DNA of 64,000 bases from Azolla caroliniana (taxonomy: Eukaryota > Plantae > Polypodiophyta). This document shows positions 1-64,000 of the stretch, piece by piece. A model generated the notes under the pieces. The model saw only the letters and a list, made by a program, of their open reading frames with translations, was not told where the DNA came from and searched no databases. Position 1 is the stretch's first letter. The number at the start of each line of letters is the position of its first letter. The stretch spans positions 18,104,001 to 18,168,000 of the forward strand of contig JBHGNT010000012.1 of the NCBI GenBank assembly GCA_043228905.1. The letters are read 5' to 3'. The translations under genes and the position numbers were made by a program.

Positions 1-316
1 GTCTAGATTTTCACTAGGGAGTGTACTACCCATTTGTGTGTTCATGTTGATTAGTGTCTTCTCTTCTTTTACTTTTCTTCGTTCGATCACGTGCACGTGC
101 TACGTAGCGGCACTACAGTAGCCGATAGCCGGATTTTGTCGTCGGCGTCTCGAACACACAATCACGGAGTCGGGTGGGCTTAGTGGATTTTCTAAACCAC
201 ACACTCTGATACCATGTTAAGAATTAGGTAAGTAATTAAGCAAGGATTAATTAGTACCTAATTATGTGATTAGTTGATAAGCGGAAGATTAAGTGATATG
301 TGTGTGTAATCGTGTA

Positions 317-365
<49 letters not shown>

Positions 366-673
366 CGACACAAGATGGGGGATGAGTAAGTATATTAAAT
401 TAGCATTATCATCATCAAATACAAAAATACCCACAATGAGGTATATATACATCTCATGTGCAAGGGTGCACATGTGTGAGTGGAATATAGGTGCTAAGGT
501 GTAGGTCCTATATTAAATGTACTTAGAAGTGGAGGATCTAGAATATCCCACTTAAGTACAAGGTTCTATTGAAGGCGTTATAGTCAACACTTCTAACTAG
601 ATTCTATCTAGGTAACTACGAAGTTACATGGTTGACTAACTAACTAAACTAAGTTGAGCTTGATCTCTCAACA
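1..673 (-). mobile_element. Element A: 5' end of an LTR retrotransposon (LTR 215-673, tRNA-iMet PBS 204-214), inserted into chromovirus B; runs off the left edge
   Basis: TGTTAAG...CTCTCAACA termini. CTCTGATACCA (reverse complement of the PBS TGGTATCAGAG) abuts the LTR. Gypsy protease coding resumes at 674. (GA)n at about 320-362. Confidence 0.85.
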
Positions 674-3600
674 CATTTAATATAATTAGCATCCCAGAAC
701 ACCCCATTGGTTTAGGATTACCATGGTTCGAATTACATAACCCAAACATAGATTGGAGAACAAGAGAAATCCGGTATCGAAAAGCCCGAGGGTCTACTCA
801 TGAGATTGCAACCATTTTGCTACATCAGTTGTGGGAAGAAGGACGCAAGGAAGAAATGTTTCTCTTCGCAATATCAGTAAAGACCTCAGACACCATTAAA
901 GAGGAGTCCACTATTCAACTTCCAAAGAAGTATCATCATTATGCCGATGTGTTCGATAAAGTACAAGCCAATACGCTTCCTCACCATCGACCGTATGATT
1001 GCCCCATCGATTTACAACCGGGGAAAGAGCCACCATGGGGACTGATCTACAATTTGTCACCAACCGAGCTAGAAGTCCTACGAGCCTATATAGAGGAGAA
1101 TTTGGAAAATGGTTTCATTCGGCATTCGAAATCTCCAGCCGGCGCACCCATTTTCTTCGTCAAGAAAAAGGATGGATCACTTCGTCTCATTCTAGATTAC
1201 CGTGGCTTGAATAAGGTTACAATCAGAAATAGGTATGCACTTCCCCTTATCTCAAGTCTTTTAGAACGGATCAATGGTGCAAGGTTCTTCATGAAGATCG
1301 ACTTACGGGGGGGAGCCTATAACCTCGTACGGATCCGACCAGGAGATGAATGGAAGACCGCGTTTCGCACCAGATATGGGCACTTCGAGTATACAGTCAT
1401 GTCGTTTGGCCTCACTAATGGCAAATGATATGGAAAATGATATATTCTGAGATCTCTTGGATGTTTGTTTGATGATCTATTTGGATGATCTACTGGTTTA
1501 TTCGAAGACCCAAGAAGAGCATGATTCTCATGTATTGTTAGTACTAAAACGACTTCGAGAACATAGTCTTTATGCAAAGCTGGAAAAATGTAGTTTTGGG
1601 TGCAACCAGGTGGAATTTCTGGGCTATGTCATTTCCTCGGAAGGCATCTCCATGGACCCAGCTAAGGTCAAAACTATGGTAGAGTGGCAGACTCCGTATT
1701 TGATGCGAGATGTGCAATGCTTTTTAGGCTTTGCCAATTTTTACCGGAAGTTCATACAGGATTACTCAAAGCTCGTTTTGCCTCTCAAACAACTTACCAA
1801 GAAGGGACAATTGTTCGTTTGGTCTGAAGAAGTGGACATGGATTTCGAGAGTCTTAAGAAGGCATTTACATCGGCTCCAATTCTACCTCATGTCGATCCG
1901 GAAAAACCATTCATTCTCGAAGCAAACGCGTCGTATTTCGCATTGGGGAGCATTTTGTCACAACGGGGTAATGATGAGAAGCTACAGCCTGTGGCTTTTC
2001 ACTCACGCAAGTTTGACACTGCCAAAATCAACTACAAAATTCATGATAAGGAGCTATTGGCAATAGTGGATTCTTTTACGCAATGGAGGCATTTTCTAGA
2101 GGGATCCTCTCATCAAGTCACCGCATTCAGTGACCACAAAAACCTTGCATACTTTCAGTATGCTTGTGTGTTAAATCGATGTCAAGCTCGGTGGGTCCAC
2201 TTCCTCACGCGTTTCGACTTCAAAATTACATATCGTCTAGGGAAGCACCAAGGGAAGGCAGATGCATTATCACGACATTCGTACCTAGCACCGCGTCCCG
2301 ACGAGCCAACTTTTGATAACCAAAAGCAAGTAATCTTGGGACCGACACGACTGCAAGCAACACAAGTCTTTGGCATGCCCATGGATTCCCACGTTATCAA
2401 TACTATACGTAAGGACTTGAAGACCGATGCTTTCGCCCAAGCCATTCTAGCACAAATTGATCCCTCTCGAACATCTTGTTCACAGTCTCAACCATCAAGT
2501 ACGGACTATCAACAATTCAAATACCATGATGGATTACTATTCTTTAATGAACTCTTGTATGTTCCTAATGGTTCTTGCCGCCTTCGAGTAGTCCAAAACT
2601 ATCATGACACATATATAGTTGGGCATTTTGGTAGTACTAAAACATTAGATTTAGTACAATGATCATTTTGGTGGCCCCGTATGCGACAATTTGTCGAAGA
2701 TTTTGTTCGGACTTGTGATACATGTTGCAGAGTGAAAATGCCAAGGTATCATCCATATGGTTTATTAGAACCATTACCAATTCCAAGCAAGTCGTGGCAA
2801 TCCATTGCTCTAGACTTCATCACAGATCTTCCAGTCTCTAAGGGGTTCAATGCGATTCTAACAGTCGTAGATTGATATATGAAGATGGCTCATTTTTTGC
2901 CATGTACTAAGGAAATCTCTAGTGAAGAAACCGTTGAAATTTTCATGCGTGAAGTATGTCGGCATCATGGCCTTCCCGATAGTATCATCAACGACCATGA
3001 ACCCCAGTTCGTATCGAAATTCTGGAAGCACCTTTTTAAAATGCTCAAGGTCACTTGTAACCTCTCCTCCAGCTACCACCCACAAACCGATGGGCAAGCA
3101 GAACGAACAAATCAAACGCTGGAGTAGTATCTTCGGTGCTTTCTAAGCTATCATCAGGATGATTGGGCAGATATTCTCCACTTTGCCGAATTTGACTATA
3201 ATAACTCTGTCCACGCATCGACTAAAGTTACGCCATTTTATGCTTATACGGGTTGTTACCCCGGTGGTGTGTATTTGAAACCCCAGAGATGTCCACAAAT
3301 CCTTTCGTAGATGATCGTTTAGAGTGGTTACACAAGATACAAGCCGATTTATCTACTCATCTCCAACAAGCTCAACAAACACACAAGGTTTATGCGGATC
3401 GTCATCGACTTCCATCCTATTTTAACATTGGAGATCGGGTATGGCTACTACGATGACACATCAAGACTACTCGTGCATGTGAGAAGTTGGATTATCGACA
3501 ATTAGGTCCTTTCCGTATTATAGGAAAGATTAATGATGTTGCTTTTCATCTCGATCTACCTCCACAACTTCGGATACATACGGTGTTTCATAGTTCTCTC

Positions 3601-3890
3601 TTCGAACCCTATTAAGAGAGCACCTTTCCAGGACGTATTACATAGCCTCCACCCCTGATCGAGCTTGAAGATGGACATGAGTACGAGGTTGCCGACATCC
3701 TTGATTCCAAGATTGTTTGCAACAAGCTCTCCTATCTAGTCGATTGGCTAGGATATAGTCCTAGTGACTGTACTTGGGAACCGATAGAGAATGTGACCAA
3801 TGGTCGTGCTCTTCTTGAAGACTTCCATCGTCAATATCCAAACAAACCGGGTACTCAATCCAAAACGACTCGTGACACTCATCGTTTTAA
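674..3890 (+). pseudogene. pol: Degenerate chromoviral pol with C-terminal chromodomain (about 3660-3850)
   Basis: ORF fragments 817-1428, 1457-2662, 2681-2875, 2879-3127 and 3253-3456. The 3' end translates EYEVADILDSKIVCNKLSYLVDWLGYSPSDCTWEPIENV. Confidence 0.9.
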
Positions 3891-3904
3891 AAAGGGGATA
3901 GTGT

Positions 3905-3978
3905 CATGATATGGCAAGACTCAAACCCATGACCTTATGCTACAAGGGTCGAGCTCTTGACCATTAGACCATACATTA
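3905..3978 (-). promoter_or_regulatory. Degenerate tRNA-like (Pol III A/B box) cassette at the U3 tip of the B LTR
   Basis: The minus strand reads TGGTCTAATGG (A box) ... GGTTTGAGTC (B-box-like) at tRNA spacing. Confidence 0.55.
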
Positions 3979-6900
3979 TAATACATATATATTATTTTCA
4001 TTTATGTTTTATTATAGAAAATTGATGTATATTCTAGATTTCTCTAGAACATTCTAGAAGCTTTAGGAGTACTCCTGAGAACATTATAAAAGGAGGCACA
4101 AGGCATTATTACGAACCTAATCGGTTCAACGCTAGTCTTAAGCCTCCTAACTACTATTATATACTCTCTTCACATAATATATAATCATTTATCATCATTC
4201 TTTCTCACCCTTTCTCTCTCTCTCTCTCTCTCTCTCACTCACTCTTTCCTTCTCTCGAGAGTTCTACATCTCTCTTAGTATTAATCCTCATCTTTTAGTA
4301 CTAATTCCTTCTCTGTCTTAGTACTGATCCTGACAGCAAGAAGATGGTTCGGATCATATGTGGTGACAAGTGTCAACGACAATGCCACATACCACCTTGC
4401 GGAGCTAGACAGTGTCGTGTTGCACATGACACACGTGCCAAACGTCGTGATGTGCGCGTCACAAGCGCGGACAAGCACCGGGCCTCTATCCGCTAGTGGT
4501 TATGGAGGATTGATGATGGGATCGTTCAAGATAATGGAACCGCGGAAGGACTAGTGCAAGCGAGAAGTATTAAAGAAAAATTGATAGATAGATGCAGGTG
4601 GGAATTCCTATTCCCGGTGTCGTGTTACTACGCTTTCGCGGGTGAAAGAGACGGGACCACAGGGGCCCTGAACCAAGGAGCGTGAGAGAGGAGAGAGAGA
4701 GTGTTTTGCTGAACACAGTGAAAGAGAGAGAGAGAGAAAACAGAACAATTCGATTATAACACCAAAAACGATTACAACCGGCACACCGGCAACGGACCCA
4801 ACACGGGAGTGCAACCACACACACACAGGTGTCACACGCCAAGCACAGAAATGCGAGGGGAAATCCTCTGATGGAAGCGCACGGGCTGTCCACGAAGCAG
4901 AGGCGACGATCTCCAAAACCTGCAGAGAATGACAACCGAAGGAGGAGAGAGGGAGCTCGGTACTTGGTTTTGCAACACTTCGTCCTCGCTAACGCACGAC
5001 GCCCCTGTTCTTCCTTCTCTTCTTCCTTATATAGGTCGTTGGGGAGAGTCCGTTCTCCTTCAGTCACAGTCACATTACTTTATTCTCTGTCCCTTCGGAC
5101 AGAGATACACATCGATTCCCTAATAAATGTGTTGGACCTAGTATATTTACATCAGCCGCCCCACACATAATTATGTACAAGTTATCAATTCACACGCCCA
5201 CACATGGAAGGGCCGGTTCGTGCACGGTTTCTCTCGTTTCCTCCTAGGGATGGTTTTCTCCACGACATCCACCCCCACCAAACCGCGCGTCCACCGGTAC
5301 GCGCCAGATACAACACTTGCTGGAGAAAACCGGCCCGCTATCAGTCGTCGCTGCCTGAATCATCATTCGTTTTGAGCCGATCGTCGTCGTTAGTCGCACA
5401 TTCCGGGTCTGGCTCTTCCTCTTGCCACTTCTTGAAGACCTTGACCCTTTTTCCTGCTACCGGCACCGCCATCTGTGTCCCGTCGAGCTCCGCAAGATGG
5501 TACATGCCATTGTTGTTCGCACTCGTTACCACATAGGGCCCGAACCACCTCCTCGCAAAATTACTCACCGCCTTGTGCTGATTGTCGAGGCTGCTGTCGT
5601 ACACTAGCACCCAATCACCTTCCTTGATCTTCCTTGGCCTCAGTCGGTGAGTATGGTCGAACCGACCTTTGTTCTTTTCTCGTGCTATACGTAGCCTTTC
5701 CTTTGCCCACTCCACGTCTTCCGGTTTTCGCTCGAGTTGCCAGATCCTTGCTGCCAGCAACTCTTCCTGACTCATCTTGTCCTTCCAGTCCATCGCAGCC
5801 CACGAAGTGATCGTTTTCTCCGCCGGCATGATTTGCTTCTGCCCGTACATCAGCTTCGCTGGCATGAACCCCGTCACCGAACTATGCATAGTTCGATCTG
5901 CCCATAGCGCGTAAGGAAGGAGCCGTGGCCAATTCCCGACCTGTCCTTCGCATGCACGTACTAACACCTTCACAATGGGCTCGTGACCACGCTCTACCTT
6001 CCTGTTGGCCTCCGGATTGTATGCCGTAGTGAGGGAGAGTTTGACCCCCAGTCGGTCAAACAACTCTTCAGCCTCTTGCGCGTCTAGTTCTCCGCGGTTG
6101 GCCACGATCTTTCCTACACACCCGTACCGGCACACCACTTCTTCAATCAGAAATCAGCACACGGCCGCGGTCGTTTTGTTCTGAAAGCTCAGCCTTCCAC
6201 CTGGTTCGTCAGGTCCTCCCGAGCCAGCACCAAATATCGCATCTGTCCTACCCCCATCGGCATAGTCACTAAATCCATCATCCATTTGAAGTGGATGGTC
6301 GGTGGGTAGGTTGGATGAAGCTTGTTTCGATGCTGGATTGTAGAGTGCATCTGGCAATTCTTACAGGTTGTCACAAAATGATGCACGTCCCGATACAACC
6401 CCGGCCACCAATACTTTCCCTTGAGCTTCTTGAATGTGGCCCACGTCCCGTGGTGTCTGGCCTAGGGACTCTCGTGATATGCTGTAAGCAACGCTTTCTG
6501 CTTGTCTTCCCTCGCCACTACGCGGAGTGGGGTGTTGCTACGCTTCTTCGGATGCCTCCATATGCGGCCTCCTCGTAGGAAGAATTGGTACGCCTTCTTC
6601 CGCACCCGATTGGCCTCTTCTCTAGTCCACGCCGTGTCCGGCGTCATCGTCCGTAGGAACCTTCCTATTTGGAGCCACTCCCCGTCGTATTTGCTCTCGT
6701 CGAACTCGTTAAGCGCCGGAGTGCTCCCCGTCCCAGTTGCCACGTTAGCTGACCCGAAGAATTCCTCGCCGACTTCTTCGTTATCCGAAACCATGCCGTC
6801 CTCGTCGCTGAACCGCGCCCTTGAAAGCATATCGGCCATGGCATTATCCTTTCCGGAGATGTGTCGTATCTCCGGGTTCAGGGACTTGATGTACGCGATC

Positions 6901-7765
6901 CACCTGAACATCGCCGGGTCTGGACTCGCGCACCCAGAAACCATACCTAGAATCGGTAGGCAGTCCGTCTCGATGATCACTTCCGTCCCAATCAGATAGT
7001 CCTTGTCGGCCTTGACTGCCGAAACGATACCCCATAGCTTGCGCTTAATTTGGGCATATCCTTGTTGCCGCTCGCTCAATACCTTTGCTCCGAACCGGAT
7101 CAGGAACCGTACACCGTCCTCGTCTTCCTGATTGATCATCCACCCAATTCCGATCGGGCTCGTGTCCACCATCACGTAAATGGGGACTTCCTTGCCGTAA
7201 ACCGCTTTCCGGAGAGCTGGTGCCGTGGCGAGCTCCTCCTTTAGTCTCTGGACCGACTCCATGTGCTCCGTCCTCCATTCGAACCGGCACCCTTTCTTTC
7301 ATATCCCGTAAAGTGGTTCCGCGACATGCGCGTAGTGGGGAATCTAGATGTGATAGAACGCACATGCCCCCAGGATCCTTCGGACCTCCGTGACCGACCT
7401 GCAATCATCCTTCATCGCGGAGATGGCTTCTACCTTCGCCGAGGACGGCTTCCGGCCGTAAGGCCCACACAGGTGTCCGACTACCAGGATCTCCGGCTGT
7501 CCGAAGGCTGATTTTTCTTCGGAGAAGGTGAGCTGCGCGCTCTCGAGTCTTTGTAGCACCTTCTCGCAGTTGTGGATGTGATCCGTCACGAACCTCCGGC
7601 AACCGTCGGGGCCGACCGACTCGTCCTAGTCCTCCACCGGACATCCTTTGATCGGGATGTCGTCCAAAAACGGCATGGTGATGTCTGGGATGCAGTCCCT
7701 CAACACCTTGTTCATCGCATTCACCATGTGCGCCACCAAGTTCGTTCCCCCTTGCGGTAGGATAC

Positions 7766-8434
7766 TGTTATAAACAGTGCTCGGCCACAACCGAGGAATA
7801 GGATCAACTCACAGAAATTGGGAAATACAAAGTGCACGAGAACAGTAGAGAGAAAAGGTACACTGGAATTTTACGTGGAAAACCCTAAATGGGAAAAACC
7901 ACGGGAGTCCTCAAACTCCAACTATCACTATACACTGAGATGTACAATGGTGAAGCTACAAGGCAACAACCTTGAGCTCACTGTCTTCGCCACAGGCGGC
8001 GGTAATACACAGAGGCGTCGACCTCTTCCTTTCTCTCTCTCTCTCTCTCGGCTGCTCTCACTTCGCTCTCTCGGCTGAAAACATAAAATGAGCAACAACA
8101 TTTAAACTGTTTGCCCTAAGTCATATTTATACACATATGACTTTCGGGCTATTTACAAATATAGCCTCAAGGGCTCTTGGCAAAACATATTCACAAATAT
8201 GTCCCCGCATCCGGATCTCTCTCCGGGTACATTCGTCATCCGGCTCCGTTACCGGGGTCTTCAGCATCCGGCTCCGTAGCCAGGGTCTTCATCATCCGGC
8301 TCCGTAACCGGAACCGGGCTTGCCGTCATCCGGATCTCTCTCCGGGTACATTCGTCATCCGGCTCCGTAACCGCAACCGGGCTTGCCGTCATTCATCTCC
8401 GGACATCCCATCCGGAGGGACCGAAATCCCAACA
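7766..8434. mobile_element. Solo LTR (probably Ty1/copia) with 5-bp TSD GATAC, inserted in the RT of E
   Basis: TGTTAT...CCCAACA flanked by GATAC at 7761-7765 and 8435-8439. Its ends resemble the LTR of copia N at 63289-63376. Confidence 0.88.
8208..8420. repeat. CATCCGG-core minisatellite inside the solo LTR
   Basis: Repeated units catccggctccgt.. and catccggatctctctccgggtacattcgt. Confidence 0.85.
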
Positions 8435-11400
8435 GATACACATCCGAACTAGGTCGAGAAGAGTCCGCATCGTTGTGACATCCCTGCTCTCTACGGCTAG
8501 TTGGAACTGATCGTACCTTGAGTACAGATCCCCGACCGAGTAGATCGACCTCCCTCCGAAGGCCTCCACAAACTCATCAATGGTCGGTCTGATACCTGCG
8601 TTTTGAATGGTCACCTTGTTGACCGGCTGCAGGTCCTGTATGAAGCGCAGTGTGCCGTTCTTCTTTGGCACGGTAAACCACCGATTCGAATATGGGGCAC
8701 TCGACGCTTCGAGGATGCCCATCTCCACCTTCTGTTTCAACAACTCCATCACCTCCGGAATGTGAGCTCTAGGCACCGGATTCGGTTTAAGATTCCACGG
8801 TACAACGGTACCATGAAGATCACCATCGGTTCTACGATCGTTGGGTCTATGCACCCGATCTCCTCCGGCGAGAATGCGAAGGCTTTCTTGTGCCTTCCGA
8901 GCACTCTCCGAAACCGGCAGTAGAAACCCACCCCCACCAACCTTGAGCTCCCGTAGCGTTATGTCGGTGAACTGGTATCCTATGCTGGCTGGATTCCGTA
9001 AACTTGGGTCCAACGCGACCCCCTTTATACGCTTCTCGTTGCCCTCCAGCAAGGGTGCTGCGAAAGTCTCACCTTCCGGTCCACAGTCTTGTACTTCGTA
9101 CTTACGCAAGTCGTCCGATCCGACCTGATCCTTTCCCCAAAGTCCACGATGACTTCGTACATTTTCACTGAGCTGACCGGAATCATCTAGTCTTCGCTAA
9201 GGCCCTCGTCGACTACGCCACACAACTCTCCCAAGGTGTCGTCAAACAAGACTGCCTCCATGGCGCCGCTAATTGCTTCATCGGGGTGGAGAGCCCCACA
9301 TGACCTAAGCCGCTCCTCCACCTTCGTCTTCTCCCAGCTACTGATGCCAGTTACTGTACAACCTCCATTGTCAGAGAGTCAAAATTTCCTACCTATGGTA
9401 CAGGTGTGGGGTTCCTCCGGCGCGTCTGGACTATCGCAGCCCCACGCCTTCATAGCCCTCTTTAAAAATCCCCTCGGCTATCGCCGTCGCGAGTCTCGCA
9501 GTTACACTCATGATTTGGTCTTACGGTCAGAAATTGGACGGAGTGTCGTCTGTCTTGACTCTTCACGCGCGCGTATGCCGAGCCGTAGTCGAGCACCTTT
9601 GTTTCCATGCATGTTGCTGTGATGTATGGCTCGGCGAGTATCACTGGGTGCGAAGACATCTCCTGCACAAAGAAGTGTTGATCTATCTTGACGTCGCCGA
9701 TCTTTATGCGCACGTTCGGGCATGCCCCGTGCAACTCCTCCGTAGCGCGGGTCGTCGTGCGTATTTTCCAGCCATGTTTGGTGTTGATTGGCCATTTCCC
9801 CTTTTTGTAAAAGTCCATGGACATGAGATTGATCTCGGACCCATGGTCTATTAGCGCCACTACTGGTTCTTGCACATCTCCAATCCGGACAGGGGTCTCG
9901 GTAGTGGCTCTGGCCCAGTGTAGCTTTGAAAAATGGCTTTCCGCCAACTCGTCTTCCAGGGCCGCATCCTCTAGGTGCGTAGTCCGCACCTCTACGGGCT
10001 TCTCCGGTTCTGGTTCCATGGAGAGCTGTTTGCGCTTCACCAAGTCCACAATGGAGTCGTAGAACTCCTTCTTTGCGATCCTAGGCACCTCCCTCAATGA
10101 TAGCTCCACCTTGATATCAAGGATCCACTCTTCGAGGACCTTCTACAGGTCCATCGTTCTCTCTATCTCGGTGCTCAGCCGGTACCCGGTAGGCTTGGCC
10201 TTGTCCTGTATGCCGGAATTGCCGGCGTCACCCTTCCTCGGGCTGAACCGGGTGTCGTACTATTGCGGGGGATCGGGCCCTCCAGCCTTTCCCGCGCGCT
10301 TGTCTTCTACCAGAACCTCGTAGTTCTGGCATGCATCTTCTACGAAGCCAGACTTTTCCTCGACCGGGTCGTCCCACCTGGTGACCTCTCGGATCTGCTG
10401 CTCCGCGCGGTTCGCTTCTTCCTTCTTTAACCGAACTCCGGAGAGGCCTTCTAGCACCAGTGGCCAGAACCCGGAGTGGCTTGCCTTTTGTCCTTCGTTG
10501 CCCCCGACCCGGATTCCTGCCGAAGTGTCGCGCGACGGCCTCTTCCATGACCCTCTTCATTCCACCACGCCCGGTATTCACTTCCAGGGCTCTCTGAGTC
10601 TCGCTGGAGTGCACTCGGCCACCCCAGAGGTACACCGTGTTAATTCTGAGCGCATCTGCGAAATCTGCGCAGTCTCTGCGGGCATGGCCGAATGCGTCGC
10701 ACCATAGGCATCGCTGCTTGCCGGTGGCCTTCGGTCGCGAGACTGGTCGCCGCTGTCCCGTCGTGCATGCGCGATCTGGAGGTTGCGCACCATTTGTGTC
10801 AATTCTTCCAGCGTTGCTCCTCCGGACGGACCTTTGATCACGCCGCTCGAGGCCGACCCCGTCCCAAGCCAATTTTTGGTCTCTTTCTTTCGCGCCAGCG
10901 AAGGCTCCATGAACAGTCTTGCCGGGACAGGTCCCATTGTCGACGACCCTTCATCACTCCATTCCCGCTATTTGTCGAAACGGCTACAGACGCCTTTAAC
11001 CACAGCCTAGTCAGTCGTGAGCCCTCATTCGTCTCAAACATGAGACCTACCTTTTCTCTGTCCAACGCGTTGTCGTGAAGATCCGTCACTACGCGCGGAT
11101 CGTGAGGCGGAACCGTCGGGGTTCTGGACCGGATGGATTCAAAGTCGATACAAGCTTTGGCGAGAAAGTACTTAAGATAGATTAGGAAAGAGAGAAGTTG
11201 AGATTAAATGATTGAGAGAGATTGATTGAACTTTTAACTTTAGATTTAAGAAACAAGTTACACCATCAATTTGATAACGAATTTCTTCTTCTTAATTTCA
11301 TAATAAAAAAAAACCGTGTTTTTTCTCCTCCCCCTTCCCTCTTTTATAGATGCTCTCATGCATATGATGCATGTGAGGGTACAAGACATGCATAAATTGC

Positions 11401-11521
11401 ATGTTTGCCATTTGGCGCTTAAGTATTACATGTGGTGCATGATAACCATGTCACTCATTTTAGCTCTCATGTATAAGAATTTACATGTAAAAGTACAATG
11501 ATAGAAATATAATTTCAACTA

Positions 11522-11592
11522 AATAGCATGGCTTAATGGTAAGCCAATTGACTCCTAACTTGGAGGTGCAAGGTTTGAATCTTTACTTGCCC
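11522..11592 (+). promoter_or_regulatory. tRNA-like A/B-box cassette inside the solo LTR
   Basis: TGGCTTAATGG with D-stem GCTT/AAGC, hairpin CTCC/GGAG, and T-arm AAGG-TTTGAAT-CTTT. Confidence 0.6.
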
Positions 11593-11639
11593 TCCTTGTA
11601 TATGTAAATATGTATATATATTTATATATTTATTTATCT

Positions 11640-11780
11640 AGTCGCCGGACGCCGGTTCGACGGATACCGTCGTCGGATGTCGTCGGTTACCGGTGCCTCG
11701 CCGGATGCCGTCGCCGGATGCCGTCGGTTACCGGTGCCGGATGCCGTCGGTTACCGGTGCCGGATGCCTCCGACGGCATC
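11640..11780. repeat. GC-rich minisatellite (ccggatgccgtcggttaccggtg units) in the solo LTR
   Basis: Directly visible tandem units in an AT-rich LTR. Confidence 0.85.
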
Positions 11781-13671
11781 ACCCTTTACGAGTAGCTAGC
11801 CCACCTCCACTCTTAGTTCAAGTTGCCTTGAACTCTCTATGCTCCACACATAGACACAAAGATAACATCTTTTGCTCCACCTTATATATGATGAGAGCTG
11901 TATTTGTCGTGCCTATGTGGGATATCTCACAATTTTCTCTTTTCCTTTTACAAACTTTATACCCTCATATCTTGACATTTAGTTGTCCGTTTCTCGTGTA
12001 ATAAAGTGCATTCGAAACCTCCATCATTTTGTACTTAGATATTAAATCTATTTAAAATGTTATCTTCACAATTATTGTACTATGTGATTCATACTCGATT
12101 TTGTACGTTTTATGGGATTTTCACACTATTGCCGAAAATCTTCACGACAGCGTCGACCGCTTTGACGAACAGCAGTACCCGGCTCGTATCAAGCACAGTC
12201 CGGTTCAGCACCGACAACCGCGCGAACCGCGTTTCGAATTCCTAGAGGAGCGCCAATGCGCTCCTCCCCTTTCTAGGGCTTTCAACCCATGCCATGAAGT
12301 CCCGCTTCGACAATCGAAGGAAGTCGTCGAACCCATACTTTTCGAGGAGCCGCTCCCCGAAAAATTCCCACGTTTGGCATCCCGCCAGGACCTCAAGCAC
12401 CTCTGCATGGATGCTCAGCGTCACCACTTGAGGGAATCCGGATAGCTGCCTGTCTTCAGGGATGTCTCTCATGATCATCTCGGCCCAGTAGGCCTCCAAA
12501 TAGCTAATAGCGTTCTTACCACCAAATCGGCCTATGGTGCCGACGATCGATTCTATGGCTCTGTCGAGGGTACTTGCTCCCTCACAAGCGCTCACTAGCC
12601 GATCAACGGCTATTGCCATAGCTTCAACAAGCTCAGATCCCCTCATATTCAACTTAGTTGCCGCCTCCTTCACGTCGGGTTCACCAAATATGTCGTGTTA
12701 CTACGCTTTCGCGGGTGAAAGAGAAGGGACCGCGAGGGCCCTAAACCAAGGAGCGTGAGAGAGGAGAGAGAGAGGGTTTTGCTGAACACAGTGAAAGAGA
12801 GAGAGAGAGAAAACAGAACAATTCGATTATAACACCAAAAATGATTACAACCGGCACACCGACAACGGACCCAACACGGGAATCCACCCACACACACACA
12901 TGCGTCACACGCCAAGCACAGAAACGCGAAGGGAGAGCCTCTGATGGAAGCACACGGGCTGTCCACGAAGCAGAGGCGACAATCTCCAAAACTTGCAGAG
13001 AATGACAACCGAAGGAGGAGAGAGGGAGCTCGGTACTCGGTTTGGCAGCACTTCGTCCTCGCTAACGCACGACGCTCCTGTTCTTCCTTCTCTTCTTCCT
13101 TATATAGGTCGTTGGGGAGAGTCCGTTCTCCTTCAGTCACAGTCACATTACTTTATTCTCTGTCCCTTCGGGCAGAGATATACATCGAATCCCTAATAAA
13201 TGTGTCGCACATAGTATATTTACATCAGCCGCCCGACACATAGTTGTGTACAAGTTATCAATTCACACACCCACACATGGAAGGGCCGGTTCATGCATGG
13301 TTTCTCTCGTTACCCCCTAGGGACGGTTTTCTCCACGACATCTATATTCCCGGTTTGAACCTTTGACTTCAAAATTGAGATAGAAGACACCTTGCCAACG
13401 ACATAACTAGAACTTATTAATTATTATTGATTGCATACATTGTCCCCCTTTTGTTTCCCTTTCTCTCCTTCTTATATAGATGCCCCCATGCATATGTGCA
13501 TGTGAGGGTGTAGTACATGCATACAATACATGAGATGCATGCGATGCATGATCGCCATTTGACGATCATGCATCACATGTGATGCATGATGACCATGTAC
13601 CTTATCTAAGCTCTCATGTACAAATAGTTTCGTGTGAAAAAGTACAATGAACAATAATAACTTTCAAATAA

Positions 13672-13744
13672 AACAACCTAGTCTAATGGTATGTCTATTG
13701 CCTCCTATCTTGGAGGTGTAAGGTTCAAAACCTTTACTTGCACC
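13672..13744 (+). promoter_or_regulatory. tRNA-like A/B-box cassette in the 3' LTR of D (second copy at 19538-19610)
   Basis: TAGTCTAATGG ... CCTCC/GGAGG hairpin ... GTAAGG-TTCAAAA-CCTTTAC. Confidence 0.6.
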
Positions 13745-13766
13745 TCATTGTATGCTTTAGGCTTAT

Positions 13767-13810
<44 letters not shown>

Positions 13811-14700
13811 GAACACCTAAACGCACATCACAAGTGCACATTAACCATCACCCCTTCCATACATGTGCATATTGCACCTTCTCGATTTTACTCGCTCCAT
13901 GTGATTTTCACACTGTTGCCAAAAATCTTCACGACATCCACCCCCACCAAACCGCACGTCCTCCGGTAGTGCCAAGAAGAGAATGTGAGATTTCGGCTAC
14001 GGTGTGAGATTCTTCCACGTCCTCGTTGACCTCGCTCATGTTTGGGGGTTTTACCTTACTATCTTCATTGTTGAGATTATCGTGTTCGGTACCCTCACCT
14101 TGTCTTTTCTTGAAGATCTTTAGTCTTTTTCCCGCAATCGGTATGGCCAGGCTTGATCCGTCTAGCTCCACATATGATATGAACCACCTTCTTGCAAACT
14201 TTCTTGTCGTCTTATGTTGGTTGTCAAAGCTATTGTTGCAGACCAATACCCAACCTTCTCCTTCGATCTTCTTGGGGTGTTGACGATGTGTCTTCTCAAA
14301 TTGAATCTAAAAACTAGGTGCTTCTTCTAATTAGCCAATCCTTTTCTTTGAGATGGGAGATAGAAATGTTGGCAATACAACCTCCTTTGTTTAGTTGAAC
14401 ATCCCACCATCTTGATGCATCTTTTCCTTCCTTCTTGTGTGTTGTCTTTATAATCACTTCTTTCCTTTCTTCTTTACAAGTAATAACCATCCATTTTACC
14501 ACAACCTCATCTTCTTCGATAACAACCTCAATGTTAGTTATACTTACATCATCATTATAATAATCCTTTGAGTTGACGACATCTTTGATCACCGAATCTT
14601 TTTTTACAAGATAAGCATCATATTCAATATCATCTACCCTAAAATTATCCTTCCCAAACACACTCACAACACCAACATTATCGTTATACATATCCCAAAC

Positions 14701-17415
14701 CATAGTATGAACCATGCGTACCATTCGTGCATTCGTGTTCGAGAATGATTCAATCATTCGAGAAGGGTAAACACCCTCGAAGATTGATAAATACCATACT
14801 TTTGGTTAAATTATTTACTATAAGATAAATATTTTTTCAAGGTAAATATTTTTTTTAAAATTGCAAAAATAAACACATTACCTTCTTAATAACAATATGC
14901 ATTTTTTCGTAAATTCTAATAACAACTATCCAAAATGCCTACTCTTCAAAAAAATTCTCAATGAGGTGTTAATCAAAATGAACATTCCTAATCTTCATTC
15001 AAGGTGATATCATCATCATCAAAATCATCATCCTCATCTTGTGCATTCTCATCAATATAAGCCATCACATTGGTGAAGCTCTCATTTTCATCAACTTCTT
15101 GTGCTTCTTGTTCACTTTGCAACACTAATAACCGTTCTTCATCATTTTCTTTCTCAATCATTTCAATAGTAATCTCAATAGGATTGAAACCTCTTTCTTT
15201 AATCTTCTTAAGAATACGAAGATTTGTGTGCAAAAAAACCAATTTTTGCACATGTTTTGAACTCAATCTATTTCTCCTTTTAGTATGTATTAATGAAAAT
15301 GTACTCCAATTCCTTTCACAAGACGATGCACTTGTACCTTGAGATAATATTCTAATTGCAAGTTTCATCAAATTGGGAGTGCTTGCCCCAAAAGTTTCCC
15401 ACCATTTGATTGGTGTGCTTAATCGATTAGCATCCTTTGCAAATGGAACTTGAAACAAATCTGATGCTTGTTTTCTATATGCATAAAACTCATCTATCAA
15501 AGCATTTTGTAAAACTATATTACCACTAGCATAAAGCATGACTATTTTCATCCACCCCATTTGTAAATCATGATCCATTTCTTGACCATTTGCTGTCCAT
15601 AATGGATGTAAGACATATCCAGCTGCATGCAATGGTGATTCCAACATTGTTAGTCTATGTATGCAACACTCTTTTATTTCATCAAGCTTCATATGATCAA
15701 TTTCTGTCATATTGTTTATATCAATCAACATTTGTTGTTTAAATTGATAAATCAATCCCATTGTAGCACCTTCCCTATCAGCCAAACGAAGAAGCTTTAA
15801 AACTGGTTTGCATACCTTCACAATCATCTTTACATCTGCCCAAAAGTTAGCATCCAATACAATTGAAACCATCTCTTCCGCTTTCTTTGTTTTGGCACCA
15901 TTCCAATTGCACCATTGTTCACTAACCACTATTCTTCTCAAACCACCATATACTTTATCATCCAACAAATTTGATAACACAATAAAACTATAAGAAAACC
16001 TAGTCGTAGAAGGCTTAAGCAAGTCTTTTCCACTAAACTTGTGAAACATGGCCAAAGCATATTGTTTTCTAGTTATGAAACCACTAATCTTCATAGCTGA
16101 TCGCAAAATGGCATCAATCCAAGCACATTTGGCTATATCCTCCAACAACAAATCAACGCAATAACAAGTGCATCTAGTGTAAATAATAGATGGCCCCTCC
16201 TTTTCTATCATATGTTCCGCAACCACACAATTTGCAGTATTATCCATACAAACTTGAACTACATTTGATGGTCCAACTTCAAGAATAGCATCCTTCAAAA
16301 TTTTAAATATGTATTCGCCCGTCTTGACATGACCACTTGCATCTATCGATTTCAAAAACATTGTGCCATGTAGTGAAGAAGCTAAAACATTAATAATTGG
16401 TCTATTTCTAGTGTCTGACCAACTATCACTAACAATAGTGCATCCATATGTCTTCCAACATTATAAGATCATGCTCAACATTTACAACTTCTCCATTAAG
16501 ATATTTCTTATGCAATTGATAAGCAGAAGGTGCTTTAAACGAAGGACCCACTTTCGAAACAACCATAAGCATATCATGGAAAAATGAGCTTTCCACTTTC
16601 CGATGTGCAATATTTTCCGCAGAAAAAAATCTTGCAACAGCCTCTTCAGCCTGTTTCCTCAATGCCAATTCAAAAGACATTGGGAGTGAACCACTCGCCT
16701 CTATTTTTTGCTTTTTCGTAGCCATTTTATTCATTAAAATGGAACTAGAAATAGAGGCATCTGTAGACATATCTGCATCAACATTAACACTAGTATTACC
16801 ATTTACATTTGTTTGTACATCTGAATTCAAGTGATCATTTCCATGACACATTGCATTTCTTAACGGACTCCTCACAATATCACTTGCTTTTGTGCATTTT
16901 TCTACACCTTGTCATCTTATTCCCAATATATGGGCCCTAATTCGATGAGGGCCACCAACAAAGACATGATTACAATATTTGCATTTCATCAAATGCGTTC
17001 CTTTTGCATTCTTTACTTGAATTACAACATGTTCCCACCCCAGGCCTTTTTGTATAACCATTAGTTCCTAAATTACTGTAAAACGTAAATATCAAAATTT
17101 CATCACTTCATCTCAGAAATTTCAGAAATTTCATTTTAGAAATTTAAACCCTAATACCTATTATTAAACCTAATTATACTTGAATGTCGTGAGTCGTTGG
17201 TATGCACTGTGCAAATCATTCGAGGCTAGGTGGGAGAGGAGAGGAGAGTGTAACGTTATGTGTAGAGGAGAAGGGGGAAAAAACAAAAAAAAATGAAAAA
17301 ATGAAAAAAAAAATGAAAAAAAACAACACACAAAATTTTTAATATCATTCGTGTTTGTTTTCCAATGTAGAGAAACGAATGATATGGCTGAAGTACACGA
17401 ATTTTACGTACTATG
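14701..17415 (-). mobile_element. hAT-superfamily DNA transposon, 2715 bp, 8-bp TSD TCCCAAAC, inserted in element D
   Basis: Imperfect TIRs CATAGTATGAA / (reverse complement) CATAGTACGTAA. TCCCAAAC at 14693-14700 and 17416-17423. Subterminal CATTCG repeats. Confidence 0.93.
14988..17061 (-). pseudogene. hAT transposase (BED zinc finger, DUF659-type core, hAT dimerisation domain), with one premature stop and one frameshift
   Basis: ATG at 17061, WEHV...CKYC...RAH BED finger, IVSDSWSD, TRF, WWETFG and SASSCERNWS motifs. Stop near 16913, frameshift near 16450, intact 457-aa C-terminal ORF. Confidence 0.9.
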
Positions 17416-17922
17416 TCCCAAACCATCATAGCATTTTCTAGATTATCCTCAATATTATCAACCTTAATCCCATCCTTCCCATACATGCTCACAACATCAA
17501 CATCATCATTATACACATCCCAGATAACATTTCCTAGATTTTCCTTGCTTATACTCATGTGATCATTATGTAACCCCACATCCACATGGACATATTTTTG
17601 CAGAACATCCCCATCATCACAAGTACCTATTCTATTTTCATAATGGATATCCTCATGAATGTCACCATTTGATCTAGTGAAACTCTTATAAAATCTATCA
17701 CGAAGAAAACCAAGGCAACCTAAAACACATGATTTCTCTTCGTCACTCTCACCCTCATCATTACCCCTATCATAACCATATCCACAGAAAGTGCACAACT
17801 TTCTATCATCATAACCCTCATTATTCTCATGGCACTCACTCTCACCATCAATAATGCATTCTCCCTTACTATCATCAAGCCCTAAATAGTGTGTTTCATT
17901 TCTATCATCATCGTCATCATAT

Positions 17923-19035
17923 TTAAATGTAAAGTTTTTCGTCTTTTTCTAACTCCTCTTGTTTGTGGCTCTTATTAAACCTATCATACTTGTCATCAAA
18001 ATTTAAATCATGAGAGTTTCGATCCCAACCTTTCTCACCATCATGGCTTCCGTCGAGTGCTTTTTCATTAGCACAACCATGAAGAGCTCGACATTGATTT
18101 CTCCTCTTGTGTTTATAGTAATCTTTGTCACGATCATAACTTTGTAGAGCTCGAGCACTTTTTGTGAGTTTGTAATGATCTTTGTCTTTGTCATAATCGT
18201 GTAGATCTTGATCTTTCTCTTCAAGCCCACGTTCTTTGTCTGATGTCTCTTCACGATTGCATCCCCAAGTATCTTGGTCTTTCCCCTTGAGCCCACGTTC
18301 TTCATCACATGTTTCTTCACGACTACATCCTTGAGTATCTTGGTCATTCCCCTCGAATGTATGTTCTTCATTCCATGTCTCTTCATGATCACATCCTTCT
18401 TCAGTGCATATCTCTCTTCTCTTGCGTTTGCAATGATCTTCATGACGACAATCATAATCTCTCCCTTCAAGATTGCGTTCTTTGTCACATGTTTCTCCTT
18501 TGTCGAGTTTGCAATGATCCTCGTAACGACCATAGGCATGTCGATGTCGATCTCTCTCTTCGAAACCTTCTTCTTCATTGAATGCCTCTTCACGATCACT
18601 GTGAACATATCCATGTCTCTTGTCAAGCCCATGTTCTTCATCGCGTCTCTCTTCACAACCGCATCCTTGAATATCTTGATCTTTTCTTACAAGCCCACAT
18701 TCTTTGTTGAATGTCTCTTCATGATAGTAATCACGAATATCTCGATCATCTTCATCTTCATCATTGTTGAGAAGCCCATGAAAAGGTTGACGTCCGATTC
18801 TGGACGTCATAACTGCTTCATACCAATCCGGAACTTCTTGATATAATCTTTCGACTTCCCTTGCCAACTTGAGATAATCCATCGCTCTATCCTTATCATC
18901 CTGCAACATCATTTCAATGGACTTCCTTATAAATGGAAGCATTATCAGTCTCGGCCCACCTTCTCTTCTTATAGACTCTTCTAAGTCATAAGCATCCAAG
19001 ACCGCATCCATCATTCGTGATGCCTCCATTACCAC
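17923..19035 (-). CDS. Orphan 370-aa ORF of non-autonomous element D with about 21-aa highly charged repeats
   Basis: Begins just after the PBS. Repeats of the type EETCDEERGLKGKDQDTxGCxR. No retroelement motif recognised. Related decayed coding continues at 17416-17798 and 14314-14700. Confidence 0.55.
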   Translation of the reverse strand: MVMEASRMMDAVLDAYDLEESIRREGGPRLIMLPFIRKSIEMMLQDDKDRAMDYLKLAREVERLYQEVPDWYEAVMTSRIGRQPFHGLLNNDEDEDDRDIRDYYHEETFNKECGLVRKDQDIQGCGCEERRDEEHGLDKRHGYVHSDREEAFNEEEGFEERDRHRHAYGRYEDHCKLDKGETCDKERNLEGRDYDCRHEDHCKRKRREICTEEGCDHEETWNEEHTFEGNDQDTQGCSREETCDEERGLKGKDQDTWGCNREETSDKERGLEEKDQDLHDYDKDKDHYKLTKSARALQSYDRDKDYYKHKRRNQCRALHGCANEKALDGSHDGEKGWDRNSHDLNFDDKYDRFNKSHKQEELEKDEKLYI

Positions 19036-19632
19036 CTTGTGTTTTTGACGTCGGGTTCACCAAATAGATGTCGCGTGGTGCATGACACACGTGCCAAACG
19101 TCGAGATGTACGCGTCACAAGCGCGGACAAGCACCGGGCCTCTATCCGCTAGTGGTTATGGAGGATTGATGATGGGATCATTCAAGATAATGGAACTGCA
19201 GAAGGACTAGTAAAATCGAGAAGTATTAAAGATAAATTGATAGATAGATACAGGTGGGAATTCCTATTCCCGGTTTGAACCTTTGAAGTTTCAAAATTGA
19301 GATAGAAGACACCTTGCCAACGACATAACTAGAACTTATTAATTATTATTGATTGCATATATTGTCCCCCTTTTCTTTCCCCTTCTCTCCTTCTTATATA
19401 GATGCCCCCATGCATATGTGCATGTGAGGGTGTAGTACATGCATACAATGCATGATGACCATGTACCTTATCTAAGCTCTCTTGTACAAATAGTTTCGTG
19501 TGAAAAAGTACAATGAACAATAATAACTTTTAAATAAAACAACCTAGTCTAATGGTATGTCTATTGCCTCCTATCTTGGAGGTTTAAGGTTCAAAACCTT
19601 TACTTGCACCTCATTGTATGCGTTAGGCTTAT

Positions 19633-19672
<40 letters not shown>

Positions 19673-20269
19673 GAACACACATCACACGTGCACATTAACC
19701 ATCACCCCTTCCATACATGTGCATATTGCACCTTCTCAATTTTCCTCGTTCCATGTTATTTTCACACCGTTGCTGAAAATCTTCACGACAACGGATCAAG
19801 GTTGGCCATACCCATTGCGGGAAAAAGAGTAAAGATTTTCAAGAAAAGACAAGACGAGGATCCTGACCTTGATCACCTCGACGATAAAGATAGTAGGACC
19901 GAACCTACAGACTTGAATTATGTGAATGAGGACATGGAAGAATCTGATTAATCACCATAGCTGAAATCTCACAATCTCTCTTCTTGGCACGTACTGAAGG
20001 ACGTGCGGTTTGGTGGGGGTAGATATCGTGAAGATTTTCGGCAACGGTGTGAAAATTGCATGGAATGTACAAAATCGAGTGTGGTTCTTCACACACAATA
20101 AGAAACAATAATAGTGAAGATACTATTTTAGATTAGTTTAATATCTTGGTACGAAAAGATGGATGTCTTCAAGAGCTTCTGAATATACTTTACTACATTT
20201 AAAACGGACAACTAAATGTCAAGTTATGTGAATGTGAAGTTTGAGAAGATTTTAACACAGTGAGTTGCG

Positions 20270-20468
20270 AGCTTTTATTTTTCTTCTCCCTTCTCTGTTC
20301 TTCAAGGAAAATGAAAAACGGAATGTTGTGTGGTGTACTATGATGGCTGGCAGCGGGTTGAAGAACCTCCAACGCTCTGATACCAAATGTTGGGGGCAAG
20401 GCCGTCAATGTTGAAGAGCAGACAACGTTTGTGATGGTGAAGAACCTGCGTATGCGAGTTAACACTAG

Positions 20469-20543
<75 letters not shown>

Positions 20544-23500
20544 CACAAAGAAATAGGATTTTATTTCTCAATAGCAACAATTGCAAGAATTACAACCAGC
20601 CACAACTAACAGGTTACAAAGTCACTTTATATAGTGACTGTCCTAGAGCAACTGCCCTTTGTGCTATTTACAGAAATAGCCCGAACTTGGGTTGTCCAAG
20701 GGGACAGTGTGAATACGACCATTATATACTCGTATTCGACCTTCCCCCATAATGGGCGTATACATGGGTTATCTAAATAATTACAGGTATATATACAAGG
20801 TTTATCGAACAAATCGGTTTTGTCAGAGTCGGCAAGATCCGAAGACAGAAGACCGAACCGGTCGGGTCGGAAGAGCTGAAGCCGATCCTCAGAGAACTGA
20901 TGTCGGTGGTTCGAAATCGTCCTGTGTTGTGTGTCCGACTTTAACCGGACCGATTTTTCGTTACGCCCATCTGGTGCCGGAGGGACCGGAAACGATCTGC
21001 CGAAAGACACTTGGTCATTCCATCTGCGACATTATCGGTTGTGGATATCTTCTGTAGACCGATTTTCCCTGAAATGACGCAGTCCCGAACGAAGTGATAT
21101 CGAACGTTGATATGCTTGGAGGCGTTGTGGTGAACCGGGTTTTTTGTCAAAGCAACAACACCCTGATTGTCGTTGTAGACAACTGGAGCCGAGTCGGACT
21201 CGACCTGTCGAAATGTGTGCGCCAGCCGACCGAGCCATAAGGCTTCTTTTGCCGCGTCGGATGGAGCTACATATTCCACTTCGGTCGTTGAGGTGGCTGT
21301 GCACTCCTGAAGTTTCGACTTCCACGAGATTGCTCCATTGCCGAATTTGAAACAGTATCCGGTTGTTTATTTCCGACTCTCCACACAGCTGGCGAAGTCC
21401 GAGTTGGTGTAACCGACTATGCCTGAGGTTGAGTTTGGGCCGAAGAGAATGTCGTGGTCTTTTGTGCAAGCTAGATATTTGAACACATGCTTGACTGTGT
21501 TCCAGTGCAATCGGCCGGGGTTGTGCATGAATCTGTTGACGACTCCTACGATGTGAGAAATATCAGGCTATGTCGTGACCATCGCGTACATAAGGGAGCC
21601 GACTGCTGGTGCATACGGTACCGACTTCATATCTTCCCCCTCCGGACCGGATGTCGGGCAGTCTCGTTGAGACAGCCGAAGGTTAATGGGGAGCGGGGTT
21701 GAAGCAGACATGGCCGAGTGCATGTTGAAGCGTTCCAAGACATGTCCGATGTAATCAATTTGAGACAAGAAAAGTTGTCGTTGATCGCGATGCCGACTAA
21801 TCTTCATACCAAGTATTTGTCTTGCCGGACTAAGGTCCTTCATGGCAAACTTCAACCGTAGTTTTCGAATGAGTTCGGGGAGCTCTCCGGCATGCCGGCC
21901 GGAGAGGAGCATGTCGTCCACGTAGATGATGAGGAAGACGGGAGACTCGTCTTGAGCTGTTTTGGTAAAGAGACAGTGGTCCTCATTGCTCTTTGAGAAG
22001 CCGACCGATTGGATGAAGTCGTCGAACTTCTTGTACCATTGTCGGGGTGCTTGTTTCAGGCTATAGAGCCTTTTCCTGAGTCGGCAGACTAGATGTTCCT
22101 GGCCGGATGCCACAAAGCCTTTCGGCTGCTCCATATAGATTTCCTCCTGTAGGTCACCGTGGAGGAAGGCCGTTTTTACATCTAGCTGAATCAACTCCAA
22201 GTTTTCGGCGGCCACGACGCCGAGCATGAAACGAAGGGTCGTCATTTTCACCACTGGTGAAAAGATCTCGTCGAAGTCGACGCCATATTCTTGTCGGAAT
22301 CACTTCGCAACTAATCTGGCCTTGTACTTTGGGTTGGTCGAGTCGGACGTCTCTTTTAGTCGATAGACCCACTTACATAGAAGAGCACGTTGATTCTTCG
22401 ATAATTCGACTAAGTCCCATGTCTTGTTTGCCCGAATGGAGTTCATTTCCAATTCCATCGGCAGATGCCATGTGGCTGAATCGGCAGATGCTGATGCTTC
22501 TTTGTAAGATGTCGGTTCGCCGGCATCGGTAAAGAAAATCCTGGGAGAGTACCTCTCCGGAGGTTGCGACAGTCTCTCGGATCTGTGAGGTATGACTGGA
22601 CTAGTCGCGCCGGGTGTCAATGTCGGATGGTCGGGAGCCGAGCCATTCGACTATGCTGAATCAGTGGATTCAGGACGAGAGGTGTCGGTTACCCGTGAAA
22701 CCGATCTGGTGTTGTGGGCTGGGCCTTCATGAAGGGTTGGCACTTCGGACAATATTACCCTTCGGACTTCAATAGGCCTTTTGGCCGTTTTATGCATAGC
22801 CGACTCATTGAACACGGCGTCCGAACTTCGGATGATTTGTATGTGCTCGGGGTCCCAGAGTCGGTATCCGATCTTGCCGTCGGGTCCATATCCAAGGAAA
22901 ACACATTTCCTTGATCTTGGTAACTTTGAGTTTCCGGCGATCGTCTTTCGGTATGAGGGTGTATGCCTCGCAACCGAAGATCCTCAGCTTGTCATTATTC
23001 GGCTTACTGCCGGTCCATACTTCCTGAGGTATTTGAAGTCCTAGAGGTCTACTTGGTGACATATTTATTATGTGTACTACCGTAAGTAGAGCCTCCGCCC
23101 AGAAGCCATTCGATAGTTTGGAGTGTTGGAGCATGGATACTATGCATTCTTGAATCGTCTGATTCATGTGTTTTGCAATTCAGTTCTGCTCTAGAACATA
23201 GGGTGTCGTATATTCATGTCGAATGCCGCGTTCCCGGCAAAATTTGACGAATTCGTCAGACTTGAATTCTTGTCCATTATCGGTTCGAAGACATTTTAGT
23301 TTCTGACCAGTCTGGTTTTCGACCATTGTAAGACATTCGGAGAAGATCGAGAACACTCGATCTTTGGTTCTAATGGGGTAAGCCCACACCTTCCGAGTCG
23401 AGTCGTCAATAAAATTGACGAAGTACGAAGCACCGCCGAGAGACTGATGTGGCATCGGGCCACAGACGTCCGAGTGGACCAAATCGAGGGGACTTGATTC

Positions 23501-25381
23501 TCTTGGTGTTGATGTCGGATGTGATGCGGCTACCTATTTGCCGTACTGGCAATGCTCGCAGAATTGGTGATCCGAGATGGAGAGTTTGGGGATGTAACCG
23601 GGTCTGGATAGGTGCGTTATGCTGGCCTTGCTAAGGTGTCCAAGTCGTCCGTGCCATAATGATGACACGGGGATATCAACCAAAAATAAGTCACCCTCTT
23701 TGAGTGTGACATATAAAGGGTACAGAGAGTGTACCTTCGGTCCTCGAGCAAGCAGGAGGTTCCCTTTGTGGAGTGTCCACCCTCCTGATGAGAATCCGGC
23801 ACGAATGCCGGCTTCGTCAAGTTGTCCGACTGAGATCAAGGGACTTGAGAGCTCAGGAACATGTCAGACATTGTGTAGTACGAGTGCAAAGCCACCCGGA
23901 AGGTTGAGCTCTATGGTGTCGATTCTGATTATAGCACAGTGCTGCGAGTTTTCGACTCAAACTGAGTCGGAGCGCCGGTCCGAGTATTGCCGAAACTGAG
24001 ATCGGTGAGGTGTCACATGATACGATGCGCCTGAGTCAAGAAGCCATGTGCTCGATTCCTCAGTCGCAAGCAGAACCTCTGATTCAATTGGGTTCTCTAT
24101 GAACAGTATGTTCGGGTCGGTCGTCAAAATTTCGGTTGAAGAGCCGACGTAGTTGACCTCCTCATGTCGGCTACTCTTCTAATCTGCTCTGTGAGCTTTG
24201 TCGGTTTTTGCTTTGAGTGCCCGGCAGTCGGCTTTGATGTGTCCCAGTTTCTTGAAGTAGTTGCAGATTCGGTTGTCTCGGGACTTGCTCCGGCTTCGCT
24301 CATTGTTCGGCGGTCTGGAAGAACTTCCCCGGTTGTTCGATCGGTCGGTCAAACCTTGTACTACGAAAGACTTTCTCCAAGTTGCTTTAGTCAAGATTGC
24401 GCTCGTGACTTCAGAGTACTTAACGGCAGCTGTTGAAGCGTTGCACACGGTTGTAATGAAAGTTTCCCATGAAGAGGGGAGGCTACTCATGAGTATCATT
24501 ACTGTGAGTTCATCCTCGATTGCCGTCCCCTGAGATGAGATTTGGGAGCTTTGGGAGCTTATGCTTTCGTACTCGTTGAGGTGTGCTTGAACCGAATCAG
24601 ATTCTTTCATCCCAAGTTGTAGAGGTGCCAGATCAGATACATCTTTGTTGCGGCGACCTTCTTTTCATAAGTTTCCGACAGTGTTTTCCAAAGTTCAAAC
24701 GTTGTCGTGCATGATTGCACTGTGAAGTACACTGACTCTAACAAGTGCATCCAAATCGTGGCTTGGACGATTCTATCTAGCTTTAGCCACTCATTTGCCT
24801 TGTATGCTTATGGAGGATTTTTATTCTTAATCGGGTCTATCTGACCCTTGACTATGAGATAGTCCTGCATTTGTTCCTTCCAGAAGTTGAAGTTCGAACC
24901 GTCGAACCTCCTTAAACTCATCTATAATGAGCTGGATGTTAATGCCATCTAATTCGGTTTCAGTTGGGAAGACTCGGTTTGGAGTTGACTACGAACCTTA
25001 GTGGGGTGCAGCCAGTCGGCTCACTCGATATCGTTCTAGTCGGTTTTGAACCCGAGTCGGTTTGGTTTCGGATACTTGTTGCTGAACTTGCTTGGAGTGA
25101 CTCTGGTAACTTGAGGGACAGAACCGTCTGGTCTTCCCGAATGTTGTCGAGTCGGAGTGAGCCCGGTTAGCTTCCGATTGTATGCCGAATACCGATTATG
25201 CGAAACCGATTGTTTGGGCTGATTTTGCTTCGGATGACTGCAACGATGAGAGGAACGGATCCAACTGGTCCTCCCGAATGTCGATCAGCCGAGTGAAGCA
25301 CGAATTTGGTTGGTTGTTTCCTGAACTTGGGCTGTCCAAGGGGACAGTATGAATACGGCCATTATACACTCGTATTCGACA
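20270..25381 (-). mobile_element. Element F: decayed Ty1/copia (Tnt1/Tork-like). Complete LTR 20388-20741 followed by an iMet PBS (20374-20385); only a 61-bp LTR tip (25321-25381) at the 5' end
   Basis: Direct repeat 20681-20741 vs 25321-25381, PPT at 20742-20750, copia domain order. (AG)n at about 20473-20541. Confidence 0.8.
20941..24950 (-). pseudogene. copia gag-pol of element F, fragmented
   Basis: gag 24179-24610, GAG-pre-integrase LWHGRLGH, VHSDVCGP, RT QLDVKTAFL and YVDDML, RH KHINVRYHF. Confidence 0.9.
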
Positions 25382-28300
25382 CACAGGCTCGCCGATTCGG
25401 CTCAGGCTTATTCAGCCGATCCGGATCTGGTTGAGCTTGCTGCTCAACACTCCCCCTCAAGCTCAACTTGAGGTCGGATCGTAGTGTCAGTCACCATGGC
25501 AGCTGGTCCTTGCACCCAGCTCCTTCTAGCGTCACTCCACCTTGCTCGCACTCCTCGTCAGGTTCGGTTCCGTTTTCCGCGACCCTTCTAATTCTGCGCA
25601 CCTCGACCTCAACAAGCCCAATTCAGCTCCCTCGCTGCTGTGACTTCAGCGCTTGCCGATTTGCCGATTGCTTCGTGTGGCATTGACTTTTGCTGCCTTC
25701 TGATCCTCTTGGCCTTGAATTGATCCGGTGAATCCGTCTGTTGAATTGAATCGGCTGTCTCTGATTCGTTCCAGATCTTGTCTGAATCGGTCGCTCCCGA
25801 TTCGTCTTCCGGTTACAAGCCCTTCACTACATCGGACCAGGTCCGGGTCTTGGCCTTCTTCTTCCGGTCGGCTCTGTCCTTCTTGACTCTGCCGTTGCTG
25901 CGGCTTGTTCCGACTTGTTCGGATGTGTCAACTTCCTTTGTCGACTCGGCTCCTTTCTTCTTCTTGTCTCTCGCTTTGTCGGTTCTTCCCTCACTGGCAC
26001 AATCGCAATCGATAGTTTCTTTGCCTTTGCTCCATTCCGGTGTCTTTGCCCATTCTCCCCTCAAGTGTGGCACGTCGAGATGCTGAACACCAAGCATTTT
26101 GGTGAAGTGCTGCAACTTGACTGATTCGAGCGGTTTGGTGAAGATGTCGGCAACTTGCCAATCCGTATGAACATATCGAAGTTCGACTTCACCGCTCAAT
26201 TCTATGTGCTTTGTGTGAGCATGGAATACGGGGTTCTTGGCGAGTTGCATGCTGCTTATTTGTCGCAGTAGATCAGGATCGGGGTCGACACTTCAATCCA
26301 CAGGTCTCGCAGGAGTCGCCGAAGCCAAATGGCTTCACAGGTGGCAACAGTAGCGCCCCGGTATTCAGCCTCAATGCTCGAAAGGGCCAGTGTTGGCTGT
26401 TTTTTGCTGCTCCACGCAACAGCCGTGCTACCAAGTGAAAACATATAGCTGGAGGTCGATCGGTGATCCGATGCATCGCCAACCCAAGCGACATCGGTGT
26501 AGCCGACTACCTCTTCGGTTATACCATGCCGGTATAACACTCCCCAGTCCTTCGTGCCGCTCACAGATCGCAAAATTCGATGCGCGCACAGAATGTGATC
26601 CATGGTCGGCTTTTGCATATATTGGTTGATCACGCCGACTAGATAAATGATGCCGGGTCGGGTGATTGTCAAATATATAAGACTTCCGACGATTTGTCAA
26701 ATATATAATTTTTCTCATCGCAAGACGGTCTGGAGTCCGGACGGAGCTTCTGGTTCTGCTCCAGGGGTGTGGAGATCGGTCTGCATTCTGTCATGCCGAA
26801 CTTGTATAGCATATTCAACACATAGTGTCTTTGTGAGAGAAATATGCCGTCGGGGGTTCGGATCACCTCGATCCCAAGGAAATAGTGAAGGTGCCCCAGG
26901 TCCTTCATCTGAAATGTGTTTGACATCTAGGACTTGACCCGACTCATTTCATTGAGTCCGGGTCCGGTGATGACTAGATCATCAACATACAACAAGATGC
27001 AAGCCGGATGAACAATGAAGAGTCGAACTTGGAGGCGACAAACCCCATCTTACGCAATCGGTGTGTGATTTTTGCATTCCATGCTCGGGGGTTTGCTTCA
27101 GGCCATAAAGTGACTTCTTCAACCGGCATACCGCCGACTTGTTCATCTCCGACTGGAAACCGGGGGGTTGGGTCATAAAGACGTCTTCTTCAAGATCTCC
27201 TTCAAGAAATGCATTCTTCATGTCCATCTGGTGAAGATGCCACCCCCTTGCCGCAGCAACCGCCAGCACCACACGAGCCGTCGTCATCTTTGCTACCGGA
27301 GCGAAGGTCTCGTCATAGTCGATTCTATGAGTCTCCGCGTATCCCTTCACCACTAACCGGGCCTTGTACCAGTTAACCGAACCATTGACATTGTACTTTA
27401 CCTTGTACACCCACTTACATCCGATTGGTTTACAGTGTCGGGGAGGGTCAACTAGGTCCCATCAAGTGCCCTCATTTCGTCCTTTGCTGCTTTTGCGTAG
27501 CTCTCCGGCTCACGCACTTCCGTCACCTTGGTCATGTACGCATAGTGATGCGCCATGTACTCATCGTACCCGTACCGCTTCACGGGATTCTTTTGGTGGA
27601 AAGACCGGCGTAACTTATCGGTACTCGGTTTGAGGCCCTTCTTAGCTGGTTCGGTCTTCATTGCCGAAGATCCGCCTTCTTCTTTTTCGGAGTCGGATCC
27701 GCTCCGATCCGACTCACCATTACCAGTCTCATGCTCCGATATCTTCCCCTTCCCCTTTTCCTTGCACGTGAACCGTCTCCTCGAATCCTTGCACGGGGGG
27801 AACACGACAGAGTCTCCATTACTCACCGGTTCATCCTCCGACTGGTCTGTCTGATCCAGTCGCTCGTTCAGCTCGCTCAACCGAAACGATTCCGGACTCA
27901 CATCTAGAGTCTCGAACCCTTCGTCTTCTAACTGGACCGGTTCCGCCTCACTAGCCTCATCCTTCGGTATCGGGTCGGGGTCGGAAGTCAGAGCCGGTAA
28001 TGCATACCATGATGCCATCTCATCAAACTCAACATCCTGACTAACTCGGACCTGCTTCGTCCGGGGGTTATAACACTTATACCCCTTTTGTTCATGCGAG
28101 TAACCGACAAGGATGCATTTCTCCGACTTTGCATCCAACTTCCTCTGCTTCTCATCCGGCACATGCACATATGCAATGCTACCGAATATCCGAAGGTGTC
28201 TCAAATTCGGCTTGCACCCGAAATACAACTCATGCGCGGACACCTTGTCACCAATCCGGTGTTGGATATAGACAACCATCTAGACCACCTCGGCCCATCG

Positions 28301-29181
28301 GCCCAGTAGAAATGGGGCATGCTCTTCTCCTCCAGCATTGCCCTTGCCGTGTTGATAATTGACCAGTTCTTCCTCTCGGCCACACCGTTTTGCTCCGGTG
28401 TGTATCTGCAGCTGAGCTCTCTCCGAATTCCTTTTTGCTGCAGATAATTGTTGAATTGGCTAGAAAAATATTCTTTTCCACCATCCGACCGCAAGCACTT
28501 GATCTTCCTCTCCGTTTCTCGTTCAACCAAGCTTTGTAGGTTCCGGAAACACTCGAAAACTTCGCTCTTCTGCTCAATGAGATAGATCCATGTGTGCCGG
28601 TTGTAGTTGTCAATGAAGGAGACGAAGTATCGACTCCCGCCAAGACTAATGTTCTGTGTCGGTTCCCATACATCCGAATGAATAAGGTCGAGCTTGTTAT
28701 GGCTATGGCTTCGTTCGGTGGGGAATGTAAGCCGAGTTCGTAGGCTTCACATATTTGGACCTTCTGGCCATTGAACTTCGGCAAACCAAAAACTACTTGT
28801 TTCGTTTGCAGGTCTTGTAGCCTCTGGTAATTGATGTGGTCGATCCGCTTGTGTTGGGTATGTGAGGAAGAGTGGGAAACACACAAGAAGCTCAAAGAAA
28901 GAAGCACTCACACAAGGAAGGCAATGGCTGGAATAGCTCTCTATTGATGAATGTTACTAAAAAAAAATAGGAGCTGAAATATATATCCCTAAGTACTAAG
29001 TACCACCACATATGAGTGACTCATGTATGTGGTAACATGGGGAAAAAACCTCTAGCCAGCACTAGAGTAAAAAGTGCCCATGTATAGGGAAAATGGTTCA
29101 CATCAAAGCTACTAGAGGAACACGCAAGTGTAACAAACCCCCCTGGAGCGAATGATGTGAACATGTACAAGGAGTGACAGA

Positions 29182-32100
29182 TCAGCCCCCACAAGGCAAT
29201 AAGCCTAAAGCTTTGCGAAAAGCTTCAAACTTTTCTCGTGGAAGAGCTTTGGTGAATATGTCTGCCACGTTATCTTGTGTAGGCACATATACCAAATCAA
29301 TATCTCCTGCATGAAAGCGCTCTCTCACATAGTGATAATGCACCTCAATGTGTTTGGTCCGTGCATGAAATACAGGATTTCGTGCAACAGCCAATGCACT
29401 CTGACTATCTGTGAGAATACGTGTAGCAACTTCAATCTCCATGCAAAGATCCATCAAAAGGCGTCTTAGCCATATACACTCCACTGTAGCTGTGAAAACT
29501 GCCCTGTACTCAGCTTCACAACTTGATGTCACCACTGTAGGTTGCTTTTTACTCAACCAAGATATACATGAGTTTCCAAAGAAAAAGCAATTACCACTAG
29601 TGGACACGCGAGTATCATAACAACCAGCCCAATCACTATCTGTAAAAGCATGCAAGCATGGCTGAGTATCTCTGCCATAAAAGAGACCCAAGCTCAAAGT
29701 GCCTCTAAGATATCTGAACACACGTTTCACTGCTTGCCAATGCTTAGTGCCAGGGCTATGCATGAATCGACTCAATTGGGAGACTGCATACTGTATATCC
29801 GGCCTTGTATTGCATGCATATATAAGACATCCCACAGCTTGTTGATAAAGAGAAGTATCAAACGCATCACTAGAATCCTCAACAGAGAACCTAAATCCTG
29901 TCTCCACAGGTGTATAAACCGGCTTGCAATCCTCAAAGTCAAAACGCTGAAGTAGTTTTTCAACATACTTTCCTTGATGCATAAACATTCCCCCCTCAAC
30001 GGATACAAACTGGATGCCAAGATAGTAGCTCAAAAGACCAAGATAAGTGACTTCAAAAGTATGCTGCAAATCAGCCATAAGAAAATCGAGTTTTGCATCA
30101 CATGACCCAGTCAAGAGTATGTCATCAACATAAAGAACGAGCACTAGAAGATCAGCCCCATCTTTGCGTACATAAAGTGTGCTTTCAATCGGACTACATG
30201 TGAAGCTAAGAGAAATCAAGTGCTTATGGATTTTTTCATACCATGCACGCGGAGCTTGCTTTAGACCATACAAGGCCTTATGCAAGCGACAAACCATATG
30301 CTCTTTCTCTTTCGTAGCAAATCCAGGAGGTTGCTTCACATAAACCTCTTCTTGCAAATCACCATTTAAAAAGGCTGTTTTTATGTCCAATTGATGCATT
30401 TTCCAACCTCTTTGGGCAGCCAATGCAACCACGGTACGAATGGTAGTCATGCGTGAAGTAGGTGCAAAAGTTTCCTCATAATCAATGCCATATTGTTGGG
30501 CATATCCTTTGGCAACCAATCTAGCTTTGTAGCGATCAATACTACCATCGGGCTTTCGTTTAATCTTGTAAACCCACCTAGTACCAATCACATTCTTTCC
30601 TTTTGGCAATTCACATAACTCCCAAGTACCATTTTTATGAATGGAATCCATTTCTGATTGCATAGCACTCATCCAATGTGGATCATCACATGCATCTTCA
30701 AAAGTAAGTGGCTCCTCATTACATGCTATTGCAACAATAGAATAATCCACAAAATTACCTGATGCATGGCGAGAGCTTGATCTTGTTTTACCAAGTAAAG
30801 GTGCACTCAATTTGCTATCTTGCAAAGTTTGTTTCAGCCACCTCGGCATAGTTTGTGACCTCTCGATAGCCATACGTTCATTATGTAATACATCTTCAAT
30901 ATGTACATCATGCGTGGGCTGAATTTCATGCTCATTTTCAGCCACATTTGGTTGGACATTTCGTGCATTTTCAACACTTATTTGCTGGAAATTTTTATCC
31001 CTTTGAGACTCACTTGGCTGGTCTACATGTCCATGGTCAAGCGTAGCACTTTGGAACAAAGGCATGAGTGTATCAAACACATCTTGTGAGCTAACTGTTG
31101 GTTGTTTTTTGCATTCAAGAAAAGGGAAAGCTGAATTTTCAGCAAATACCACATCTCGACTCACAATAATTGTGTCCGTCAATGGATGATACAAACGATA
31201 TCCCTTACTTTCCGCACTATAACCAACAAATATGCATTTCTTTGCCTTGTCATCAAGTTTGTGACGTTGTTGTGATGGCACAAGAGCATATGCCAAACAA
31301 CCGAACACACGCATATGACTAACCATAGGTTTATGTCCATTCCAAGCCTCATATGGCGTAATGACTCTCAACGCTTTTGTAGGGCAACGATTCAACACAT
31401 AATTTGCACACATAACCGCTTCCATCCAAAACTTGTTAGGAAGATGCTTTCCTTTAACCATACATCGTGCCATCTCTAAGAGTGTTCTATTTTTGCGTTC
31501 TGCAACACCATTTTGTTGAGGTGTATATGGCACCGTACATTGATGTAAAATACCTCTCTCACAAAGAAAAGCATTAAACTCATGTGACATATATTCGCCA
31601 CCACGATCCGTGCGTAGAGTCAAGAGCTTATTTGCGGAAAAATTTTCAGCCATAGCTAAAAATGATTTGAAGCAAGAAAAGACTTCATTCTTTGCTTTCA
31701 TAGGATACACCCATGTATGACGAGTAGCATCATCAATGAAGGTAACAAAATATACATGCTTTCCAAAAGATGGAGTCTTTACAGGACCACACACATCACT
31801 ATGAACAAGTTGTAATTTTCTTGTAGTGTGTGTATGACTATCTTTTGGAAAAGAAGCACGATGCATTTTTCCAAGAATGCAACCTTCACATGCATGTTTT
31901 TCAATGGACTCAAGTGTAGGCAACCCAATAACCATATCCTTCTTTTGCAAGTGAAGCAAACTATTGAAGTTCAAGTGACCAAAACGAGCATGCCAAAGCT
32001 CCATTTCAGCCATGGAAGAAGTATGTACAGCCAAGGCATTTAGAGAAGCCCTCTTGTATGTATCTAAACGGTACAAGCCATTGCATAATGTACCGGACAT

Positions 32101-32550
32101 CACGATAACATCACCATTGCTATAATCGTGAACCATGCACTTATCATCAACAAAATGTACATGAAGTCCGGCTTTGGCAATCAAAGGAACCGAAATTAAG
32201 TTCTTCTTGATACCGGGCACATACAATACATTCTTTAAGATGACAACACCTCCATTTGCAGCCGAAAGCTCAATTTCTCCTACTCCAATGATAGGATAAG
32301 AGGCATTGTTTGCACACACCACATGTCCACCTTTGGGTGCATCTTTCAAGGATGCAAAAAAACTTTTGCATGAAGTAATGTGCTTTGAAGCACCACTATC
32401 AAAGAACCAATCCGAATCAATCTCACTTACAACCATACATTTAGAGTGCAATGATGCATCATAATGATATGTAACAACACATGCCCAATAATCTTGAGCC
32501 ATGTTGGCCTCATCACTCTTTGCACTTGAAACATTTTCAGAAATGGTCAT
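29182..32550 (-). CDS. pol: Uninterrupted copia pol (PR-INT-RT-RH), 1122 aa
   Basis: WFFDSGASKH, LWHARFGH, VHSDVCGP, QQNGVAERKNR, LYVDD, ADIFTKAL. Confidence 0.93.
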   Translation of the reverse strand: MTISENVSSAKSDEANMAQDYWACVVTYHYDASLHSKCMVVSEIDSDWFFDSGASKHITSCKSFFASLKDAPKGGHVVCANNASYPIIGVGEIELSAANGGVVILKNVLYVPGIKKNLISVPLIAKAGLHVHFVDDKCMVHDYSNGDVIVMSGTLCNGLYRLDTYKRASLNALAVHTSSMAEMELWHARFGHLNFNSLLHLQKKDMVIGLPTLESIEKHACEGCILGKMHRASFPKDSHTHTTRKLQLVHSDVCGPVKTPSFGKHVYFVTFIDDATRHTWVYPMKAKNEVFSCFKSFLAMAENFSANKLLTLRTDRGGEYMSHEFNAFLCERGILHQCTVPYTPQQNGVAERKNRTLLEMARCMVKGKHLPNKFWMEAVMCANYVLNRCPTKALRVITPYEAWNGHKPMVSHMRVFGCLAYALVPSQQRHKLDDKAKKCIFVGYSAESKGYRLYHPLTDTIIVSRDVVFAENSAFPFLECKKQPTVSSQDVFDTLMPLFQSATLDHGHVDQPSESQRDKNFQQISVENARNVQPNVAENEHEIQPTHDVHIEDVLHNERMAIERSQTMPRWLKQTLQDSKLSAPLLGKTRSSSRHASGNFVDYSIVAIACNEEPLTFEDACDDPHWMSAMQSEMDSIHKNGTWELCELPKGKNVIGTRWVYKIKRKPDGSIDRYKARLVAKGYAQQYGIDYEETFAPTSRMTTIRTVVALAAQRGWKMHQLDIKTAFLNGDLQEEVYVKQPPGFATKEKEHMVCRLHKALYGLKQAPRAWYEKIHKHLISLSFTCSPIESTLYVRKDGADLLVLVLYVDDILLTGSCDAKLDFLMADLQHTFEVTYLGLLSYYLGIQFVSVEGGMFMHQGKYVEKLLQRFDFEDCKPVYTPVETGFRFSVEDSSDAFDTSLYQQAVGCLIYACNTRPDIQYAVSQLSRFMHSPGTKHWQAVKRVFRYLRGTLSLGLFYGRDTQPCLHAFTDSDWAGCYDTRVSTSGNCFFFGNSCISWLSKKQPTVVTSSCEAEYRAVFTATVECIWLRRLLMDLCMEIEVATRILTDSQSALAVARNPVFHARTKHIEVHYHYVRERFHAGDIDLVYVPTQDNVADIFTKALPREKFEAFRKALGLLPCGG

Positions 32551-33248
32551 GCCGGATTCCTTCTTCTTCTCATTGCGCTTAACAAGCTTTCTACATTATT
32601 CAATTGTATGGCCAACCTTTCGACAATATTTGCATTTTTTCTTCTTTTGCAAATCACCATCATTAGAGGAATAAGTGAAAGAGGGAGGTTGAGGCTTTGG
32701 TTTTGAAGAACCAAAAGCTGAACCATGCTTGCCTTTTCCTTTTTGTGAGATAGCAAGTGCTTGTGTTCCCTCTATCAAACCACTTCTATTCACTCTAGAT
32801 TGTTCTTCTTGCAAAAGAAGAGACACAACCTCATCAAATGCGTACATATCCGTATTCCCTTTTGCAACCAAACGAATAGTAGTAGCAAAGCTATGAAAAG
32901 ATTCGGGTAATCCTTTCAACAACGTAGAGACAAGTGATGTATTCGAAATGATCTCATCAATGTTTGCCAATTGCTCTTTCAAATCTTTAATGCGTGTCAC
33001 ATACACATATACCGACTCATTGTTGGTGGAGTAGATGAAGTCACTGTGCTCGAAGATGAACCTGTATCTGTGATAGTAGACTGTGAAGTAGTAGGACCGG
33101 CGGGGCGTCGATCTACATCTACCACTATGTTCCATAGTTGTTTGGCAACAAGAACGTGTTTCATCATGTAGGACCACATTGGATAGTTTGTCCCATCAAG
33201 CTTGTCTTCAGCTTGAAGCATGCCAAACAAATCACCATTGTTTGCCAT
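32551..33248 (-). pseudogene. gag: gag of element I with an internal deletion/frameshift (about 33020) and an in-frame TAA in the zinc knuckle
   Basis: MANNGDLFG...KLDGTNYPMW, then a frame switch to ESVYVYVTRIK. CKYCRKVGHTIE*CRK is in frame with pol. Confidence 0.85.
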
Positions 33249-35188
33249 TTTACCAAAGAACAAGAAAGTGGTAAAATATTACCTCAACAAATCGGAAATG
33301 AGTGCTGAAAATGCAGCTCACAAACTATCACTCGGATGACGATTTCGACTACACGAACGGCTTCGAAATGGGGGTAAAACAGCAGGGTACCTGCTGAAAA
33401 TGCGCTCCAAGTGCTGAAATACACTTCTCTATATTCGGAAGTTGATTTGCACAATGAAAAGTGCGCGCGCGCCGCGACACCGCGATGCGGACAACCGAAG
33501 ATGGAGAGGATGAAGAACTTGGCTCTGATACCACTGTTGGGTATGTGAGGAAGAGTGGGAAACACACAAGAAGCTCAAAGAAAGAAGCACTCACACAAGG
33601 AAGGCAATGGCTGGAATAGCTTTCTATTGATGAATGTTACTAAAAAAAAATAGGAGTTGAAATATATATCCCTAAGTACTAAGTACCACCACATATGAGT
33701 GACTCATGTATGTGGTAACATGGGGAAAAAACCTCTAGCCAGCACTAGAGTAAAAAGTGCCCATGTATAGGGAAAATGGTTCACATCAAAGCTACTAGAG
33801 GAACACGCAAGTGTAACAGCTTGTGCCAATATCTGAATCAGAGATCAATATCTGATTCAGTCTTCTATCCTTTGGCGAACAAAGTGGTGCCAACATCATT
33901 GGTGTCGAGGATGAACATCATCCCATCTCTGCGCCCTTGCGCAATAATATGGCCCTCTTCCTCGATGAAGCACCCAAGGTGAGTAAACCGCACCTGCATC
34001 CCCTGGTCAACAATCTAACCGACTGACACAAGGTTCTTTGTGATAGTCGGAACGTGTAATACGTTCATCAGCTTCCTCGATGTGGCTCAAAGGGACTTCT
34101 CCGACATGCACGATTGGGTGAGGAGTGTCATCCTGGTTATTTCGATTTTTCCAAGAAAGAGAACCACTCTTTGTGGCTCGTCATCTGATTCAACGCACCG
34201 GAATCAACGTACCACACTTCCTCCGATTTGGCCCTTTGCCGGCTTTTCTGGTTTTGGATCCTCCCGATCCTTCTACGTAGTGCGAGTATTGCCGGTTCTC
34301 TTTGCTGGCCTTGCCATATTTGGATCTGTCCGAATCATCGCGCTTCTTCCAACACTCGCTTTCTCTGTGGCCCTTTTTACCACAGTACTAGCTCTCTGTG
34401 TCGGCCTTTGCTTGCTGGCCTCCGGCGCCGCCTTGACTCCCCTTGCTTGTGGAGGGCCCGGAACTGTTGTCGACACATTCTCTGTGCCTTCGGTCCTGCT
34501 CTTGCCAGCTGCTACCATTGCGAGCCGACCCACCTTGTCCACCACACCCATGGGGCCGATCCGCCTCCGTGTACGGCATCGAGCTGTCGGTGGGTCCAGT
34601 TGTTGACGCACCGGTGTGCTTTTCCTCTACAAGAGCATTGAATGTAAGTCGAAAAATGACGGCATATTCTCCCTTGTACATACCGCCGTTCGGAACGCTC
34701 TGAACTTAGATGCTACGCCCCTAAGATAGATTTGCACCATCTCATCTTCCTCTATAGTGAGGTTGATAGAGGCAAGTGAGTCACAGATCTCTTTGACTCG
34801 GGCCATGTAATCGGCTACCGACATGTCCTTCTGTCGGACATTGTTCAACTCCTGTCGGAGTTGCAGTTTTCGGGTCATAGTACTTGGTGCAAAAACCTTC
34901 TTCAGGTTTCCCCAAGCTTCTTTTGGTCTCCGACATTGGACGCAAAGCAGTACATCACTCTGCTTGCTGCGTGTTCCCACACTGGGAAGTCCTTGTGTGC
35001 CGTATCAGGTGCTGTGTCGTTAGCTCCGTCGACATAGCTCTAGTCACCATGCCCAAGCAGGTATTGGTGCATCTTGTATGACCAAGATGCGTAGTTGGAT
35101 TTGTCGAGTTTCTCCATTGGGAGCGAGCTAGCCATTCCTCTGTCCATCACTTCTCTTTCTATTCTTACCAGGTCTTTGGGTTTGTCTT

Positions 35189-38100
35189 TGTTGAGAGACA
35201 AGCTCAACATCGGCCGGATCGGCTGAAGAAGCCGAGGACCGGATTGGTTGGGACCAATTGGTTAGGCCGAATGCGTAAACCGGTACGCAGACCGGTGCGT
35301 AGGTAGGGCCAGATAGGTGCGCGTAAACCGGGAGGCCGTTAGGAAAGATATTCTGTGAGGAATATATTTGGGAGTTAGTGTAGGAGCTCTTAGTGAGCAT
35401 TGAAGTACTGTCAGTACTTCGGCCAGTCCTTCTAGGACTTGTATAAAAGTGTTCATTGAACACACATATGTATAGAGAATGGTGAATAGAGTTTTTTGAA
35501 TATAGTTATTGTATTTTCTCTCTATCACTCTCTCTGTCTCTCTGTCTCTCCCGCGTATACTGCGTAAGCTCAAGCTCTCCATTAAACCTGTGTTTTCTTC
35601 CTTCTGTTCGGTTTTCATACTTGCTTCCGCACGTTACTCTTTACATGGTATCAGAGCGCGAGGGTTGAGAACCTCTCTGCAGCCGACACAGCTTGACGAA
35701 GAAGAACAAGAAGAATGATGGATAGAGGCATGGCGAGCTCGCTTCCAACAGAGAAGCTCGACAGAACCAACTACGCATCTTGGTCCTACAAGATGCACCA
35801 GTACCTGCTCGGGCATGGCTACTGGAGTTATCTCGAAGGAGCTAATGACGCGGCACCCGAATCGACACACAGAGACTTCCCGTCGTGGGAGCAATCGGCG
35901 AGCAGGGTATTATACTGCTTCGCGTCGTGTGTGGGCGAACAACTATTGAGCTATGTTCGGGATGCAAAGACGCCGAAGGGTGTGTGGGAAAATCTGAAGA
36001 AGATTTTCGCCGCGAGCACCACAGCCAGGAAGCTTCAGCTCCGACAGGAGTTGAACAACCTACGACAACGCAACTTGTCGGTGGCAGACTATACCTCGAA
36101 GATCAAGGATATCTGCGACTCCCTCGCCTCCATAGAGGTGAACATCGAGGAGAGCAAGATGGTCCAGATCTGTCTCGGAGGTTTGGCGTCGAAGTTCGGA
36201 GCGTTCCGAACGGTTGTGTGTACCTGGGAGAATACGCCGTCCTTTTTCGACTTACAGTCAATGCTCCTGGTAGAGGAGAACCACGTGGGTGTGTCTACAA
36301 GCACACACACCGACAACAGAATGTTGTACACGGAGGGAGATAGGCCCCGTGGACATGGAGGATGAGGCGAGTCGGCGCGCAATGGAGGCGGCCGACAAGA
36401 TCAAGGAAGAAGGCACCGAAATGATGCCGACAACAACTCCGGACCCTCCGGAAACAAGGGGAGTCAAAGCGATGAGAACCGGCAAGGGAAGGCCATCGCG
36501 GAGTGCTGGTACTGTGGCAAGAAAGGGCACAGGGAAAGTGAGTGCTGGAAGAAGCGCGCCGATTCGGAGAGAACCGGTTCCGGAAACGGCTCCGGACATA
36601 CCGACAAGGGAAATCGGCAACAGTCGCACTACGCCGAAGACTCCGGGAGAGCCGGAGAAGGGTCTGTCTTCGTGACGAGACACGAAGCAAACTCAATGAA
36701 ACGGACCACCCCGAGATCGGACGAGGTGTTGTACGTAGACTCCGGCGCGTCGAACCACATGACGAGTCATAAGGAGTGGTTCTCGTACCTTGAAAAACCG
36801 ATAGAACTTGGAGTAGTCGCAACTGGAGACGATACTCCGCATCTAATCGCGAATGTCGGAGAAGTTCCCCTTAGCCATGTCGGGCAGAAAGGGAAACTCA
36901 TGAACATGCTGCACGTTCGGACAATCACGAAGAACTTGGTCTCGGTCGGACAGATTGTCAACCAAGGGATGGAGGTTCGGTTTACACACCTCGGGTGCTT
37001 CATTGAGGAAGAAGGCCGTGTGATTGCGCAAGGGCGCAGAGACGGGAGGATGTTCATCCTCGATTCCACTGACGGCGACACCGCAATGTTCGCGAAGGGA
37101 CAAAAATCCGAGTCGGACATCGATTTGTGGCACAAGCGGATAGGCCACGTCAACTATTAGCGGCTTCACGATCTGCAATCAAAACAGGTAGTGTTAGGAT
37201 TGCCCAAATTTAGTGGCCGAAAGGCACAAATTTGTGAAGCCTGCCAGCTCGGGAAGCAACACCGACTTCCTTTCCCCAACGAGCGAAATCGGAGCCGGAA
37301 CAAGCTCGACCTTATACACTCCGATGTATGGGGGCCGGCACAAAACGTTAGTCTTGGCGGGAGCCGATATTTCGTCTCCTTCATTGACGACCACACGTGG
37401 CACACGTGGATCTACCTCATTGAGAGGAAGAGAGAAGTCTTCGACTATTTCCGGGACCTCAAAGGGTTCGTGGAAACAGAAACGGGACGAAAGATCCAGT
37501 GCCTACGGTCGGATGGCGGGAAAGAGTACTTTTCTGGTCAATTCAACGGTTATCTACAACAAATGGGAATTCGGCGCGAATTCAGTTGTAGATACACGCC
37601 GGAGCAGAACGGCGTGGCCGAGAGGAAGAATCGGTCGATTGTGGAAGCGGCACGGGCAATGCTGGAGGAGAAGAGCTTGCCCAAGTTCTACTGGGCCGAG
37701 GCGGTAAGGACCGCAGTATACATCCAGAACCGGATCGGAGACAAAGTGTCGGCGCACGAGCTATGTTTCGGAATGAAGCCGAACTTGCGACACTTGAGGG
37801 TGTTCGGTAGCATTGCGTATGTGCATGTACCGAAGGAGAAAAGGAGGAAGCTCGGCCGTGCATTCCCCGCGCAGGAAGCCGAGGAGACGGCTTACGCGCA
37901 AAGAGAAAGGGAAGAAGGTGTCGGATTCTGGCACGGATAGGAATGAGTCAGACCGACACGAGTTCGACTCCGAGGGAACCGGTGACGGGTCTTTAAAGGT
38001 GAAGTCCACGTCGACCGAGAAGGCCTCGACATCGGCTAATGCTAGATTATGCCGATCTACCCGCAAGAAGAACCCTGTTTTGTGGTTCGGATACAACGAG

Positions 38101-40678
38101 TACATGGCGCATCATTATGCATACATGACCCGTGTAGCGGAAGTGCGTGAGCCGGAGAGCTACGCAGACGCGGCTAAAGACGCGAATTGGCGTGCCGCGA
38201 TGGGGGAAGAGATGCACGCATTGGCGGAGAACGAGACCTGGGACCTGGTTGGCGCACCAACATGGGTAAATCCGATCGGGTGTAGGTGGGTGTACAAGGT
38301 CAAGTACAACACCGATGGCTCGGTCAACCGGTACAAGGCTCAGCTAGTGGCAAAGGGCTACGCGCAAAAACACGACATCAACTACGATGAGACATTTGCG
38401 CCGGTCGCGAAAATGACGACCGTTCGTGTTTTGCTCGCAGTAGCTGCGGCGAAGGGGTGGCACTTACATCAGATGGATGTAAAGAATGCGTTCCTGCAAG
38501 GTGACCTTGAGGAACAGGTGTACATGGTACAACCCCCTGGATTTCACTCTGGAACGAACTCCTCGGCAGTATGCCGACTAAAGAAGTCCCTTTATGGACT
38601 GAAGCAAGCCCCGCGTGCCTGGAACGCGAAGATCACGCAACAACTGCGTCGGATGGGCTTCGTCACGTTAAAATCGGACTCTTCCCTGTTCATTCGGAAA
38701 GGTCGACTCGGACCGGTTAGTATTTTACTATATGTTGATGACTTGGTCATCACCGGCGCCGACCTCAGTGAAATCGACCGCGTGAAGCTCCAGCTTGCGG
38801 CATCGTTCGACATGAAGGATCTGGGGGACCTTCATTACTTCCTCGGGATCGAAGTGATCCGTACCCCCGAAGGCATATTGATCAGCCAACGTCATTACGT
38901 GTTGAGTATGCTCTTCAAATTCGGGATGGCCGACTGTAAGTTTGTCTCGACTCCTCTGGACAGAACCGTCAAGCTTCGTCACGATACGGGAAAGGTATGC
39001 GTCCCAACGAGGTTCCGACAAATTGTCGGAAGCCTCATATACTTGACCATCACCCGACCCGACCTCAGTTATCCGGTCGGAGTGATCAGTCAGTTCATGG
39101 CGCGACCTACCGAGGAGCACCTTCAGTGTGCGCAATGCATACTTCGGTATGTTAACGGCACTAAGGATCGGGGACTACTATATCGGACTGGTGCAGCCGT
39201 GCAGTTAGTCGGCTACACCGATGCTGATTGGGCTGGAAACGCCGCCGATCGCCGATCCACGTCTGGATACGTGTTCTCCCTCAGGAGTGCCGCGATCGTG
39301 TGGAGTAGTAAGAAGCAATTGACAGTTGCACTGTCGAGCATCGAAGCTGAGTACCGAGGAGCGGCTGTCGCGACATGCGAAGCCATATGGTTGAAGCGGC
39401 TACTTAAGGACCTGCAAGAGGAGGTGTCCGATCCAACGACGATCTACTGCGACAACCCCAGCAACATCCAACTCGCGAAGAACCCCGTCTTCCACGCACG
39501 GACCAAGCACATTGAGGTGCACTACCATTTCGTCCGTGAGCGTGTCCTTTCCGGTGAAGTCGAACTTCAGTACGTTCGACGGATCGGCAGACTGCCGACA
39601 TCTTCACCAAGCCTCTTGGTCTGGACAAGTTGCGGCAATTCTCAGGTGCGCTCGGATTGCGTCACCTCGACGTGCCAAACTTGAGGGGGAGAGCAGTCCC
39701 GAACGACCAAGCAAGGCAGCAGGAAAGGAGCGGAGACCGCGACACCACCGAGTCGGTTGACTCAGTTGTCGAGTTCGACTTCGGATCGGCTGAAGAAGCT
39801 GAGGGCGGACCCGCAGAAAAGTTCGGAAGAGGACAGAAGGGGAGCAACCGAAGGAGAGAGCCGAAGCCAACCACGCATGGGGAAGATGACGCCACCAAGG
39901 GCGAGAAGACCGAAGACGAGTTGGAGACAGCCAACTCGGACGAGAGCGAAAACCGATCCGAGGTAGCTGAGTCGGTTCGGATGTTTGATTCAGACACGTT
40001 GAATCAACCGAGGCCCAAGTGGAAGAAAAGGCAGCAGAAGAAGCATCAACACCGCAACAGCAGAAGAGCTGATGAGGGCCACATGAGCAGACAAGCCGAC
40101 CGGAAGAGTCGAAGCGCGCGGACTCGAACAGGTCGTGGAGCGCGAGTGAGGCGTGAAGCCAGGAGGAACCGGAGCTGTGAGCCCGAAGATCCCGAAGAGC
40201 CTCAAGTTGAGCTTGAGGGGGAGTGTTGAGAGAGAAGCTCAACATCGGCCGGATCGGCTGAAGAAGCCGAGGACTGGATCGGTTGGGACCGATCGGTTAG
40301 GCCGAATGCGTAAACCGGTACGCAGACTAGTGCGTAGGTAGGGCCGGATCGGTGCGTAAACCGAGAGGCCGTTAGGAAAGATATTCTGTGAGGAATATAT
40401 TTGGGAGTTAGTGTAGGAGCTCTTAGTGAGCATTGAAGTACTGTCAGTACTTCGGTCAGTCCTTCTAGGACTTGTATAAAAGTGTTCATTGAACACACAT
40501 ATGTATAGAGAATGGTGAATAGAGTTTTTTGAATATAGTTATTGTATTTTCTCTCTATCACTCTCTTTGTCTCTTTGTCTCTCCCGCGTATACTGCGTAA
40601 GCTCAAGCTCTCCATTAAACCTGTGTTTTCTTCCTTCTGTTCGGTTTTCATACTTGCTTCCGCACGTTGCTCTTTATA
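35189..40678 (+). mobile_element. Element H: Ty1/copia of the G/J family, LTRs 35189-35645 and 40224-40678, TSD GTCTT, inserted in the leader of G
   Basis: Direct repeats, PBS TGGTATCAGAGC at 35646, PPT at 40212-40223. GTCTT at 35184-35188 and 40679-40683. Confidence 0.95.
35715..40229 (+). pseudogene. gag-pol of element H (stops, integrase deletion near 37850, frameshift near 39575) with a long charged C-terminal extension
   Basis: ORFs 35715-36365, 36672-37160, 37191-37940, 37813-39684 and 39630-40229. Confidence 0.9.
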
Positions 40679-41710
40679 GTCTTCAGTGTTGATGTCGGCT
40701 ATAGAGGTTCTCAACCCTCGCGCGCTGATACCATGAAAAACGAAGATGCAGAAGCATTAGACAACTGGCTCGGCTGGATAGCAACAAAGAGAGAGAGAGA
40801 GAGAGAGATTAATATACAGAAGGTACGCAGGAGAGACAGAGAAAGAGCAGAACAACTTGAATCTATTATCAACAACTCTGTAAAATTCTCTGTCTATACA
40901 ACTTGCTCAACATCACTATTTATACAAGTCCTAAGAGAACTGATAGAATTATAGTGTACTTCAATGCTCACACGAGCCTCTGACACTAACTACGAGACAT
41001 TAACTACCTAGTAGTCTAGGCTGCTACTAGGCTTCTGGTTACTGCTTGATCCGGCTAACCGGCTCACTTTCTCACCGGCTCGCCGATCCAGCTCAGGCTT
41101 ATTCAACCAATCCGGATCCGGTTGAGCTTGAACCCTGTGGCTCTAAGTTAGGAGACAGTAAACTTACCAGTAAACCAGGTCATTTCTTTAGAATTGTTTT
41201 TTCTATCATTATACTTTTACATGTAAATTCTCATATTAGAGCTTGATTGAGTGACATGGTTATCATGCATCACATGTAATGCATGAGCGCCAAATGGCAA
41301 ACATGCATTCCATGCATTGTATGTATGTCTTGTACCCTCACATGCATCATATGCATGGGGGCGTCTATAAAAGAGTGGATGAAAAAGATCAAAGGGGGAA
41401 GAGCTATGTATTAATCAAGAATTTAATAAGAAGAAAATTCGTTATCCAATTGATGATATATCTTGTTCCTCAAATCTAAAGTCAAGGGTTCAATCTTAAT
41501 TTCTCTCTCCATTTCAATCTCTCTCAATTTGAAGTCAAGCGTTCTATCTTTTCTCAATCTCTCTCTCTCTCTTTCAATCTATCTTAAATGCTTTCTCGCT
41601 AAAGCTAGTACAAACTTCGAATCCTTCCGGTCTAGAACCCCGGCAGTTCCACCTCACGATCCGCACATAGTGATGGATTTTTCATGACATAATTAAGTGG
41701 TGAACCCGAC

Positions 41711-42097
41711 GTGAAAGAGGTGGTAGGAAGGATCAAGTCGAGGATAAACCAATACTTGGAGATGGCGTTCTCAAGCAATCAAGCAGGAGAGTTCGAAAGG
41801 ATGATGCTAATCATCGAACAAATGATGAGATCTCAAGACAACGATGCGAGCGTGGAGAAGGCCGTCGACCGTGTCATAGAGCTCGAGGGTCAATTTGATG
41901 GAAGGAACATTACGAAGTTCCTTGATGCATACAAAAGGGAGATGAATCAAAGGGATTTTTCCGAAGTGCGTCAAATTACAAGTTTCAAGAGAGTGGTCGC
42001 CAACAACATCCAAAGACGTGTCATCGAGCTTCAAGAAGACAAGACAACATGGTCCAAGTTCGAGGAAGCAATATTAGCGGAGTTCGCGACGGAAGAT
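41711..42097 (+). pseudogene. gag: gag N-terminus of the tRNA-Trp lineage, fused by deletion to the LTR 3' end
   Basis: AVDRVIELEGQFDGRNITKFLDAYKREM is similar to the gag of E, K and M. From 42098 the sequence duplicates 41464-41689. Confidence 0.8.
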
Positions 42098-45000
42098 TTG
42101 TTCCTCAAATCTAAAGTCAAGGGTTCAATCTTAATCTCTCTCAATCTAAAGTCAAGCGTTCTATCTTATCTCAATCTCTCTCTCTTTCAATCTATCTTAA
42201 ATACTTTCTCGCTAAAGCTAGTACAAACTTCAAATCCTTCCGGTCTAGAACCCCAGCGGTTTCGCCTCACGATCCACACGTAGTGACGGATTTTTCACGA
42301 CAGCAAGATTTACGGTTTTGAGCCCAAACGCAAGCCGAAATGGGGTAGATTGGATACTAGTCTTGGTAGGCAAAGAACATTTACAATGATAGGTTTTGCA
42401 CCATAATCTTCCTTTGGAATACTAAGATGCGTACATATTGGGACAATATCTTCAGTGTAGCAACATCAACAAAGCTTCAAGCTTGGAAAATTTCTAGTTA
42501 TTTGATGTCTAACAATGTCTTGTGGGATTCCCATCAGAACCCACAACAATGCTTCAACAATAGAAAATTTTAAAACTAAAGATTAAGGTTCATGATTGGA
42601 TGGATGGATAGAAGTAAGAATCTATGAGAATCATAGAGTTTTGACTATAATTCTGAAATTCGAGTACTACTTTTAGTCACTTAATGTTGAGATACAAGAT
42701 CAACATTGGCTGGATCGGCTTTGCAAGCCGAGTACCAGATTGGTTTGGACCAATCGGTTAGGCCGGATCGGTGCGTAAACCGGTGCATAAACTAGTGCAC
42801 AAACCGGTGCGCAACAAGAGGCCGGATCAGTGCGGAAACCGGGAGGCCGTTGAACAGATATTCCTCGAGGGAAAATATTTGGGAGATAGTGTAGGAGTTT
42901 AGTTATGAGCATTGAAGTACGTTTCAGTACTTTTGTTTGTCCGTATGGACTAGAATAAAAGTGCTCTCTAAGCACATCCTATGTATAAAGTTTTACACAT
43001 TATTTTGAATTCAGATTTTTCTGTGTGTTCATTCCCTCTCTGTCTCTCCCGCATACATTGTGTCTTAAGCTCTCCATTAAACCTGTTTTTCTCTGTCGGT
43101 ATTTTGTGTTTTGTATAGCTTCTGCACGCTACATTTAGCATGGTATCAGAGTGCGAGGGTTGAGAGCCTCTACAACTGACTTTAGCTTGAAACAAAAAAA
43201 AAAACCTAATCTCGGTGAAGAATGAAAAGGAAAAAATGGGTAGAGGTATGGCTAGTTCGCTTCCAACTGAGAAGCTCGATAGAAGTAACTATGCATCTTG
43301 GTCGTACAAGATGCACCAGTACCTGCTCGGACATCGATACTGGAGCTATGTCGATGGAGCAAATGATGCAGCACCCAAATCGACACATAGAGACTTCTCG
43401 GTCTGGGAACAGTCGGCGAGCAGAGTTCTCTTCTACTTCGTGTCTTGTGTGAGCGAACAACTCTTCAGCTACATTTGGGATGCAAGAACGCCGAAGGATG
43501 CTTAGGGAAATCTGAAAAAGTTTTCGCTACAAGCACCACAACCAAGAAGCTCCAACTCCGACAGGAGTTGAGCAATGTGCGTAAACGCGACATGACGGTA
43601 GCTGACTACATCTCCAAGATAAAGGATATCTGCGATTCCCTCGCCTCCATCGATGTGAATGTTGAGGAGGGCGAAATGATGCAGATCTGCCTCGGAGGAT
43701 TGGCGTCGAAGTTTGGAGCATTCCGAACTGCTATTTGTACAAGGGAGAATACGCCATCGTTTTTCGACTTGCAGTCGATGCTCCTTGTACAAGAGAATCA
43801 CGTGGGTGCGTCAACGAGTATACTTGCCGACTACAAGATATTGTACATAGAGGGAAATAGGCCCCGTGGTCGTGGCAAACGAGTCGAGTCGGCACCCAAT
43901 GGAGGCGGCCGACGGGAGCAAGGAAGAAGGCATCGTGGTGATGCCGACCACAATTTCAAACCCTCAAGAAGTAGGGGGAGTCAAGGAGGCAACGAGAACT
44001 AGAAAGGGAAACACATCGCGGATGCTGGTATTGTGGCAAGAAAGGCCAAAAGGAGAGTGAATGCTAGAAGAAGCGCGCCGATTCGAAGAAAACTGGATCT
44101 GGATCCGGGCGGACCAAATAAGGAAATCAGTAGCGGACGCACTACGTTGAAGGATCCGGTAAAGTCGGAAAAGGGGCAACCTTTGTGACAAGACACGAAG
44201 CGAACTGAATGAAGAAGATCACCCCGAAATCGGACGAAGTGTGGTACGTTGACTCTAGAGCGTCAAACCATATGACGAACCATAAAGAGTGGTTCTCATA
44301 TTTGGATAAACCGGAACAACCAGGAGTAGTCGCATCCGATCGTATATGTTGGTGAAGTTCCCCTCAGCCAAGTCGGGCAAAAAGGGAAGCTAATGAACGT
44401 TGTCGTGAAGAATTTCGTCCAGAGGTGGAAACCGGGAAACATTGGCTACATCGGCGGGGTGCAGCATGTGTGCTCACCCTTGTACATTTAGTGTGAATAA
44501 CGAGGGCGCCTTTATGGCGCCGAAGAGTAGTTAAGTCGGGATTTATCCCACATTGTAACGCATCCCTCTCCTTGTTCTATAAAAGGAAGGGAGCGCCCTT
44601 TGTGAAGGGGTTGCCGATTTTGGCGTTAGAGGGTATACCGTTAGATTTAGGGTTAGTTACGCTTCTTCTTCTTCCCCCTTCGTGTTTTGCTTAGGGTTTG
44701 ATTTGGCTCGGCCTCCTGTGCAAGACCCCGCTCGGCGCGACGAGCCGAGAGCTCCCCGACGGCAGCTTGACAGCAGACGACTGCTGTAACCTACCTTGGT
44801 CCGGCTTGAAGCCAGGAATGTATTCTTTTTTTTATATATATATATACGTTGCGTCTGTCTGTGTATATTCGCGTCTCTGTTGGTGTCGAGTGCTCCCCCT
44901 TTTCTTCGTTTCCTGTACATAAGGGTGTGAGTCGGGTCGGCATGTGTGTGTGTGTGCGTGTGTGTGCGTGAGTCGGTGTTAAGCGTGCGCTCCCTCTCTT

Positions 45001-45180
45001 TCTCTCTCTCCCTTCGGTCGTTTCCGGTATTCTTCTGGGATTCCCCGAAAACGGTAAAGCACGACTTCCTATGCTCCGTCACTCCCTAGTCCAAGACCCC
45101 CGTGGTCCCGCCTTTCTCCACGCACGCGCGTAATAACGCGACATCTTTGGTGAACCTGATGTGAAAGGCAGCAAGGGAGG

Positions 45181-46269
45181 ATGGAGTCGGAAGACGACGA
45201 ACTCGCGGTGATGGTGGCAGATGTGGTGTTGGAGTCGGCACGAGTGGTGATGAGGCGAGAAGCAGCGCAACAAGCGGTTGAGCGAGTGGTCGAAAGAGTC
45301 GGCCATTTCAACGGGGACAAAGTCCCATCTTACTTGGAAGCCTACAATGCGGAAATGGAGGAGCGTGGTGTAGACGAGTCATTGAGGCTGGAGTTCTTCT
45401 GTCGGGTTGTAGCTGTCCGGATGCATGCGGAAATAAAGGAGCTCCGTGAGGCTCATAGTTCGTGGGAGGCCTTCGAAGAGGCGCTCCTGAAGGCATACGG
45501 AGGACGGCGGAAGAGCCGGGGACGACACGACTTCGACCAGTGGGTAGCATCGGCAAAGACCCATCGGTTCCGAGAGTTCAAGCGACGGCTTGCTCGGCTC
45601 CCGGAGCGGGAACAAGGTTTGGTGGGGACGGACAAGGTCCTATTGTTCGTCAGGTCAATCGACCGAGCGGAACGGGAGGCCATCGGGATTGAGCTCGAAG
45701 ATGATGACGGAGCGAATGGGCTTACGGAGGACTGGTCGAAGGTCGGAAGGGTGTGCCAACGGCTAGATGATGAGCGAGCCGAGAAGGCTAAGAGGAAGGG
45801 GCGCGACGGCGTGCCATCACAGCGGGAAGAGGCCGAACGACAAAGGGAGTTGGCAAGGATCGGCGTTGAGGCCCGGATTGCGGAGGCGTACGCAGCTCTC
45901 GAGGCGATGCTCGAGGAAGAGGAAAGATCGAGGCCGCAAGCTGAGACTGAGGAGTCGAACTTGCCCCACGCGACGACGGAAGATCGGTACGACGGTACCA
46001 CGGGAGAGGGTGCGGAACAAAACGCCCTCTCAACTTGCGGAGATAGAACGACCAAGGACGAGGCCGAGATACAGATCGCGGAACCGGATCATTGGGACCA
46101 GCGGTTTCGGGCGTCTCAGCCCGAAACCCCGGGAATCAGAGAAACAAGCCCAGGCGGGGCTTGTGCGATCGGTAAACAAGCCCAGGCGGAAACAAGTCCA
46201 ATCCTACAGGATCCCCACACCAGTCCGGAGGCCCCGGCAGTTCGTCCAACGTGGCAACGTGAGACCTAG
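45181..46269 (+). CDS. gag: gag-like protein (362 aa) with a low-complexity tail, element K
   Basis: AVERVVERVGHFNGDKVPSYLEAYNAEM...VLLFVRSID...GLTEDWSKV aligns by eye with the gag of M. Confidence 0.8.
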   Translation: MESEDDELAVMVADVVLESARVVMRREAAQQAVERVVERVGHFNGDKVPSYLEAYNAEMEERGVDESLRLEFFCRVVAVRMHAEIKELREAHSSWEAFEEALLKAYGGRRKSRGRHDFDQWVASAKTHRFREFKRRLARLPEREQGLVGTDKVLLFVRSIDRAEREAIGIELEDDDGANGLTEDWSKVGRVCQRLDDERAEKAKRKGRDGVPSQREEAERQRELARIGVEARIAEAYAALEAMLEEEERSRPQAETEESNLPHATTEDRYDGTTGEGAEQNALSTCGDRTTKDEAEIQIAEPDHWDQRFRASQPETPGIRETSPGGACAIGKQAQAETSPILQDPHTSPEAPAVRPTWQRET

Positions 46270-48070
46270 GGAGAAGGCTGGTGGCGACAGGAGAACGGGA
46301 CCCGGCAATATGGAGAAGGACGAACGGACCCGGACGAGAACCGGACGGAGCGGACTCCCGGATGACCATTCTGGGAGGGAGGAAGAGAGCAGGCCTACGG
46401 AGAGGCCGAGGAGACGGTACGTCGGTACCACGGGAGAGGGTGCGGTACCACGGGACAGGGTCAGGAAGACGGATGGGCGGCCCAAGGAGGATCCTTCACA
46501 CAGGTTCTAGAGACTTGGGCAGTCGGCAACGCGGCCGACATAAGACCAAGATACTGACGGTCGGTGAGGTGACGAAGGAAAGGGCTACGGATGGGCGGCC
46601 CAAGGAGGATCTTTCACACCGGTTCTAGAGACTTCGGCAGTCGGCAACGCAGCCGACATAAGACCAAGATACTGACGGTAGCGGCGAGGTGACGAAGGAA
46701 AGGGCTACGGATGGGCAGCCCAAGTAGGATCCTTCACACCGGTTCTAGAGACTTCGGCAGTCGGCAACGCAATCGACGTAAGACCAAGATACTGACGGTG
46801 GCGGTGAGGTGACGAAGGCAAAAGGGCTATGGATGGGCGGTCTACGGAGATCCTCACACCGATTCGGCGGTCGGCCCGAGAGCCAGCGTGAGTCCTATAG
46901 GGAAGATCGTGGGTGGCAGGAGAACATGATCGGACGACAGGAGGCGACGAACGGCAAGGAGGTATCAGGCCGGCGAGGCGGCCACGAACCAAATCGGACC
47001 TTCCGGCAAGGTTAGTGGGCGTAAGGAAGTCGGGTCCTACGGGATCCCCACACTTAACCAGAGACTCTGGCAGTTCGGCCAACGTGGCAACATGAGACCG
47101 AGAGAGAAGGTTGGTGGCAACGGGAAACGGGACCCGACTACGCGGAAGAGACGAGGAGAGTCGTGAAGGACTCCGACAAAAGACACCCAGATCTCGGCAA
47201 GCGATGAAACAAAGACACGTCCTATGGGACCCTCACACCGATCCGGAGACTCCGGCAGTTCGGCCAACGTGGCAACATGAGACCTAGGGAGAAGGACGGT
47301 GGCGGCAGGGAACGGGACCCAATGACACGATGCAGCGGATCGAGAGTCGGTAAGACGGGGCAGACGAAGTGCGAAACCCTCACCGGCCGGTTACGGTTTC
47401 AGAAGTAGCTGGTAGGGGCAAACACAAGGAGGTGTGTCGGGCCGGAAAGGCACACCTAGGACGGAATAAGAGTCTCGCCAGTGGCCATTGCGGGCTGGAT
47501 CAAAGCATGACTACGGGACAACGTTCGGCGCAGGCGGTGCCGAACAAAGGAATCGGAAGACGACACAAGGGAGGTGCCGGGAACGAAGTGACGGGTGCCT
47601 AGTGGACTGCACAGGGTCGGAGTCAGGGGATGGCAAGAGAGGCCAGAGGAGGATCCTCCACACTCGCTTCATAGATCTCGGTAGCTCCGTCGAAGTAGCG
47701 AAGACTGACACGGCAAGCCCAGGGGTGACAAGCTGGTGGGGGCGAGGGGACGACGGCAAGCGGAAGACTCAGGACCTGTTGCAGCAGCACGAAGACAGGA
47801 AGGGCCAAGCGGGCTACCACGGGGTGTTCCTCGAGTGCGGAGGACACCAGTATGCGGGTGAGCGGCGACGCACGATCTGGCCGGGAAAGGGGCCGACAAG
47901 GCGTGAAATGAACCGGAGTACGGCACAGGCGGTGCCAAACAACGGACGAGGGTATGGGGCGCACAGAGGTGCTAGAGCAGAAAGGCGAGCGCGGAGATAG
48001 GTTGCGCGGTTCGGAGGTACCACGTAGAAGGCCTGAGAAGGATCCTCCACACCGTTCCGGAGACCATGGC
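46200..48070 (+). repeat. Internal tandem array of K: about 120-bp units at 46468-46860 plus diverged copies sharing a GGATCCYCACACC core
   Basis: The core recurs near 46210, 46490, 46608, 46728, 46848, 47042, 47228, 47651 and 48040. Confidence 0.85.
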
Positions 48071-51000
48071 GGTTCGAGCGGACGCGACGATGTAAGACCA
48101 TGGAGAAGGAAGGTGGCGGCGAGAGGACGAAGGCAATGCGAAACAACATGGGACGGCAATCAGGACAACACGAATGCTCAACGGAGGACATCAGACATAC
48201 GACGGGGAGCGGGGCGTGCATACGGCCGAACAAGGGCCAGCGGAAGTACGCGTACTACGGAGATCGCGGTGGAGGACCCATCGACGGGTCGAATGAGCCT
48301 ACGGGGAGGTAAGCGCGAAGGAAGAACCGAAGCCGACGGATCAAACCGGCAACGAGTCGGGATGCGGATTACGGAAGACCGGTTTCTCACCGGCCGAAAT
48401 CTCTCACCCTTCACCGGAATTGGCACGTACCGGTGGACGTGCGGTTAGGTGGGGGCGGATGTCGTGAAGAATTTCGTCTAGAGGTGGAAACCGGGAAACA
48501 TTGGCTACATCGGCGGGGTGCAGCTTGTGTGCTCACCCTTGTACATTTAGTGTGAATAACGAGGGCGCCTTTATGGCGCCGAAGAGTAGTTAAGTCGGGA
48601 TTTATCCCACATTGTAACACATCCCTCTCCTTGTTCTATAAAAGGAAGGGAGCGCCCTTTGTGAAGGGGTTGCCCATTTTGGCGTTAGAGGGTATACCGT
48701 TATATTTAGGGTTAGTTACGCTTCTTCTTCTTCTTCTTCTTCTTCCCCCTTCGTGTTTTGCTTAGGGTTTGCTTTGGCTCGGCCTCCTGTGCAAGACCCC
48801 GCTCGGTGCGATGAGCCGAGAGCTCCCCGACGGCGGCTTGACAGCAGACGATTGCTGTAACCTACCTTGGTCCGGCTTGAAGCCGGGAATGTATTCTTTT
48901 ATATATATATATATATATACGTTGCGTCTGTCTGTGTATATTTGCGTCTCTGTTGGTGTCGGGTGCTCCCCCTTTTCTGCGTTTCCTGTACATAAGGGCG
49001 TGAGTCGGGTCGGCATGTGTGTGTGCGTGCGTGTGTGTGCATGAGTCGGTTTTAAGCGCGCGCTCCCTCTCTTTCTCTCTCTCCCTTCGGTCGTTTCCGG
49101 TGTTCTTCTGGGATTCCCCGGAAATGGTGAAGCACGACTTCCTACGCTCCGTCACTCCCTAGTCCAAGACCCCCGTGGTCCCGCCTTTCTCCACGCACGC
49201 GCGTAATAACGCGACAACGTGTTACACGTCCCAACAATTACGAAGAATCTGGTGTCGGTCGGACAGGTCATCGACCAGGGGATGCAAGTCCGATTCACGC
49301 ATCTGGGGTGATTCATCGAGGAAGAAGGCCAAGTTATTGTGCAAGGGCGCAAAGATGGGAGGATGTTCATCCTCGACACCAATGATGTAGGCACTACCAT
49401 GCAAGAAAAAGGACAAAAAGTTGAGTTGGATATCGACTTGTGGCACGAGCAGATAGTCCACTTCAACTACCAAAGGCTTCATGACTTGCAATCGAAACAA
49501 GTTGTGTTCGGATTGGCAAAATTTAGTGGTCGAAGCAAAATGGCATAGCCAAAAGGAAGAATCGGTCGGTTGTGGAAGCAGCGTGGGCAATGCTGGAAGA
49601 AAAGAGCATGCCCAAGTTCTATTGGGCCGACGCAATCCGAACTGCGGTCTACATCCAGAATCGGATTGGAGAAAAACTGTCGGCACATGAGCTATATTTC
49701 GGAGGGAAGCCGAATCTACGACACTTGAGGTTTTTCGGTAGCATCGCGTATGTGCATGTGCCAAAGGAGAAGCGGAGGAAACTAGACGCGAAAGCAGAGA
49801 AGTGTATCTTGGTTGGCCACTCAGACGAACAGAAGGGTTATAAGTGTTATAACCCCCGAACCAAACAAGCTCGCGTAAGTCGTGATGTTGTGTTTGATGA
49901 GTCTGTGTCTTGGTATTTGCCTCCGACTCCGGACCTGAACTCCAATCTGAGTTCTGAAGACGAGGTCAGCGAGGCTGAGATGCCTCCTGATGAATGCGAA
50001 GTTGGAACTCTTGAAGAGAGTCTGATCTCATTTCGGCTAAGTGGACCGAGCACTAAATATCAATCAAGGTTTAGATTCTCTGAGCAACTAAGTCGGTTTG
50101 ACTAGTCAGATGAAGAGCCAACGAGTAGTGGAGACTCGGCCGTGCATTCCCCACACAGGAAGCTGAAGAGACGGCTTACACGCAAAGAAAAGGAAAAGAA
50201 GAAGATGTTGAAGTACAACAGGGATAGGGATGAGTCGGATCGACGCGAAAAGATAGAAGCCCGCGTTGGCCAGAACGACCTCAACATCGGCTAGTGAGCA
50301 ATTATGCCGATCTACCCGCCACAAGAACCTTGTTGTGTGGTTCGGATATAACGAGTACATGGCGCATCACTATGCGTACATGACACGTGTAGCGGAAGTG
50401 TGTGAGCCAGAGAGCTACGTAGAAGCGGCAAAGGATGCAAATTGGTGTGCCGCCATGGAGGAAGAGATGAACGTACTTGCGGAGAATGAGACCTAGGACC
50501 TGGTTGACGCCCCCAAGGGTGTAAAGCCGATTGGAGGCAAGTGGGTGTACAAGGTCAAGTAAAACACTAACAACTCGGTCAACCGATACAAGGCCTGGTT
50601 AGTAGCAAAAGGCTACGCGCAACAACACGGCATCGATTACGATGAGACGTTTGCTCTAATTGCGAAGATGATGACCATCCGTGTTTTGCTTGCAATAGCT
50701 ACGGCGAAGGGGTGACACTTACATGAGATGGATGTAAAGAATGCGGTCCTGCAAGGCGAGCTTGAGGAACAAGTGTACATGGTACAACCCTCCATATTTC
50801 ACTCCAAAACGAATACTTCGGCGGTATGCCGATTGAAAAAATCCCTTTACAGACTAAAGCAAGCCCTGCGTGCCTAGAACGTGAAGATCACGCATCGATT
50901 ACATCGGATGGGATTTGCGATGTCCAAATCGGACTCTTCATTGTTCGTCCGGCAAGGTCAACTTGGGCCGGTTACTATTTTACTTTATGTTGATGACTTG

Positions 51001-54000
51001 GTCATCGCCGGGGTCGACCTAGATGAAATTGACCACGTAAAGCTCTAGCTTGCGGCATCATTTGATATGAAGGACCTGGGGGACCTTCATTACTTTCTTA
51101 GGATCGAAGTGATCCGAACCCCCGAAGGCATACTGATCAACCAACGACATTACAGGCTGAGTATGCTCTTCAAGTTCAGGATGACAGACTGTAAGTCCGT
51201 CTCAACTCCTCTCGACACAACCGTGAAGCTACGCCCCAACTCCAAAAAGGTCTGTGACCCGAAAAGGTTCCGACAAATTGTCAGAAACCTCATATACTTG
51301 ACTATGACCCAGACGGACCTTAGTTACCCGGTCAACTTGATTAGTCAGTTCATGGCGCGGCCAACCAAGCAGCACCTTCAATGCGCGCAACACGTACTCA
51401 GGTACGTCAGTCGCACTAAGGACTGGGGACTACTATATCGGACCGGTACTGCCACACAACTAGTCGGCTATACAAATTCCGACTGGGCCGAAAACGCCGA
51501 CGATCACCTATACACATCTGGATTTACGTTCTCCCTTGGGAGTGTCGCGATCGTGTGGAGTAACAAGAAGCAGTCGACAGTTGCACTATCGAGCACAGAG
51601 ACCAAGTATCGAGGAGCGGTTGTTGCAACGTGCGAAGCCATATGGTTGAAGCGGCTACTTAAGGATCTACAGGTGGAGGTATCCAGTCCGACGACAATCT
51701 ACTGCGACAACCTCAACAACATCCAATTTGCGAAGAACCCCGTCTTCTGTTAGCCAACAGGCAAGGAGTGGAGGACAGTCCAGAATGTGAAAGGGTAGGA
51801 ATTATCGGAAGCTGTTATTTGAATATTACGTAATTAAGTATATTTTGAGAAGTGAACGGATGGACCGGAATCGGTATGCCAATCCGGATCCGGAGCGGTT
51901 CATATCAGTGTGCCAGTTGGCACCATTTTGTATGCAGAGCCGATGATCTATAAAAAGGCCCGATTACATTGTAAATCACGACAGATAATTAATAAAGCCC
52001 TATTGTCTTATCTCTGTGTATTGATTACCATTCTGTGTTAATTACTTTCTATCTTACGTGTGTATTAAGATTCATGATATGTTGCTTAAGTAGCCGATAA
52101 AGTTCTGATCAATCGTTATTCTAGGTTACACCACCGTAACACCCTTTGGTGAAGTGTCTTCCGTAGATATCCTGTGTTAGGCTATTGTCCGGCCCTTAGG
52201 AGTAACACAATTTTTGGTGACCACGATTCCTGCATAAGCGTAGTGAACAACGGCGGGAATGGATGACTAGAGCAACGACCGGACCGGTTACGGAGCGAGC
52301 AAGGAGACTTGCTGAGTGGCTGCGGAAGCGAGAGGCCTTCCAGGAGGTGGCGGAAGAGATTCATGCGGATCAATCCTTTACCAAAGTGATCCGGCGAGTG
52401 GCCGAGGAGTGACTCCTTTTGCAACAAGATTTCCACCCCGACGAAGGAAGCAACTTAAGTAGTCTTCGGGAAACGGAATCCCTTCTGCAGGCATTAGCTA
52501 CAGGAGTAGGCGATTCAGGAAGAAAGACCTCCAACAGAGGAGGAGGAGGAAAGACCTCCGACACCACCAACCCGCATTCCAACACCAGACGACGACATGC
52601 CGTTTCAATATCCCAAGTACCGGGATTATCCGGACGCAGAGGCCCACGTCTATGCATTTCAACAGACCTGGAAAGCGAATCATGTGTCACAACGCTTAAC
52701 CGTGGCCGAAGCAGAATGCTCAAAGATGGCGGAGTTCAGCATGACCCTGGAAGGGCCCGCCGCTAGATGGCGCCTGACGCAAGATCCCAGCACCATCACG
52801 ACGTTTGAGGCATTGAAAACTAAATTCTTACATTTTTTTCACAAAGAGGTGGATCAACGGGAAATGGTCGGCCTATTTTATACCATCCAGCAGGAGCTCA
52901 TGGAGAACATTCAACAATTTGTAATCCAATTCTAGAGAATGCACAACCAGCTCAATCGGCCACCACCGGAGGAAGAGACTAAGGCGATATTCCTAACAGC
53001 ACTCCAAGAACCCCTACGAACGGTGTGCACAGTCATTGATTTCCGCACGAGTTACGTCGACCGGGTCATAGATCGAGTCAGGGAAATGGAAAAATCCAGC
53101 TCCTGGCTGACGATGGGGGCACTCCAACGAGCGTTACAGACCTCTGATTTCGACAAGCAATTCAATGTAAGACTTGCCTGAATGCCGGACACTCGGTGCT
53201 GGAGTGCACCATGCGTTCTCCATGCCTGCTTTGTCATTCTAGAAACCACACAATAGATCGGTACGAGTATAAATTGTTGAATCGGCAAGCGCCACCAGTC
53301 CGGCAAATCGAAACACGGAGCAACCAGGAGGAGGAAGAAGAGCGTTGGCGGCGAGAGGAGTGTTACCGGCCGACACAAGATGTCTGGTACAGTGACCGAA
53401 GAGACGCTTATGACCGCAACCGTTGTCGTGTTGTTACGCGCGTGCATGGAGAAACGTGGCGGGACCACCGGGGTCTTGAACCGAAGAGCGGGTGATAGAA
53501 GGGAAAAGAAAAAGGGAAAGAGAGAGACGCTCGGTCACGTATGAGCAAAGAAACGCAGGGGGGGCACGGCCCGTCAACACAGAAGACGCGAATGGACATA
53601 GAGACAGGGAGACACAAGTGTTTGTATATTAACGAATATCAAATACACAACAGATCACGCGAGCGGTTACAACCGAACAGGCCGGCGAACAGATGCCGAT
53701 GCCTGTTCGTCTGCGCACGAGAAGGGGAAAAGGGTGGAGGTGCTGCCGGAAGCACACAGGCGTTCCTCGAAGCAGCGTGAGCCTCCCGAAACCCTACAGA
53801 GAAGAGCGATGGAGAACGAACAGAGGAGAAGCGTTCGGTTACGGTCCGACATCACTTCGTCCTCCTTAATGCCCGATCCCCTTTCTCGCTGCATCTCCCT
53901 CTCCTTTATAGCTTCAACAAGGGAGCCGTCTCCCTCATTTACTTCCTACCTACCGAATCTAACTACCCGGATATGCCTTTGTACTTAATTCCCTATTATA

Positions 54001-54149
54001 TACATTAAGGGTGCGCACACGTGAAGAGCCGGTTCACGCGCGTTAGGCACCGATTGCGCCAAGGGACGGTTTTCTTCACAACATCCGCCCCCACCTAACC
54101 GCGCATCCACCGGTATGCGCCAAAATTGGGTTCTGGTTGGAGAAAACCG

Positions 54150-57100
54150 GCCCGGGTTCCGTTTCTTCGTCCATCGGTTCGTCCTCCATTTTAGACTGTT
54201 CGTTTTCGCTGTCCAGGCCTCTTAGATCCGGTTCGTAGTCGTGGCGCTTCTTGAACGCTTTGATCCGCTTCCCTGCTGCCGGCATCGCCATCCTCGTACC
54301 GTCGAGTTCCGCCAGGTGATACGCCCCGTTGTCGTTGGCGCTCGTTACCACGTAAGGCTTGAACCACCGCTTCGCAAACTTCCGCGTTGCTCGGTGCTGG
54401 TTGTCGAGGCTGCTGTCGTAGACTAGCACCTAGTCGCCTTCCTCGATTTTCTTTGGCTGGAGTCGGTGTGTTCGGTCGAACCGGGCTTTGTTCTTCATCC
54501 TCGCCGTCCGAAGTCTCTCCGCCGCTCGTTCCACGTCCTCTGGCCTCCGCTCGAGCTGCCGTATACGCGCCGCTAGCAGTTCTTCCCGACCCATCTCGTC
54601 TCTCCAGTCTATTGTCGCCCAAGAGGAGATCGTCTGTTCCATCGGCATGATCGGCTTCTGTCCAAACATGAGCTCTGACGGCATGAACCCGGTTACCGAA
54701 CTGTGCGTTGTCCGGTCCGCCCACAAGGCATAGGGTAACAGTCGTGGCCAGTTCCCGACCTGCCCGTTGCACGCCCGGACTAGCGCTTTGACGATTGGTC
54801 CGTGCTCGCGCTCCACCTTCCTGTTCGCCTCCGGATTGTACGTTGTGGTGAGCGAGAGCTTGACCCCTAACTGGTCGAACAGCTCCTCGGCCTCTTCGGC
54901 GTCCAACTCCCCGCGGTCAGCCACGATTTTTCCAACGCACCCGTACCGGCATATCACGTCCTCGATCAGGAACCGGCACATGGCCGCGGTCGTTTTGTTC
55001 TGCAGGGCTCGGCCTTCCACCTGGTTCGTCAGGTCCTCTCGGGCCAACACCAGATATCGCATCTGCCCTACGCCCATCGGCATCGTCACCAAATCTACCA
55101 TCCATTTGAAGTGGATGGCCGGAGGGTATGTAGGGTGAAGCTCGTCCCGATGTCGGACTATGGAGTGCATCTGACAGCTCTCACAAGTTGTCACGAACCG
55201 ATGCACGTCCCGGTACAGTTCCGGCCACCAGTACTTCCCCTTTAGTTTCTCGAACGTGGCCCACGTCCCACGGTGCCCAGCCCAGGGGCTGTCGTGGTAG
55301 GCCTTCAGCAACTCCTCCTGTTCCTCCTTCATCGCCACTACTCGGAGCGGGATGCCATTTCTCTTCTTCGGGTGCTTCCACAAGTATCCGTCCCGGAGAA
55401 AGAATCGGTACGCTTTCTTCCGGATCCGGTTGGCCTCGTCCTTTGTCCATGACGCGTCCGGCGTCATCGTCCTCAAGAATCCCCCAATCTGCAGCCACTC
55501 CCCATCGTACTTGCTCTCGTTGAAATCGTTAAGCGCCGGAGTGCTCCCTCCCTCGGTTGTTACGTAAGCCGCCTCGAAGAAGTCCACGCCGACTTCCTCG
55601 TCTTCTGAAACCATGCCGCCCTCGTCGTCGAGTCGCGCCCTCGAAAGCATGTCGGCCATGGCATTGTCTTTCTTGGAAATGTGTCGTATTTCTGAATCCA
55701 GGGACTTGATGTACGCTATCCACCTGAGCATTGCCAAGTCCGGGGTTGCGCATCCGGAAACCATGCCGAGAATCGGCAGGCAGTCCGTCTCGATAATCAC
55801 CTCCGTCCCGATCAGATAGTCTTTATCGGCCTTCACCGCCGAAACGATACCCCAGAGTTCGCGTTTAACCTGGGCGTATCCTCGCTGACGCTCGTTGAGG
55901 ATCTTCGCGCCGAACCGGATTGGGAACCGAACGCCGTCCTCATCTTCTTGGTTGACGACCCATCCGATCCCGGTCGGACTCGTATCTACCGTTATGTAGA
56001 TGGGAGTGCCTTTCTCGTAGACAGCCTTCCGGAGTGCCGGAGCTGCAGCAAGAGCCTCCTTCATCTTCCGGAGCGACTCCGTATGCTCGTCTCGCCACTC
56101 GAATCTTCGCCCCTTTTTCAGCAACCCGTATAGCGGTTCGGCAACGTGGGCGTAATGCGGGATCCATATGTGGTAGAACGCGCATGCTCCCAAGAACCTT
56201 CGTACCTCCGTGACCGAGTTGCAGTCGGGCTTCATTGCGGAGATGGCTTCCACCTTGGCCGGAGACGGTTTCCGGCCATACGGTCCACATAGATGTCCGA
56301 CGACCATGATCTCTGATTGCCCGAAGGCCGATTTCTCCCCGGAGAAGGTGAGCCTCGCGTCCTCTAGCCTCTGCAGCACCCTCTTGTAGTCGTCAATGTG
56401 TGTCGCCACGAATTTCCGGTATCCGTCCGGTCCGATCGTTTCGTCCTTTTCATCCACCGGACACCCCTTGATCGGGATGTCGTCCAAGAATGGCATGGTG
56501 ATGTCCGGGATACAGTCCCGCAGCACCTTGTTCATCGCATTCACCATGTGGGCCACCGAGTTCGTCCCTCCTTGTGGCAGGGTACACATCCGCACTAGGT
56601 CGAGAGGAGTCCGCATCGTCGTAATGTCTCTGCTCTCTACGGCTAGTTGGAACTGATCGTACCCCGAGTACAGATCCCCGACCAAGTAGATCGACCTTCC
56701 GGCAAAGGCCTCCGCGAACTCGTCTATCGTTGGTCCGATTCCTGCGTTCCGAATGGTCACCACCGGTTCGAGTACGGGGCACTCGATGGTTCGAGGATGC
56801 CCATATCGACTTTCTGCCTCAATAGCTCCATCAGCTCCGGGATGTGAGCTCTCGGTACCGAAATTGGTTTGAGATTCCACGGCACATGCGGTACCGTGAA
56901 TATCACCATCGGCTTTACGACTGCCTGGTATACGCACCCGATTTCTTCCGGTGAGAATGCGAAGGCTTTCCCGCGCCTTCCGAGCATTCTCCGAAACCGG
57001 TCTTCTTCCGCCGGCAGTAGGAACCCGCCCCCACCGATTTTGAGCTCCCGTAGCGTTCTGTCGGTGAAGGTGTGTCCTATGCAGGCCGGATCTCGTAAAC

Positions 57101-57592
57101 TGGGGTCCGACGCGACCCCCTTGATTCGCAACTTGCTGCCCTCCGGTAAGGGTGTCGCGACTGGCCTTACCTTCCGGTCCACAGTCTTGTACTTCGTGTT
57201 AACCCGGGCCGTCCGTTCCGACTCGAGCCCTCGACTGAAGTCCGCGATGACTTCGTACATTTCTTCTGAACAAATCGGTATCGTCCGGTCCTCTTTAAGG
57301 CCCTCTCCGACCACCTCTCGCAGTATTCCCAAGGTATCGTCGAAGGAGACCGCCTCCACGGCTCCGTTGATTTCCTCGCTGGGCCCGAGAACTCCGAGTG
57401 CCCGAAGTCGCTCTTCTGCCCTCGTCTTTTCTCGGCCTACGACGCCGACTATTGTACACCCTCCGTTGTCGGAGAAACAAAACTTCCTACTTATGGTACA
57501 AGGTTTCTTCGGTTTCGCTTCTATCGTACATTTGTGGGGTTTTCCCGGAGTGTCCGGACTGTCGTGGCCCCATGCCTTGGCAGCCCTCTCTA
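54150..57592 (-). pseudogene. pol: pol (unknown N-terminal region-RT-RH-INT) of M, with a deletion/frameshift near 56760 and a stop at 54430
   Basis: 835-aa ORF with GYDQF, PQGGTNSV, PFLDDIPIKG, RH and HHCC integrase. Confidence 0.92.
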
Positions 57593-59720
57593 AAAATCCT
57601 CTTGGTTCTCGCCACCGAGGGACTCGCGGTTTCTCTCGTGGTTCGGTCGCACCGTCATGAACTGGACCGAATGACGCCCATCCTGACTCTTGACCCTTGC
57701 GTAAGCCGACCCGTTGTCCAGCACCTTGGTCTCCATTCGTGCTACCGTAATGTACGGTTCTCCTAGTATGACCGGGTGCGAGGACGTTTCCTGCACAAAG
57801 AAGTGCTGGTCTATCTCGACGTCGCCAATCTTGACTCGCACGTTTGGGCAGGCCCCGTGTAGTTCCTCGGTGGCGCGTCTCCCCCCGTATCTTCCAGCCA
57901 TGCTTAGTGTTGATCGGCCATTTCCCCTTCTTGTAGAAGTCCATGGACATCAGGTTTTTTTCCGAACCGTGGTCCACCAGCGCCACCACCGGTTCCTGAA
58001 CATTTCCGATCTTCACCGGGGCTTCCGTGGTCGCTCGGGCCCAGTGTGGCCTCGAATAGTGGCTCTCCGCCCACTTGTCTTCCAATGCCATGTCCTCTAT
58101 TTGCGCCGTCCCCACCTCCATCGGCCTTTCCGGTTCTGCCTCCGTCGACAGCCTCTTCCTTTTCACCAAGTTCACGATGGAGTCGTGGAACTCCTTCTTG
58201 GCGATTCCGAGCACCTCCCGCAACGACAATTCCACTTTGCTGTCGAGGATTCGTTCTTCCAGGACCTTTCGTAGGTCCGTGGTCCTTTCGATCTCCGTGC
58301 CCAAACGGTATCCGCCCTTCTTGTGGTTATCCCGGGCGCTGGATTCACTGGCCTCGTTCCGTTTCGGCCCGAATCGGGTTTCGTATCTCTGTGAGGGTCC
58401 GACCCCTCCGGTTTTACCTACCCGTTTGTCTTCAACTAGAGCCTCGTAGTTTTGGCAAGCTGCTTCGACGAAACTCGTCTTTTCTTCGACCGGGTCACTC
58501 CACCCGGTTACCTCCTAGACCCGCTTCTCCGCGCGGTCCGCCTCGTCTCTCTTTAGTCGGGCATTGGCGAGGCCTTCTAGTACCGTCTGCCAGAACTCGG
58601 CTTTGCTCTCCTTCCGGGCCTCGCTGCCTCCGACCCGAATACCGGCTGACGCTGAGTAGTGGACGGTCTCCGCGTGCCGGGCCGCTGCCTCTTCCATCAG
58701 CCTTTTCATTCCTCCTCGCCCGTCGTTTCGGTTCAGGGCCCTCCGGATATCGCTGGCATGCACCGGACCTTCCCACAGGTACACTACCCGGTCCCCGTAG
58801 TCTTTCCGGATGTGGCCGACCTCGTCGCACCACATGCACCTACTTCCTGCCGGAGGCCGTCGGTCACGAGCCTGATCGCCACCTTCCCTCCGAGCCTGGG
58901 CGATCTGGAGATCCTTTACCGCTCGCATCAATTCCTCCAGAGCTGTCCCCCCAGACGAGCCTCTGATCACGCCGGTCGAAGCCGAACCGGTCTCGAGCCA
59001 CTCCCGGGTCTCTTCCCTTCGCGCCTGCGGTATCGGTTCGAGCTTCCTTGCTGCGACAGGTCTCGCCCCGGTCACCTCTGTATCAGCCCACTCCCACCGC
59101 TTGTCAAAACGGCCATAGACTCTTTTTACCGCGGCCCAGTCGGCCGTCAGCCCGTCTTCGGTTTCCAGTAAGGAGCCCCCTTCCCCCCGATCCCGCGCGT
59201 CAACCGATTTGACAAACAGCAGGACACGACTTGTGTCCAGAACGGTCCGATCGAGCGCCGAAAGGCGCGCAAAGCGTTCCTCAAACTCCCGGAGGAGTAC
59301 CGACGCATTTCTTCCTTTGTTAGGGGACTCCACCCACTCCATGAAGCCCCGCTTCGAAAGTTGAAGCGCGTCATCCCGCCCGTATTTCTCCAGGAGCCGT
59401 CCTTCGAACTCCTCCCAGGTCCGGCTCTCTGCCCGGACTTCGAGCACCTCCGCATGGATTCCCGGCATCACCACTCGAGGGAAGCCGGCAAGACGCCTCT
59501 CTTCCGGAATATCGCTCATCAACATCTCCGCCCGGTAGGACACCAAATAACTTGTGGCATCCTTTCCACTGAACCAGCCGATCATACCGACGATCACCTC
59601 AATAGCCCTGTCAAGGGCGCCGGTGCCCTCACGCGCGCTCACTATCCGGTCCACGGCCGAAGCCATGGCCTCTGCAAGATCCGACCCCCGAATCTTCTGC
59701 TCCTCTGCCGCCTGTTTCAC
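57590..59720 (-). pseudogene. gag: gag-protease ORF of M (stop at 58515, frameshift near 57885)
   Basis: 401-aa gag with CMWCDEVGH knuckle, protease LVDHGSE, ending QEDF*. Confidence 0.88.
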
Positions 59721-62700
59721 GTCGGGTTCACCAAAGATGTCGCGTTGTTACGCGCGTGCGTGGAGAAACGAGGCGGGACCACCGGGGTCTTGAACCGAAG
59801 AGCAGGTGATAGAAGGGGAAAGAAAAAGGGAAAGAGAGAGACGCCCGGTCACGTATGAGCAAAGAAACGCAGGGGGGGCACGGCCCGTCAACATAGAAGA
59901 CGCGAATGGACATAGAGACAGGGAGACACAAGTGTTTGTATATTAACGAATATCAAATACACAACAGAGCACGCGAGCGGTTACAACCGAACAGGCCGGC
60001 GAACAGATGTCGATGCCTGTTCGTCTGCGCACGATAAGGGGAAAAGGGTGGAGGTGCTGCCGGAATCACACGGGCGTTCCTCGAAGCAGCGCGAGCCTCC
60101 CGAAACCCTGCAGAGAAGAGCGATGGAAAACGAACAGAGGAGAAGTATTCGGTTACGGTCCGACAACACTTCATCCTTCTTAATGCCCGATCCCCTTTCT
60201 CCCTGCGTCTCCCTCTCCTTTATAGCTTCAAGAAGGGAGCCGTCTCCCTCATTTACTTCCTACCTACCGAATCTAACTACCCGGATATGCCTTTGTACTT
60301 AATTCCCTATTATATACATTAAGGGCACACACACGTGAAGAGCCGGTTCACGTGTGTTAGGCACCGATTGCGCCAAGGGACGGTTTTCTTCACGACACCG
60401 TTATGATAGATATCGGGACTATAATGGGGAACGGAATGAGAGATACAACTGGGATCACTCCCCCGGTTACAACCCACGAAGGGAGGACTATGGCAAGTAT
60501 GACGACCAGCCCCGACAGGGTTACCGGAACATAAAGCATTCCAACAAAAAACGACATCACCAATAGGAGCCGGAAAAGGGTACACCAAGCACCCAACCAG
60601 ACCAAGGCCAAGCACTTACAACAAGACGTCAACCGGGTGCAAGAGCGAAAGCAGAATCTAACAACACCCGGAAAGCTTACTACTACTATTGCCGACAAGA
60701 GGGATACTACAGTAACCAATGTCCGGCGAAAAGCTACGATAAGTGACCAACGGTAAACATGGTGGTAGCGGAAGTCGCAGACATACAACAAGTGACCACG
60801 AGGTCAAAAGGAAAAGCAATGGAGTGGGAAACCCAAGAAGCCATTCAGAAGCAGGCAACTAAATGGGTAAAGAAGGCAAATGAGCGGAATGTGGCAGAAT
60901 TGGAACAACAAAAAGAGAATCCAAAGGAGCCCACCGGCAATAGCCAGGCGGAAAACCCAACATGGCAGGCGTTGCAAGAATGCCAAATTACGCTACCATT
61001 AGGTCGGCTATTGTAATTAGTACCTCAATTTACAGAAGGACTGAAGACGTGAATGACTGCGGTCGACACACCACCGGCTCCGTCGTTCTTTTCTAATCAG
61101 GAGGAAGGACCGACGGTAGTGGACACGAGTAGTCCGGCTATCACAGCCATCGTCAAGGGTCGAGAGCTACCTAGAACGATTATAGACAGAGGATCCAAGG
61201 TGAACGTGATTAGCCTCCGAACTTGTAATACCCTAGGGATCCAGGACTGGGAGCCGTGCCCGTTTTGGCTTCGGATGGTGCACACAAGTTCAGTATGGCC
61301 TACCGGATTGATACGAGATTTGGAAGTAACTATCGGAGGTCACGCATTTCGCATTTTGGCAATAGTCCTCCAGCTCAATGCACAAGGGGCATACCCACTG
61401 TTGCTGGGCCGCCCATGGCAAAAAACAGTGCACATCAAGCCAAATTGGCGGAAAAACATAATTACTTTCCGGCGCGGCAAAGAGAAAGTACGAGTACCTA
61501 CAAAACCACGTTCGAGTACCGGCAAGGAGCTAACACTGTTGTATGCGGAATGTGTCAACATGCTTGAAGGATTGGCTGATGAAGAGGTTGATCAGTACTT
61601 ACAGGAGAATCTGAAAATTGTACCTTTATTTGAAATTGATGTCGCCGAAGTAGTGGCACCATATATAATGCAAACGGAGGATGCCGATGAAGAACTGGAT
61701 AAAGAAGCCATTAGAGAGTTACGGCAAGCGCTCGAAGCTTTGGAGAAGGAATTGGCAGTATCTCAATGCGTAAAAGCATCTCAGCTGGAAGAGGTAAACC
61801 TAGCACCGTAGAAGACGCAATACGGGTTCACATCGCCAAAGAAATGACTCGAGAAAGGAAGACGGCAATGATCACCTTATTAAAGGAGTTCCGGGACGTA
61901 TTCGCGTGGTCTTACGAGGACATGCGGGGGCTAGATCCTCAGTTGTATCAACACTAGATACATCTGAGTAAGGATGCCAAGCCGGTGGCGCAGCAGCGAT
62001 ACCAGATGAACCCTAACTACGCAACAAAAGTAAAGCACGAAATCGACAAATTGTTACGGGTAGGGTCCATCCGATCGGTCAAGAGTCCAATAGTCGTCGT
62101 ACCGAAAAAGAATAGAAAAATCAGGGTATGTGTCAACTACCGGAAGTTGAATGCGGCAACAGTAACCGACGCCTTCCCACTCCCTTTTACAGATGGAGTC
62201 CTTGATGCAATAGCTGGTCACGAAGTTTATAATTTCGTGGACGGGTTCAGCGGCTACAATCAGATCCGGATGCACCCCTACGACCAGGAGAAAACCTCTT
62301 TTGTTACCGAATGGGGAGTATTTGTTGCCGTAGTCATGATGTTCGAACTTAAAACGGCGCCGACAACCTTTCAGCAGATAATCATGGAGATTTTTGGAGA
62401 ATTTATTCCAGCATTCATGCAGGTGTTCCTAGACGATTTCGTCGTGTACAACCGGGAAGGGGAACACCTCTAACACCTCCGACTATGTCTTGAGAAATGT
62501 AGGGTTTACCGGTTAAGCTTTAACCCAATGAAATGCGTGTTCGGAGTGTCAAGCGGTGCATTACTAGGCCACATTTTTAGCAAGGACGGTATTGCAGTAG
62601 ACCTGGACAAGGTCAAAGAAATTTTGGAGGCACCGGCACCCACCACGGCGAAAGCATTGAGTCGGTTCCTAGGACAAATCCGATGGCATAGCCGGATGCT

Positions 62701-63288
62701 CTGGTATCTAACAGACCTGGCCACACCATTGCATGTTGCGGTGCACCGGACGCCATTTCAATGGACGGACACAGAAGAGAAGGCTTACCGGGCATTAAAA
62801 GTACTAGTATCAGAAGCACCAGTGGTGCAACCTCTGGATTAATCTAAAGAATTCAACGTATTCGTAGACGCGTCCGACATAGCAATTGGGAGCGCATTAA
62901 TGAAGCTTACCGAACCGAAGTGGTACAGGCCCGTGTATTATGCCAGCTGGAAGCTGTCCCAGGTGGAACATAATTACTCAACGACGGAGAGAGAAGCCTT
63001 AGCCATGATCTATAGCGTCACCAAGTTCCGACACAACCTATTGGGGAGGAAATTTTCCTTTCATGTAGACCATTCGACGCTACTTTACTTGGTCTCAAAA
63101 GCATCACTCACAGGTAAGCTGGCCCGGTGGACGTTATTATTACAGGAATCTGAGTTCGAGATATTTCACCGACCAAGCATACAACATGCGGTTGCAGATT
63201 ATTTGAGCCAGTTAGACTCCGGTGAAACCGGTGACGGAGTCCCAGATGAGTTTCTGGATGTAGAGTTGTTTAGGGTCACAACAAAAAC

Positions 63289-64000
63289 TGACAGGAATAC
63301 ACGCTCTGCCACAACCGAACCTAGAATCAAACACAATTCTTCTCACTTCCCATCCGGAGGGACCTGTTTCCTAACAAACTCCCCCTTCACTCCGGCATGG
63401 GATGTCGTACTAGTCCGATCCGCTTCTGACATGCATCCAGCTTGTCGGGTATCAGTACTTTGGTCAACATATCTGACCCGTTCTCGGCCGTGTGGATCTT
63501 CGTTAGCGCAAACTCTCGATCTTCTACTCGCTCCCGGATCCAGTGATACCTACGCTGGATGTGCTTCGTCCTGGAATGGTACACTGCATTCTTAGCAAGG
63601 TGGATGGCACTTTGACTATCGTAATAGAGTTGGTATTCATCTTGCCGGATACCGAGCTCTCCGATGAAGTCCTTGATCCATAATATTTCCTTGCCAGCTT
63701 CCACAACCGCCATGTACTCCGCCTCCGTGGTTGACAATGCAACCGTCTTCTGCAACCTCAACTGCCACGAAACAGCTCCCCCTGCATATGTCATTACATA
63801 CCCGGATGTAGACCGGCTGGTATCCACATCAGCCGACATGTCCGAATCGGTAAAACCGTTAAGTTGAGGTTTACAGGAGCCGAATTGGAGACACATATTC
63901 GAAGTGCCCTTCAGGTATCGGAGTATCAATTTGACCGCGTTCCAGTGCTCCTTGCCGAGATTGCTCATGAACCGGCTCACCACTCCGACTGTGTATCCAA
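63289..64000 (-). mobile_element. Element N: 3' end of a Ty1/copia (RT end-RNase H 63387-63983, PPT 63377-63386, 88-bp LTR 63289-63376), inserted in L
   Basis: ALSTTEAEY, RTKHIQRRYHW, SDMLTK. AACTCCCCCT is adjacent to ...CCTAACA. Confidence 0.88.

What the first reader, a model, noticed from the sequence alone, without database searches (positions are those of the whole stretch)
3905..19610. tRNA-like Pol III cassettes built into U3 of two unrelated LTR lineages, divergent from the TATA box
Seen: A-box and B-box-like motifs at tRNA spacing, with residual D- and T-arm stems. They occur in the chromovirus LTR (3905-3978, minus strand), the C-type solo LTR (11522-11592) and both D LTRs (13672-13744, 19538-19610). 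In each case the cassette is antisense to the element and about 100-250 bp upstream of the TATA box (4085, 11345, 13475, 19395). Presence in both D LTRs and in a diverged sister LTR shows it is replicated as part of the LTR. Known: Cassandra TRIMs carry 5S-derived Pol III promoters in their LTRs, and tDNA/TFIIIC sites act as heterochromatin barriers in yeasts and mammals. Inference: a portable tDNA-like insulator or Pol III promoter that protects the LTR promoter inside heterochromatin, acquired convergently.
Basis: partly seen in the sequence, partly recalled or inferred. Interest (0 to 1): 0.78.

Follow-up and report, generated by a model that had tools for sequence, protein, structure and literature searches.

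The report
Backwards tRNA promoters in retrotransposon LTRs
Two distantly related families of jumping genes, likely from a moss, carry the promoter boxes of a worn-out tRNA gene built backwards into their end repeats, where they likely act as a docking site for tRNA-gene transcription factors beside the element's own promoter, although that role is untested and a passenger relic remains possible.

Summary
tRNA-type A and B boxes at tRNA spacing (43-44 nt) lie antisense in U3, 114-201 bp from the TATA box, in a Tcn1-like chromovirus LTR and in one sub-family of Phygy-like LTRs (pol identity between lineages about 24%). A profile from unrelated tRNAs ranks three copies top of the window. Public-run contigs link the cassette to the rest of the LTR in both families, so it is not a sporadic insertion. 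It is not a tRNA: ARAGORN, Rfam and a cloverleaf model all miss it; only D- and T-arm remnants remain, plus non-tRNA hairpins. Closest known: Helenus TRIMs (Kojima 2024), which are short, non-coding and carry the boxes in sense. Here the boxes are antisense and sit in long elements, one encoding RT, integrase and a chromodomain. Selection on the boxes themselves was not shown, sister LTRs lack the cassette, and no function was tested; a TFIIIC docking site beside the Pol II promoter is my best reading (0.42), a passenger relic the main rival (0.30). The scan noted similar cassettes in two probably fungal genomes. New variant of a known kind.

The parts
3905..3978 (-). Chromovirus cassette: A box 3971-3960, B box 3927-3918 (this copy has T at tRNA position 56), ending 16 nt from the LTR end; folds as one long non-tRNA hairpin
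   Evidence: (z -2.4); position 3923 reads the intact-box letter in 86-89% of laid depth in three DNA runs
3902..4335 (+). 3' LTR of the Tcn1-like chromovirus (TG...CA), polypurine tract just before it, TATA at 4085
   Evidence: loose ends before 3902 in 36, 61 and 50 contigs with agreement 0.36-0.38, i.e. many different flanks
664..3900 (+). Chromovirus pol: RT, RNase H, integrase zinc finger, chromodomain; broken by stops and frameshifts; 5' part lost behind other insertions
   Evidence: Chromo PF00385, E 3e-15
11522..11596 (+). C cassette: A box 11529-11540, B box 11572-11581 (T at position 56), then a 10-bp hairpin enclosing the B box and an AT microsatellite
   Evidence: 17.6 bits; z -3.4
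11071..12149 (-). C solo LTR, Phygy-like family, 4-bp target duplication GCGT, TATA at 11348
13672..13746 (+). D 3'-LTR cassette: A box 13679-13690, B box 13722-13731 (C56 kept, followed by A, so no CpG), followed by (AT)n(GT)n
13341..13937 (-). D 3' LTR, U3 and promoter part (its other part is 4413-4617, split off by a nested element); TATA at 13478
19538..19612 (+). D 5'-LTR cassette: A box 19545-19556, B box 19588-19597; one substitution against the 3' copy, outside the boxes
19069..19790 (-). D 5' LTR, followed by the primer-binding site at 19067-19050; TATA at 19400
41125..41184 (-). Fifth cassette (element E): A box 41177-41166, B box 41134-41125, cut off just after the B box
41125..41689 (+). 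Remaining part of E's 5' LTR (74% identical to C), TATA at 41366, primer-binding site and gag start behind it
13466..13614 (-). Conserved promoter block (TATA plus CATG-rich repeats) between the cassette's AT-rich spacer and the R region; shared by C, D, E and L106
   Evidence: 87% pairwise identity over the 41 columns compared

Best explanation
Each of two Gypsy lineages carries in U3 an antisense tRNA-derived A/B-box unit that has lost its cloverleaf and is copied with the LTR; it was likely captured separately in each lineage as a tRNA gene or SINE head, and it likely works as a DNA docking site for TFIIIC, which would place TBP-containing TFIIIB on the AT-rich spacer facing the element's own TATA box and so help keep that Pol II promoter open. 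Shown: the boxes, their spacing, orientation, linkage to the LTR in many copies, loss of the cloverleaf, the AT-rich upstream spacer and the lack of a near terminator. Inferred: separate capture, factor binding, and any benefit to the promoter. Because the unit points away from the element it cannot make the genomic RNA, unlike Cassandra or Helenus.
For: Boxes at tRNA spacing, above chance. Family-wide: contigs of three or four DNA runs bridge cassette and promoter in both families (table 8, e.g. 13579-13722, 13573-13731, 13594-13767, and joints that skip only the spacer, e.g. 13597-13671, 13619-13674; table 8, e.g. 3867-4015, 3924-4090). Most chromovirus copies keep the B-box CpG (86-89% of depth, 114-120 contigs per run), and the one common A-box variant (3970) stays inside the purine allowed at tRNA position 9 (box consensus as in PMC10886601: TRGCY, YGG, GGTTC). 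Both D copies and E keep C56 in a CpG-free form. In the D family only 1 of the 40 listed variant rows falls in the 62-nt cassette, against 9 positions in the 64-nt spacer, 12 in the 149-nt promoter block and 17 in 121 nt of R/U5 (Fisher p 0.017, 0.11, 0.007; 75 further rows were not shown and the tool's ranking rule is not stated). The 45 nt upstream of the A box are 76-91% AT in all 6 copies, where TFIIIB is placed on tRNA genes (PMC13437025, passages). No run of 4 or more T lies within 70 nt of the B box except in the window's chromovirus copy, where most family copies have a shorter run: not a tidy small-RNA gene. Cloverleaf lost while boxes persist, as in Helenus.
Against: No binding, transcription or chromatin data. 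Among 4 independent Phygy-like copies the boxes are no more conserved than the sequence between them (A 0.75, between 0.73, B 0.70, spacer 0.65, promoter block 0.87). C, L106 and the window's chromovirus copy have lost C56. In the chromovirus family the cassette varies as much as the rest of U3 (5 of 54 against 8 of 79 listed positions, p 1.0; 22 rows not shown), and its CpG is kept no better than nearby CHG sites (63-94%). Six LTRs of three sister Phygy-like elements in the window have no box pair, nor do 20 distant chromoviruses, so the unit is dispensable. tDNA barriers are not described in plants (PMC13578239, passage); methylated tDNA clusters are silent in Arabidopsis (PMC7544208, abstract). 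Contig depth profiles cannot rank parts of a stretch by the tool's own warning, so I do not rest on them.
Confidence: 0.42

Rival explanations
1. Passenger relic: a tRNA-derived SINE or tRNA pseudogene inserted once into an ancestral LTR of each family and has since been copied along without function; only antisense insertions survive because a sense head and tail would disturb the Pol II transcript.
For: Boxes not better kept than the inter-box sequence in 4 copies; C56 lost in 3 of 6 copies examined; chromovirus cassette varies like the rest of U3; sister LTRs do without it; the Phygy-like cassette is followed by an AT/GT microsatellite like a SINE tail; Kojima proposes SINE2 insertion into an LTR as the origin of Helenus (PMC10886601, discussion). 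An unchecked note on a fungal genome reached this verdict for a similar antisense relic (e1-9852194).
Against: Exact tRNA spacing is kept in all 6 copies although the spacer beside it has changed by indels; in the D family the cassette has the fewest listed variants of four regions; two lineages show the same geometry, though that alone has a chance of 1 in 4 for orientation.
Confidence: 0.3
2. The working part is a hairpin, not the boxes: each family has built a stable non-tRNA stem on the relic, which would act in the 3' end of the genomic RNA (or in the cDNA) during packaging, strand transfer or polypurine-tract processing.
For: Chromovirus D-half/T-half duplex -20.3 kcal/mol, stronger than 0 of 202 tRNAs match; C, D 3' and L106 extension stems -16 to -18, also 0 of 202 (regions chosen after seeing the folds). 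The sense strand folds too (z -2.6, -3.0, -2.3). The polymorphic sites 3940 and 3943 lie in the loosely paired top of the hairpin. The chromovirus hairpin starts 3 nt inside the LTR, next to the polypurine tract.
Against: The two families have different hairpins; the D 5' copy has a weakened one (-9.6, 15 of 202); E gives z 0.35 (it is truncated); no two-sided compensatory change was found in the canonical arms and the extension stem shifts register between C and D.
Confidence: 0.13
3. An antisense Pol III transcript is the product: it would run outward over upstream U3 (or, from the 3' LTR, into the polypurine tract and integrase end) and tune silencing or copy number, as foamy viruses make Pol III hairpin RNAs from their LTRs.
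For: Both boxes plus AT-rich upstream DNA; hairpins on the cassette strand; in D, T4 runs lie 195-226 nt downstream, still inside the LTR; precedent in simian foamy virus, where A- or B-box mutation lowered expression (PMC3993851, passages).
Against: No terminator in a shared position: none within about 230 nt in C, 114 nt in L106, shortened in most chromovirus copies. Foamy-virus units have a terminator at the stem base. No expression data either way.
Confidence: 0.11
4. Landing pad: the boxes recruit TFIIIB and so attract Pol III-targeting retrotransposons to a fixed distance upstream (idea from the unchecked note e1-10420520).
For: The window is a stack of nested insertions, and elements sit inside the C, D and E LTRs.
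Against: None of the 5 window copies has an insertion within 100 nt upstream of the A box; the insertion in D's 3' LTR is about 340 nt away, and E is cut on the downstream side.
Confidence: 0.04

Closest known systems
Helenus TRIMs (TRIMp3; Kojima 2024, PMC10886601; parts 1-4 of 6, searched passages and supplement passages read)
   Same: tRNA-derived sequence inside LTRs with boxes A and B kept and little tRNA function left; copied with the LTR; several independent origins; proposed SINE2 origin; one plant case (Selaginella).
   Different: Helenus elements are 311-1263 bp and non-coding. In the supplement entries I saw with both parts (Helenus-1_SMo, LTR-11_DR, Helenus-1_CCa, Helenus-1_PolSpa) the boxes are on the same strand as the primer-binding site, so Pol III could make the genomic RNA. 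Here the boxes are antisense, a TATA promoter is kept, and the hosts are long elements, one with RT, integrase and chromodomain. Kojima notes that 'not a few' Repbase LTRs resemble tRNA but analysed only TRIMs under 1 kb, so unstudied cases in long elements probably exist.
Cassandra TRIMs (as described in PMC10886601 and PMC10946416, passages)
   Same: Small-RNA-gene promoter built into plant LTRs.
   Different: 5S type (A, IE, C boxes), non-autonomous, and shown to drive the element's own transcript; here tRNA type, antisense, untested.
Foamy virus LTR Pol III miRNA genes (PMC3993851, passages)
   Same: Autonomous reverse-transcribing elements with A/B-box Pol III units and hairpins in the LTR, beside a Pol II promoter.
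   Different: Those units are proven, end at a terminator and yield miRNAs; no tRNA ancestry is claimed in the passages read; here no fixed terminator and no RNA evidence.
tDNA / TFIIIC barriers of yeasts (as reviewed in PMC13578239, passage)
   Same: B-box-dependent factor site next to silenced chromatin is what the best explanation works like.
   Different: [quoted passage not shown]
Tcn1 chromoviruses and Phygy elements of mosses (Neumann 2019, PMC6317226; passages and supplement rows)
   Same: Host lineages: aromatic-cage chromodomain and fungal named relatives (Tcn1-like); Trp-type primer site and 4-bp NCGN target duplications (Phygy-like).
   Different: No tRNA-like LTR unit appears in the passages I saw; 'tRNA' does not occur in the P. 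patens TE-expression paper PMC7466625. No tree was built, so both names are 'like'.

Membership tests
Helenus / TRIMp3 | tRNA-derived sequence with boxes A and B inside the LTR | tested here: met
   weak for the chromovirus window copy alone (E 2.6), better at family level
Helenus / TRIMp3 | Short (about 0.3-1.3 kb) non-coding TRIM | tested here: not met
   Chromovirus carries RT, RNase H, integrase, chromodomain; D is about 6.6 kb without its nested insert and keeps gag-like and integrase remnants
Helenus / TRIMp3 | Boxes in sense, able to drive the element's own RNA | tested here: not met
   All 5 window copies antisense; the 4 Helenus entries seen with both parts are sense
Helenus / TRIMp3 | Pol III transcription from the LTR | not testable with these tools
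   Only contigs, no stranded reads
tRNA gene | Cloverleaf recognised by a covariance model or ARAGORN | tested here: not met
   ARAGORN 0 genes; no Rfam tRNA match at E up to 10 on the window or on two short stretches; none of the 16 window hits of model R1 is a cassette; L106 6.3 bits, E 4
tRNA gene | Paired anticodon arm | tested here: not met
   40% of cells paired in 5 Phygy-like copies
Sporadic SINE2 insertion | Present in few copies with its own target duplication and tail | tested here: not met
   Same place in C, D (both LTRs), E, L106 and in bridging contigs of several runs; a microsatellite follows the Phygy-like cassette, none follows the chromovirus one; I made no separate search for an eroded target duplication
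tDNA / TFIIIC barrier | Intact B box (C56) | tested here: inconclusive
   Kept in D (2 copies), E and 86-89% of chromovirus depth; lost in C, L106 and the window's chromovirus copy
tDNA / TFIIIC barrier | TFIIIC occupancy and blocked spread of silencing | not testable with these tools
   No ChIP or methylation data
Tcn1 chromovirus clade | Chromodomain with aromatic cage | tested here: met
   PF00385 E 3e-15; Y, W, Y cage positions read from the translation (positions recalled)
Tcn1 chromovirus clade | Groups with fungal Tf1/Sushi elements; self-priming | tested here: inconclusive
   The named hits among the 120 listed are fungal (Rhizopus, Sordaria, Endocarpon); no tree; the 5' end is not in the window
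Phygy (non-chromovirus Gypsy of moss) | 4-bp NCGN target duplication | tested here: met
   GCGT (C), CCGT (53424 element), ACGT (44401 element), ACAG/ACGG (D); not matching for the 4618 element (definition)
Phygy (non-chromovirus Gypsy of moss) | tRNA-Trp primer-binding site | tested here: inconclusive
   One shared primer site follows the 5' LTRs; its match to plant tRNA-Trp is recalled, from no call
Phygy (non-chromovirus Gypsy of moss) | Phylogenetic placement of RT, RNase H, integrase | not tested
   No reference sequences held

The most novel reading that the evidence does not exclude
Long, protein-coding LTR retrotransposons have repeatedly captured tRNA promoters and mounted them back to back with their Pol II promoter as a portable TFIIIC/TFIIIB barrier, so that a heterochromatin-seeking chromovirus carries its own shield against silencing into every insertion. 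This would be the first tDNA-type barrier in plants and the first one built into a mobile element's LTR, present in very many copies per genome.
Probability: 0.22. Interest if true: 0.82.

Novelty: new variant of a known kind. Interest (0 to 1): 0.52.

Why it matters
Kojima argued that autonomous LTR elements must rely on Pol II and left long elements with tRNA-like LTRs unstudied; this is such a case, twice in one genome, in an orientation that cannot make the genomic RNA. If the boxes bind TFIIIC, a very abundant family scatters Pol III factor sites through plant heterochromatin and offers a direct test of whether tDNA barriers exist in plants, which a 2026 review says has not been described. 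Sister LTRs with and without the cassette give a natural control. If it is a passenger, it still matters for tRNA and SINE annotation of these genomes.

Tried and rejected
No whole genome is held, so no genome-wide count, host tRNA set or isotype call was possible; best matches to 202 phage tRNAs were 68-76% and mixed in isotype, and the anticodon-position triplet differs between copies. Functional tRNA: rejected. Cassette as the element's own primer: rejected, longest complement to the D primer site 4-7 nt. General chromovirus feature: 0 of 20 distant relatives (34-47% identity) had a box pair or profile hit in an LTR position; the one profile hit (L396, E 0.03) lies in the integrase frame; their LTR limits were only partly known. 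No relative of the Phygy-like pol in viral contigs. Expression: no RNA holder listed; run X17, only guessed to be RNA, laid 6 contigs: no evidence either way. Contig depth shows a 20-30-fold peak over the D cassette against its spacer and a 10-18-fold trough just past the chromovirus cassette, but the tool warns that contig depth cannot rank parts, so this is a hint only. The tRNA set was picked with a cassette-like A box and was therefore not used for the profile or the model. The profile run on single LTRs missed the chromovirus and E cassettes, so absence from sister LTRs rests mainly on the box scan. A recalled fish-retrovirus precedent could not be checked and was dropped. Literature searches for tRNA boxes in long or autonomous LTR elements listed no paper on it; I saw only titles and abstract starts for most hits, subscription journals are not covered, and Repbase entries may note it. 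Supplements of the bioRxiv preprint were not opened.

Full report
Setting. The window is a stack of nested LTR retrotransposons of both superfamilies. No whole genome is held. Public runs that hold the D LTR come from several plant-associated labels. The two lineages in question fit moss clades, so the host is likely a moss (inference). The element at 664-4335 (+) has RT, RNase H, an integrase zinc finger and a chromodomain, and the named hits among its 120 listed relatives are fungal, as Neumann 2019 describes for Tcn1 (PMC6317226, passages). The second lineage has one shared primer-binding site and 4-bp NCGN target duplications, which fits Phygy in that paper's supplement (tRNA-Trp 81%, 4 bp NCGN); the Trp reading of the site is recalled. 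The two pol regions are about 24% identical.

Anatomy. Self-comparison shows that D spans 4413-19790 on the minus strand. Its 5' LTR is 19069-19790; its 3' LTR is split into 13341-13937 and 4413-4617 by a nested element (LTRs 4618-5267 and 12691-13340), which in turn holds the C solo LTR (11071-12149). D has no RT; it keeps a gag-like frame, an integrase C-terminal remnant and a hAT transposase piece. E (41125-42308, +) is a deleted sister of C. So the cassette-bearing Phygy-like copies in the window are all defective, and whether that sub-family has autonomous members is open; the chromovirus family is of the autonomous type.

The observation. A scan for box pairs found all four cassettes and a fifth at 41177-41125, each antisense to its LTR, at 43-44 nt spacing. 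Real tRNAs span 42-46 (202 genes). Six pairs at that spacing occur in the window against 1.65 in shuffles (0 of 40 reached 6), and single-LTR shuffles gave a pair in 0-10 of 500. A profile of 108 phage tRNAs picked only by T-loop and CCA end ranks the C and both D copies first to third of 18 hits; shuffled windows gave 0.025 hits per window at the lowest of those scores. The chromovirus copy scores at chance level and E is not listed. L106, 1 of 120 loci from a metagenome scan whose pattern left the cassette out, is an 83% sister of C with the cassette in place (E 3e-6). TATA-like sites lie 114-201 bp from the A box, pointing the other way; that they are the Pol II promoters is inferred from their place before a CT-rich R region.

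Not a tRNA. ARAGORN finds nothing, Rfam gives no tRNA match on the window or on two short stretches, and none of the 16 hits of a cloverleaf model built from 60 tRNAs is a cassette. In five Phygy-like copies the D-arm is 85% paired, the T-arm 76% and the anticodon arm 40%, without two-sided changes. Instead each family has its own non-tRNA stem. The chromovirus unit folds as one long hairpin (z -2.4); C, D and L106 have a 10-bp stem around the B box (z -2.1 to -3.4). These stems are stronger than the matching regions of all 202 tRNAs, except in the D 5' copy (regions chosen after the fact).

Part of the LTR, family-wide. In four DNA runs, 591-1046 contigs were laid on the D LTR; listed pieces bridge promoter block and cassette, and several joints skip only the spacer between them; 14-19 contigs per run in three runs enter the cassette from a different upstream sequence that ends in an A-box variant. 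On the chromovirus LTR 2549-4388 contigs were laid per DNA run; pieces bridge cassette and promoter, and 36-61 contigs leave the LTR end into unlike flanks 16 nt from the B box, i.e. many separate insertions. At 3923, 86-89% of depth has the intact B-box letter, so the window copy is a decayed one. The two D LTRs differ at 16 of 524 aligned sites, one of them in the cassette and none in the boxes. A sporadic insertion is excluded.

Is it under selection? Mixed. For: in the D family 1 of 40 listed variant rows lies in the cassette, fewer per base than in spacer, promoter block or R/U5 (p 0.017, 0.11, 0.007; 75 rows not shown). Spacing is exact in 6 of 6 copies while the spacer has indels. The common chromovirus A-box variant (3970; 7-54% of depth) stays within the consensus purine. 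Against: among four independent copies the boxes (0.75, 0.70) are no better kept than the inter-box sequence (0.73) and worse than the promoter block (0.87). C56 is lost in 3 of 6 copies. The chromovirus cassette varies like the rest of U3 (5 of 54 against 8 of 79), and its CpG is kept no better than nearby CHG sites. Six LTRs of three sister elements lack any box pair, as do 20 distant chromoviruses.

One capture or two? The two cassettes share the boxes and little else: 54-61% identity, against a mean of 68% (5th percentile 59%) between tRNAs with the same A box, and 77-87% within the Phygy-like family. Their flanks and hairpins differ. Separate capture is the simpler reading, but an old transfer cannot be excluded without the host's tRNA and SINE sets.

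How it most likely works. From established knowledge, A and B boxes bind TFIIIC, which places TFIIIB upstream on AT-rich DNA (PMC13437025, passages). Here upstream means toward the TATA box, and the 45 nt there are 76-91% AT. The unit cannot make the genomic RNA because it points outward, and it has no terminator in a shared position. That leaves a DNA-level role as the most economical function: a factor site back to back with the Pol II promoter that helps keep it open, useful to a chromodomain element thought to seek heterochromatin (RLG1 case, PMC7466625, passages). I give this 0.42. A passenger relic gets 0.30, a hairpin role 0.13, an antisense Pol III RNA 0.11, a landing pad 0.04.

Comparison with what is known. 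Helenus (PMC10886601; parts 1-4 of 6, passages and supplement passages; found through a passage of 10.64898/2026.03.01.708851) is the nearest kind: tRNA boxes in LTRs, cloverleaf mostly lost, several origins. This is not a Helenus: two defining features fail (short and non-coding; sense orientation). Cassandra is 5S-derived (PMC10946416, passages). Foamy viruses show that an autonomous retroelement can run Pol III units in its LTR (PMC3993851, passages). Searches listed no paper on antisense tRNA boxes in long LTR elements, but Kojima states that many Repbase LTRs resemble tRNA and that he kept only TRIMs.

Verdict. Real, family-wide, in two lineages, and outside the definition of Helenus; function unproven. 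New variant of a known kind, interest 0.52.

Noticed in passing
window 14988-16911 (-): A hAT transposase piece (DUF659 plus dimerisation domain) sits inside element D where pol would be; capture or nested insertion not resolved.
   Followed up: no
window 4607-4618 and 13340-13353: The element nested in D's 3' LTR has unlike 4-bp flanks (CCGG and TCTA) but a 9-bp stretch of the D LTR occurs on both sides with extra bases between: aberrant integration or recombination.
   Followed up: partly
window 12674-12690, 19050-19068, 41690-41715, 45144-45165: In the Phygy-like elements 4-8 nt separate the LTR end from the TGG of the primer site, longer than I recall as usual.
   Followed up: no
window 13380-13354 (-): A second, sense-strand B-box-like motif in D's R/U5 region scores 2.6 bits with the tRNA profile, at chance level; no A box found at tRNA spacing.
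   Followed up: partly
window 11640-11790: A GC- and CpG-rich tandem repeat of short units lies in the U3 of the C solo LTR just beyond the cassette's microsatellite; absent from D.
   Followed up: no
window 41125-42308 (+): Element E joins the start of gag directly to the R/U5 part of a second LTR: an internal deletion derivative.
   Followed up: partly
window 17923-19056 (-): D's first frame carries charged repeats of about 22 residues (66-nt units, family D19) and matches no other frame in the window or Pfam.
   Followed up: no
window 4336-4412 and 19791-20385 (+): An older Phygy-like element, split by D and by the chromovirus, keeps an integrase C-terminus and the start of a C-type 3' LTR, cut by a copia before the cassette region.
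   Followed up: partly
window 28852-33818 (-): A young copia element: LTRs 99.3% identical, one 1137-residue pol frame.
   Followed up: no
window 13938-13970, 5268-5300, 20000-20025, 48430-48459, 54084-54115: The Phygy-like elements here have a G-rich tract before the 3' LTR, not the tRNA 3' end that other notes report for another lineage of this genome.
   Followed up: yes
window 1-64000: CpG observed/expected is 0.98 for the window but 0.44 in the chromovirus LTR and 0.70 in the D 5' LTR.
   Followed up: no
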